From positions 118,214 through 182,213 of the forward strand of contig QPMI01000178.1 in NCBI GenBank assembly GCA_004431415.1: 64,000 bases of DNA, given 5' to 3'. This DNA comes from Cyanophora paradoxa CCMP329. Taxonomy: Eukaryota; Plantae; Glaucophyta. Shown in pieces: positions 1 to 64,000 of the stretch (positions are counted from its first letter, which is position 1; every line of letters starts with the position of its first letter). The notes beneath the pieces are model-generated. The model ran no database searches, was not told the origin of the DNA, and worked only from the letters and a program-made list of their open reading frames with translations. The position numbers and the translations under genes are program-made.

Positions 1-270
1 GTCGCTCCACCCGCTCTCCCTTACCCCTCCCCCTTCCAGGCCCCGACTTCGAGATCGAGCCGATCCAGGCCACCATACCCCGCTCCAGCAAGTTCAAGGT
101 TCGCGGACCCGCCGCCCCTCCCGCCCGCCTCCGGTTCGATTCCGCGCAGCTCCAGTTCCGCGTGCGGGCCGTCCGGGAGGGTACCATCAAGGTCCTGCTC
201 CTCCCCCCCTCCCACCCCCCGCCCCCCTTTCGAATCGATTCCGGCCCGATCTGAGCCGCCTGAACCTCAG

Positions 271-1202
271 GTGACGGCGGTGGAGTGGAAGCTGGCGAAC
301 GCGGTGACGGGCCGGCGCTCGCTCGCGGTGCGCGGCCGCCGCCTCAACCGCACCAAGAAGGAGCGCATGTCCGTGGTGCGCCGTACCCCTCCCGCCCACC
401 CACCCCCCTCGTCCATCCGTCCCGACGTACGACGTACCCCCAGGTGCACGAGGCGGACCGGGTGGTGACGATCGTGGTGTCGGGGCCGATGCCGCGCCTC
501 CAGGCCCGCCTCCTCGGCTTCCCCCCGGCCCTCCTCCACGGCGAGGCGCGCCTGATCTCATCTGATCTGATATGAGATGATCTGAGCTGATCTGAGCTGC
601 CGGGCGCAGGTGCGGCGGGCGACGCTGGAGCTGCAGAACACGGGCCCCTGCGCCCTGCGCGCCCTCACCCTCGCCACCGACGCGCCCCACTTCTTCGCCT
701 TCGCCCCCGGCGACGGCGAGGCCGGCGCCGCCGGCGGCGAGTCCCTCCCCGTCGCAGCCGGCCGCCGCGGCGTCCGCGGCCGCGTGTACCCCCCCGGCGA
801 GGGCGGCATCGTCAAGCTCTCGCCCTCCGAGGCGCGTACCCCCCTCCCTCCCTCGCTCCCCCCCCCTCCCCCCTGCTCTGAACCCTACTCTTCCTCCTCA
901 GGTTGGGGCGGGGGAGACGGTGCGGGTGGGGGTGTGGGTGCGGGGGGCGGAGCCCGGGCAGCACGCCCCGCGCCTCGTCTTCTACTACGAGTCCGCCGAG
1001 AAGGTCCAACCGCCCCCGCCCCCCCGGCCCCGCCCCGAGTGTGAGGGAGGGGAAGAGGGAGGGAGAGGGACGCCTCAAGGCTCTTAAGCGAGCGAGCGCT
1101 GCGTTCGTTGCTGCGCGCCTGACCCCATCCGGTGCCGCGCAGGGCGCCGAGCAGCGGTACCGCATGCTGCGCCTCCAGGTGCGACCCAGGGGCCGCCTCG
1201 CG

Positions 1203-1233
<31 letters not shown>

Positions 1234-3184
1234 GGGCTGACGGGGCTGACGGGGCGGGCGCCAGCCGGCGACGGCGGTGGCGTCGGCGCTGCGGGTGGCG
1301 CTGGGGACGCGCCCCGCCGCGACCCCGGGCGACGAGCACCTCCTCCGCGTCGAGGCGCGCGCCGCGCCCCGCCGCTCGGCCCCGCACGCGCCCGGCGAGG
1401 CTCGCCCGCAGGTCGAGAACGTGCGGGACTCGCACTTCGTCACCCTCCGCTCCCTCTCCCTCATCTCCGCGTGCGCCCCTTCGTTTGTTCGCTCAGAGGG
1501 CCGGCCGGGGCGCCTTCGGATTCCTGAGCGTCGGGCGGGGCGGGGCCGGGGCGCTCGCTCGCCTGATCGCGGTCGGCAGGCTCTGGACGGGGCGGCCGGC
1601 GTCGTACCGGGACCCGACGGCGGGCGACGGGGCGGCCCTCGCCAGCGGCTCCTTCACCCTCGCCCCCCGCGAGCAGGCGCGCGCCCTCCCGCCCCCTCGC
1701 CCCCGCCCCCCCGCGCTGATCGCTTGCCCCGCCCTCCCCACCAGTGTGTCTTCTACGCGGCGCTGCAGCGCCCGGAGGCGTCGATGCCGGGGCGCCCGGC
1801 GCTGCGCCCGCGGGGCGGCGGGGGCGTCTGGGGAGCCGCTGGTGACGAGCCTGCCGCTGGGGCCGGACGCGCCGTGGGACGCGGGGCGCTGGCCGGTGGC
1901 GACCCTCTTCGCCGCCGAGGAGTTCGCCATCCAGGCCGCGGCGCGCCCGCCCCGCCCCGCTTGCTTCCTCTTCTTCACGGCCTGACGGGCGCATCCCCCG
2001 CGCCGCGCGCGCAGGCGCAGGCGCACGCGGCGGAGGCGGAGGCGGCGGCGGGGCCCCAGAGGGGCCGCCCGGGTACGTGCCCGGCAGAGCCCTCCCGCCC
2101 CCGCCCCGGCCGCCCCCGCCGCTGAGGCGGGGAACTCATGCGCAGGCGGCGGCGGCATCTGGCCCGCGTTCATGGACAAGGTGTCCCCCCCCCACCCCTT
2201 CCCCGTACCCCGCGAGGGCTCAGGCGTACCCCCGGCCCGCAGGCTGGCGCCTCGCGCAAGGCGGAGCTGGCGAAGCACGCGGCGGGCGAGGCCGCCAAGC
2301 GCGCCCCGCGCCCCGAGGCGCGCCGCTGCCCGCTCCCAGGCCCCACTCCGGTCGGACAGACTCTGACGGGGCGGGGGGCGCAGGCGGACCTGCACGCGGT
2401 GCTGGCGTGGGAGGCGCACTCGCCGGACCAGGCGGCCCCCGCCCGCGGCCTCCACTTCGCCCACAGGCGAGCCGCCCTCCGCTGAGACTCGGACCTGGCC
2501 CCAGGCTCACGCGGGGACGGATGCGCAGGATCCCGCTGGGCCCGCGCGCCCGGGCGGCGCGGGCGCTGGCGGGGCCGGCGGCGGCCGCGGCGCCGGCGGC
2601 GCAGCAGCTTCGGGAGGAGGAGGCGGGCGCGCCCTGGCTCCGCTTCTCCATCGAGGGCCCTCCCGCGTCACCCACGACTTCGGCCTCGTCCCGTCCGCCC
2701 CGCCCGCCCATCCATCCGCCCCGCCCGCCCGTGGGCCTTGACCACCTTCCCGCGCAGGACGTGCACGGTGCCGGTGACGCTGTCGGTGAAGAACTGCTCG
2801 AGCGGCGTGCCCGTCGCCCTCCTCGTCGAGGCCCTCGGCCCCGACGAGCCCGCCTCCGCCGCCGCGCCCGGCCCCGGCGGCGCCGCCACCTCGGGCCTCG
2901 CGGCCGCCACGGCCGGGGCCGACGCCGCCGGCTCCGAGTGCCTCTGGCTGGGCCCCACCCGCGTCCACGTCGACAGCCTGCCCCCCGGAGGCGTCCACTC
3001 CACCGCCGCCGCCGCCTGCCTCTTCGCCCCCGGCGTCGCCAACCTGAACCGCTTCCGCGTGACGGCCGTGCCCCCGGCCCCGGCCGCGCCCGTCGTGTAC
3101 CCCGTCTCGACCCTCCTCTCGCACCTCGTCTCCGTCTCGGCGCCGGCGCCCCTCCTCCCCGCCCCCACGGCCCGTGCCCACTAG
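271..3184 (+). CDS. TRAPPC8: TRAPP III subunit TRAPPC8/Trs85, 3' multi-exon portion (5' exons lie upstream of the window; exon structure approximate)
   Basis: Spliced exons read GRRLNRTKKER..HEADRVVTIVVSGPMPRLQARLLGFPPALLHGE|VRRATLELQNTGPCALRALTLATDAPHFFAF. This resembles the TRAPPC8 segment G.RLN.TKEEK...DRRL...MPLLEV.F..FP..LLCGEI...VEF.N...CPL..L....PEFF. The last exon is ..LWLGPT..CLFAPGVANLNRFRV.., with TAG at 3182-3184. Confidence 0.85.
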
Positions 3185-3453
3185 ATCAGGCCCATCTTGG
3201 TAGCCCTCTCGCAGGCCCCTCCTCGCGTGCTTCCTTTGTTCCTTCCTCAATGCGAAGAAAGAAGTTTCGCCGCACAACGCGCGCCATCGACGCACTTGAT
3301 GCACAGTATTGCATACCGGCATGCCAGAGCTCAAGCACTCTGCGTCGACAAAGACGGACTTCAGAAGAAAAGGATAACTTCCGTAACCGTTTGAACGTGT
3401 AACGTACAATTTTGAAAGCCGGAGCTTCGAATTCGGAAAAGCCGTGCTTGCAA

Positions 3454-3543
3454 TTCAGTCTAAAAACGTTAACTAGTATACGTAATCTGCTTTCAGTCTT
3501 CAGTTTTCAGTCTAAAAACGTTAACTAGTATACGCAATCTGCT
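3454..3543. repeat. Short direct duplication TTCAGTCTAAAAACGTTAACTAGTATACG(T/C)AATCTGCT x2
   Basis: Two near-identical copies start at ~3454 and ~3506. TCTAAAAACGTTAA recurs at ~4734. Confidence 0.8.
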
Positions 3544-5001
3544 GCGCATGTGGAATCACACTCAGTGTGTGACTGTGATCATGACGTTGTAGCAGTGCGG
3601 ATCGCGATCGTGACCGTTTCACTCGGGCGATCGCAAACCAACAAGCGGTCCGCGGGCCGCCGAGCCGACGGCCTCCAGGCCTCCGGACTCCCGGGTCCGG
3701 AGTTCGGCCCTCCGGATCCGCCGCGCCCGTACGCGTGCGCATGCACGTGGCTTCTGCACTGACTCCGCAGCTGCCAGGCTGCCACTGGGCCAGTGCTGCC
3801 GCAGTGGACTCTCGGACAGTGTCGGACTCCGATCGCCGCGATGATCGCGAGCCTCTCGATCTCGGACCGGCACTGTCCGGCAGCTCGATATCGGTTATAA
3901 TCATTGAATTAACTTTCGCCTCTCAGCTGCGCCCAGTGCGCATGCAGCCTGTAATGAGTCCGATCGAGATCCAGCGCCCCCTGGCCATGACCAGTGCTGC
4001 TGTACGTATACATGTGCTGGTGGCATTCCGGCCTGCATGCACAGGCTACAGGCTGCAGGCTGCAGCTGCAGCTGGTGCCGGCCGGGCTCCGGGATCCGGC
4101 ACTGGACCGGCAGCTGCGCAGCGGCCAGGCTCCAGCCTGCGCAGCGTGCGCACAACGGCGTGACAACGCTGCCAGGAGGTGGCGGCAGTGCGCATGCATG
4201 TGCAAGCTGATGCAGCTCCTTTATCCGCTGCAATTATTCGTGCTTAAAATTCAACTTGCAATCATTGCATTGCGACGTTATTGTCACGTCAACACTTCCT
4301 GTCACGGTCAATTCAAATGATTGCAATTGCATTCCTGATAAATCCTGACTTCCGATTGGTGATTCGCGATCGAATCGATACCGCCGGAATCGCGGATCGG
4401 TTGTCATATATGAAAGTATATACGCACCCTCTGTGTTTCTCACAATTGGACCAACGCCCCGCTGGGGCTTCGTGAAAAACGTATATTAATATTTGTGTGC
4501 GAAATCATTGTGGGAGTTCGCCCCACCCGGGCCCACCGTAGTCTCTCAAAAAAAATGTATATTTGCGCATATATGCCGTGTTGCATATGTTGCGCAGAAA
4601 AAATACTTCCAAAAGGAGGCATTTAATTTGCTTTCGCGATCGGGGTCCGAAATTACTCCGAATCATCCGACTCGATCATCCGAGTTCCGATTCACAGATA
4701 TCGACAATGATTCGAAGCATATGCGTTTAAATTTCTAAAAACGTTAAAGTTTTCGAGTGTCGACGTGCACGCGTACGGTGCAACCTCTATCAGGGCCTAT
4801 AATCAGGCAACATATTCGTGAATTTATGCCACGTATGCACAATATATACGTCTACACGTGCACGTATATTTACCGGATATATGCATATGTTCTGGGCTTT
4901 CGTGCAGCCTGCAGCTGCGATTTAATTTCTTCTGGCTTATAAAAGGCTTTCTTTCTTCTGGCCAGGCTCCCAGCGGGCGCCGATCTGGCTGAAATTACGT
5001 A

Positions 5002-5226
5002 CTGTAGGATGGCTTAAATTGCCGTCTAGTTAAATTGCCGAATTCGGCCAAAACCGAAATTGCCGTGGCGATAAATTGCCGAAACTCTGGATTTCTTCTA
5101 TGGTGCCATACAAAAGCGGCCGTTTAGCCTTACCCCCTGAGAATTGCCGCGGCTCTAAATTGCCGAATTTGGCGTCTCGGCAATATACGGCAATTTAAAA
5201 GTACGGCTAAAAAAGCCATCCTACAG
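5002..5226. mobile_element. MITE (Tc1/mariner-type, TA target)
   Basis: Perfect 14-bp TIR CTGTAGGATGGCTT (5002-5015) / AAGCCATCCTACAG (5213-5226), with TA on both sides. About 8 internal AATTGCCG/CGGCAAT motifs occur in both orientations. Confidence 0.85.
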
Positions 5227-6019
5227 TATACTGGGTAGTACGCAATGGGCCGATCTGGCTTAACGCATTACTTACGCTGAATACGTGCGCGCAGTCACAC
5301 TGCAGTCTGCAGTGTGCACATGCGGCGCTGGCTCGCGAGTCGCGATCGTTAAACGTTACGAGTCCGACGGTCTTACGACGGCCGACGGCCGTCACGCACG
5401 TCGTGTTCAACGCGTACCGTGTAACAAGAAAATACTGCAGCTGGACGCAAAATACTGCAGATAGTGGGTGGAATTCGAAATTGGCGGACCAAAAATCTCT
5501 CGACGTAGTCCACTAATTTGGGACTTCATGGAGTCCACTAATTCCCTGAGGCGAGGCGATACCCCCTTAAAATTACCGTCCCGCACAAGCCGGAAACTAA
5601 TTATGGATCCACTAATTATCTAAGGTGCAAGTTATAATCCAGATCCTGGTACGTTAAACGTGTTTTTTGGCGCAACTTGTCAAGTGTCCGCTTGCGTCAG
5701 GAGTAATTACCTCACGCCGGCTCACGGCGCCCTGACGGCGTGTCTGACAGTCACGTGCACGCGTACACCCCCGGGCCCCCTCCTCGGAATCCCCCGTCAG
5801 CGGCCCGCGGTACCGGCGTGCCGCTGGCACCGCTGCCCGCGGCGCCGCGGCGGCTGTGACCGTCGGACTCTCTCGCCGCAGGGCCGGTGACGTAGTTACT
5901 GTCAAACTTACTGAGTGTCTGGGGCGACCTCAGGGCTGATCCCGGCTGAACACAGCTCTACCGTGTACCGTGTACGTACCGGTATACGTATACGTAGCTG
6001 TGAGGCCGCAGCACTAATA

Positions 6020-6260
6020 CTGTAGAACTGGTTAATTTAGTACAGGAAAATAATTAGTACTTCGCCAAAACTGCCACTTTATATTAGCAGCTGGTAAAAC
6101 TTTAGTAGGCCAAGGTCAGTCTTCGCAGGGCGTTTGTATGGCGGAGGCGGGGCTACCACTACAAATTCTCGGCTTTAGCAGGCGAGAAATATTTAGTAGA
6201 TCGCCCAAAAACTTTTGGTACTATAAATATGCAGCCCACTAAATATTTCTAGCTCTCCAG
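6020..6260. mobile_element. Degenerate MITE, CTG...CAG ends, TA target
   Basis: Imperfect TIR: CTGTAGAACTGGTTAATTTAGT versus reverse-complemented end CTGGAGAGCTAGAAATATTTAGT. TA flanks both sides, and internal TTTAGTA motifs repeat. Confidence 0.6.
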
Positions 6261-6751
6261 TATTGTACTATACATAGCTAGTGCGGCCATCCAGGCCATG
6301 CATATGGATATAAGGCTGCAGCTGGCCATGAATCCCAGAGGCGAAGAGGCGAACTCGGAAGAGGCGAAGTGGGGGAGTTCGCGGCCGCCGGCCGGGCTAT
6401 ATAATTATAACGCGCTCTGCGGAACTTCTGGGGCGTTCCCGTAACTTCCCGAATCCTCTGGATTTAGGCTTCGACTAGTACTTGCAATTGATTGATATCC
6501 ATGGCCAAATTTAAATCTAGAGTCCGTTCATCAGACTCGTGAGTCGTGATTTCGATCTGATTCGATCATCAGAGGATTCAGAGTCCCGCGACTCCAGCCT
6601 AGTAGGCTGCGTTCGAATGCCTATCTTCAGAAGATCTAAAGACTGAGATCGATTTGCGATCGAATTTAGAGCCGCGACAAAGAAGATAGCTAAATCAAGA
6701 GCGCGCGACAGCATACATCGGCCTGCAGCTGGTGAAACATACTCTCCAGAG

Positions 6752-9700
6752 ATGGCTTCCGGGGCGTGGTTCAGCGCCGTGTGCGTTGCTCTCCTGGTGT
6801 CCGCTGTCACCGCCCAGATCACCGCGGGAACGATGCCGGGAGCGCTGTTCGCAACCTCAACACCTGCATGGTTTAATGCAACTTACAACGACGATAAAAG
6901 CGCGCCCGGATGGTGAGACTCTGTACACCCGCCCGCGGCCAATTGCAATCCTATAACATTAATTAAATGTGCCGTGGCCATGGGCTTCGGATCGTAAAGG
7001 ACAATTACTGCTCCGTCCGATGAGGATGCCGTCCGAATCGAATTCATTTCTACCACGGCGACAACTTCTAACACGAGAAATATCAACGCAATTCGGGTGC
7101 GTATGTATCAACTTGGACACGTATGATATGCACATCGCTGCTCTCAGCTTAAACACAACAAAAAACAATTGCGCATGCAGGTGATAGACATTTCCGTCAG
7201 TCCTCCAGTGCTGCTGGCAGCGAACGCCGAAAGCGGCACAACATACACAAGTTCCGGCAGAACTTTATTTGTGTACATTTTCAGCGCATACCGCAGTCAA
7301 TCGTTCACTTCGCGCTTCTGGTCGGCACCCAAGTCGAGCGGTTTGTCTGCATATTCCAATATTCTACATCGTCTGACAATCGATATCGTGCGCGCAGTGA
7401 CTGCGTCGCCTCCTGCAAATCTCACATCAGTGCCCGCGGTATTCGAGGAGTCCGACGACAACGCTCACATTGGGACTTTCGCACCAAGCACGGTGACTGC
7501 TACTCCTGGAATAACAACTCACATCGGCTATAAGCCCTACCCTCGAATGCTCCTGGCTTTGTGGTGCGATCTTTCTGATTTGCATAGTATATGTACACGT
7601 ACTGTGTTCACCGGCGCCCGCGGCACCCGGTGCAGGGATGTCAGGCTTCCGGAGTACTGCGCTTCCAGCAGCACATTTTCTCTGAATTTCACGTTTATGG
7701 ACTTCGAAACGTTATGCACGCCGGCCTGCGACCCTGTTTACGTGCGTATGTGTAAATCATGTCGAGGATCCAGCTCGATGACGAAACTTGAATTGCGCAG
7801 CTCTACCAGCTGAATAGCACATCCATCGAAGCAGTGGGGCGAGCTTCGGGTTACGGGGATACGAATAGCGGGGTGGAAGACGTGTCTGCAATCGGCACGC
7901 TCACGGCATTCAATCGCATGCTGGTCTTGTTCAACTCGGACCGTCAATACCAGGGTCTCAATGATGAAACTTCTATTCCAGCTGGCGGGTTCAATTCGAC
8001 GGTCACAGGTAACTGCGCATGCGGCCATTTCTTTTTCAGATAATATGCACTGCATTGATGCTGACCGATCGCGACCCGCAACGCGTGCAGTTAATTGCGT
8101 TGCAACCCCTTCGCCCAGCCCTAGCCCGTCTCCGAGCCCATCTCCGTCTCCGTCTGCATCTGCTTTGCCTTCCACGTGCGCAACTATAATATCAATCCTG
8201 ATGCCTTCCCGATCACGATATCGATCCTATATAAATATTCCACCGATACTTTCCGTGAACGCTCAACATGCGACAGGCCGACCCCGTCAGCGCCGCCCAC
8301 GCCAATTCCAAGCCCGACTCCCTCTCCAATGTGCGTACTACGGTACCCTCTCGTGTATCAGTGCCCCTTGGATTCCAGATTGCAATTGCATATTACGAGC
8401 TTCTTACGCTCTAGATCTATTGCAATTGGAGAAATTAAATACTCGCAATTGATTGGAAGCTATAGCTAGCTAGTACTGAGATTCTGACCGGGCAGGCCTT
8501 CGAATTCCGTTTCAAATTCACTTCAGCCTACTCCTAGCCCTACTGCATCTCCAACCCCCGCGGCCGTAGCCAGTGCGTGTGGATGTGATCATTCATCATT
8601 GCCTTTAATATGCGAACGCGGGATGCAGGCGCCCCCCCTTCCGGAGGCACGTGCACCGTCTCTCCTCTCTCTGTCCAGGCGGGCGTGGAGAAGGTTACGG
8701 TGCGCCGCCGGGTCGCAGCATATCCGGAAACGCGGACTGTTATTCTGGCTGACGCGGGGCGCGGGGCTCAGGTGACCTGCTCGGGTTGGCAGTCGGCGTC
8801 GCGGCCGCTGAGGTACACGGTGACGTCGGACCTCGCGGCGGCGCCCCTCGCCCTCGACGTCCTCTCCGTGACCATCGTCTTCTTCTTCCCCGACGTGCGA
8901 GCTTTGTCCAAGCCTTGTTTGCGCTTGTCTGTTGAATGTGTGCATGCGCAGAGCGGGGCGACGCGGACGGCGACGCTGAGCGTGGCGGTGGAGGACGGCG
9001 CGGGGCGCGCGACGGCCTTCGCGATCGCCGCCGCGGTCGAGGTCAAGGCCCTCGTCCCCGCCACCGGCAACGCCGTCACCGACTTCAACGTCCGGATCCG
9101 CGCCCCGCGCACCCTCGCTCTTTAAAAGATTAAACGGCTCGCGGCAGGCGGCGGTGGACGCCGTGAACAAGGAGGTCACCGCGATCCTGAACGTGCGCCG
9201 CGGCCGTTGATTTGCTTTCGATAAAATTCGGATATCGATTTCAGATCCGGCCTCTGCAGCTGAAACGTTCCCGCGTTCGCGAGCGCAGAGCAGTGACGAC
9301 TTCGCGACGAAGATGAACAAGATCCTGGCGCTCGTCGGCACCCTCAAGGACCGCTACAGCAAGGCGACCGGCGTCCAGCTCCGCCGCCTTCGCCGCGCGG
9401 TGCTCGGCGCGATCGACAGCCTCCTCGCGTCGTTCTCGACCGTTATTTCGAACGTCATGACGGTGAGTGCTGTTGTGAGAGCATCAATAAGATCTGCCCA
9501 TTGTCGATAAAAGATTAACATTACACAATTACAGGCTGTGACGACGGAAGCCACCAAGTCGGGCGTCGATCTCACCAACACCGCGGTAAATAATTAAAGT
9601 CCTTCTAATGTTCGAGATGTTCTGCAACGTCTTAAATCGTGGCTCCGTTTTTCTTCGCAGAACGCGGGGGCCCTTGTCACGTTCTTCTCGTCGGTCGCGC

Positions 9701-11090
9701 CCGTCGCCGCCAAGACCGGCGCGGTCTCGGAAGCCACGGCCGTCCAGGGCGCCACGCTGCTCATGAACGTCATCAAGGCCAACCCTGTGCGAGAGCTTGA
9801 GATATGACCGCAAAACTAAAAGCACGCTTCACTGATCATGGAAATTGCAGAACCTCGCCACCACGGCCGGCATCGACGCGAAGGTGAGCGGTGTCGATGC
9901 AATATGATATGTCTGTCTATGAGGAATTGAACTTGTCGGCTGAGCGCGAGGGGCCGCGCAGAGCCTGCAGACGAGCCTCTCGGGGCTGCTCTCCGCCATC
10001 CCCGCCACCTCGACGGCCGCCGCTTCCATCCGCGCCGAGACGCAGACCGCCCTCACCCAAGTGGCCGCCCAGGTGACCCCAAGCTGGCCAGCGTTGAGCA
10101 TGGCCGATATCGATATATATATACCAGAAGACTGAATGCAATCCTCGGCAGATCTCGCTGAGCAGCCCCGACACGCCGTGCGACACGCAGGCGACGCGCG
10201 CCACCGAGTTCGACCCCTGGGGCTTCAAGGTTCGCGTCATTCGCTAGCGCTCGTCTTGATATCGATCATGAACAATATACGTATTAATTCTGATTCACGT
10301 TTTGGCGTGCAGGCGTGCCCCTCGGCAGGTTCCCGGGTCACTGTTGGCGGCATTTCGGACGCTCCGGGGGCGGTGGTGCGTGATTCTTTGCTTGAAGCTC
10401 GCGCGCCGCGTGCTTACGTGCTACATTGGCAGATCACGTTCCCCACCAACGCTTGGGGCGGCAAGAACTTCCAGGTGCGGATTAACAATTTCGCAATCGT
10501 TCAGATTCCGCCGTTCCGTTTCGACTCCTTAGCTTCCGATTTTTAACAGGCCCTCGTGCGCGTGTACGCGAACGCGTCGTCCTTCCCCGCGCCGCCGGCG
10601 GGCTTCCGCCTCGTCGCGCCGATCCTCGACGTCACGGCGACGGGCCTCGACGACGCCGGCAGGGCGAAGCAGCTGAGCAGCGAGTTCAGCTCGGGCGTCG
10701 GCTTCACGATCCCCGTCGCAAGCGGCGTGACGGTCGCGGCGGGCCAGGCCGTCTCGCTCGTCTTCTTCAACGCCACCAGCAAGGCCTGGGAGGTCTGCTC
10801 CGCCGCCACCGCCGCCGCCGGCGCCTACACCGCCACCTGCAACCACCTCACCCCGGTGCGAAACTGCGACGATCCAGCTCGCTGGTTTAATTCGGCAATC
10901 TGAATTGTTTCGTGATTGTGCCTCGCCGTAGTTCTCGCTGATGTCGACGGCTCGAATTCCCGGGAGCACCTCGAATGCATACGTCGGTGCCGGCGGGGCG
11001 CCATTCGCGCTCTCTCAGATTGCTCTCGCTCTCCTCGCGGCGGCCGTCGCTCGCCTGTTCGTGGGGCGTGTTTCATCGCCCTTGAGCTAG
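6752..11090 (+). CDS. Secreted/GPI-anchored surface protein: signal peptide, variable N-terminal region, Ser-Pro linkers, REJ-like region, GAIN/GPS motif, hydrophobic C-tail (multi-exon)
   Basis: Signal peptide MASGAWFSAVCVALLVSAVTAQ; PSPSPSPS linker; REJ-like CSGWQSASRPLRYTV; GPS WEVC...YTATCNHLTP|FSL; C-terminus ..ALSQIALALLAAAVARLFVGRVSSPLS* (TAG 11088-11090). Confidence 0.75.
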
Positions 11091-11799
11091 AGTGACTCGA
11101 ATATTAATTCGGATTCATGGCCAGCGCCGTGTTGAATTCGAAGCCATATGCATAGTGGTACCGCGTCACTGAGATCTATAGATGTATACGTAACAATCGG
11201 TGCTAATTATATAAAGTTACGGCAGGCAATTGCAACGTCATACTGAATATTTCAGCTTCAGAGCCCCCAGACCTGAAGAAAGCATAAATCTCTGTGGAAG
11301 TACATGTCTCTGTGTTTACGTACATGTGGCAGGATGGAGGATCAGGAGGGGAAAGACCATGCATTTGTCGAAGTGCAGAGATCTAGACTGAGAGCAGCGC
11401 GCGCCGCGCGGACGGTTTATAAACCGTCATGGGCACCATCATGGCATCATAAATGCATGTATGGGGGGCCATTCGGGGCGCTCGTGACGTGGCTCCGTCA
11501 CGGAAGCTTGCGAAGTCATGCAATTCCTAATTGTATATATATATAATGAACGGAACAGGGACACTGCTGTCGCAGTGGCCCTGTTGGAGGGGAAGGACCT
11601 CTAACGGTTGAGTAGGAAAGGTCAGGTTCAACGGTTAGCCGAGATAGAGATAGTGCTGACTCGACTCGCCGCCGCCCCCTAGGCCTGCTCGTCACGGCGT
11701 CTTGGGATGTGCGACTCGGCGAGGTGGCCATGTGGCCTAATGCAACAAAAACAGCATCTGCAGACTGCAGCTAATGCTCGTTAGGCGTAGATCTAGACG

Positions 11800-12320
11800 T
11801 GCCTCCCGCCGCGCCTCCGCCCCGCCCGGCGAGCCGCGCCGCCGTCCCGCCCGGCGAGCCGCGCCGCCGCCCGCAGGCCTCCGCCCCGCCCGGCGAGCCC
11901 CGCCGCCGCCCGGCGCGCCGCGCGGCCGCCCGCCGCGCCTCCGCCCCGATCGGCGAGCCGCGCCGCCGCCCGCTGCGCCTCCGCCCCGATCGGCGAGCCG
12001 CGCCGCCGCCCGCCGCGCCTCCGCCCCGCCCGGCGAGCCGCGCCGCCGCCCGCCACGCCTCCGCCTTGCCCGGCGAGCCGCGCCGCCGCCCGCCGCGCCT
12101 CCGCCCCGCCCGGCGAGCCGCGCCGCCGGCCGCCGCGCCTCCGCCCCGCCCGGCGAGCCTCGGAGCCGCGCCGCCGCCCGCCGGCCGCCGCGCCTCCGCC
12201 CCGCCCGCGGCCGGCGAGCCCGCTGCCGCCCGCCGCGCCTGCTCCCCGTGCGGCGCGCCGCGCCGCCGCGCGCCCGCAGCGCCTCCGCCCCGCCCGGCGA
12301 CCGCGCCGCCGCCCGCCGTC
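11800..12320. repeat. GC-rich minisatellite, ~40-bp monomer GCCGCGCCTCCGCCCCGCCCGGCGAGCCGCGCCGCCGCCC
   Basis: Monomers start at 11932, 11972, 12012, 12052, 12092 and 12132. Same family as 55830-57810, in the opposite orientation. Confidence 0.9.
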
Positions 12321-13227
12321 TGCGCATGCTGCGGAGCGCGGCACAAATCGAATCTAGCTGTGGACCTTGCGCAAGAGGAGCTGTTCGACGACACGCGTCG
12401 GCTTCTGTGCGCGCCCGGCGCGAGATTGCCGGGCGGCGCGCGCGCGCGAGCGCACCTTTCGGCGCAAGACTGTCGCATCTGCGGACAGCAGGCGCGCGGG
12501 GCAGCATCTGCGGGCGTCTTCTTCGAATTCCTGCACTCTTTCACGTTCCGAAGTGCTTGATGAGCTGTTGCCGCATTGCAAGGCATGCGCAGCTAGCCGG
12601 AGCTCAGCTAGCTAGTCGGCAGCTGTCGCTTCTGGAAGAGAGGTACCGGTGCTCTCTGACAAGTTCGGAGGTAGCTCCCGGAGTCCGTGGCTCCACGCTG
12701 CCGCCCAGGTTGAAGCGCCATGCTATAGCTAGTTGGCCAGTTAACGAGCCTGTCGGCTAGCTTGCCGGCTAGTCTTGTGGGTACTGCAATACGATATCGA
12801 CCCAAACTCTCAGGAGCGCTTTTTTTCGGCGCTCGGTACAACAGGTACTTGTGGCGGCCTAGCGGGCCACCCTGTGCCTCTACGGTCTCTGAATGTATTA
12901 CATGAATCGTCGGGCGTATTAGGCGCATTCAGGCGCACTTGGTCCGGTAGATATACCGCCATTTGGTGAGGCGCTAGATCGTATTTTTTCAGAACGTGTT
13001 ATTGCCGATTCCTGGTCCACCCAAGAAGACCCGGATCTCCCGGAACACGTTTCCGGTCTCCTAGGGTCATGCCTTGCTAGGATCCGGCGAGAAAACCCGG
13101 GTTTTGAAAGGTCGGGACATTTCATTTCGGCCTAGGGTGGGCACCCGAACACCCCCAAGTGGGGGAAGGGGAAGGAGGTCCTTCCCCAATGAATTAATAT
13201 TTCGAATTCGAAGGGGGGTTCGCCCCA

Positions 13228-13327
13228 CCGTAGTCTCTCAAAAAAAAAGAAGAACGTTAACGATCGAATCAGATCAAATCATTAGATCAAAGAATCGGAT
13301 CAAATCATTCTTTTTGAGAGTCTACGG
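13228..13327. mobile_element. Miniature inverted-repeat element (CCGTAG(T/A)CTCTCAAAAA termini)
   Basis: CCGTAGTCTCTCAAAAA at 13228 pairs with TTTTTGAGAGTCTACGG at 13311-13327 (1 mismatch). The same terminus occurs at 4536, also preceded by GTTCGCCCCA. No TSD is seen. Confidence 0.5.
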
Positions 13328-13711
13328 ACCTGGCCGGGCCGTCGCCAGGCCAACACCGACCCGGCCCGTCGGCCGGCCTCGGGCCAGGCTGGCGCATCTG
13401 CGGTGGGCCGCGGCCCGCCGCCCGCTGGCCCAGTGCGGCCCGTGCAGGTTCGCGGGCCCGCGCGCGGCCCGCGCCGCGCCAAGGCGAACGGCCGCAAAGA
13501 CAGCGCGAGCCTTCCCGGTCCGGGCGCGAGCCCCGCCCCGCCCTAGCCGCTGAGCGGGATGGCCTACATGATGATGGGCAGTTCTAGAGGATGAGCGGCT
13601 CCGGCAGGTCCAGGTCGTTCCCTCTTCGACTTCACATGATCAGCTAGCGCGGCTCCGGGCCGCGACCGTGCACGTGCACAACTACAGACAGCTGCAGCTG
13701 GCGCCGGCCTT

Positions 13712-16634
13712 TCAGGTGAGCTGCCTAGGCCTGGCCCTCTTCGCTGGGTTCCCCACGGCTGGCCCCCGCCTGCGCCGCTTCCTGAAGAGCTCGACGCCGA
13801 CGGTCGCGGCGGGGAGCGCCCTGCGGAGGGCGCCCAGCGCCTCCTCCGCCTCGGCCTGCTCCTCGGGGGAGGGATCGGGGTACACGTCCCGCAGCTCGAC
13901 GCGCCGAAGGCGGCCCCGGCCCGCTACGCCCGCGGCCGTGAGGGCCCGCAGGAGGGGCGCGGCGCGGGGCCCCAGCCCCCCGCAGTCGACGGCCGCGAAG
14001 AGGCTGCCGAGGGCGGGCCCCGCGGCCCGCACAAAGTGCAACACGGCGTCGGCCTCGCCCCCGTGGGCCGACGCGGCGAAGTCGAGCGTGAGCTGCACGT
14101 CGCGCAGGGCGCCGCGGCGCCGCAGCGCCGCCACGACGCTCGCCAGCGGCCGCAGCGGGCCGGCCGCCCCGGCGCGGACCTCGAGCGCCTCCAGCCGCCG
14201 GAGACCGGCCAGGGCCTCCCACCCCGTCCCCGCCCCCACCTCGCCCTGCGCCGCGCCTCAGCAACGCCGGCGCTGGGTCCGAAAGGGCGGGCGCACGTCG
14301 AGCCGGATCTGAAGCTCCCGGAGAGCCGTCAGCTTGGACAGGGCCCGCAGGCCCTCGAGCGTGGGCTCGAAGGCCGCGCGGAGGGAGCGGAGGCACTCCC
14401 GCGCGCGGCCGGCGGCCAGGCGATCCAGGGCCGTCCCGGGGAGGCGCTCCCCCCCGCCGAAATCGGGGTACAGCTTCAGGCGGAGGTCGCGGAGGCCCGG
14501 CAGGCGGTCGCAGAGGGCGGCAGCGTCGCCGGCGAGGTAGCCGAGGGCGGCTTCGGGAAGGCACGTCGAGTCGACGCGGAGCGATCGCAGGGAGCCGCAG
14601 GCGGCGAGCTCCCGCAGCGCCCGCCCTCGGACCGCCTCCGTGGAGGGCTGCCGCGCGGCCCAGGTCAGCGGGCGCGTCGAGATCCAGATCTAGAGGGGGG
14701 TACAGCGCGCCTGGACGTCGAGGGCCTCGAGGCGGGGGGCGGCGGCGAGCTGCGCGAAGCAGGCCGGCCCGAGGGCCACGCCGTGGAGGGCCAGGGAGCG
14801 GAGGGCTGAGGGGAGGGGCGCGAGCGAGGGGCACGCCGCCGGCTGCGGCGCGCCCCGGGCGTCGAACCGGAGGGGCGCCCGCAGGGTTAGCTCCTCGAGG
14901 GACCGAAACCTGCGCCGGCCGCCCGCTCTGTTGAGCCGCCGAGCGGGCCAGTGGCGAACGCAGGGGCGCACGGGGCGAGCTGGCGGAATGTCCCTGCGAG
15001 GTCGCCCCCGCTCGCGGCGAAGGCGAGGGCGAGGGCGCGGAGGCGGGGCAGCGCCGGCCGGAAGTCGGCGAGGGCCGCGGGGTCCAGCGGGACGCAAGGC
15101 ACCTCCAGGCGCTCCAGCGCCAAGCTGAAGGGGCCCCGCGAGAGAACCTCTTTCAGCTGCAGGTGCCCGATGACGGCCTCCTCCGCCCCGCGCCAGTCCA
15201 GCGCCTGGCCCTCGTCGTGCGCCACGCGCACCGAAACGCCTCCGGCCGCTACGGCCGCCTCCAGCAGCTGCCGGGCCGCCGACCAGCCCCACGCCGGCGG
15301 CTGCTTCTCGTGCCGGTCCTCCTTCGCGTCGGCGCTCTCCCAGTACCCCTGCGGCGGCCGCCCCCCGAAGTCCACCTCGACGGTTTCGATCCCCAGCGCT
15401 CGGGTGCGCAGCAAGACCAGGAGCTCCGCCGCCCACTTGGCCTCGTCCTTGGCCCTTATGCCGATCCGCACCTGCGGCCTCGCGTCAGAGTGGGCGCGGG
15501 GGAAGGGGGAGGGGGCCGAAGCTAGGGGCGAGCCTGCTTCACGCTCTGGAGGGAGCTGAGGCGCGAGCAGCACACGAGGCGCGCGAGGGCCTTCCACACC
15601 GGCTTCCTCGGCCCCCGGTCCAGGCCGGCCTCCCCGAACGCCTGCAGAGGGGCACATCAGGGTAGGAAAGCGGCGGCGGGGGGGGGGGGGGGGGGGGGGG
15701 GCAGGGTAGGAAAGCGGCGGGGGGGGGGGGGGGGAGGACATCGGGGACATGGGGGGTGGGAGTGTTGAGGGGGTAGGCCTGGGTGCGGGAGGGAAGAGAA
15801 ACGGGGAGGGGCGCACCCGGGACGAGCAGTCGAAGAGAGACCAGCGGATGCGCGCCGCCAGTGCCCTGAAGCGGCGGCAGACGTGGCGGAGCCGCGCGCT
15901 GTAGAGGGCGGCGAGGGGCCCGACGAGCTCCAGGATCCCCTGCGCGGGGGCCGCTGCGTCGGCGCGGCGGCCGGCCGGCCGAGAGGCTGTCTTGCGCTGG
16001 GAGCAGAGCGCACCAAGACGATCTCGTCGGGGAGGCGCTCGAAGGGGTCGCACTCGAGCGGGGCCTCCTGCAGCGGCGGGGCGGGAGAGTCGGGGAAGGG
16101 GTGGGGGGGAGGGGGGCGTGACGAGGCGCACCCGGCGGGCCCGGGAGCGAGCGATGGCGCGCAGGTCCTCGTCGACCGTGTCGCGGGGGGCGGGGCGGTC
16201 GGGCGGGGGGCCCCGGCCCGGGCCCCTGGGCCAGGCGGGGCCGGCGCGGCGGGGGCTTGGCGCGGCGCGCCCCTCCAGACTGGCAGCGCCGAGGGGTCGG
16301 CCACCGCCGGTCCGGGCAGGGCCGACGACTCGAAGCTCCTGAAGGCCGGGGGCGCGGAAAGCTCGGCCGCCACCGGTACCGGGGGCGCCGCGGCCGGCTG
16401 CGCGGCTGGCCTCGGCGCTCGCGGGACGCTCACGGCTGGGGGGCCGGCTGCCGCTGCAGCTGCGTATGCCGGCGGCGGCGGAGCCTGCTGCGGGCCGATC
16501 GGAGCCCACGCCTGCATAGTCTGAGGGTACGCGCAGGCTGGTACGGCCGGCACCGTCGGCGGCTGCGGCGGTCTGGGGAAGTTGAGCGGCCGCGGGCACG
16601 CAGGCGCTATAGCTAGCCACGCGTACGGCTGCAT
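13712..16634 (-). CDS. F-box protein with leucine-rich-repeat-like C-terminal region (multi-exon; start uncertain)
   Basis: F-box motif CDPFERLPDEIVL|GILELVG...LRHVCRRFRALAARIRW, followed by LxxLxL repeats (LERLEV, LRALAL, LEELTL, LRSLAL, LEALDV). Confidence 0.75.
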
Positions 16635-17248
16635 TGGCAGGAGGGGCGGAGCCCCGAAGCCGTATGGGTATTCGAAGAAAGGGCCGAATGGAACTCTGGG
16701 GACCCCGGAGGCGCCGCGGTGCTCCAGAACCTGCGCGGCAGACGCATCGATCGTCCGCCGGTCGGCGAGGAGGCGCGCGCGGCACCGGCGGAGTTTACCG
16801 GGCCGAAAGCGAGCGGATGGGTCTGCTGCGCCTGCATCTATGCGGGAGCCGAGCCGCCCCGACGAGAGCAGCCGCTGGAATGATCGGAACGACCTATACC
16901 GGCCTGTAGCTAATCGCTGGCAGAGCCGACAGTGCCGCAGACGGTCGGCCTAGCTCTTATTCCGACGACTGAAGGGGGAGCGTTCAAATTTCGGACGTCA
17001 GTAAACCCTCCAACCCCCCCCCCCCGACTAGTACTGTACCCCGTCAAAGCGTTTCAGCAAAACCACGCGACGGACGCGGCTAGCGCACCAGTCATCTGAT
17101 CAAAGTGACCGCCGCTTATCGTTCTTGAGGCCCAGAACCCCAACCGCAGATCGCCGGCGCCAACTCGCGCGTACGTACACGCGGCGTTTCAGCATCGGCA
17201 TCTAAGTTATAATCGGATCTCACAGCGCTCCCCTACGCAGACGCCAGC

Positions 17249-18519
17249 ATGTCGGCCGACTTCGAGATTGCGCTCAGCCGGGACGCCGGCATCTCTCTGG
17301 AGGACCGGCTCGCTGCCTTCGGGCGCCTCAGCGCCTTCGAGCAGCGCTACGTTCACCGTGTCGCCTTCAACACGCCGGCTCTGGCTAGTCTGTACTCCAC
17401 CGTGCCGGAGAGCTTCGTTCCGGACCAGCTTCCGCGCCCCGTGTCTCCTGATGTAAACGCCGAGAACGTCGCCAAGGCGGCGGCCGACGGGACCGTTTTC
17501 GTGCTCAGCGCGGCGGAGATCCCGGTCCGTTAACGTTCGCGCCCGCGCTTTGGCCTCGAGCCCGGATGAACCATATATAACGTTCAACGCTCACGGAGGT
17601 CGAGCGCAGGCGTACCTGGAGATCGTCGCTGACCTGGCGGGGAAAGGCGCGCTCTTCGGCGCGGCCGCGGTCATGGTCAAGTCCGACCCGACGAGCATTC
17701 GCGCCTCCGACGTGGATGCAATCGCCCGCTCGGCCGCTATGGTGCGCCGCTGCTGCTGCCTGTCTGGCCCGCGCTCCTGCCGGCGTTTAGTTTGAACCGC
17801 CGGGCCGCCCGGCCGACCGCAGCTCCGCACCATCGTCCCGTTCGCTGTGTACGATTCGCGCCCGCCTCGCCCGCGCGCGCGCCGCGCCGGCGCCGCTCAC
17901 GGGCGGCCCCCTGCAGCGTCGAGCCGCCGACGCCGAGCGCCAAGGGCCCCACCGTCGCAGGCTACCAGTTCCAGTGCGGCTGCGACGTCGCTCTGATCAA
18001 GGCGCGCGCGCGTCGCCCGAACTTGCCGACCGCCCCTCTGAGCCGCGCCGCGCCGCCCGCAGGACCCGAGCACCGCCGTCTCGCTCACGCCCAGCGCTAG
18101 CTCCGGATCCACGCAGTCCGGAGTACTTCGGGCCTTCTCAGGGCCGCTCTCCGTCGAGAAGCTCGTCGAAGGCGTCCGCGGCGAGCTCGCCGACCACCCC
18201 GCGTACGGCCCCGCGCTGGTCCGTGCGCCCTCGTTCGGCAAACCGTACCCCGCTGACTCGCGCCCCAGCAACCGGCGGAGGCCCCGGCTGCAGAGGAGAC
18301 GCCGGAGTCCGACGAGACGCTCGAGGGTGCGCCTGCGATCTGATCGCTGTTCGATCGCCCGCCACTGATCGCCGCTGTCGCGCAGCCTGCAGCTGGGACC
18401 CCCTCAAAGCCCTTGCAATTGCGGGGGCCGGCTCGGAGGGGTACGGGGCCTCGAAGGATGTGGAGCCCGCAGATGGCGAAGGCGACTGGGACGTGGAGGC
18501 TGCCGAGCCTCTCCTGTAG
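17249..18519 (+). CDS. Hypothetical protein (multi-exon)
   Basis: ATG at 17249 (MSADFEIALSRDAG...). Protein-like exons are separated by GT/GC-AG introns and end ...DWDVEAAEPLL*. No family recognised. Confidence 0.6.
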
Positions 18520-19000
18520 CTATAGGCCGCAGCCGTGCTGTAGGACCAGCGGGACACGTGTTCATTTATACGAGCGATCGATGACGAAACCGCATCCTCG
18601 GCGCTTTTAGCTATAGGCAGCCCTTCCGGCCCACCCGTGAAAGCTGCCGCGCATGCTCGTGTTTTGAATTCGATTCGCATTGAAATTATTACGCATTTTA
18701 TAATTATGCGAATTTTTTTATAATCATTGAAGTGGAGAAATGAAACCACACTGGCAATGCAACCATCAATCTTATATAATTATCATAATCGGGGCGGGTG
18801 CGATGACTTGCCCCCGCCCCACCTTCTGCGTTTTCCAAATTTCGCATTCATGTGTGCAATGCGAATCGAATTCAAAGTTGCATAAAACTCCTGATGTTTT
18901 CGAGAATTGAGAAGATTGTTGCCGAAAGGAGACGCGAAGGGAACCTTTTCGAAATAGAAGGCATGACGGCCGGCCATCGGCATGTACATGTGCATCGATA

Positions 19001-22000
19001 TCAGAAGTCGAAGGTGCGGCTCACGGTTGCGCTGGACGCTTGGACAGCGCTGGCACTGGAGGCGGGGCCTGCCCCGGCGCGGCCTCTGAGTAGGAACACC
19101 CGGTCGCTGGGCAGGAGTCGCGTGGCCGGGTGCGGGTTCGTGTCTGCAGGCGCGGTTCGCACGATCATGAGCTCGAGCCCGGGCGTGGCTGGCGGGCGGG
19201 CTGCATTTGCAATTGGGCCGCGCACAGACAAACGGGGCAGGCGCGCCGCCGGTGCCCGGAGCGCGGAAGAGGCCGAGAGGGACGAAGGGCGTGCAGACTG
19301 CCGGCGGGCCGGGGCGGCCGTCAGTGGGCGCTCCGATGCGAGGGGAGGCTAGGGCCGGAAGGGCGGGACGGGGCGGGGGCACGGAGGAGGGCGGCGACGA
19401 GGTCGCGGTAGGGTCGCCCCGCAAAGGCCGCCGGGAGGGCCGTCTGCTGGAGGTGCCGCGGGCTCTCCAGCGCGTAGTGCAGGAAGGCGACGCAGGCCGG
19501 GCCCTGGTGGTAGCACAGGCACAGCAGCGTGTACAGCGCCGCGTGCGAGTAGACGGCCCCCGCCGCGAAGGCCGGGCACAGCCGCACGTGCCGCTCCGCC
19601 TCGAGCTGCCTGCGCGGCCCGGCCCGGCCCGTCGGGCGCCGACTTCGACGGGCGGGCGGGCGGGCGCGGGGCGGGGCGGGGCGGGGGAGCGGACATGGGG
19701 CCGGGGAATGGGGAGGGGCGGGGGCATCCCCTGCGAGGGCCCCGTTCAGAAAGCGGGCGCTGGAGTCGAAGACAAGGTCGACGACGACTGTGGGCCGCCG
19801 CGCCGCCATCGCCTCCAGCGCCGCCAGCACCGCCGGCGTGTCCACACCCTCCCCAGCTCCCCCGCCCCGCCGCTCCGCCAGCACCAGCACGGCGGAGGCC
19901 GTGTGCGCCCGCGCGCGCGCGAGCGTCGCCATCGCGTAGGGCCCGCGGCCGGCGGCGCCGGGCACGCCGTAGAGGCCGCGGCGCTGCTCGGGGCGAGGAG
20001 CTGCCAGGCGCCCTCGGCGGCCGCGGGCGGGACGGCGAGGAGGACGGGGGTGGCGGGGCGCCCCGCGGCGGCGAGCTCGGTGCGGAGGCAGCGGACGAGC
20101 GAGGCGAGGCCCGAGGGGAGACCTCCCGAAGACCGCCACGTGGCCCCCCGCCCCCAGCACCCCCTCCGGCGCATCCGGTAGCGCCTCCATCGCGGCTTCG
20201 GGCGCTGAGTCCGGCGCCGGCGCCGGTGCCGGCGCGCCCTCTGCCGGGGCGCCCGGAGCGGCCGGGAGCCCTGCGGCTGCGGGCGGTGCCGGCGCCGGCG
20301 CCCGAGGGGCCGCGGCCACGTCTTGGGCAGCCGGGGCGGGCGCCACGTCGCCGTCGAGGCCGGCAAGGAGCTCGCCTGCCGCCTCCGCCAGCTCCGCCGG
20401 CACGCCCCGCGCCGCCGCCGCCGCCATCGCCGCGGCCGCCGCCGAGCTCCACCGGCGCCCGCTCAACTGCGCGCGCGGCGCTGGCGTTCAGCGGAGATTG
20501 GCGGAGGGCGGGCGGGGCGGGTCGGACCCGCTCGGCGCGGCGCGGGGAGATGGCGATGCAGAGCGCGACGTCTCCAGCGCGGCAGGGCCGGTCGGAGGGC
20601 GCCGCGATGAAGCCGCTGCCCCGGCGGGTCGGGCCGCCGGCGCCGCTGGCGCTAGCGCTCTCGCCGGCCGGCTGCACGCCGAGCAGGAGGACGCCGTGGG
20701 AGTCGTAGGCGGCGAGGGCGGCGCGGCGCCAGGGCAGGCCCTCGAAGGGCGGCCCGAGGGGCACCGTGCAGAGCCCGTTGGCGACGCCGTAGTCGTACTC
20801 GACCTGCCAGGGAGAGGAGACGCCGACGGCCGGCTCGGCCTTGCGCATGAAGAACGAGGAGAGGTGCCGGAAGCGCGTGCTGCGGGCCTGCACGTCCTCC
20901 GGGAGCGCGTACGCGTGCGCCCCGCGCGGCCGGCCCGGCACCTGCAGCTCGAGCTCGGCCCCGGCCCCGGGCACGCTCGCGATCGAGCCCTGGACCGACA
21001 CGAGCCGGCGGTGGAGGAGCTTGCTGGTGCGCTCCGCCTGCTCGGCATCCTCGTCCTCGGACGCCGCCCCGGGGGGCGCCGCCTGCTGCCCGGCCCCCTG
21101 GTGCAGGAAGACGCGCCGGTCCTGCGTGCTGATGTTCGAGACGAGGGCGGCGAGCCCCGGGCAGACGACGCTCCGCGCCAGCAGCCGCATCTTCGCGTCC
21201 TCCAGGCACACCGACACCGTCGCGCCCAGCCGCCCCGCCCGCCCCTGCGGCACCGCGGGTGGGCAGCACGGCCGGCGCGGCGCCGGCGGTCGCGCGGGCG
21301 GGCGCACGCTGGCGTCGCTGGTGGCGTGCATGAGGAAGATGGGCGTGGCCGGGGCGACCTGCCGCGCGGCGACGCAGGCGAGCAGGTTGGACCCGTCGCC
21401 GCCCCCCACGTCCCGCCCCAGCTCGCGGGAGACGACGAAGAGGGCCCGCGCCCTGCGCACCGCCGCCCGCCGCAGGTCCCCGGCGCTCAGCGGCGACCCC
21501 GCGAGGTAGTGGAGGCGCCCGCGGTGGCGCCGAGACCGGAGGAATCCGAGGACGTCGGGCGGGGGGTCCCCGCGGGCAAGAAGGACGAGGTGCAGCGCAG
21601 CCTCGCGCCCCGCCCCGCCCGCCCCGGCCCCCGCGAGGAGGCGGGACAGGATGCCCCCGGGCAGCCAATGGCGGGGTACCAGGCCGAGCGGCGCCCCCTC
21701 GGGTCCGACGGATGCACGCACGGGCCGCAGCAGCTCCGCCGCCAGGTGCTCGAGCTCTTGCCCCGTGAAGTCGCCCGTCACCTGCCGCCGGCCGGCGCGG
21801 AGCGTTGCCGAGAAGCGCTGAGCGGCGCGGGTACGTAAACGAGGGCGCACGACGACGTGGGCGCTGCGGCCGCGGGCGGAGTAGGAGGCGCGCGAGTAGG
21901 TCGTCTGCGAGAGGGCCGAGATGAGGCGCCCCGCCCGCAGCGGGAAGATCGTGATCGCCGCGCCTGCCGGTGGCCATGGGCGCGCGGGCGGGGTCGGAAG

Positions 22001-23593
22001 AAAGCGATAGCGGCGGGGGGCGGGCCCCGGGTCCGGCGGGCCCGCTCTCGAAGTCGCGCCGCGCGGCGCACAGAGGAGGAGGAGGGTGAGGAGCTGTCCG
22101 GATGCCGTGGCTGGCGTGTAGTCGCCGTACCCTGCAAGGGCAGCCTCAGCGCATGCGTAGCGCTCGCGGGGCGCGGCGCCGGCGGAGCCGGGCCGGGGGC
22201 GGCAGCTCAAGCACCGACGGTGGAGATCGAGACGAAGACGAAATAGAGAGCCTGTAGAGATGGGAATGGACGAATATTCCCACCGCGAAGACGAAGATGG
22301 GCCTCGTGGAATGGATGTGCAGCGCACCTCGTGGAATTGGATGGCGGGGCCGGCGCCGGGCCCGGGCTCGCCGCCCGAGAAGAGGCGCCACTCGCCGTCG
22401 AGCCAGTGGACGAGCCCCGAGGCGAAGAGGATGAAGGAGACGATCGAGAAGCAGAGGTACACAACCTCGCGGTACACGTCTGCGCGCGATCGAGAGCGGC
22501 CGTCACCCGAGAATTCGAAGCGAGAAGCCGGCGCCCGGGCGACGGGCGCGCACCGTTGTCCTGCGAAGACCAGACCTGGGGCCCCGCGGCCGGCGGCGGG
22601 GTCAGAGCTGGCGCGCGGGAGGCCGATGCATATATGGAGAGTCCGAGGCGGGGGCGGCGCGAGAGCGCAAGCGCGCTAGCGCTAGCGCGAGCTAAAGCTT
22701 ATGGCCATGGATCGCGATCGGACCTGGAAGAGGACGACGACGCGAGACATGCGGAGGATGACGCAGAAGCGGAGCAGCGAGACGATGAGCGTGTTGATCC
22801 CGGGGTCCATGAAGTGAATGATGGGGAGCGCGCTGCATACGTCCACCAGGCCAAACCAGGAGAAAAGGTAACCCATTTTCTCGTCCGCGGAAGCGAACTG
22901 AAGGACGAGCTCCACCACGAAGAAAATAGAGACGACGAGCTGGCAGCGGCTGCACGGGGGCACGGCGCGTCAGGGGGAGAGCTCGAGGCGTGCGCGTGAG
23001 GGGGCCGGCCCGCGCGCGGGGCGCCCCGGCGGCAGCGGGCAGGGCGAGCGCACTCCAAGCCGACGTCGCTGACGTAGGTGTTGGCAATGTAGATCGAAAT
23101 GGCCAACATGGCCATACAAAACACTGCGCACAGAAGATCTCGATCAGAGCGCGCGCTAGCAGGCGAGTCTGGGGCGACCCATGTTCAAATCAAATTTAAA
23201 CCGCGCACACAGCGACTGGTGGCCCGTTGACTCGGTAAACTCCTGTACATGTGTGTGTCAATTACAGGCGCGTATACGTATACGTAGATGTTGCGCTCGC
23301 AGGCCGCGCATGCGCGTTAGGAGCATATGCATGCGCGCGCGCGCATGCCATGGCCACGGCGCGCGCTCTGCATGCAGTGCACCGGACCGTACCTGCAGCT
23401 TGCGCCGGACATCGATGACGGCAAGCGAGGTCTCCTTCTCTTTGAGCTCTGCAGCATCGCTCTCAACTAGGTCTAGGTCTAGGTCTGCATCCGCAGCTGC
23501 AGGCTTGCCAGTACCGGTACCAATGCAGGGCGTTGACATCGGCACTACCGGTGCACGTGCCGCCGCCGCCGCAGCGACGCGCTGACGCGCCAT
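19001..23593 (-). CDS. KCNMA1: Large-conductance BK/Slo-family potassium channel with two RCK domains (multi-exon; start approximate)
   Basis: TM helices FVVELVLQF..FSWFGLVDV and S4 LLRFCVILRMSRV; pore ALYFVFVSISTV|GYGDYTP; RCK motifs HVVV, YLAGSPLSAGDLRRAAV, CLEDAKMRLLARSVVCPGLAALVSNI, WQVEYDYG, CPAFAAGAVY, NPHPATRLLPSDRVFLL. The symbol denotes the family, not proven orthology. Confidence 0.9.
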
Positions 23594-24256
23594 ATCGATC
23601 TGCACCGTGGCCCGGTGCACTGGGGGCAGCTCCAGCGACAGCAGCTCCTACGAGAACAGCCTGCAGCGCTCGCTCATGATCAGCGGGCTTGCTGACTTCG
23701 ACTCATGATCAATGATCATCACTGAGTCAGTGACAGGCTGACAGCGGCTCGCCGGCTCGCCTTGCAATTGCAAGTTGCAACCACTTGCAAGCTGGCCGCT
23801 TCTGCGCATGCATGATCGATATCACGGCTCAGGTAGGCGAAATTTCGTGCCAGTATTCCCGTACCCGTCCAGGCAAAAAAAATAATGTCGGCCTGCTGGG
23901 CCCTATATATATATAGCTACGCCTAGGACTACGTACTAGCTATAGTAGTCTAGTACTACTCGAGCTCAGTGACTAGTGCATATACTGCCGCCCTAGTCTT
24001 TCTAGATCTAGAGGCGACTCCGAATCCGATCGCGATCCGAGGTTTAATTTCGCGTCTTTTGAGTCAAGCCGCGGCCGGCCGCGGCGCGGCCAGCGCCGGC
24101 ACATGCACCGCGCACGGCGCCGGCTGGCCATGGCGCGCGCCGGCACCGGCGCCGGGACCAATTGCGCATGCAAGGAGATGAAGCAATTGCTGCATGCAAG
24201 GGGAGCCACATATAGATATATACGCAATGCATATGGCCAGGGATCGGGAACAGAAG

Positions 24257-26783
24257 CTAGGCGGTACCGGTGTAGGTCCAGGCGGTGGTGGAGGAGGCGC
24301 TGCCCGGGTCGAGCACGGCGGGGCACGCGTACGCCGGGTCCGAGAGCGCCAGCGCCAGCGCGAAGCCCCGCAGCGACTGCACGTTCATGAACCGCAGGTC
24401 CTGCGGGTACGCGATTTTTCAGGGGGGGTGGAGTGGGGTACGCGGCGCGTGCGAACCTGGTCGTAAGGGTTCAAGGCGACCGTCGCGCTCCGTGTGTAGT
24501 CCTTGAACGAGCCATTCACGCACCCGAAGCACGTCCATTGAATCTGGGGGTACTTTGTTCTCGGACGTCGCGGGGGGGGGGGGGGGGGGGGGGCGGGGGG
24601 CGGCGCGAACCCCCTTGGAGCGCGTGGGGACGCCCAGGCGCCGCCCGTCGCGCGTGTACCGGCCCCACAGCGTCGCGTTCGCTGCGGGGCGGGACGGGGT
24701 CGAACCGCGGCGCCTCGAAAGCGGCTCCGGCGGGGTTCGAACCTTTGTCAAGGATGTACTGGTCCACCAGAGGCTCCGCGTACTGCGCGAAGCTCGCGGG
24801 GGTCTGCGGCGCGGTCGCCGGCGTCAGCCGGGGCGCCGGCCCGGCCCGGCGGGCGGGGGCGGGCGGGCCGGGCGGGCGGAGGGCGGGCGCGCCTCTATGG
24901 CGACGCGGGGGTCGGCGAGGCGGTTCTGCCTCAGCGCCTGCTGCAGGCCCGCCATCTGGCCGCCGCGTGAGGGGCGGCGAAAGGCGGAAGGCAGAAGGCG
25001 GAGCGGCGGCCGGCGCGGGCGACGGCGCACCCAGCAGCAGATGACTTGGGCGAGGTCAGCCAGGCTCCGCGGCGAGCTCGGGACGAAGCCCGCCCAGCCC
25101 TCCTCCCCTGCCCGCCCGCCCGTCGGCGAGGGGCGCGCGCGGGCGGCGCCGCGCGCGGTCCTGCACGGCGCACCGCAGTAGGACGTCTGCCGCAGATCGC
25201 GCCCCTTGGCGCGCGCCCGGGCGCTCCGTGCAGCGCGCCGCGTCGGCGGCTGGCCCGAGCGCTCTGGGGCCGGATCCCGCGGCGCGATGGGCGCGGTGAG
25301 GTTCGCCCCGGGCGGCAGGAGCGGCCCGCTGCAGGCGTCGGTCCCCACCAGGGCCGGCTGCGGGGGCCGTCAGTCCGCCGCGGCAGGCGAGGTCGGCGGG
25401 GCGGGGCGGGGCGGGAGCGGACGATGAGCCCCGGCCCGCAGTCGCAGCGGCGGCCGTCCTCCGACGGGCGGCTCCCGGCGCCGTTGCAGCGGACGCAGGC
25501 GCCCCTGCGGCACCGGCGACCGTCGGTATGCGCCCGGCGCTCGGCGCGGGGCAGGGCGGGGCTCACGAGCTGGCGCTCCACACCGAGTCCGACCCGCAGT
25601 TTAGCCCCGGCGAGTCCCGAGCGAAAGGCGCGCTCCGGAGTCCCCGCCGCGGCACCAACGTGTTCGACAGACTGCGCGGGGGACGGACGGGCGGCACCGT
25701 CGGCGCGACGGAGCGGCGGAGCGGCGGCGGCGGGGAGCCGGGCACCCGCGGGCCCTGCCGCAGAGCAACCCGTACTTGCTGCCCCGAACGCTGAGCGCGA
25801 GGTGCCTGCGCGAGGGTTCGGCGTTGGCTTTCGGAGGCGGCCGGCGGGGCGCGAGCGCGGGGCGGGCGCGCCTGTCGTCGATGCGGTCGTACGTGAGGGG
25901 AGCGGCCCACCAGTTGAGGATGCGCGACGTGTTTCTGCGGTGCGGCTGCGTCGCCGGAGCGCCGATGGCGGCGCGAACGAACGCGGCGGGCCGCCCGCAC
26001 CGCGTGTCGACCCCTTCGGGGTTCGTGAAGGAGACGGTGATCTCGTAGCGCGTGTAGGCGGCCCAGTCGGCGGTGATGACAGCGCAGTTGGGCGTCGCCT
26101 GCTGCAGCGTCGCCAGCGCCGCCGGCGTCCTTGGGAAGTCGTCGTACCTAAGAAAGGGCCCCCGGTCGCACGCCCGGAGCCGCGCGGCGCGGCGCGGCGC
26201 GGCGCGGCGGCAGCGCACCGGACGTTCGCGTAGGAGTGGGCGTAGTACGGATCGTTCGCGAGGACGTCGGCGAGCGTGCCGGGCTCGACCTGCTGCATGC
26301 CCCAGCGCCCGACGCTCGACGTGAAGCGCGTCGTGTCCAGCACCTCCCGCTTCTCGCTCGTCGGCGTGAACAGGTCGCCTCCCTCCAGGACGCTCCTGCG
26401 CGAAGGCTCGGCGGCGCTCGCCGGGGCTTGCAGCGCAAGGCCGCCGGCGCACCGGACGCGCAGCTCGGTCAGGTTGGCCCCGGGCGTCGTCAGGCAGAAC
26501 AGGGCGCCTGAGGAAGAGCATCGGGCGTCGGCGCAGCCCTCGCTCCGCCCAAGGGCGGCGCACCGGTTGGGGCCGCGAAGTAAGGGGTGGAGAAGGCCAG
26601 GCGGGCCGTGTTGGTCCCGGACAGCGTCAGATTGCTGTAGCTAAGCGCCTGACATGCGAATCCATCCCGCAGAGCTGCGGAGAGGATCGGCGCTCCGGGG
26701 CCGCGCTCGCACAAGGCGCCATACGAACCGGCTGACGAGGCCGCTAGCGCAAGCAGCGCGGCGGCCCATAACAAGCTGCGCAT
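24257..26783 (-). CDS. Hypothetical secreted Cys-containing protein (multi-exon)
   Basis: Signal peptide MRSLLWAAALLALAASSAG; Cys-rich segment CVRCNGAGSRPSEDGRRCDCGPG; last exon DLRFMNVQ...TAWTYTGTA*. Lies head-to-head with CCDC180. Confidence 0.6.
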
Positions 26784-27075
26784 CGACCCAGAACGCTACA
26801 AGGAGGTTGGGATTTCAAAATGGGATCCCGGCATCGCCGCGTGGGCTGGAATTCAGGGACAGAAAGGATGCCCGGCTGGAGGCGGCGGAGCGTCTTTCAC
26901 ACAAGCAATCTCGAGGAAAGAAGGCAATGCTGAAGAGCTAGCGCTAGGAGCCGAGAACCCAAGACCCAAATTTGAAATCCCTCTACCCGCCTAGGGAAAA
27001 AAGGACTCGTTTCGGCAGCGCCTCCGCGCGACTCGAGAACCGGTCGTAGGCGCGCGTCAGAAGCACAAGAGTGCG

Positions 27076-30000
27076 ATGCCGACCGCCGGGCCCGCGGCGA
27101 CCGCGCCGCCGCGGATGAAGCTCGCCACCACCGCGGCCGCGCAGTCGACGGCCAAGACGAGCGCGTCGCAGACACATGCGAAGTCCCTTGGTGGCACAGC
27201 TACCGGCAGCCTCAATAGGACGCGGATGAGCCAAGCCTCCGTCGAGGCGAGCCTGGAGGTGGCGGCGCTTGCGAGGACCGTCCAGATCGACAAGCACGAG
27301 GGGAGGTGCGTCACGGACGCTCCAGCGCCCGCCGCCCGCCCCGCCCCGCCGCCCCCGCCCAAATCCGCGCTCCTTTCTGCAGGCCGTCCGACAACCTGAA
27401 GGCCATCACCATCAACCGCAAAGAGGTGCGCGCGGCCCGCCGTGGCGGCCTTAGCTACGCAATTCCGCGCCTGCGCCCGCGCGGGCCCGCCCCGCTGACC
27501 GACCGAGCGCGCTTCGCGGGGGCGGGGCGCAGAGGCACGAGCGGCAGGTGGAGCGGTACGAGAGGCGGATGACGGAGATCGCGAACAACCTGGAGGACGC
27601 CGTGGCGAGGACCAGCAGACACTTCCACGACAAGGCGCGCCCCGCCCGAACTCCCCGCCCCTCCCCGCTCCCCTTGCCTCCAACGGCGGGACAGATGGCG
27701 AACGACGACCGGGCGCTGGCGGCGCTGGCGGCGCAGCTGGAGGAGGAGCCGCTGCTCGCCCTCGAGCGCGAGGAGCAGCTGGTCTTCCTCTGGGAGCAGG
27801 CGCGCGCCCCCGCCCCTCCTGCCCCGCCCGCCCCCGCCCCCCCGCCCTCGGCTCAGGCGGCGCCCCGCGCGCAGATCGAATCGCACACGGGCCTTCGGGA
27901 CGGCTGGATCGACGCCCTCGACCACGACCTCAACGTGCGCCGCCATGATTCGAACCCGGGCCCAGCCGAGCCGGCCCGAGCCGATGTGACGCCGTACCCA
28001 GGCGCTGGAGGACCAGCGGGCGGGGCTGGTGGAGGCGGAGCAGCGGAAGCTCGTGGGCGCCCTCGTCGAGATCGCCTTCATGCTACCCCCCGACGTCCAG
28101 CGCCTCGTCGAGGCGCGTACCCCCCCACTTCCTCCCAAACCGCGTAACCCCCCCGCAGGACCAGAGCCGGGGCTTCAACCTTTTGATCCTGGGCAACCGC
28201 CGCTCGCACGCCGAGCTCATCGCCAAGCTCAAGGCGAGCCGGGCCGCCCCTCACTCGCGTTCGCCCCCCGCGGGACTCGAACCCGGGGCCCCGGGCCGCA
28301 GGTGACGAACGTGGAGCGGGAGGCGGCGGTGCGGGTCCTGTGGGAGCAGCGCCTCGCCCTCTGGCGCCGCCTCCGCCACGAGCGCGCCCTCGGTACCCCC
28401 CTCCCTCCGCCGTCCTTTTCTCTCTCTCTCCCCCCTCCCCCTTTGACCGGTACCCCAGCGGCCTTCAAGAGCCTCATCCTGGGGCCGGTGTACGTCGATC
28501 CTCAGGTCGCGTACCCCCCGCTACCCGCCCCGTGGCCGTACCCCCTGATCTATTTATAGAGCCGGCGGGCGAGCATGGAGACGACGCGGCAGGAGCAGGC
28601 GGCTCTCAACCGCCGCCGCACCGAACACGTACCCCCCTTCTCCTCCCCCCGCATTTGACCCCCGCCTCGGCCGACGGGCGGGCGGGCAGATCGCGGCTGT
28701 GGCGGGCCTGGCGCCCCCGGCGCTCTCCGCGGCGGCGGGGGCGGCCTGGCGCCAGACGGCCCGCGAGATCGCCGACGAGACGGACAAGACGCGCGCCCGC
28801 CCCCGCGAAATCCTCGCCGTCTCTTCCTCTGACGCGCCTCGCCCGCTTCTACGACAGGTACGCGTCGTGCGTGGCGGAGCTGCGGAACTCGGAGGGGGCG
28901 ATCGAGCGGGAGAGCCGCGCCGCCATGGCCCGCCTCCGCGCAGACCTCGCACGGTGCCCGGCCTTTACCCCTCTCCCTTTTCTTTCCTTTCCCCCTCGAA
29001 TCTTAGCCCCTCCCCGCCCTCCCGCCCTTCCTCTTTCCGTTGCCGCTCGATCTTAGCTCCCTTCGGCGGCGCAGGTACGCGCACGTCCCGGCGGGGCACG
29101 TGGACGAGATCGTCGCCGCCGAGTGCGAGCCGCTGGTCCGTCCGCCCCTCCGGCCCGGAGCCCGGCCCTTGCCCGCCCTGACCCCTCCGCGCAGGTGCGG
29201 GAGCGGGCGGAGCGGGCGCGGGCGCTCCTCGACGCCGTCGAGAAGACCCTCCTCGCCCAGGCGCGCCTCGCCTCGCCTCGCCCCCGGCGCCCCCGGCGCC
29301 CGCAGCCGGCCGCCCTCCGAGCCGCGTTCTCGCTCGCGCGCGCGCAGGCGGGGGTGTACCGGGAGCAGACGGACGCCGTCGGGGCCTTCCTCGAGGTGCG
29401 CGCGGCGCGGCGGGGTTTTTTGCGCGAGGGCGAGGGCCTAGGCCGACGCTGAGCCGAGCTGGGCTGATGGTGCGGGGCGGGTCTCGCTGCAGGCGGCGGG
29501 GGCGCTCTCGGACCGGGACCTCCGCTCCAACGACGACCTCGACGCCGCCCTCCGGTGCCCCGCCGCCCCGCCCGCTCTCCCGCCCCGCCCCGCCCGCACG
29601 CCTGACGGACCGGGGCGCGCGCGCGCGCGCGCGCAGGGGCGAGCTGAACACCCTCCGCGGCAAGCATGAGCAGACCGTACGCTCCCCTCTCTCCTCCCGC
29701 CCCGCCCGGCCCCGCCCCTGACCCGCGCCCCTCGTCGGGCAGGACCGGGGGGCGGAGGAGCGGCTGGACGAGGTGCTGCAGCACCTCAAGCGCGCCGGCG
29801 ACTTCGAGGCCGCACGGGCGCGCCATCGCTTCCTCTCTCTAACTGTGCTTCCGTCCGCTGAACCTTCGCTTGCTCGCTCGCCCGCCCGCCCGCCCGCTTC
29901 CGCAGAGCTGCCTCCAGGAGTCGGTCGGCCTCCTCGCCGCCATCGAGGAGGGTCCGCCCCCCGCGCCCCCCGACCCCGTACCCCCCTTCTGAGCGGCGGG

Positions 30001-33000
30001 GGCCCGGCAGGGTACCGGTCGTTCCACGAGGACGTGCTGAAGGCGACCGGGGCCTTCCCCGGCCGCCTCAAGGCCTACACCGACTCGCGCGCCCCTCCCT
30101 CTCTTCCTTCCTTCCCCCTCTTTGTGCCCGCCGTGACGCCCCCCGGCCCCCGGCCCCCGCACTCTGCAGGATGCGGGGGGAGGTCTGCGGCCTGCTGGGC
30201 CTCAAGGACCCCTTCGCCCCGTGCGCCAAATCGTACTACTGCGCGATCCGATCCGGAGCTGACGCGTCGCTTCCTGCTGCAGGCCCCCGCCGGGCCCCGC
30301 GGAGGGCGCGGAGGGCGCGGCGGCGGCCGGGGCGCCGGTCCCGGCAGGGGCGGCCGCCACCCCCGTCAAAGACGTGCGCGCCGGCCGCGGCCCCTCGCGC
30401 CGCCCCGCCCCTCTCCGCTCCACCCCGCACTGACGCCTTTGCGCTGGGCGGGGCAGCCGAAGAAAGCGGCGGCGGCGACGCCGGCGGGCAAGGCGCCCGC
30501 GGCCGGCGCCCGCCCCAACTCGCGCGAGGCGGCCGCCGCCGGCGGCGCCGCCGGCCGCGCCAAGACGCCCCCCGCCCACGCCGCGGTCCGCCCCCGCCCC
30601 GCCTCCTTCCTCTTTCCCATCCTTTCCCTAAGCCTGCGCAGCGGCCGGGGTCCGGGGCGGGCCTGCCGGGGTCGGTCGCCGCCCCCGCGGAGCCCGAGGC
30701 ACCGGTGGTCGAGGAGGTGACGCACGTGACGACGCAGCGCAAGACTCGCTACCCCGTCGGCTCCTCCATCGAGGTACCCCCCTTCTCTTCCCCCCTTCTT
30801 CTCCTCCCCGAACTGAGCTGTACCCCAGGACGTCGTGTTCCGGCCGCCGCCGCCGCCGCCGCCGCCGGAGCCTGCGGAGCCTGCGCCGGAGGCCGGGGCG
30901 GCGGGCGGGGCGGCGGGGCGGCGGCGGGGCGAAGGGGGCGCCCCAGCGGGGAAAGCCCCCGCGGCGGGCAAGCCCAAGGACCCGAAGGCGGCGGCGGCGG
31001 CGCTGGCGGAGGCGGAGGCGGCGCGCAAGGCCGAGGAGGAGGCGGCGGCCGCGGCGGCCGCGGCCGCGGCCGCGGCGCCGAAGCCGTTCGCGTCGCCGGA
31101 GGACAACGGGCGGGCGTGCCTCCACGTCGCCCCCATCGACCCGGCGCTCCTGCAGGCCCGCCCGCACCGCTCCGCTCCGCCCGCCCCCTTCGTCCGCCCC
31201 CTTATCGGGGACGGGCCCAGGGTGCGCTGCGGGCGGTGCGGCGGGGACTGGTGGAGGACTTCGAGCGGCGCTCGGAGGAGCGCGCCCGCGCCGCCGCCGC
31301 CTTCTGCCGCCGCACCCAGGCCCGCCCTCCCGTCCGACGCCTTCGAACGCGGGCGCCTCTGAGCTCTGACGGGGGCGCATGCAGGAGGCGGCGACGAACG
31401 AGCTGGACGACCGGCTGCAGGCGCACCGGCCCCGCGCCGGCCGCGTCGAGCTCGACTCCTACCAGCAGGCACGCCCCACACCCCTCCCTTTCTTTCTGCG
31501 AGCCGCCGCGTTCGACTCCCTCTCTTCTCGCAGCGGGCGGTGGAGCTGAGCGGGAACCGGGGCAAGCTGGACCGGCACCGCCGCGCCGTGCGCCAGCGCA
31601 TGGAGTCCCAGCGCGCCCAGTTCGTCGAGGCCGTCCACGGGGTACGCCCTTCCTCAGAGATGGCTCATCCGAGGCGGCCTGCTTCTAAAAAAAGCGCAGC
31701 TGGACGCGGCGGTGCAGGCGTACGCGGGGCGGCAGAAGCGGGCGGGGGCGGCGCTCGCCGGCGCCTCCAACACGGACACGCTCGCCCGCCTCCAGCGCGC
31801 CGCCCGCACCGTGCGCCGGTCGGCGTTACTCCCGCGGCGGGACTCGAACCCGCGCCCGCCACGCAGGAGGAGGCGCGCTTCGCGGAGGAGTACGCTTCGC
31901 TCCTCGCGGAGGTCACCGCGCAGGCGCGTTGGAACCCTCCCACCCCTATCCCTTAGCCCTTCAAGCGACGGCCCCCGCACGCAGGCGGCGGCGGCGGCGG
32001 TGGCGATCGCGGAGATGAACGCGGCCTACGCCAAGGCGAGCGAGCACCGTCCCCCCGCCCGGTCTTCTGGAGATCTGACGGCGGCGGCGGCGGCGGGGGC
32101 GCAGACGCTGGCGCCGCTGGGGGAGGGGGGTACCTTCAGCGGCGAGGAGGTCGCCGAGGCCCGCGCCGCCCTCGCCGAGGCTCGCAGCCCTCCCCCTCCC
32201 TCCCCCTCTTCCTTCCTTCCTTCCTTCCGCCCGGCCCTGACGCCGCCCTGCTCGCGCAGCTGGAGGCGGAGGCGCACGAGATCCAGCGCGCGTGCGGCCC
32301 TCCACCAACCTCTGCCCCTCTATTCACATCTCTGTCTCTAACGCTTGCGCTGGGAAGGCGGGAGGCGCTGCTGGGGGACCTCGCAGCCAAGCACCGCGCC
32401 GACGCCGCCCGCGCCCTCGCCGAGGTCCCCCCGCCCCGCCCCGCGCCCCGCCCCCGCCCGGGTTGGAGGGGGAGCCGCCCTTAGAGTCGCCCCGCCCGAG
32501 GTGGACGGGGAACCTCACCGGCCGCCCCCGCCCCCGCCCCGCGCCCCGCGCCCCGCAGTTCGAGGCGGAGTTCGGGCACAACAAGGAGGACCTCGACTTC
32601 ATCGAAAAGCAGGACGAGGTCGAGCGGTCCGCGCCGGCCCCGCCCCGCCCCTGCGTTGCGCCCCTCTCGCCGCGCGCGGGGCCGACGGCTTTCGGACCGG
32701 CTGGCGGCAGGCTGGCGCGGGGCAAGCTGCGGATCGAGCTCGCAGACAGCGACGCCCGCGAGGCGGCCCTGGTGCCTACCCCCCCGCCTTCTCCTTGCGC
32801 TCCGGCTGAGGCGGCGGCAGCTGGAGAAGATCGGGGCGCTGGAGCGGCTCTCGGAGGAGGGCGCCGCCGCCTTCGCCCCCGACGCCGCCGCCGCCGCCTC
32901 CCGCTCCGGTGCCCCCCGCCCCGGCCCCCCTCCTTGTCCTCTCTTCTTCGATTCTGACGCCCTTCAACTCGGCAGGGCGGCGGCCGGCGGCGGCGGCGGC

Positions 33001-35930
33001 GCCCGAGGGGCGGGCCTCGGCGACCTACCGCGCCCTCGAGCTCGTCGACGCCATCCGCCGCGAGGTGCGGCCTCTCCTCTCGTCTTACTCTTCTCCTTCC
33101 TGAGCCCGCCCCGCAGATGCACTTCCGGGCGACGTACCTCGAGGGCCTCCGCTGCGCCGTACCCCTCCCCGACGTCCCCCTCGCCCCCTTCCTCGCCCCC
33201 GGCGAGGCCCCGCCCCCCTTCGCCGCCCCCGTCCCCGCGACCCCCGCCCCCGCCCCGCCACCCCGGCCGCCCCGGCAAGCCGGCCGCCGCCGCCCCCGCC
33301 GCCGGTGCCAAGGGCGGCGCGAAGGGCGGCGCGGCCCCGGCCGCACCGCCTCCCGAGCCGTGCGCCACTAATCCCCGCGTCCACCCTTTCCCCGTACCCC
33401 TGACGGCCCTGGTACAGGCCGAAGACGCTCACGGCAGCCGTCGCTGCGCTCCAGAGCGGCCTGCAGGAGCAGATGCTCGCCGCTGCCAAGGCACGCGTAC
33501 CCCCCACCGTCGGCATGTCCGAGCCGAGCTGAAGCCGTACCCCCCGCAGGCGTACTACGCGGCGCGGGGTACGCGGGCGATCACGCGGCCGGCGCGCATC
33601 CGCCCCACCGTCGAGGAGCAGGCGCGCCCTTCCAACCTCCTCCCCCCCCCCTTCCTTCTCTAGCCTCTTCTCACCCCGTACCCCCCTCCCCGCAGGGTAC
33701 AGCCATCGCGGAGTCGTTCAAGGCGCTGACGGAGTCGGCCGCTAAGTACCGGGAGGGACGCATGCGCGGTCCGGCCCCCTCGCCCCCACCCACCCCTACC
33801 CCCCTGACATCCCCCCCTCCCCCCAGAGCTCCGGGCGCACGCGGCGCGGCTGTTCGCGGCGCTGCAGCGCGTGCCGGCGGCCGTATTCGGCGACTGCGCC
33901 CTCCGCGCCGTCCAGGCGAGAGCCCGCCCCGCCCGCCCCGCCCGCAGCCCCGCCCAGGCTACCCTCGGCTGTGCAGCTCACGGGGTTTCTTCCTCCCTGC
34001 AGCGGGCGGGGGCGGCGGGGCGGGAGAAGCGGGCGGCCTTCGACGCCGCGTACGCCTCCCTCCAGAAGCTCAGGGTCCGCTCCCCTCGGCCCTCCACCCT
34101 CCGCCCTCCGCCCTCCGGCCCGGGGGCGCGCGCTCGCTGAACTATGCTTTTCGCAGGCGGAGCACGAGGGGCGGCTCTCGCCGTCGCTCGCGGACGCGAA
34201 CCGCGCGGCGGAGCTCGAGGCGACCCTCGCCGCCGAGGAGAAGCGCACCGCCGAGGCGCGCCCCGCGCCCCTCCGCCGCCCCGCTCGTGTTCTGACGAGC
34301 GACGCTGACCGGCACGACCGGCGCGCGCAGACGATCGACCTGATTCGCGAGCACGTGTCCGCCGTGACGGCGCGCCCGCCCGCCCGGCCCCGAGCTCGCC
34401 CCCGCCCCCGCGCGCTCACCGCAGCGGCCTGGGGGCGCGCAGGGTGCGGAGACGGGGGAGGCGGGGGCGTTCGGGAAGAACCTGGTGGCGGCCTCCTCGG
34501 CCCTCCTCGCCCTCCTCGACTCCACCGTCATGCCCGAGGCGCGCGCGCGCGCGAGCGTCCCCGCCCCAGGAAGACGGGCGCGAGCTAAGCTGAAAGGGGC
34601 TCCGGGGCGTGCGCGCGAGCGAGCGCGCGAGCGGGCGCTTAGAGAGACTAGGGAGAAAGAAAGGCGGGAGCGAGCTCTAAGGGGGCGGGCAGGACCTGAC
34701 GGCGGGGGAGCAAGCGGTGAACGCGGAGCGGGCGCCCCTCAAGAAGCTCATGCTCGAGGTCGAGCGCGCCAAGGTCCGCCCCGCCCCCGCCCCCGCCCCG
34801 CCCCGCCCGCACCGCCCGCCGCCCCTCCGCGGCACGATCGCGCTCCCTACACTCTCTTTCTAAGCTTCCTGGTCCTAAGCTCGCTCTAGCCTAGCTCAAC
34901 CTAGCTCAGCTGGGTCGAACTGAGCTCCGGGGGCGCAGCGGGAGGGCATCGACCTCGTCGCCGCCGCCGCGAAGGAGCGCCCGGGCTCCGCCGCCCAGGC
35001 CCGGCCCCGCCGCCGGCGGCGCCAAGGCCGGCGCCGGCAAGGCCCCCGCCGCTGCAGCCGCCGGGTCCGCCCCCTTCCCTCCTCGTTTCTTTTCGCTTTC
35101 CTTTGGCTGAATCGCGGGGGTACGACGAAGGGCGAAGAAGGGCGGCCCTGCGGGGGCCCCCGCCGCCGCCGACCCCGGCCTCCTCCCCCGCGTCTTCAAG
35201 GTACCCCCCTCCCCGCTCGCTTCCTGCTGCTGCTCACGTTCGCGGCAGCCGCAGCAGTGGCCGGCGCTGCCTCCCGCGGAGGAGCTCACGCCGGCCGCCG
35301 TCCTCGCGCCCCCGCCGTCCGCCGGCGAGGCCCCGGGGCCGGCGGCGGCGGCCGTCCCCGCCCCCGCCGACGCGCGGCCGCCCTCGGGCGGTGCGCGCGC
35401 GCGCGCGTTTCGTTCTTTTTGGGTCACCCCGCCGTGTCTCTGAGAGGAGCCCGCAGCCCCAAGGGCAAGGCTCCCGCGGCGGCGGCGGCGGCGGCGCCCG
35501 GCAAGGGCCCGGCGGCTGCTGCTGCGGGCCCGGAGGCGCTGTCGGCGGAGGCGGCGGCGGCGGGGCGCTGCTGGGCCTGGACGCCCTCCCGCAGCGCTCG
35601 CTCGCGGCGGCGCGGACGCGCACCTACGAGTCCTACCGCCGCTACTACTCCGCCGCCATCCGCGTGCGCCGCGGCGCCGCCGCCGCCGCTGCCTTATCGC
35701 CGCCCTCTGCGGCCCCTCCTCAGAGCGTCTCGCAGGGGGCGGTGGAGGAGGGCCAGCGGCTCGTCATGCAGGAGCGCACCTGGCAGCACACCGTGCGCCC
35801 CCGCCCCCCGCGCCCTTGGCCTTCGCGCCGCCCCGCTCGGACCCCTCATGACCGCGCGCCCGCGCCCCGCCCGCCCCCGCCGCAGTGGCTGACGATGGTG
35901 GGCAACCTGAAGCGCGCCGTGCAGGCGTAG
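27076..35930 (+). CDS. CCDC180: Coiled-coil ciliary central-apparatus protein CCDC180/FAP76 (DUF4455 + DUF4456), many exons
   Basis: N-terminal LVEIAFMLPPDVQRLVE..ILGNRRSHAELIAKL..LWEQRLALWRRLRHERA (DUF4455-like). C-terminal RSLAAARTRTYESYRRYY..QERTWQHT|WLTMVGNLK (DUF4456-like). Confidence 0.75.
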
Positions 35931-36285
35931 CCGCGCAGCGCAATTGTGTGTGTATGCGCGAGCGCGGTCGCTGCTGTCCAATCATCACCAGATCTCGCCC
36001 ACTGCCGCAGTGCAGCTGGCAGCGCAATGCGCACGATGCTTACCAGGGCAACTAGGCCTCCCCAGGATGCGTTAACACCGCCGCAGCGCGCAATTGCAAA
36101 GAACGAAGCGTGCACATGGATAATGTATTCGTGTATTCGAAAGCGAAACTCGAAAAATCTAATACTCTACTTAAATTTGCGGGCTATGCTTAAAAGAACC
36201 TTTAAATTTACGCTGCAATTCAACCTGATCTAATTTAATTTATCATCGTGGGCCGATGGGTATTTTACTTGTAATACTTGGTATT

Positions 36286-39200
36286 TTAAGCACGCCCCGC
36301 GAGCAGAAGAGAGACGGCCGCTGCGAGAAGGACGAGCATAATCTGGGGTCCGGTGCTGTGTGCCGCCGACATTCCAGGCCAGTAAGGCACGCTGGAGCCG
36401 GCTCCGCCGACATTGGCGTTCGTAGTGGTCACAGGGAGCGTCGACATCAGCGAGAACTGTCGCGGGGCGAACACGGTCACGATTTTAGATCTAGGCTAGG
36501 AAATCGCAGTTTAGCATTTCGCACCGGGGTGAGGTGGTTGCAGGTGGCGGTGTAGGCGCCGGCGGCGGCGGTGGCGGCGGAGCAGACCTCCCAGGCCTTG
36601 CTGGTGGTGTTGAAGAAGACGAGCGAGACGGCCTGGCCCGCCGCGATCGTCACGCCGCTCGCGACGGGGATCGTGAAGCCGACCCCCGAGCCGAACTCGC
36701 TGCTCAGCTGCTTCGCCCTGCCGGCGTCGTCGAGGCCCGTCGCCGTGACGTCGAGGATCGGCGCGACGAGGCGGAAGCCCGCCGGCGGCGCGGGGAAGGA
36801 CGACGCGTTCGCGTACACGCGCACGAGGGCCTGTTAAAAATCGGAAGCTAAGGAGTCGAAACGGAACGGCGCAATCTGAACGATCGCGAAATTGTTAATC
36901 CGCACCTGGAAGTTCTTGCCGCCCCAAGCGTTGGTGGGGAAGGTGATCTGTCGGGCAGGACGTATGCACGAAGCGCGCGAGTTTCAAGCAAAAGAATCAC
37001 GCACCACCGCCCCCGGAGCGTCCGAAATGCCGCCGACGGTGACCCGGGGGCCGGCCGAGGGGCACGCCTGCACACCGAACCGCGAATTAGAATTAATCCG
37101 TATATTGTTCATGATCGATATCAAGACGAGCGCTAGCAAATGACGCGAACCTTGAAGCCCCAGGGGTCGAACTCGGTGGCGCGCGTCGCCTGCGTGTCGC
37201 ACGGCGTGTCGGGGCTGCTCAGCGAGATCTGTCGAGGATTGCATTCAGTCTTCTGGTATCGGCCATGCTCAACGCTGGCCAGCTTGGGGTCACCTGGGCG
37301 GCCACTTGGGTGAGGGCCGTCTGCGTCTCGGCGCGGATGGAAGCGCCGGCCGTCGAGGTGGCGGGGATCGCGGACAGCAGCCCCGAGAGGCTCGTCTGCA
37401 GGCTCTGCGCGTCCCCTCGCGCTCAGCCGACAAGTTCAATTCCTCATAGACGGACATATCATATTGCATCGACACCCCTCACCTTCGCGTCGATGCCGGC
37501 CGTGGTGGCGAGGTTCTGCAGTTTTCGTCATCAGTGGAGCGGGCTATATATAATTGCTTGCGGTCATATTTAAAGCTCTCGCACAGGGTTGGCCTTGATG
37601 ACGTTCATGAGCAGCGTGGCGCCCTGGACGGCCGTGGCTTCCGAGACCGCGCCGGTCTTGGCGGCGACGGGCGCGACCGACGAGAAGAACGTGACCAGGG
37701 CCCCCGCGTTCTGCGATGGAGGACGAGGCACGAATTTAGACCTTGCGAAACACGTCGAAATTTTGAAGGACATCGATGCTGTGTACCGCGGTGTTGGTGA
37801 GATCGACGCCCGACTTGGTTGCCTCCGTCGTCACAGCCTGTGATCGTATTGATCGCATCATCAGCGGCGGCTAATTGCGATGCTCTCAGAACAGCGCCCA
37901 CCGTCATGACGTTCGAGATAACGGTCGAGAACGACGCGAGGAGGCTGTCGATCGCGCCGAGCGCCGCGCGGCGAAGGCGGCGGAGCTGGATGCCGGTCGC
38001 CTTGCTGTAGCGGTCCTTGAGGGTGCCGACGAGCGCCAGGATCTTGTTCATCTTCGTCGCGAAGTCGTCGCCGCTCTGCGCTCGCGGGCGCGGGAGGGAT
38101 TCAGAGGCCGGATCCGGATCTCACACGAAAGGAATTCAGGCGCGCACGTTCAGGATCGCGGTGACCTCCTTGTTCACGGCGTCCACCGCTGCCTGCCGCG
38201 AGCCGTTTAGTTATATAATTGTTTGAAGAGCGAGCGTGCGCGGGGCGCGGATCCGGACGTTGAAGTCGGTGACGGCGTTGCCGGTGGCGGGGACGAGGGC
38301 CTTGACCTCGACCGCGGCGGCGATCGCGAAGGCCGTCGCCCGCCCCGCGCTGTCCTCCACCGCCACCCTCAGCTTCGCCGTCCGCGTCGCCCCGCTCTGC
38401 GCACGCGCCAAGTCAGCGAACAAGTGTATACGTATACACACTCAAATATAAAGGCTTGGATGGAGCCCACGTCGGGGAAGAAGAAGACAATGGTCTCGGA
38501 GAGGACGTCGAGGGCGAGGGGCGCCGCCGCGAGGTCCGACGTGACCGTGTACCTCAGCGGGGTCGAGGCCGACTGCCACCCCGAGCACGTCACCTGAGCC
38601 CCACGCCCTCGCGTCAGCCGGATTTCCAGCACTAGTCGGCGTCTTGGGGGACGGTCCAGTCGACGTGGCGCACCGTAACCTTCTCCACGCCCGCCTGAAC
38701 AGAGAGAGGGGAGACGCTACACGTGCCTCCGGAAGGAGCCGCGTCTGCATTCCGGATTGCGTTAGCTGATTGGCATACACAATATTAATGATCACGTCCA
38801 CAAACACCGCGCACTGGCCAAGGCGCCAGGAGTCGGAGTTGCGAATGTAATTACAGCTGGCAGCGCTGTCGGGGCCCTGGATGCGAAACGTACAAATTCA
38901 GGATTAAACGGTTGCACTCGATAAGCAGTTGAGCCAGTGCGCACGCTTGCGGTACTGTGGCTAGAGCAGTCTGCAGGGCCGAATTTAAAAACAGAGCGTA
39001 AACAAGGAAGCTAGATCTAGATGGCCGAAAGGGGGCCGAAATAAATAGCATTAAGCAGCTACGCACTGGGGTTGGAGAGTTCGGCGATGAATCGGCAACG
39101 ATCGCGGGCGTCGCGATCGGCGATGGTGACGGGGATGGAGTCTCTGTCGGAGACGGCGATGGGGATGGCCTGCGCGTAATCAAAAAGATCGATTCGAAAC

Positions 39201-40415
39201 CCTTCCTTGTATGGCAAAAACCAACCCTCCCAACATTTATTATATAATTTACCCCACCCGGTTGTTGCGAGGGGTTGGTGCTATAGGGGCTGGAAAACTT
39301 CCATGTGCGCACGTGGCAAATAATCAATATTTGTTTGTGTGGCATATTATCAAAGGCACCCTTAAGCATAAATTCCACGTGGCGTTGCGCACGAGGGGCT
39401 CGGGCTCGGCGAAGGGGTGGGATAGCAGATGCTCTCAACAACATCCTCGTAGCGCCGGGCGGCGCACTCCATCGTCACGGTGCCCACTCGCGTAGCGTCT
39501 CGCTTGAGCTTCGACGAATCCGCTAAGGTGCTTGATCCCTAGAAGATTGATCAATTAAAATGCTCAGCGAATTCAACAGCAGAAAGGTGGCAGCCCGAGG
39601 CTGAAGCTTAACCCCGTCGTTCACAGGATCGGGGCTAAGTTCCATACGAATTTGAAAGAGAATCAATCGAATCGCACCGAGGGTTCGTCAAACTTGTACC
39701 ACATCGCCAGAGGGTGCTTCTTGTACATCGCGCAGCTGATGCCGTTGTTGTAGAGCTCGGTAACGTCAGCCTCCGAGAGAGAAGCGTTCCAGATTCGAAA
39801 CCTGATTAAGACCCATGGCCAGTGTCATTGAAAGAACTGTGATGCAATCACGATCTAGCGATCGTCTCACTCAGCGATGGTAAGATCGTCGGCTCCCGCC
39901 ATATGGTAATAATCGCTGACGATCTGCGCGTCCTGAATCAATCACGATCAATTTCTCAACCGGGGAAAGAAGCACCCAATTTGCGCGGCCGAAAACGTTG
40001 AACGCGCGATCGAACGACCCGATAGGCTCCGCTCCGTACCTGTCCGAGCCCTGCAGAGCAATTGCAATAACACATACAGGGTCGCTTTAGTAATTATAAT
40101 GTCACAGCGGCCGCGAACGTCGGCATTGCTTACCTGGTACCAGATGCCACCGACAGGGCTTTTTACTGGGTTCACGTTCGTATCGGGGGTGCAGGCGTCG
40201 TACTCGGCAGACGCGGTATTCGGGTCGCATGGGGCCCTCTTGGTGGCGTTTACGTATGTTGTGACAGGGGCCGCGCGGCCTGCGGTGTCGCCGTAGATCG
40301 TATTACCGCTACCATCGTCCTTTGGTGTTGTTCCGTCCGTTTCGTATTGGACCATATACGCCGTCGCGTCTTGGGTCGCCCCGATCGCGACTGCGATGTG
40401 GACCCATTGCCCCAC
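36286..40415 (-). pseudogene. Paralogue of the 6752-11090 surface protein with a LamG-like N-terminal domain; 5'-truncated by the viral insert
   Basis: 38700->36480 exons are nearly identical to 8630->10940 (REJ, GPS CNHLTP|FSL). GPI-like tail ..MLVLLAAAVSLLLAGRA*. LamG-like VGQWVHIAVAIG and FRIWNASLSEADVTELY. No signal-peptide exon: foreign DNA starts at 40419. Confidence 0.75.
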
Positions 40416-40418
40416 CTG

Positions 40419-40711
40419 ACACATAGAGAAACGCGGCGTTTAAACCCTCGGCTAATCTTAATTGATCTTGTTAATATCTCTCGTATATTTTATATCAATC
40501 AATCGATAATCTGTGTGAAATCTATCAAATTATTAAATATTTTGATTTTTGTGTATTTCATTTATAATTTATTGATGTTCTATGGTAAATTTATCTTAAT
40601 TTCGATTTGTCTTACTTAAATCAATCGTGAATTTGTATAAGTTTCCGAATAATATAACTGGATCTTAATTAGATCTTGCCTCCGGTTTAAACGCCGCGTT
40701 TCTCTATGTGT
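40419..40711. repeat. Imperfect ~293-nt palindrome (opened hairpin terminus) with perfect 28-bp outer arms
   Basis: ACACATAGAGAAACGCGGCGTTTAAACC (40419-40446) is the reverse complement of 40684-40711. The AT-rich interior pairs in short blocks. Confidence 0.9.
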
Positions 40712-40830
40712 GATTTTAACGCAATAAACGCGATTAATATGCAAATTCGATATAATCTCGATTGAAGGAACATAATTTTTGTGATATAATCACGAATGAA
40801 GTAGTCCACCGCCCATTCTATTGTAAAACG

Positions 40831-41195
40831 CAAAAATTCACACAGAGTTGCATTACGTCCAATTAAACAATCGATGAGATTCCGGGAAACAAATTCACAC
40901 AGAGTTGCATTATGTCCAATTAAACAATCGATGAGATTGCGGGAAACAAAAATGACCCCAGAGTTGCATTATGTCCAATTAAACAATCGATGAGATTTCG
41001 GGAAACAAAAATGACCCCAGAGTTGCATTACGTCCAATTAAACAATCGATAAGATTCCTGTTAAATTTCTACTGTATCAAAAATGACCCCAGAGTTGCAT
41101 TATGTCCAATTAAACAATCGATAAGATTGGATTCTGTTTTTTACTGTATCAAAATTGTGTTTCAAGTGTAACATGTCCAATTAAACAGTCGATAA
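40831..41195. repeat. Subterminal tandem repeats, 39-bp core CAGAGTTGCATTA(C/T)GTCCAATTAAACAATCGAT(G/A)AGATT, 5 copies plus 1 degenerate
   Basis: Cores start at 40843, 40900, 40959, 41018 and 41090 (periods 57, 59, 59, 72), with a partial copy at ~41172. Confidence 0.95.
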
Positions 41196-41200
41196 TCAAT

Positions 41201-41478
41201 GTGTAACAGGTGAATCCCAAGGTGTAACGGGTGTAACAGGTAAATCCCAAAGTTTTGGATTTTTCATCTCCTATGAGGAAAGTTTGGGAAACACCTGTTA
41301 CACCTGTTACATGACACTATAATCAATGTAAGGAATCGAATATATTAATGCTTTGTTTGATAGATGTAACAGGTGAATCCCAAGGTGTAACAGGTGTAAC
41401 AGGTAAATCCCAAAGTTTTGGGTTTTTGGCCTCCCTAGGAGCGAAGTTTGGGATTTACCTGTTACACCTGTTACACCT
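41201..41478. repeat. Two iteron-containing inverted repeats (GGTGTAACA/TGTTACACC); putative origin or protein-binding array
   Basis: Copy 2 has perfect 32-bp arms at 41383-41414 and 41447-41478 around a 32-nt loop. Copy 1 (41201-41311) is imperfect. Confidence 0.85.
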
Positions 41479-41526
41479 GACGATATTCAATAAGACATGT
41501 TATATTTCTTCAAAATCTCAGTGTGA

Positions 41527-41925
41527 TTAACTCGGAAATCGCGCTGCTATCTGCTTCTCCGCTTTCTCCAACCCTGAAAAGATCTCTGTTATTCTCTCAT
41601 CTATCAATTTAGATATTACGGAGGTCTTACTTTGCGCTTCGGTTCCGCAAGTGAATACATCAATCGCTAACATTCCTTGGTCAGAGTAACAATGAGCGGT
41701 GCAATGGCTCTCATCAAGAAGTAATACCATCGCAAAACCCGGTGGCGAAACACCACCATCGAAAATCTCGCAATGCTTGTGAACAACTCGGATACCTTGC
41801 TCTTGTATAATAGATTGTAAAAATTGCATTAACCACGTTGTTGTGGTCTCCAAGTTTTCCAATCCCACCATGAATGGATGATTGAACTTGTAATCTAACA
41901 TTACATGGGAACCGCGATGATTCAT
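41527..41925 (-). CDS. speD: S-adenosylmethionine decarboxylase proenzyme (pyruvoyl-dependent, short prokaryotic-type SpeD)
   Basis: 132 aa with GSHVMLD, the LLDE|SH autocleavage motif and AIDVFTCG. Confidence 0.9.
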   Translation of the reverse strand: MNHRGSHVMLDYKFNHPFMVGLENLETTTTWLMQFLQSIIQEQGIRVVHKHCEIFDGGVSPPGFAMVLLLDESHCTAHCYSDQGMLAIDVFTCGTEAQSKTSVISKLIDERITEIFSGLEKAEKQIAARFPS

Positions 41926-41965
41926 TTATGAATTATATAGAAAAATAAAAAACGAAATTGGTAGG

Positions 41966-42115
41966 ATGCGAACCATCTTAGCGAAAGTATTTCCGTATGA
42001 GTTGGTCGATATCATAATGCTCCATTATCATAAGACATGTCCGAATTGCTTTGATACTTGCATAATAACCAAAGGTAAATGCGGAAAGATGCTCATTTCT
42101 CTTTCGAAACTCTAA
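41966..42115 (+). CDS. Small 49-aa Cys-rich ORF with an F-box-like N-terminus (below the ORF-track cutoff)
   Basis: MRTILAKVFPYELVDIIMLHYHKTCPNCFDTCIITKGKCGKMLISLSKL*. It fills the intergenic gap, has an A-rich upstream region, and its stop overlaps the convergent stop at 42112-42114. Confidence 0.45.
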   Translation: MRTILAKVFPYELVDIIMLHYHKTCPNCFDTCIITKGKCGKMLISLSKL

Positions 42116-42384
42116 TCAAAATATAACATAATCGGTTTCTCTTCTATTACGATTCCCCATGTAGTCTTTTTTCTGTATGCATGAGAGTGTTTCTTAGAAC
42201 ACTGTCTACATCCTGACCCCTTTATATGGTTAAATCCATAAGTCTGAAAGACTTTATTACATTGCAGGCATCTCACAGATACCTTCTCTTGCGCCTTTTT
42301 ATAGACAGTTTCGGTGTAATCAAACTTATCAAGTCCATGAACCATTATCGCAGACTCAATAAATCTCCTTGTTTTTTCATCCAT
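42112..42384 (-). CDS. Zn-ribbon protein (DUF723-like module found in viral/phage nuclease-associated proteins)
   Basis: FIESAIMVHGLDKFDYTETVYKKAQEKVSVRCLQCNKVF....NHIKGSGCRQC. Confidence 0.75.
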   Translation of the reverse strand: MDEKTRRFIESAIMVHGLDKFDYTETVYKKAQEKVSVRCLQCNKVFQTYGFNHIKGSGCRQCSKKHSHAYRKKTTWGIVIEEKPIMLYFD

Positions 42385-42405
42385 TCCTCTATATATACCG
42401 TAGAT

Positions 42406-43251
42406 TTATGGTAGCGGATCGCTACCGCCGATGGGATTATAGAGATTTGTGGTTAGATATTGACCATAGCGGTTTCCTCTTGCGATTGCATCGTTTCTTT
42501 CGGCATACATAATAACCGTGAATGTTCCTTGTTGTGTTGCCCTAATTATATATTCATCATCTTGCGTATCCAAAAGAGGCAATGAATGGAAAGCAAGACC
42601 AAAATTATCGACGGGGACTACTTGAACTGTAATACGTGGTCTTGCTCCATCGGTTCTCCTACATAATGCATAAATATCCGCAGGTAGCTTTTCGGTATAT
42701 CTGTAATGGTTTCCCAGCGGTTCTATTATGTCAATTACGGCAGTTTGCAGGTTTATTATAATCGTGTTTATTTTAATAATGTAAGGTTCATTCATACCCG
42801 GGCAATACGTTCTAATTCTCGTGTTTTCATCATCAGGATTGGGTTGGTCATTTACGATTAGAGGCGCTCCAATGATACCACCAACTCTTAGTCCGTCCCC
42901 AATATAAGCGCCTCCGGATCTACATTTAATTGCGCCCCTTCTTGCTTCGTAAGCAAAGTTGGTAACCTTATTATCATCATTGTAACTGTCGGGATCTCCA
43001 TAATGAGCGTTGAAGTTCGCATTTGTTACAAGAAGTCTCGTTGTTTTCACCACTCCACTGTTGGTGTCACATCGCAACTCTCTCAGTCTCAGCATATGAG
43101 TATCACCGAAGGTATTGAGAGTTGGTGCGATTTCTGTGGATTCGAGACCATCGATATTATCGATAATAGCATGCTGTAATACGTGGTTTGCGGGCGCAGC
43201 TAACGATAGTTGCGCAGTTAAGATGCGTTCAGGTGGTGCAGGTGCAGCCAT
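42406..43251 (-). CDS. Putative virion fibre-associated protein, paralogue A (281 aa)
   Basis: Shares ELR.D.NSGVVKTT.LLVTNANF, SGGA.IG.G.RV.G, LP..IY..CR and I.Y..RND with its neighbour. Confidence 0.6.
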   Translation of the reverse strand: MAAPAPPERILTAQLSLAAPANHVLQHAIIDNIDGLESTEIAPTLNTFGDTHMLRLRELRCDTNSGVVKTTRLLVTNANFNAHYGDPDSYNDDNKVTNFAYEARRGAIKCRSGGAYIGDGLRVGGIIGAPLIVNDQPNPDDENTRIRTYCPGMNEPYIIKINTIIINLQTAVIDIIEPLGNHYRYTEKLPADIYALCRRTDGARPRITVQVVPVDNFGLAFHSLPLLDTQDDEYIIRATQQGTFTVIMYAERNDAIARGNRYGQYLTTNLYNPIGGSDPLP

Positions 43252-43270
43252 TTAATATATCGAAACATAA

Positions 43271-44116
43271 TTATGGGACGGGATCTTCGGGGTATGGTTC
43301 ATTATAGAAATTCGATAGTTGAGCATCGGGATTTATGCAGTTAGCAACAGCCCATGCCGCCTCATCATTACGATATCCATAAATCATAATATCATAACCT
43401 CCAACCTCAGATGCCCAAAAATCAAAAGTGTTGGGTTGTGTTGCAGGATTTCTTATAACCCATCCACGCCCTCCATGACCTACCGCTTGAACAATGAATG
43501 TATATCCTTCTACACCTCCATTCTGAGAGCGACACATGGAGTAAATCGCTTTCGGTAAAAGTTGATCAGCCATTTTCCAAGGTCCGTCAATACCTTGGGG
43601 TTGGGTAGCATCATTTATATTTACATTTGCTCGTATGATAGCAAAAGCATATGGGGAATCTCCACATGGAAGAAACATACGCATTCGTTGGGGATTATCT
43701 GCATGTTCAGGTAAGGTGTCCGGAATATCGTTAAACGCAGCAGAAGAGCCAAGCATTCCGGATACTCGGCATCCACCACCAATGACAGCGCCTCCTGATC
43801 GGATAACGGCGGCGGCTCGCGTATTGTCGAATTGGAATGCTTTGATATCTACACCATACGCATCGGGTTCTCCGTTTGCTGATTGAAAATTCGCATTTGT
43901 AACCAATAATTGAGTTGTTTTTACCACACCCGAATTCTTATCGGCTCGTAGTTCTTTTACGCGAATCACACTGTTTTTATCGAACGCATTTCCTGAGTTT
44001 GCGCGTTCTGTTGATTCCATACCACGAATCTCATCGGATACTTCATGTTGTCTGAAATGAATTGCGGGCGCACCCAATGCGTAAACCGGTAATTGGACTC
44101 GGTTGTATTCACCCAT
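43271..44116 (-). CDS. Putative virion fibre-associated protein, paralogue B (281 aa)
   Basis: Tandem paralogue of 42406-43251 with the same length and the same motifs. Confidence 0.6.
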   Translation of the reverse strand: MGEYNRVQLPVYALGAPAIHFRQHEVSDEIRGMESTERANSGNAFDKNSVIRVKELRADKNSGVVKTTQLLVTNANFQSANGEPDAYGVDIKAFQFDNTRAAAVIRSGGAVIGGGCRVSGMLGSSAAFNDIPDTLPEHADNPQRMRMFLPCGDSPYAFAIIRANVNINDATQPQGIDGPWKMADQLLPKAIYSMCRSQNGGVEGYTFIVQAVGHGGRGWVIRNPATQPNTFDFWASEVGGYDIMIYGYRNDEAAWAVANCINPDAQLSNFYNEPYPEDPVP

Positions 44117-44165
44117 TGCTTCTTTTACTAAGAAGATTAGAAAAATAAAGCGATCTGTGAGTTAA

Positions 44166-47100
44166 TTATGGTATACCATGACATGTCCAATGGATAGTGC
44201 ATGTGATACTTCGACTTTCAGATAGAGTAGGGGATGCTATGAATGTCACATAGATTGTTGTGTAGTTAGCTGTGGAGTTTGAGATTCCAATTCTAAAATC
44301 TACATCCCCTGGGTTTGTTGCAGGAGTTCCTTGAAGTGTGGCATTTACAACAGGTGTCTGAGTGTAAAAAGGTGGGTCCCAATATAAAACATATGCATGC
44401 TGTGTTGTTTGACCCGCGCTTATAACACCACTTGTGGCTTGATATTTTCCTGATTTGAAACGTCTTTCTATATCATACCAAGATGGAACTTGGCTGATTG
44501 TGTTTGTGGTTCCTGCATTCATCGCATAAAATGCTCTTGCATAAGCATTTCCACGACAGAGCAGTGTTTTATCATAAAAGTTTGCGGAATTGTGGAAGAA
44601 CCATGTTTCTTGGTTTGTGGGTGATGCAGGAGTTACTATTGAACCCGATCCTACATACATAGTATTATTTGCTGTGATCGTATTGGCTGTGAATGGATCA
44701 AAAGAAGGCAAATCTGAGATTTCTGATTTAGTGTGAGTATGGGCAAAATCTGTAATATTTGCCTTTGTGTGAGTATGTGCAAAATCTGTGATATCTGCTT
44801 TGCTGTGTGAGTGAGGACCGACAGATGTTGAAGCTGTTGGTTTTCCGAAGATATTATCCCAATGACAGTAACCACTGTGTGAAGTTACAGCAGGGTTTTT
44901 GCTCCATCCAACAGCAATTGGACCGGGTAAATAAATTCTTCCTTTCTGTCCATGAACACCAACTTTGGTTAGTCCTTCACAATTTATTCCAACATACTGT
45001 TTGAATTCCTTTGATGGGTCGATTGCAGTAGAATAGGCATTTACTCGTAAATATGTATACACAGTTGTTGGAGGATAAATTCCCACCACATCAAAGTATC
45101 TACAATTGTAATGACAAGCATAATAGATATAACAAGATTTCATTCCTGTTGGGACATTCCAATACATTTTACAGCTACTACAATCTTCATCAGAAGCAGC
45201 CCATGTGTTCGCCCAAGTATTTGTGTCCCCTGTCAATATTCCTCCGTTGTAATTTCTCCAATCACCTGTGCGATCTGTGGAAATAATACTTGTAGCGTCA
45301 AAATTTGTGGGCGCTGTGTATGTTGGCTTGTTAATTAAATCATCATAATTTCCGGTTGTCGCAACAGTTGCAAATGTTGGTTTGTCTGTAATATCATTCC
45401 ATAAATGAGTGTGAGCTGTTGCCGGAAATGTTAATGGTTTTTCTGTTATACTACTCCAAGGGTGTGTATGAGCATCGGGCGGAAACAGCAAAGGTTTATT
45501 TGTAATACCTATCCAATCATGAGTATGAGCAGCAGGTGCAAATGTTAATGGTTTGTCTGTGATGTCCGCCCATAAATGAGAGTGAGCAGCAGGAGCAAAT
45601 GTTAACGGTTTGTCTGTGATGTCCGCCATAAATGAGTGTGGGCAAATCAGTAATTTGAGACTTTGTGTGAGTGTGAGTAGTAGGAGTGAACGCTAACGGT
45701 TTGTCTGTGATGTCCGCCCATAAATGATTGTGGGCGAAGTCTGTTATTTGAGACTTTGTGTGAGTGTGAGCATCAGGAGCAAAGGTTAATGGTTTACCTG
45801 TAATGGTTGTCCATGCATGAGAATGAGCATCAGGAGCAAAGGTTAATGGTTTATCGGTGATGTCGTTCCATAAATGAGAATGGGCAGCAGGAGCAAAGGT
45901 TAACGGTTTGTCTGTGATGTCATTCCATAAATGAGAATGGGAAAAGTCTGATATTTGGTCTTTTGTGTGAGTATGAACATCAGGAGCAAACGTTAACGGT
46001 TTGTCTGTGATATTTGACCACGCAGGTGTGTGGTTCTGTATCCAACCTTGAACCACATTTGATGTGGTATAGTTTGGAATGCTTGCATTTGAAGAAACGA
46101 TTAAATTTCTAATATGAACATTTTCAGCAGAAATGCGTAGATTATCAGGAATAACGATTGTTTGCTTTTTTGGAAAGCCAAAATAATCTTGCATATAATA
46201 TCTCACTTTTTGCCTTTCATCAAATGTCAATGCTCTGTTGAATATAATATATTCCCCTACTGCCGTAATGAAATAGGCAACACCCATCCTACTAAAAGTG
46301 GAAGGTGGAAGATAATCCACTTCTGTAATGACTGTGCCTAAATCTTGTCCGTTAAATCCGAAAGTGCAGACATTTGAAGAAACTGTAAAGTCCCAATGAT
46401 TCGGCGACAACTCAGAATACGATGTGGGATAATTTAAGTGTGCTGCTGGGTAAGTCACACCATTGCTTGTATAAGAATGTATACCCATACTGCTACCTGT
46501 TGTCCCAAAGGATACTTTATTAGTTCCATCTGGTGAACTAAAATTTAAGAGATCTACCCACGGTTCCCAAAATCTATAAGAACCTGCAAAGAAGATGGTG
46601 ATACCTTTTGACCAATCCACAGTTACGGGATACGGCATTCCAAATTCCCGGCTTGTATATGAATAAGTAGGTTGTTGGGCAATGTTTCGGTTATTGTAAT
46701 CAGATCTCAATTGAGTTATTGTGTTGTATCCTGACCATGGAAGGTTACCCCGGAAATAAAGGGAATTGCCGTAGTTGCTCTATTTGCAATAAAGGCGTGA
46801 CTGATGTTTATGCCGACAGGGACAACATCTAATCTTATTGTTAAGAGGCAATCTGGTATGGCAAAAGCGGGGTCTGTATTAGAAGTAACAGGATAATAGG
46901 GTGCGTCATAGTATACATCAATGTTTGTATTTTTGTCTCCAATTTGAATTTTTCCTATAACATTCAAGTTGGATGAAATCGTAAGATTTGAGGAAATTGT
47001 TCCTCCTGTGAGAGGCAAGTAATCATGAGTGTGCGCAGAAGGGGCAAACGTTGATGGTTTGTCTGTGATGTCATTCCATAAATGAGTGTGGGCAAAGTCT

Positions 47101-50100
47101 GTTATCTCTGACTTTGTATGAGAATGGGCGAAATCTGTAATTTGAGACTTTGTGTGAGTGTGCGCAGAAGGAGTAAACGTGAGCGGTTTGTCTGTGAGAT
47201 CTGCCCATAAATGGGTGTGTGCAAAATCTGTAATCTCTGACTTTGTGTGAGAATGGGCGAAATCTGTAATTTGAGACTTTGTGTGAGTGTGCGCAGAAGG
47301 AGTAAACGTGAGCGGTTTGTCTGTGAGATCTGCCCATAAATGGGTGTGTGCAAAATCTGTAATCTCTGACTTCGTATGAGAATGGGCAAAATCTGTTATT
47401 TGTGATTTTGTGTGAGTGTGAGTAGTAGGAGTAAATGTTAACGGTTTGTCTGTGAGGTCTGCCCATAAATGAGTGTGGGCAAAATCTGTTATCTCTGACT
47501 TTGTGTGAGAATGGGCGAAATCTGTTATTTGTGATTTTGTGTGAGTGTGAGTAGTAGGAGTAAATGTTAACGGTTTGTCTGTGAGATCTGCCCATAAATG
47601 AGTGTGGGCAAAATCTGTTATCTCTGACTTTGTGTGAGTGTGAATAGCAGGAGTAAACGTTAATGGTTTGTCTGTGATGTCCTCCCATAAATGAGAATGG
47701 GCGAAATCTGTTATTTGTGATTTTGTGTGAGAATGAGTATCAGGCGCAAATGTTAACGGTTTATCTGTGATGTCCGCCCATAAATGAGTATGGGCGAAAT
47801 CTGTTATCTCTGACTTTGTGTGAGAATGAGCATCATGAGCAAAAGTTAATGGTTTATCTGTGATATTTGACCACGCAGGTGTGTGGTTCTGTATCCAACC
47901 TTGAACCACATTTGATGTGGTATAGTTTGGAATGATAGCATTTGAACCAATGTGTAAGTTGTTTAGATAGAGATAATTTGCTGATATTCGCATATTATCA
48001 GGATAGTAAAGAGGTTGAGTTATAGGAAATCCATACATCTGCTGAATATAATACCTCACCTGTTGCTTCTCAATCTCGGTCAAGGCTCTATTGAAAACAA
48101 GTAGTTCTGCAAACTCTCCCCCAATATTTGCAGGTCCTAAATTATTAAATGATGATGGTGGAAGCCAGTTACCAGCAACAGTTCCTAAATGCTTCCCATT
48201 CATTGAATATGATATGCTGTTTGAAGTAATGGTTGTGTCCCAGTATGCAAATTTGTAATTTGCATATTCCTCATAAGGCATATAGACAGTTGGGAGATTA
48301 CTATATGTTGGTGTTCCATATTGCATGTTAACCCCATCAGCAACATGGACATATCTATTCATGCCCCATTTGCAAACAGGTGGGTTCACAAACCAATCTA
48401 TGTGTGTGCCATTCCTTACTTCATGCACATTATAATTAAACACGCCAAACACTGCATGGACCAATGTAAGTGACCTCACACTACACACACTAAATATTGT
48501 TATTCCCTCACTCCAATCCACAGTATCATTTCTGTTTGAAAACAAATGAATGGATGAATTGGGGTTGTCAGATGCTTTCAAAGTAAGTTGGTTATTTAGT
48601 AATGGATTTATTTTATAGTATGATTCCCGTGAGGAACCAGTCATAAAAAATTGTGGAATGAATGGAACAGCCAATGTTGCTCGGTTGGTGATCGTTGTTC
48701 CATGCCCATTTTGTAGATGGGCATAGCCAGATGGTTTTGCAGCTATAAGACAATTCGGAATTGTAAATGCAGGGTCAGTGTTGGATGTGATAGGATAATA
48801 GGGTGTGTCATAAGTCACATCTAAAACCGTCCCATGAGTTCCTAATTGAATGTTGCTTGACACTTTGAGATTACCCGAGATGGTAAGATTACTTGACAGT
48901 GTCCCTCCTGTGAGAGGTAAGTAATCTGATATCCATTCCTGAACCACATTTGATGCTGTTAAAGGTGCTATCCACTCTTGAACCACATTCGATGCAGTTA
49001 ATGGCGCAATCCACTCTTGAACCACATTCGATGCTGTTAAAGGTCCAATCCATTCCTGAACTACATTCGATGCAGTCAATGGTGCTATCCACTCTTGAAC
49101 TACATTCGATGCCGTTAAAGGTGCTGTCCATTCTTGAACCACATTAGAAGAAGTATAATCACTCTCTATGTTATTTATTCTTGTTGCAAGTGCGGCATCC
49201 TCAGTTTGGAGTGCTGTAATTGCCTCTTGTTGTGTATAAATACTCTCTTCCAAGCTATTTGTTTTTTCTTGAAGGCTCATAGTCGATACTGTGCCTGAGG
49301 TTGATGTAGTCATAATAACGTTCGTCGCCAAGAGGGTGCCGGTTACTTTAAACTCATTAGTTCTAACAAGAATCTTGTTGTTATCCAATGGATATGGATT
49401 TAAAGGGTCTTCCGGAAAACCGTATTTTTGCTGTAAATACCATCTAATATTTTGTAGTTCTGTATCTGAAAGGGTTCTACCATAACAAAGGAGTTCGCAT
49501 AAATCGAATTTTGAAACGCTATCACCCACATGTATTTTATTGACATCTTGGCGTGGATATCTTGAATCGGCAGGAACAGATATTGTATCTCTATGTTTTC
49601 CATTTACACCAAAATGAACAGTTGTGCTTGTTACTCGAATATCGAACATTGTCCAAGAATTCCCTTCTGTTGTTGATATTGGAATGCTCACTAAATCGTA
49701 GCCATTCTTATTGACATTCAAATACCCGCTTGTTTTAGTAATCAACCAACTGAGATTGTTTCCATTCACATGTGTTGAGCCGTCGATTCGTAAAACTGTT
49801 TCATTTGGAACGCTTGGTTTAAATCGAATGACAAATGAGACCGTAATTCCGCTGAAAGGAATAGTATCATAAAGAGTAGAAGTTTGATATTGATAATTGA
49901 TGAATGAAAATGTGTTTGTGGTAGCCACCTGGTAGAACTTTTTACTATTTGGACCGAGGAAGCTGAAAGTAACACTGCCGTAACTAACAAGAGTGTTAAC
50001 TACATTAATATAATTCCAAACTGAGCCGCCCCTTGCGTAATTTTTGAGTTCATAAACAAGCGCTCCACTCTTCCAATTATCAGAGTTTGCGTTAAAGTGA

Positions 50101-52304
50101 AGTAGGCAATCTGCTATTTCCCTTGGATTATATGTAGAGAAATCTTGGGATCCTCTCTCGAACTGATTTCCACTTAGGTGTATCTCTTTACCTACACTCA
50201 ATGTATCATTGACTGTCAGATTACCTGTTATGGTTCCACCTGTGAGGGGAAGGTAGTTACCTAACCAAGATTGGACAGTTGAAACTGCCGCCAAAGGAAG
50301 CAAAGCCGTAGCTAATTCGGTTCCATCTATGTAATTCTTGTTTTCTAAATAATCCTCTGTGACCACTCGTGATATTGTTTCGTTGTGTATGTTTTTTGCT
50401 GCTGCTCTCTGATTGATTTCCAAGACCCCTTGCTTATCAACATCATTATAATTGGTTTTAATCCACCCTATCTCACATTGCTTATAATCGTCTCGATCTC
50501 CAATTAAATCATCAGGTAAGAGCCGATCTCGACTAAATATTAACTTTGGTCTTGATCCATCAAGAGCGCTTACATCAGTAACGTTAATTTGGATTGCTGC
50601 ATCTTTGTCTACAAAATTAATTGGATCGGCTGGAAGAGATGGGATAGGTGGTAATGTAACTGTCATCGGGATGTCATCTGGGTAGTAACTTGTTAGATAG
50701 ATGCCCGGTTTATTCTGCATTACTCCAATACCTCCACCTGCTGCAACTAAATTAACTCGTGTAGGTGGTCTGATATATAATTCGCCTTCCATTGTGGTGC
50801 CTGCATTTATTCCGTGACGATTGACGTAATACGTATCTAACATTAATCTTTCCTCTGTGTCTATATTCTTATAGAGACTCACACCATGTAGCCCATCATT
50901 GACAGCATCACCTGCTGATGCGAATGTAGGTTGCTGGTCGATTTGGTTCCAATTGTGTCTATGTGGTGCTGGTGGAAACTCTTCTGGTGCATCGATTTGA
51001 TCCCAAGTGTGTCTATGGTCTTCTGGTGGAAATTCTTCTGGTATTCCATCGATATCCTCCCAATCGTGTCTATGATCCACAGGTGGGAATCTATCAGGTT
51101 TGTTCTCTATTTCGTCCCAATCGTGAGCATGGGGATCAGGTGGATATGTTTGGGGTTTATTTCGGATGTCCTCCCAATCAACAATGAAATCAAATAGATC
51201 GGGTGCGAATCCATCAGGTAAAAGCTGTTCATCATATGGTTCGTAGCGATCGTATGTTATAAGGTTTGGATCGAAACCATCAGGTAACTCATTATCTTCT
51301 TCGAATCGTCGATCTTCAAGAGGTATAACGTTCACATCTGGTGCAAGAAGCTCTTCTGTTGGTGGTTGATACACTGTAAATACTGGTTTGTTTCGAACTT
51401 TTTCCCAACTCACGATATGTTGCCCAAATGCAACGTTCTCTTCTGCTGTATACTCTCTTCCTGGTTGCTTCTTTGGTGTAAGATCTGGCGGATCCCATGG
51501 TAGAGGAAACGGAACCGGAACAGGTCCGTAATGTTCGAATATTTCTCTGATAGTTTTCTCGCTTACAAGTTTCTCACCGTTTGCATACACGTTGCTACCG
51601 TGAATATTTCGCCACTGTCGGGTTCTAATACCAAGGTCTTTGGTATTTGTTTTCAAAGGTAGTAAATGCCTATCCATTTCGACAAGGTCGGGGTGTAAAT
51701 GAATGGCTACTGGTTGACTGGGGCTACTATCGACCGTGATTGAATCTTTTTCTTTGGAAGTATCCTGTGGAAGAGTGAAACCAAACAGTGCATTAGTTTC
51801 TGCATTTTCGACGATGTCCTTCGGATAAATACTGTTGGTGTGGCGAATCTGATTCTCTTCGCCATGTGGGGCTACCTGTAAAATCTGGGGAATTTGTGCA
51901 ATCGTATTTGATCCTTCATTATAAATTCTCAAACCGCTACGATGAACTCCCTTCTCATCCTGGACGTTGAAAACCAAACGTCCGCTATCGAATCGTGTGG
52001 GAATATCGGGATGCGTTCCACTGGTTTTAAGTTTCCGTGGTCTCCTTCTGGTTGCCTTGATCTCTGCAACAGCGTTTTTTTTAACATTGCCCAAACTGAA
52101 AGCAATGCTAACATCTTCTTTATCAGGATCCGTTTGGTTCACCGATAAAGCATGAACCCGGGGATGAGTTTTCGAGGGTTTATCCGCGCTCTGATCAATA
52201 GAAGCCGACCCTTTAATGGTGATATTATCAAAGTTCACATGTTTTGGGTTCCCTTTACCACCACCTGATACTGTCTGTAAATTTGCTGGATAATTGAAAC
52301 TCAT
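44166..52304 (-). CDS. Giant virion fibre/adhesin (~2,713 aa reconstructed): His-x-His tail-fibre repeats, three LamG-like modules, C-terminal H-type-lectin-like domain; split into 3 ORFs by three 1-nt deletions
   Basis: Repeats WADITDKPLTFAPAAHTH and HTKSQITDFAH; YLPLTGGT; LamG-end motifs ELLCYGRTLSDTELQNIRWYLQQKYG, ELLVFNRALTEIEKQQVRYYIQQMYG, EYIIFNRALTFDERQKVRYYMQDYFG. Frameshifts at ~46730, ~45645 and ~45627. Confidence 0.85.
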
Positions 52305-52352
52305 CCTGCTTGCTCTACTTATACAGATTTATTAAATTTAAGATAAGTAAAG

Positions 52353-52820
52353 ATGCCCCTAAAAGTCGTATTATCTTTGTCCGGAGGTGGCGCTCGTGGT
52401 ATCATCATAACAAGATTGCTAAAAGAGATCGAAACAAGAACCGGTAAACGCGTGATCGATCTTGTAGATCTCGTAAGTGGAACATCCACAGGCGGTATTA
52501 TTGCAATCGGTCTCAATGTGAAAAACCCCGAATTTCCAAATGAACCTAAACTAACTGCAACCGACCTTCACGATACTTACCTCTATCATCTCCCTCTGAT
52601 CTTTGCGAATCCACGAAACATCATAGAGAATGCCCTTTTTAATACGAAATACGACGTAACACCATTAGAGACCGCCATTCTCTTTGTGACTGGGGAAGCT
52701 CTCATAAAAGATTCCCTGAAAGACGTGGTGATTACGACGTTCGACACTGTAAGCATGAAACCCATTTTTATAGCAAACGACAACGATTACAAGACCATAC
52801 CAAGTAAGATTGCAGCACGT
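52353..52820 (+). pseudogene. Patatin-like phospholipase, 3'-truncated
   Basis: VLSLSGGGARG and SGTSTGGIIA motifs are present. Similarity stops at KIAAR, before the expected SAAP and DGG motifs; the ORF then runs into a DNA repeat. Confidence 0.85.
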
Positions 52821-52854
52821 TTATATCTGCACTTTTGGAGTATTGCAATACTTG

Positions 52855-53193
52855 GTCGACAGAATCAGTCGATCGACAGAATCAGTCGATCGACTGATTC
52901 TGCGCCAGAATCGGTCGACCGATTCTGTCGAATTTTATCGACTGACTCTGCGACAGAATCGGTCGACAAAATCAGTCGATCGACCAACTCTGTCGATCGA
53001 CTGATTCTGCACCAGAATCGGTCGACCGATTCTGTCGAATTTTATCGACTGACTCTGCGACAGAATCGGTCGACAAAATCAGTCGATCGACCAACTCTGT
53101 CGATCGACTGATTCTGCGCCAGAATCGGTCGACCGATTCTGTCGAATTTTATCGACAGACTCTGCGACAGAATCGGTCGACAAAATCTGTCGA
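52855..53193. repeat. 107-bp tandem repeat (~3 copies) built of TCGA-centred palindromes
   Basis: Units start at 52885, 52992 and 53099. Each contains the 20-bp palindrome AGAATCGGTCGACCGATTCT and GTCGATCGAC. Confidence 0.9.
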
Positions 53194-53935
53194 TACTTGA
53201 TATATTAATATATATTGATATATCGCCAGGTTTGTCGATAAATTGATTAATATTCTTCATATTAAGATTATTGATTTGTATATTATCTTGTATAAATATT
53301 GAGCCAGTACTAGTGGAGGATCTCCGGGGGATCCAGCTGCAGGTCGCATGCACAGGCCTAGGTCAGCTACACTATAGCCTATATAGCTATATATAGGCCC
53401 TGACGGCCCATGACTAGCTATAGGCGGGCCAGAACACATGTACATCTGGCATTGGCTTTTTGCATCTATATAAATTAGTTGATCTGCAGGCCACCTATTT
53501 TCACATATCGTGCGGGCCGCCTAATTCATGATCTGCATGCACACACCTATGCATACATGCTGTCACATCGCAAATATGATCCCTACTCTGGCCTAGCCCT
53601 GCCTAGTCCTGCAAATATAAACCCTACCCTGGCCCCGGATGCAGCCGCACGCGCTCCAGCCCGACGCCGTCCGCTCGCGCGCGGCTTCAATTAGTCGTTC
53701 GTCCCTAGTTGCTAGGCAACAAAGGGCGAGTCAGAAGCTGGAGGATAACGGGTGAAGCGATGCGGCCCGCACCAGGTCGTTCTGCACCTCGCCGCCCTCG
53801 CTGCGCCATGCGCATCGCGGTGAGCGAGAGCTCGAATCGAATGGAAAGAGGCAACGCCGGCACGCAGGCGGCTATGCATGCGCACCTCGGCGAGGAGAGG
53901 AGAGGGAGAGGAGAGCACGAAAGCGGCTCTCCTAG

Positions 53936-54220
53936 GGCGCCCGGCAGCCCACGACCGCGACCGCGAGGGCGAGGGCGAGGGCGAAGAGCTCGCTGCGCTC
54001 GGATCGAAAGAAAAGAAGCATCCGCGCCGGCAAACGACCGCACCTCGGCCCGAGCGGCCGAAAGCATGATCTCCGAGGCGCCCGGCAGCCCGCGACCGCG
54101 ACCGCGAGGGCGAGGGCGAGGGCGAAGAGCTCGCTGCGCTCGGATCGAAAGAGAAGAAATATGCGCGACAGCAAACGACCGCACCTGCGCCCGAGCGGCC
54201 GCAAGCATGAACTCCGAGGC
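53936..54220. repeat. 141-bp direct tandem duplication
   Basis: GGCGCCCGGCAGCCC..GAGGGCGAGGGCGAGGGCGAAGAGCTCGCTGCGCTCGGATCGAAAG starts at 53936 and 54077. Confidence 0.85.
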
Positions 54221-55829
54221 CGATCCCAGCAGCCACGGGCCACACGTCCGGAAAGCGGCACGCACTGCGCTGCGCACGCCGCCGGCGTTACAACAAGATC
54301 AAAGGGCGAGCAGTGGAGACAAGAGCGAGCACCTGGCCTGCGGAAGAAGGCGCCGGGCGAACTGGGCGGTGGTGTTCTGCTCGCGGGGACCAGTCACGCC
54401 CGCTCCCTGGCCCGCCAGCGAAATGAGGGATTGAATCAAAGGAGAGGAAACGAAAAGCACCTTGCTTCGCCTCCGCAGCCGCCGCCTACGTTCCGCGCGT
54501 GCCTGTCAGCGGCAGAACGCCCACTGGCGACAGCCGCGGGAGGAATGGACAAAAAAGGCAACAAGGAGGTCGACAGCGATGCGTTCGCGAGCGTTCGCGG
54601 CCGCAACCGGGCGCCAGCCACCCTGAAGCAGCGCTCTGCGTTTGAAATCAGGCGGGCGACAGGCGGCGAGAGGCGCCAGAGGATGCAAGAGAGGACCTTC
54701 GAGCATCGTTCGCGCTGGAAGCCGACGAAGTTCGCTGCGGCGGCAGCAAGTCCGTTCGACCTGGTTTGAAAAGCGGAATCAGAGACGCGGGCAGCGCTGC
54801 GAGACCCCGGAGGAGCCAACGAACCGAGCCGCTGTGAGAGTGAAGCGCGTCCGCGCGGCAGCCTTCAGTCGAGGCTGCAGCTGCTGGCAGCAAGGCACTT
54901 GAAGGCACTTCAAGGCAGCAAGTTTGGGGTACACGACTGTTGGGAAAAGCCTTGTGAGGCCCACAGCGGCAGGGCCGCCGCGGCGGCCCGTGCCGCAGTA
55001 CAGCTTTTCAAGGCCACCTGAAGCGATTGCCAACGGCTCGACCTGGCCCTCGGTCCGGAGCGCCTCCCGCTGCGGCACCTTCGCGCGTGCTCGCAGCACG
55101 CAGCGCGAGGCAGCTACAAGCACGTGAGCTTGTAACCATGGGTCCAGCTCCCCCCGTAGCGTCGTCCCTGCGCCGCGCCGATCCACAGCTAGATCGACCG
55201 GGCCCGCAACCCCGCGCTGGGTGACTTCGCCGTGCTGGCCGGGTTCTTTGCGTGCCTTTCAGCTCACTTACATCCGCAGTATCTCTACCAGACAGCCCCG
55301 CGGTCGATTTGGAGGGTTGAGGTGCACGCCGGCCGGCGGAGCTCTCTCACATGTTTCGGTTCATAGCGCGTCCCTCTAAGATGCTCACGCAGTGCCTCTG
55401 ACTCTGGACTGGCCGGGCGCTGCGTGAGCGCGCGGACCGACGCAACCTCCCGATCGGCGGTCGCCTCGGGTGCGCCTGCCAAGCACAGCATTTGGCCAGC
55501 GACGCGCGAGCGCGTAGCTGACGAGGCCCAGATCGCCAGGATGGGTGAGCCGCCTCGGATCGTCGCAGTTTGGGAGACATTCTTCTACACTGCCTGGGTG
55601 AGCCGGCTGGGCCCGTTCGCGTCGCTGACGGGACGCGTACGCGTCGCTGACGGGGCGCGCCGGTAACACAGGATACCGGAAAACGCCGCGTGAAGCCCAG
55701 GGGCTGGGGTGCGGCGGGTGGCGACGCCGCTCGCGGGGCGGGGCGGATCCGGAGGCGCGGCAGGCGGCCGCGTGAATTCCAGGATAGGGCGGAGGCGCTT
55801 CCTGCGGCGCTGCAGCTCGCGGAGGCGGG

Positions 55830-57810
55830 CGGGCGGCCGAAGGCGCGGCGCGTGGCGGCGCGGCTCGCCGGGCGGGGCAGAGGCGCGGCGGGCGGCCGCA
55901 CGGCTCGCCAGGCGGGCCGGGGGCGCGGCGGGTGGCGTCGGCGGCTCGCCGGGCGGGGCGGAGGCGCGGCAGGCGGCGGAGGCAGCTTGCCGGGCCGGGC
56001 AGAGGCGCGGCGGGCGGCCGCGAGGCTCCGCTGGGCGGGGCGGAGGCGCGGCGGGCGGCGGCGAGGCTCGCCAGGTGGGCCGGGGCGCGGCGGGCGGCGG
56101 CGCGGCTCGCGGAGCGGGATGGATCCTCGCGGGCGGCGGCGAGGCCCGCCGGGCGGGGCAGACGCTCGGCGGGCGGCCGCGCGCCTCGCGGGCCGGGGCG
56201 GAGGCGCGGCGGGCGGCGGTGCGCCTCGCTGGGCGGGGCGGAGGCGTGGCGGGCGGCGGCGGCGGCTCGCGGGGCGGGATGGAGGCGCAGCAAGCGGCGT
56301 CGGCGGCTCGCCGGGCGGGGCGGAGGCGCGGCAGGCGGCGGAGGCAGCTCGCCGGGCCGGGCGGAGGCGCAGCGGGCGGCCGCGAGGCTCCGCTGGGCGG
56401 GGCGGAGGCGCGGCGGGCGGCGGAGGCGGCTCGCGGGGCGGGACGGAGGCGCGGCGGGCGGCGGAGGCGGCTCGCGGGGCGGGACGGAGGCGCGGCGGGC
56501 GGCGGCGGCGGCTCGCGGACCGGGGCAGACGCTCGGCGGGCGGCCGCGCGGCTCGCCTGGCGGGCCGGGGGCGCGGCGGGCGGCGGCGCGGCTCGCCGGG
56601 CGGGCCGGGGGCGCGGCGGGCGGCGGCGCGGCTCGCCGGGCGAGACTGTGGCGCGGCGGGCGGCGGCGAGGCTCGCCAGGTGGGCCGGGGGCGCGGCGGG
56701 CGGCGGCGCGGCTCGCGGAGCGGGATGGATCCTCGCGGGCGGCGGCGAGGCCCGCCGGGCGGGGCAGACGCTCGGCGGGCGGCCGCGCGCCTCGCGGGCC
56801 GGGCGGAGGCGCGGCGGGCGGCGGTGCGCCTCGCTGGGCGGGGCGGAGGCGTGGCGGGCGGCGGCGGCGGCTCGCGGGGCGGGATGGAGGCGCAGCAAGC
56901 GGCGTCGGCGGCTCGCCGGGCGGGCGGAGGCGCGGCAGGCGGCGGAGGCAGCTCGCCGGGCCGGGCGGAGGCGCAGCGGGCGGCCGCGAGGCTCCGCTGG
57001 GCGGGGCGGAGGCGCGGCGGGCGGCGGAGGCGGCTCGCGGGGCGGGACGGAGGCGCGGCGGGCGGCGGAGGCGGCTCGCGGGCGGGACGGAGGCGCGGCG
57101 GGCGGCGGCGCGGCTCGCGGACCGGGGCAGACGCTCGGCGGGCGGCCGCGCGGCTCGCCAGGCGGGCCGGGGGCGCGGCGGGCGGCGGCGCGGCTCGCCG
57201 GGCGGGCCGGGGCGCGGCGGGCGGCGGCGCGGCTCGCCGGGCGAGACTGTGGCGCGGCGGGCGGCCGCGAGGATTGCTGGGCGTGGCGGAGGCGCGGCGG
57301 GTCGCCGCGCGGCTCGCGGAGCGGGATGGATGCTCGCGGGCGGCGGCGAGGCTCGCCGGGCGGGGCAGACGCTCGGCGGGCGGCCGCGCGCCTCGCGGGC
57401 CGGGGCGGAGGCGCGGCGGGCGGCGGCGCAGCTCGCTGGGCGGGGCGGAGGCGTGGCGGGCGGCGGCGGCGGCTCGCGGGGCGGGATGGAGGCGCAGCAG
57501 GCGGCGTCGGCGGCTCGCCGGGCGGGGCCGAGGCGCGGCAGGCGGCGGAGGCAGCTCGCCGGGCCGGGCGGAGGCGGGGCGGGCGGCGCGCGGCTCGCTG
57601 GGCGGCCGGAGGGGCGGCGCGCTGCGGCGCGACTCGCCGGGAGGGCCAGAGGGGCGGCGGGCGGCGGTGCGCAGGCGCGGCGGCCGGCTGCGCGGCTCGC
57701 GGGGCAGGGCGGAGGAGTGGCGGGTGCCGGCGCGGCTCGCGGGGGCGGGGCGGAGGCGCGGCGTGCAGCGGCGCGGCCCGCCGGGCGGGGCGGAGGCGCG
57801 GCGGAGGCTC
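55830..57810. repeat. GC-rich satellite (~35-40-bp monomers) with a ~600-bp higher-order period
   Basis: The marker GGATGGAT(C/G)CTCGCGGG occurs at 56117, 56723 and 57324. The monomer is the reverse complement of the 11800-12320 family. Confidence 0.9.
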
Positions 57811-57871
57811 GTGGGGAAGCCTGCAGATGCTCGCTCTGTACCGTAGTACTCTTGCGTAGATCATCGGATAT

Positions 57872-60800
57872 GCACCCCGCCCATTTCGAGGGTGGGAATT
57901 CCGAATCTGAAGTTCTCGTCAGCTCGTCCGTTCTCATATGCTCAGCGCGGCGACTTCGCACTTCTTTGCACATGATCATGATCATGAGTCTCTAGCTGCC
58001 ATTAATAGAATACTGGGTTCCTGGCACATGTAAGCACCCGGAGATGATATCAGCGCCCCACTGTGTATCTGTAGAGTATTTGACGAGAAGCTCAGGGCTC
58101 CCGGGCATTGCGGCGGGGAAGAACGACTCCCTTATAGGGTTTCTCCCGAGATCAATTTTGAGAGCCGATTCCCAGTCCGCCCGTGCCTTTCCAGCTCAGA
58201 TGCCAACGGATACGAGTCATTTGATAGCGTGTTAGATAGGGCCTCAACGTGATTACCGGCTGCCGGGCTTCTATTCGCATTTCCTGGCGCGCGGGAAGGC
58301 CTCAAAATGCCCGCCAAAAATAATGGCGACTTGCCCTGCAAAATAATGCACGGCACGCTACGAGCTAGCTTGCGGCCTGCGCCGACCTCAAAATCAAATC
58401 CAGCACTGTCAAGAACCCCCGAAAGCGTCTCATCGCCCGGATGTAACTTGTCAGATAAGATGCTATCCTTGGTGATTTCTGTCCTCGAGGCCTCTTGTTT
58501 TATGATGAATTTGTGCTTGGCTGTGCTCCCGCCCCGTGTGCTGCACGCAGGATTGCCCCGAGGGGTGGTGGGGCTGTATTGGGAGCCGCGGTACGGCGCA
58601 ACGGGTACAGCGATACGACTGACTGGGGTACGTGATACGACGACGAGTGCGACTCAGGGAAAAACCCTACTGGCAACATCTCCCTCACTGGTGTGACCAC
58701 GTCCGCGTGGTCCAGAGCGGAAAATGTGTGACTGGACAGGGGACCAAACGATTGCGACGGAGGCCGGGAGGCCAGGCGCCTGGCAGTGAGCCCAGGGCCG
58801 AAACGACTGCAGTGAAAGACTGTGGGGTACGACTGTGAACGACTGTGGGGGTACGATCGCGAGTCCGGGAATCGATGTCCAAACAAGGGGTGCAAGTCCG
58901 CGAAGGGTACGTGAAGGAATCAAGCTAAGCGAGGGGTTTGTGAGGGACAAAAGAGGGGTACGGCTCTCAAAGTCCGCCCGAAAACAGAGGGGTACGCTGA
59001 GGGAACGAGGGGTACAGGGATCTCCCTCACTGGTAAGGCAAAAGCTACTGAGGGGGGGGTCTCCCTCACTGGTAAGAATGAAGCCACTACTGAACTGCAC
59101 GAGAAAGGACAGGGATGAGAAAGAACCCGCTATCCAGGGCAGCAGCGAGGCGCGAAGTCTGAAGAGGCCAAGCCACTGATGGGACCCTGGGGGCCATACA
59201 AGAGGCACCGGCACTTGCGTCCCACAGCAAGAGACCAGGCAGAAAATGATCATGAAAGAAAATGCTATAGCTAACCACCACCCCAAGGGTTATGCATAGG
59301 GCTACATTTGCAAAGAACTGAAAGAGCTGAAGCGATAGCGAAAGGGCTCCAACAAAGGCCTCGAGCTCGAAAAGGCTAGAGTGTTGAAAAGGAGCTCCGA
59401 CGAGGATGCAAGCTACAAAACGGCATCGAAAGCCTCATAGAAAGAAAGGAGGCGGTAATGTGGAGAGAGGCCAAGGGTGCGCCGGTGTCCGGTGCAAGGG
59501 GGGCCAGCGTGCGTGCATCCGGCGTCCGGAAGCCTAGAGAGCGGGGGCCGACGCCGTGGCTTGGACTTGACTCATCGATGATCATGATCGACGCCGATTG
59601 CAATTGCGAGCGGCCATGCCTGAGCAAGAAAGCAAGAGAAAACGGTCAAAAGTGTTCTTCGGGGGCGAGCCGTCACTCAGGCGGGAGGCTAGCAGCTCGG
59701 GACCAACGAGGTGACTCTCTTTGGGGTTCCAACGGGCCACAGCAGGCTATGCAACTCATCGGACGGGGCGACGCCTCACGGTTTGTGAACCGTGGCCAAC
59801 GGACAGCGATAACGGACAACGGCTCCGACTCGTCGGCACGTGGGCCCGACCGAGCGGCTAGTGATAGACTCTCTCATGTGTGACGCGTACGACAGCGACT
59901 GCCTCGGGCGGGGTTCCCTCTTAAGAGCGGCTCTCGCGGTCGGACTGCTAAAGCGACGAAAGGGCGCAAGAGAACTCATCTTCAACGTGATGATGTTGCT
60001 TGGATCTCCTCGATTCTCCTCCCTCCACCGTCGAAGTCCGCGCGCGGCCGCAGCCAGCTTCGTGCATGCACACGTCACGCGGCACGTGGCAAAGTCGACG
60101 TCGTCCACGGCGGGCTTCGCGTCGTCCAACGATGCCGAAGAGCTTGCAAAGTGCTACCGCAGTGCTACCGCAGTACGGAAGCGCGGTCGCCCTGCTGCGA
60201 ACTGGAGCGAATCGAACGCGCGGTGCGCGCACATCTGACGGGCGCGGGCCGGGGTTCCAGTGGCTTGGAATGCGACGAACGAGAAGCGAATTCGCAGTAC
60301 GAATTCGAGAAGCGGTCTTGGTCTTGGTCGGAAGGCAGGGCTCCTTCGAGCATGCAGATGAGGGAACGCGACTGGCAGCTCGCAGTACGAGCGCGTCGCA
60401 GGATCGATGTCGCAGTACGACAGTCCACGTAGACCGCAGGTTCACGCTCGCGGCCAACGGACGTGCGCGGCATGTCCGTCAGCTGGCGTGCGCTTGTCCC
60501 GGCGAGGATGTTTTATGATGAATTTGTGCTTGGCTGTGCTCCCGCCCCGTGTGCTGCACGCAGGATTGCCCCGAGGGGTGGTGGGGCTGTATTGGGAGCC
60601 GCGGTACGGCGCAACGGGTACAGCGATACGACTGACTGGGGTACGTGATACGACGACGAGTGCGACTCAGGGAAAAACCCTACTGGCAACACTCTTCGGG
60701 GGAAGTTGACAGTCTCGGAGAGCTCGCTTGACCTGACGCCGCTCCGTCATCTGGGTCCGCGACTGACTCCACATTTGCACCCCGCCCATTTCGAGGGTGG

Positions 60801-63800
60801 GGAATCCGAATCTGAAGTTCTCGTCAGCTCGTCCGTTCTCATATGCTCAGCGCGGCGACTTCGCACTTCTTTGCACATGATCATGATCATGAGTCTCTAG
60901 CTGCCATTAATAGAATACTGGGTTCCTGGCACATGTAAGCACCCGGAGATGATATCAGCGCCCACTGTGTATCTGTAGAGTATTTGACGAGAAGCTCAGG
61001 GCTCCGGCATTGCGGCGGGAAGAACGACTCCTTATAGGGTTTCTCCGAGATCAATTTTGAGAGCCGATTCCCAGTCCGCCCGTGCCTTTCCAGCTCAGAT
61101 GCCAACGGATACGAGTCATTTGATAGCGTGTTAGATAGGGCCTCAACGTGATTACCGGCTGCCGGGCTTCTATTCGCATTTCCTGGCGCGCGGGAAGGCC
61201 TCAAAATGCCCGCCAAAAATAATGGCGACTTGCCCTGCAAAATAATGCACGGCACGCTACGAGCTAGCTTGCGGCCTGCGCCGACCTCAAAATCAAATCC
61301 AGCACTGTCAAGAACCCCGAAAGCGTCTCATCGCCCGGATGTAACTTGTCAGATAAGATGCTATCCTTGGTGATTTCTGTCCTCGAGGCCTCTTCGGGGG
61401 AAGTTGACAGTCTCGGAGAGCTCGCTTGACCTGACGCCGCTCCGTCATCTGGGTCCGCGACTGACTCCACATTTGCACCCCGCCCATTTCGAGGGTGGGG
61501 AATCCGAATCTGAAGTTCTCGTCAGCTCGTCCGTTCTCATATGCTCAGCGCGGCGACTTCGCACTTCTTTGCACATGATCATGATCATGAGTCTCTAGCT
61601 GCCATTAATAGAATACTGGGTTCCTGGCACATGTAAGCACCCGGAGATGATATCAGCGCCCCACTGTGTATCTGTAGAGTATTTGACGAGAAGCTCAGGG
61701 CTCCCGGGCATTGCGGCGGGGAAGAACGACTCCCTTATAGGGTTTCTCCCGAGATCAATTTTGAGAGCCGATTCCCAGTCCGCCCGTGCCTTTCCAGCTC
61801 AGATGCCAACGGATACGAGTCATTTGATAGCGTGTTAGATAGGCCTCAACGTGATTACCGGCTGCCGGGCTTCTATTCGCATTTCCTGGCGCGCGGGAAG
61901 GCCTCAAAATGCCCGCCAAAAATAATGGCGACTTGCCCTGCAAAATAATGCACGGCACGCTACGAGCTAGCTTGCGGCCTGCGCCGACCTCAAAATCAAA
62001 TCCAGCACTGTCAAGAACCCCCGAAAGCGTCTCATCGCCCGGATGTAACTTGTCAGATAAGATGCTATCCTTGGTGATTTCTGTCCTCGAGGCCTCTTCG
62101 GGGGAAGTTGACTCAGTGACAGTCTCGGAGAGCTCGCTTGACCTGACGCCGCTCCGTCATCTGGGTCCGCGACTGACTCCACATTAGCACCCCGCCCATT
62201 TCGAGGGTGGGGAATCCGAATCTGAAGTTCTCGTCAGCTCGTCCGTTCTCATATGCTCAGCGCGGCGACTTCGCACTTCTTTGCACATGATCATGATCAT
62301 GAGTCTCTAGCTGCCATTAATAGAATACTGGGTTCCTGGCACATGTAAGCACCCGGAGATGATATCAGCGCCCCACTGTGTATCTGTAGAGTATTTGACG
62401 AGAAGCTCAGGGCTCCCGGGCATTGCGGCGGGGAAGAACGACTCCCTTATAGGGTTTCTCCCGAGATCAATTTTGAGAGCCGATTCCCAGTCCGCCCGTG
62501 CCTTTCCAGCTCAGATGCCAACGGATACGAGTCATTTGATAGCGTGTTAGATAGCTATACTATGATAGGGCCTCAACGTGATTACCGGCTGCCGGGCTTC
62601 TATTCGCATTTCCTGGCGCGCGGGAAGGCCTCAAAATGCCCGCCAAAAATAATGGCGACTTGCCCTGCAAAATAATGCACGGCACGCTACGAGCTAGCTT
62701 GCGGCCTGCGCCGACCTCAAAATCAAATCCAGCACTGTCAAGAACCCCCGAAAGCGTCTCATCGCCCGGATGTAACTTGTCAGATAAGATGCTATCCTTG
62801 GTGATTTCTGTCCTCGAGGCCTCTTCGGGGGAAGTTGACTCAGTGACAGTCTCGGAGAGCTCGCTTGACCTGACGCCGCTCCGTCATCTGGGTCCGCGAC
62901 TGACTCCACATTAGCACCCCGCCCATTTCGAGGGTGGGGAATCCGAATCTGAAGTTCTCGTCAGCTCGTCCGTTCTCATATGCTCAGCGCGGCGACTTCG
63001 CACTTCTTTGCACATGATCATGATCATGAGTCTCTAGCTGCCATTAATAGAATACTGGTTCCTGGCACATGTAAGCACCCGGAGATGATATCAGCGCCCC
63101 ACTGTGTATCTGTAGAGTATTTGACGAGAAGCTCAGGGCTCCCGGCATTGCGGCGGGGAAGAACGACTCCCTTATAGGGTTTCTCCCGAGATCAATTTTG
63201 AGAGCCGATTCCCAGTCCGCCCGTGCCTTTCCAGCTCAGATGCCAACGGATACGAGTCATTTGATAGCGTGTTAGATAGGGCCTCAACGTGATTACCGGC
63301 TGCCGGGCTTCTATTCGCATTTCCTGGCGCGCGGGAAGGCCTCAAATGCCCGCCAAAAATAATGGCGACTTGCCCTGCAAAATAATGCACGGCACGCTAC
63401 GAGCTAGCTTGCGGCCTGCGCCGACCTCAAAATCAAATCCAGCACTGTCAAGAACCCCGAAAGCGTCTCATCGCCCGGATGTAACTTGTCAGATAAGATG
63501 CTATCCTTGGTGATTTCTGTCCTCGAGGCCTCTTCGGGGAAGTTGACTCAGTGACAGTCTCGGAGAGCTCGCTTGACCTGACGCCGCTCCGTCATCTGGG
63601 TCCGCGACTGACTCCACATTAGCACCCCGCCCATTTCGAGGGTGGGGAATCCGAATCTGAAGTTCTCGTCAGCTCGTCCGTTCTCATATGCTCAGCGCGG
63701 CGACTTCGCACTTCTTTGCACATGATCATGATCATGAGTCTCTAGCTGCCATTAATAGAATACTGGGTTCCTGGCACATGTAAGCACCCGGAGATGATAT

Positions 63801-63822
63801 CAGCGCCCCACTGTGTATCTGT
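57872..63822. repeat. ~710-bp tandem array (5 full copies plus a partial; the first is interrupted by the LTR element)
   Basis: GCACCCCGCCCATTTCGAGGGTGGG starts at 57872, 60777, 61475, 62187, 62914 and 63622. Confidence 0.95.
58496..60691 (-). mobile_element. Non-autonomous LTR retrotransposon (Ty3/gypsy-like), 2,196 bp
   Basis: Identical 183-bp LTRs at 58496-58678 and 60509-60691 (TGTT...AACA). The CTCT TSD is confirmed by the empty site GAGGCCTCTTCGGGG in other array units. Minus-strand PPT AGTGAGGGAGA lies next to the left LTR. Decayed gag-like sequence at ~60130-59600; no pol. Confidence 0.9.
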
Positions 63823-64000
63823 GCCTCCATCCCGCCCCGCCTCCATCCCGCCCCGCGAGCCGCCGCCGCCGCCCGCCACGCCTCCGCTCCGCCCAGCGAG
63901 GCGCGCCGCCGCCCGCCGCGCCTCCGCCCGGCCCGCGAGGCGCGCGGCCGCCCGCCGAGCGTCTGCCCGCCCGGCGAGCCTCGCCGCCGCCCGCGAGGAT
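63823..64000. repeat. GC satellite, inverted copy of ~56720-56890 (runs off the window)
   Basis: The reverse complement matches ATCCTCGCGGGCGGCGGCGAGG...GGCGGGATGGAGGC. Confidence 0.85.

Follow-up and report, generated by a model that had tools for sequence, protein, structure and literature searches.

The island described here comprises 12.4 kb of AT-rich DNA (positions 40419–52820) within the window, a term that denotes the whole 64-kb stretch of DNA analysed. Composition counts gave a GC content of 0.597 in the left flank (36500–40418), which fell to 0.29 at 40419–40711 and was 0.36 at 40712–41526 and 0.40 at 41527–52820. From the SpeD gene to the point where the patatin gene is cut, 11,121 of the 11,294 bases (98%) are coding and introns are not required. 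These values confirmed the sharp switch to AT-rich, compact and intronless genes claimed in the original prediction. Searches for Rfam families and tRNA gave no match. On the left side, a host reading frame on the minus strand (39948–40418), whose upstream part is missing in the window, abuts the element; it had no Pfam match and presumably contains LamG-like motifs. An 88% inverted paralogue of the downstream portion of this gene (36517–38842) lies at 8545–10863. A unique and unbranched host contig crossed the left junction in four of four short-read runs and ran 26–29 nt into the element, an overlap below the 31-nt threshold for bridging; the depth of the flank contig in the four runs was 23, 5, 68 and 117. 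On the right side, 107-bp tandem repeats rich in TCGA palindromes (52821–53194; CpG observed/expected, 2.1) mark the start of a repeat-dense region and probably lie outside the virus element. These data support the view that a virus-like element ends precisely here and is joined to host DNA.

As one alternative, we considered that the assembly had fused host DNA with a contaminant phage or bacterium. The fibre repeats and the patatin match phage and bacterial families, the assembly contains one-base errors when compared with the short-read contigs, and the right junction lacks a bridging contig. Against a chimera stand the unbranched host contig that runs into the element in all four runs and the distribution of the island words, at least half of which were contained in 16 of the 24 runs listed, all 16 under one organism label (no RNA run holding island words was among those listed). 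In addition, SpeD had no match among 50,697 phage records. This explanation is extremely improbable.

The element ends in a fold-back unit (40419–40711) formed by perfect inverted arms of 28 bp (40419–40446 and 40684–40711) around a 237-nt AT-rich degenerate palindrome. The whole unit folded at z scores of −8.2 to −9.2 against shuffled sequences. For the inner 237 nt, −13.9 kcal/mol was obtained versus −11.6 ± 2.3 kcal/mol for the shuffles (z −1.0; 17 of 100 shuffles were as good), and the inner 203 nt of this spacer gave a z of 0.0. Between the halves of the spacer there is weak self-complementarity (matched by 1 of 300 shuffles), and the mirror symmetry of the tip ends after 28 bp. In poxviruses and asfarviruses the terminus is a short, largely base-paired AT-rich terminal loop. 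Such a loop was not found at the tip, its spacer folding no better than shuffles, and the poxvirus-type hairpin that had been proposed for this end was not substantiated. A second copy of the tip was not detected in the 64-kb window. The 16-nt arm pattern was found in 118 metagenome stretches; none of these belonged to the top 25 blastn matches of the island or matched island proteins, and they were therefore taken as chance occurrences.

Inside the tip, subterminal tandem repeats on the plus strand (40831–41195) consist of five units of 57–72 bp (40831–41140) and a sixth 23-nt core at 41173. They are followed by two convergent TGTAAC/GTTACA iteron-like palindromes (41202–41311 and 41365–41478), whose TGTAAC iterons we take to resemble P4-type iterons. 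In nine of 13 viral loci tested, which were chosen by the motif without a formal control and are partly redundant (L019 and L023 are 99% identical), the TGTAAC motif was located 117–413 nt from genes of the primase-helicase type (DUF927/Cch, VapE/PriCT-2, DUF3987 or AAA_25). Non-coding convergent TGTAAC/GTTACA hexamers with a 9-bp period are shared by the island and the phage or satellite primase-helicase origins of IMG/VR loci L011, L023, L029, L031, L039, L040, L055 and L069. In those loci the motif lies directly downstream of the helicase gene, whereas the island has it in its terminal region and retains no helicase gene. The motif points to a primase-helicase as the replication gene of the element and, judging from these loci, the palindromes at 41202–41478 are likely to form a primase-helicase replication origin together with the fold-back tip. 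In the literature covered, which includes a minority of the subscription papers, there was no account of this iteron motif in any Polinton-like virus (PLV).

The first gene after the palindromes (41527–41925, minus strand) encodes a 132-aa SpeD, a homologue of the class 1b S-adenosylmethionine decarboxylase family (PF02675, E 3.2e-12; phrog_3125). It scored 47.2 bits against PF02675, over the cut-off of 25, and 50.2 bits against TIGR03330, under the cut-off of 75.65. The motif ESH, which we take to be the self-cleavage motif, is present, and decarboxylase function is predicted. Viral SpeD homologues can be arginine or ornithine decarboxylases (PMC9992855). It is followed by a 49-aa cysteine-rich ORF without family match (41966–42115, plus strand) and by a 90-aa protein (42112–42384, minus strand) with a treble-clef zinc finger like those of HNH/endonuclease proteins (PF14311, E 1.6e-4, below the cut-off; phrog_4605/681/559), in which no nuclease domain was detected. 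Two paralogous proteins of 281 aa, A (42406–43251) and B (43271–44116), both on the minus strand, are 36% identical; a variant of B, about 86% identical, was present at similar depth in the short-read contigs. The N-terminal domain of A (about 125 aa) is common to proteins with C1q or other heads, and the protein is likely a virion fibre or spike. For the 281-aa domain, named relatives were limited to five near-identical proteins on five C. paradoxa contigs; P0010, only 22% identical, was therefore considered a related family and not the same one. The atlas match for B was under 0.9, and a near-length protein search with B found nothing. The structure models were poor (pLDDT 33 and 40), that of the 281-aa protein too poor to judge a jelly roll, and for this reason the tail-fibre-like matches of the fold search (TM about 0.2) were given no weight.

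Most of the remaining island (44166–52304, minus strand) is occupied by fibre ORFs of 1862, 373 and 487 aa, with PTR-like phage-tail repeats, repeats of 13 aa and a LamG lectin domain that has duplicated copies (Laminin_G_3, E 2e-4, below the cut-off; atlas match 0.96). A near-length protein search with residues 1–700 of the long fibre found nothing. The reading frame breaks near 46750–46830 and 45620–45690, where the short-read contigs are one base longer. Fibres, which carry phage-tail repeats, are present at the place described originally, but the separate genes are likely to be a single one of about 2,700 aa with two one-base frame breaks. The last gene (52353–52820, plus strand) is the 5' half of a patatin-like phospholipase (PF01734, E 2.5e-13) with the GGGxRG and GTSTG motifs. 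It is cut at 52820, at about codon 156, before the half with the catalytic Asp; the missing ATSAAP/DGG half is kept in five of five homologues (35–39%). The order of features from the tip to the patatin was as originally stated, with the tip being 28-bp arms around a degenerate spacer. Family profile searches of the eight island ORFs of at least 90 aa revealed no capsid, packaging, polymerase or integrase family, and neither MCP, penton, ATPase, polymerase, helicase nor integrase genes were detected in the 64-kb window; with the patatin cut as well, the element is not nearly intact, as had been assumed. Scans of IMG/VR viral contigs gave two weak loci for SpeD; with protein B, patatin or alignment A2 they returned no relative, and a metagenome scan with alignment A3 was also negative; no related locus with genomic context was found in these scans.

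Comparison of depth with the flanks, proposed as a check in the original prediction, showed that island contigs were at 4.0–9.4 times flank depth in the four runs, where contig depth, which varies at least twofold from run to run, should not be read as copy number. An identical 295-nt contig of the tip (40419–40713) had a depth of 249 against 23 for the flank in run X1 (10.8 times), and a contig covering 40417–40747 had 17.6 against 5.1 in run X2 (3.5 times), close to the depth of the genes. A diverged variant with 111 differences in 777 nt was present at 4.9–10.5 times flank depth, and an arm variant at 140 and 21 times. The element is therefore multi-copy, with several near-identical and many diverged copies. 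The near-identical copies point to recent activity, and the element is not a single capture; a precise end common to identical copies fits enzymatic integration.

The same data bear on whether 40419–40711 is an independent host MITE lying beside a viral fragment by chance. Its arms are perfect, TGA is found on both sides, its CpG observed/expected ratio is 2.2 versus 0.8 in the genes, and the arm variant reaches 140 times flank depth. However, the DNA to the right of the inner arm is multi-copy and constant, both in the contig 40417–40747 and in the high-depth arm variant, which keeps TGATT followed by 68 nt of constant AT-rich DNA; the tip depth is about that of the genes, and the window holds no other copy. 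A unit bounded by TIRs, with a target duplication and with unrelated host DNA on both sides, was not observed, the right side being constant element DNA in two variants. A MITE is very improbable.

Poxvirus, asfarvirus and chlorovirus ends have an AT-rich fold-back, then tandem repeats and then accessory genes. The island shares this order, and it carries a very long fibre gene, both of which would fit a chromosomally captured linear giant virus (Nucleocytoviricota) that ends in a hairpin. Furthermore, a class 1b SpeD is known from Algavirales (PMC9992855), and giant endogenous elements (GEVEs) have been reported in C. paradoxa (PMC12344493). Unlike those termini, the island has a longer loop that is not stably paired, and it belongs to an element with several identical, precisely ended copies and many diverged ones. 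No NCLDV core gene (MCP, PolB, D5, A32, VLTF3 or RNA polymerase) was detected in the island, which is truncated, and no close relative was found among the IMG/VR contigs. SpeD and patatin, taken originally as pointers to Nucleocytoviricota, occur in giant viruses and bacteria too and, with PTR/LamG fibres, are common in glaucophyte and cryptophyte PLVs (PMC12220804). Since the tip lacks a well-paired loop, copies are many and the accessory genes are not specific to Nucleocytoviricota, the giant-virus reading is unsupported and we regard it as improbable. As to the capture without an integrase or TSD that had been assumed, the right end is missing from the island and an rve integrase is carried by 85 of 156 glaucophyte PLVs (PMC12220804).

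According to Table S6 of PMC12220804, the 156 glaucophyte PLVs include 66 with AdoMet_dc, 89 with lipases, 40 with HNH_3, 85 with rve, none with a tyrosine recombinase and 139 with the Pox_A32 ATPase; among the 19 host groups, only four have AdoMet_dc, in 138 of 5,817 elements. Fibres with PTR and Laminin_G_3 that reach 3.9k aa are described in section 13 of the same paper, as is patatin in glaucophyte and rhizarian PLVs, while Table S4 of PMC10120064 gives 366 endogenous MCP genes for C. paradoxa. The island carries the accessory set of SpeD, lipase and PTR/LamG fibre, which is typical of the glaucophyte type but not defining, an endonuclease-type gene and a 281-aa domain with a relative in five Cyanophora copies; it is integrated, GC-shifted and present in many copies in a protist genome. 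The comparison is one of gene content, and the fragment has no core gene by which to place it. In the literature covered, the ends of glaucophyte elements are nowhere described. Palindromes at the tips of AT-rich integrated elements, inside TIRs and tied to non-pPolB replication genes, are described for Halocafeteria seosinensis PLV subtype 4 and virophage subtypes 1, 2, 5 and 6 in bioRxiv 10.64898/2026.07.28.741278, where hairpin priming is a proposal stated as untested and where fragments and copies interrupted by TEs are common, like the island. Those palindromes are short (52 nt in subtype 5, with gaps of up to 10 nt allowed in the search), whereas the island has 28-bp arms around 237 nt, then tandem repeats and iterons.

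Another mid-sized integrating DNA virus, a virophage or an unnamed lineage with an NCLDV-like capsid, might share these accessory genes. The standard Polinton MCP model matched only two of the 156 glaucophyte elements and an NCLDV minor-capsid model matched 15 (PMC12220804); glaucophyte MCPs needed iterative searches, with ascovirus, iridovirus and Pyramimonas virus capsids as best HHpred matches (PMC10120064); and virophages have terminal palindromes and LamG genes too (bioRxiv 10.64898/2026.07.28.741278). Nevertheless, in PMC12220804 a PLV-type minor capsid is present in 97 elements and a virophage MCP in none, besides the ATPase and rve counts given above, and both PMC12220804 and PMC10120064 class the glaucophyte elements with PLVs. 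Such a virus is an unlikely source. We consider slightly less unlikely, though still doubtful, that the element belongs to a separate lineage of integrating viruses of medium size in glaucophyte-like algae. Such viruses would have NCLDV-like capsids, ends closed by a long fold-back and an iteron origin of the bacterial primase-helicase style, which would place the design of their genome ends between Polinton TIRs and giant-virus hairpins. They would still be active in the host, in line with about ten identical ends and with the sevenfold difference in the depth of the arm variant between runs, which could mean free replicating copies.

The best explanation, with a probability of roughly 0.7, is that the island is what truncation has left of one end of an integrated, multi-copy virus-like element. 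This element is most likely a glaucophyte-type PLV, and its fold-back tip and TGTAAC repeats are likely to make up a primase-helicase origin. Since the window has no gene for a capsid, ATPase or integrase, and neither a right end nor a TSD, PLV membership is something that we infer. The genome of the parent virus would have been linear dsDNA of PLV size (14–40 kb, of which 12.4 kb is retained here) bounded by terminal inverted repeats, and an rve-type integrase would have inserted it. Once the genome is excised, its end would be folded back by the 28-bp arms and in this way primed or protected, and a primase-helicase encoded by the virus may load at the iterons 0.8–1.05 kb inside the end. Virions would attach to host glycans through the long PTR/LamG fibre and both 281-aa proteins, patatin may aid membrane crossing, and SpeD may feed polyamine synthesis or be a related pyruvoyl decarboxylase. 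This copy is a truncated left end and is probably dead as a virus; a repeat insertion or rearrangement at 52820 probably cut it, and no virus would arise from it alone.

The discovery of a giant virus is thus not upheld, and endogenous PLVs with the same gene set have already been catalogued in bulk. AT-rich protist islands with SpeD, patatin and fibres should be viewed with caution, as they can be PLV fragments and not giant-virus insertions. A fold-back tip, tandem repeats and a primase-helicase iteron motif occur together within 1.1 kb in a recently expanded family, which makes the hairpin-priming model testable on defined DNA and bears on end replication in PLVs that have no protein-primed polymerase.

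The AT-rich island at 40419–52820 is sharply set off from its surroundings. The GC content per kb ranges from 0.5 to 0.9 in the window, but is 0.38–0.44 at 40–53 kb, and the step at 40419 is abrupt (0.597 for 36500–40418, 0.29 for the tip at 40419–40711, 0.36 up to 41526 and 0.40 in the genes). Third-position GC of the island genes was 0.27–0.43, and 11,121 of the 11,294 bases from the SpeD gene to 52820 are coding when the fibre region (44166–52304) is taken as a single gene. The original prediction, which read the island as the end of a linear giant-virus-like genome, described the order of its parts correctly: inverted arms are followed by tandem repeats, palindromes, small genes, fibres and patatin.

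The stretch was wholly or partly present in 20 of the 24 sequencing runs listed, and the 16 runs that contained at least half of its words all carried one organism label; one run may be that from which the window derives. At the left junction, an unbranched flank contig ran from 39701 to 40444–40447 in each of the four runs compared, reaching 26–29 nt into the element, just short of the 31 nt of the bridging rule. At the right cut, no contig among those listed bridged 52820. Flank contig depth in the four runs was 23, 5.1, 68 and 117, and the island contigs showed 4.0–9.4 times that value, apart from 48091–48783 (1.8–4.3 times), contig depth being distinct from copy number and variable between runs. 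A variant of 43121–43897, with 111 differences in 777 nt, reached 4.9–10.5 times flank depth in the three runs listing it. The tip was represented in run X1 by a single identical contig of 295 nt with its first base at 40419 (10.8 times flank depth) and in run X2 by a contig covering 40417–40747 (3.5 times). An inner-arm variant (40630–40715), found at 140 and 21 times flank depth in X1 and X2, respectively, runs on into constant AT-rich DNA. It is clear from the depth, variant and tip contigs that the element belongs to a family whose members end at one precise point; several of its copies are nearly identical and many have diverged. The initial idea of the tip as a separate MITE was rejected, since copies and variants share this end and the variant continues into constant AT-rich DNA. 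The depth gap of the inner-arm variant between X1 and X2 exceeds that of the genes (about twofold), perhaps through library bias or free copies.

The inverted arms of the tip are perfect over 28 bp (40419–40446 and 40684–40711). Folding of the whole unit was well above that of shuffles in two computations (z -8.2 and -9.2), a result due to the arms, since the 237-nt spacer alone gave z -1.0 (17 of 100 shuffles equally good) and its inner 203 nt gave z 0.0. Aligned with each other, the spacer halves still make a degenerate palindrome (score 69, against 46.5 ± 6.3; 1 of 300 shuffles as good). Because the spacer folds like shuffled sequence and only the arms pair well, the tip folds back around a long, loose loop, whereas the terminal loop of poxvirus and asfarvirus ends is largely paired. 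The likening of this hairpin to those ends was therefore not borne out.

Each palindrome contains two or three TGTAAC hexamers opposite two GTTACA, with a 9-bp period. In viral contigs, an 18-nt scan found at least 122 stretches, of which 80 had flanks; at least two hexamers per strand were found near 27 of these 80, and 16 of the 27 lay outside ORFs of 150 aa. The nearest long ORFs were scanned at 13 loci (12 of those 16 plus L040). At nine of them (L011, L019, L023, L029, L031, L039, L040, L055 and L069) the same repeat cluster lies just past a gene for a DUF927/Cch, VapE/PriCT-2, DUF3987 or AAA_25 protein ending 117–413 nt from the motif, in an uncontrolled count that includes two loci 99% identical and three 59–67% identical. 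Terminases were located 563–1445 nt from the motif at two of the 13 loci, and the nearest long ORFs at two gave no family match. We take the four helicase-type families to be primase-helicases, and similar iterons are in use in phage P4. Since the motif adjoins such genes in 9 of 13 loci, it is likely an origin for a primase-helicase lost from the fragment. The helicase-type genes of the nine loci are unrelated across the four families and their contigs differ in GC content; the cluster is putatively a widely shared origin motif.

Among the small genes, SpeD matched PF02675 (E 3e-12), with a TIGR03330 score below the cut-off, and a 90-aa ORF is a zinc finger of endonuclease-type proteins. Two 281-aa proteins, A (42406–43251) and B (43271–44116), are 36% identical to each other. 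Among 1.84 billion proteins, a profile search found five relatives, four of them similar only over the first ~125 residues, and two of these four carry a C1q head, which suggests that the N-terminal domain may be an anchor of virion spikes. The sole named relatives of the 281-aa proteins are five near-identical proteins, 22% identical to the island's, on five Cyanophora paradoxa contigs. The N-terminal domain is common to these annotated genes (P0010–P0014), which probably encode fibres of a family of endogenous viruses.

The fibre region, which contains phage-tail repeats, is read as consecutive ORFs of 1862, 373 and 487 aa with shifted frames and duplicated domains in common. At the first frame break, the short-read contigs of X1 and X5 have one extra base, and the second break lies in a repeat unit that is one base short of the adjacent units. 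Elsewhere in the window, the units of a tandem array differ mostly by gaps (1–7 gap events and 0–2 substitutions per 620 nt). Taken together, the ORFs are probably one fibre of ~2,700 aa with assembly indels. Its LamG domain was under the Pfam cut-off (E 2e-4) and scored 0.96 in the atlas. In each of the four runs the depth of 48091–48783 is about half that of the adjacent parts, which suggests that this domain cassette is exchanged between, or missing from, copies of the fibre gene. The patatin (52353–52820) retains GGGxRG and GTSTG, and stops where all five homologues continue into ATSAAP and DGG. No match to capsid, ATPase, polymerase, helicase or integrase families was found among the eight island ORFs scanned.

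To the left, the element adjoins a minus-strand host reading frame, presumably LamG-like, which lacks its upstream part and gave no Pfam match. The downstream part of this gene (36517–38842, minus strand) has an 88% inverted paralogue at 8545–10863 (plus strand) over 2.4 kb. The duplicated host gene is intron-rich; its two copies differ in their 5' parts, and the one at 36.5–40.4 kb is interrupted by the element. To the right lie 107-bp TCGA-rich units and 141-bp repeats (52821–54220), with high summed depth throughout and dense 6-bp palindromes at 53300–53700; a host transposon may end here. On this side there are also two of the three blocks of a 40-bp GC-rich satellite that occurs in both orientations (55830–57800 and 63831–63994, the third being at 11801–12316), and a ~700-bp tandem array (57850–63820). 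The units of this array differ in almost nothing but single-base gaps, which points to leftover long-read error in the assembly. A non-coding stretch at 3300–6500 (~50% GC, many short palindromes and repeats) is perhaps another transposon end.

One survey describes Polinton-like viruses (PLVs) as 14–40 kb elements expanded in protist genomes, with fibres of up to 3.9k aa bearing PTR and Laminin_G_3 domains, and patatin fused to discoidin chiefly in rhizarian and glaucophyte PLVs (PMC12220804). Its Table S6 lists, for 156 glaucophyte elements, AdoMet_dc 66, lipases 89, HNH_3 40, rve 85, tyrosine recombinase 0, Pox_A32 139, pPolB 49, D5_N 40 and standard Polinton MCP 2; AdoMet_dc is present in 4 of the 19 host groups (PMC12220804). 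Iterative searches gave 366 MCP genes in two clusters in C. paradoxa, with large-virus capsids as top HHpred matches (PMC10120064). In Halocafeteria, one PLV subtype and four of the virophages have palindromes at the tips of their TIRs, and these are linked to non-pPolB replication, hairpin priming being an untested model there (bioRxiv 10.64898/2026.07.28.741278). On the side of the rival giant-virus reading stand the class 1b SpeD of Algavirales (PMC9992855) and the giant endogenous elements reported in C. paradoxa from best-hit taxonomy (PMC12344493). Judged by these homologues and the gene content, the host is probably a glaucophyte-like alga. We favour membership of the PLVs, with a probability of about 0.7: the element resembles a working PLV end, as a fragment without any defining PLV gene.

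Elements with this set of SpeD, lipase and fibre genes have already been catalogued. The layout of the end, with 28-bp arms enclosing 237 nt, tandem repeats and iterons, is the part for which no description was found in the literature searched. The island copy is probably dead, its right part lost at 52820. The parent genome would have been linear, PLV-sized and inserted by an integrase, with lectin fibres and a lipase that aided entry and SpeD in a supporting metabolic role. Copying may have started at the terminal origin by means of a primase-helicase, the tip being folded back.
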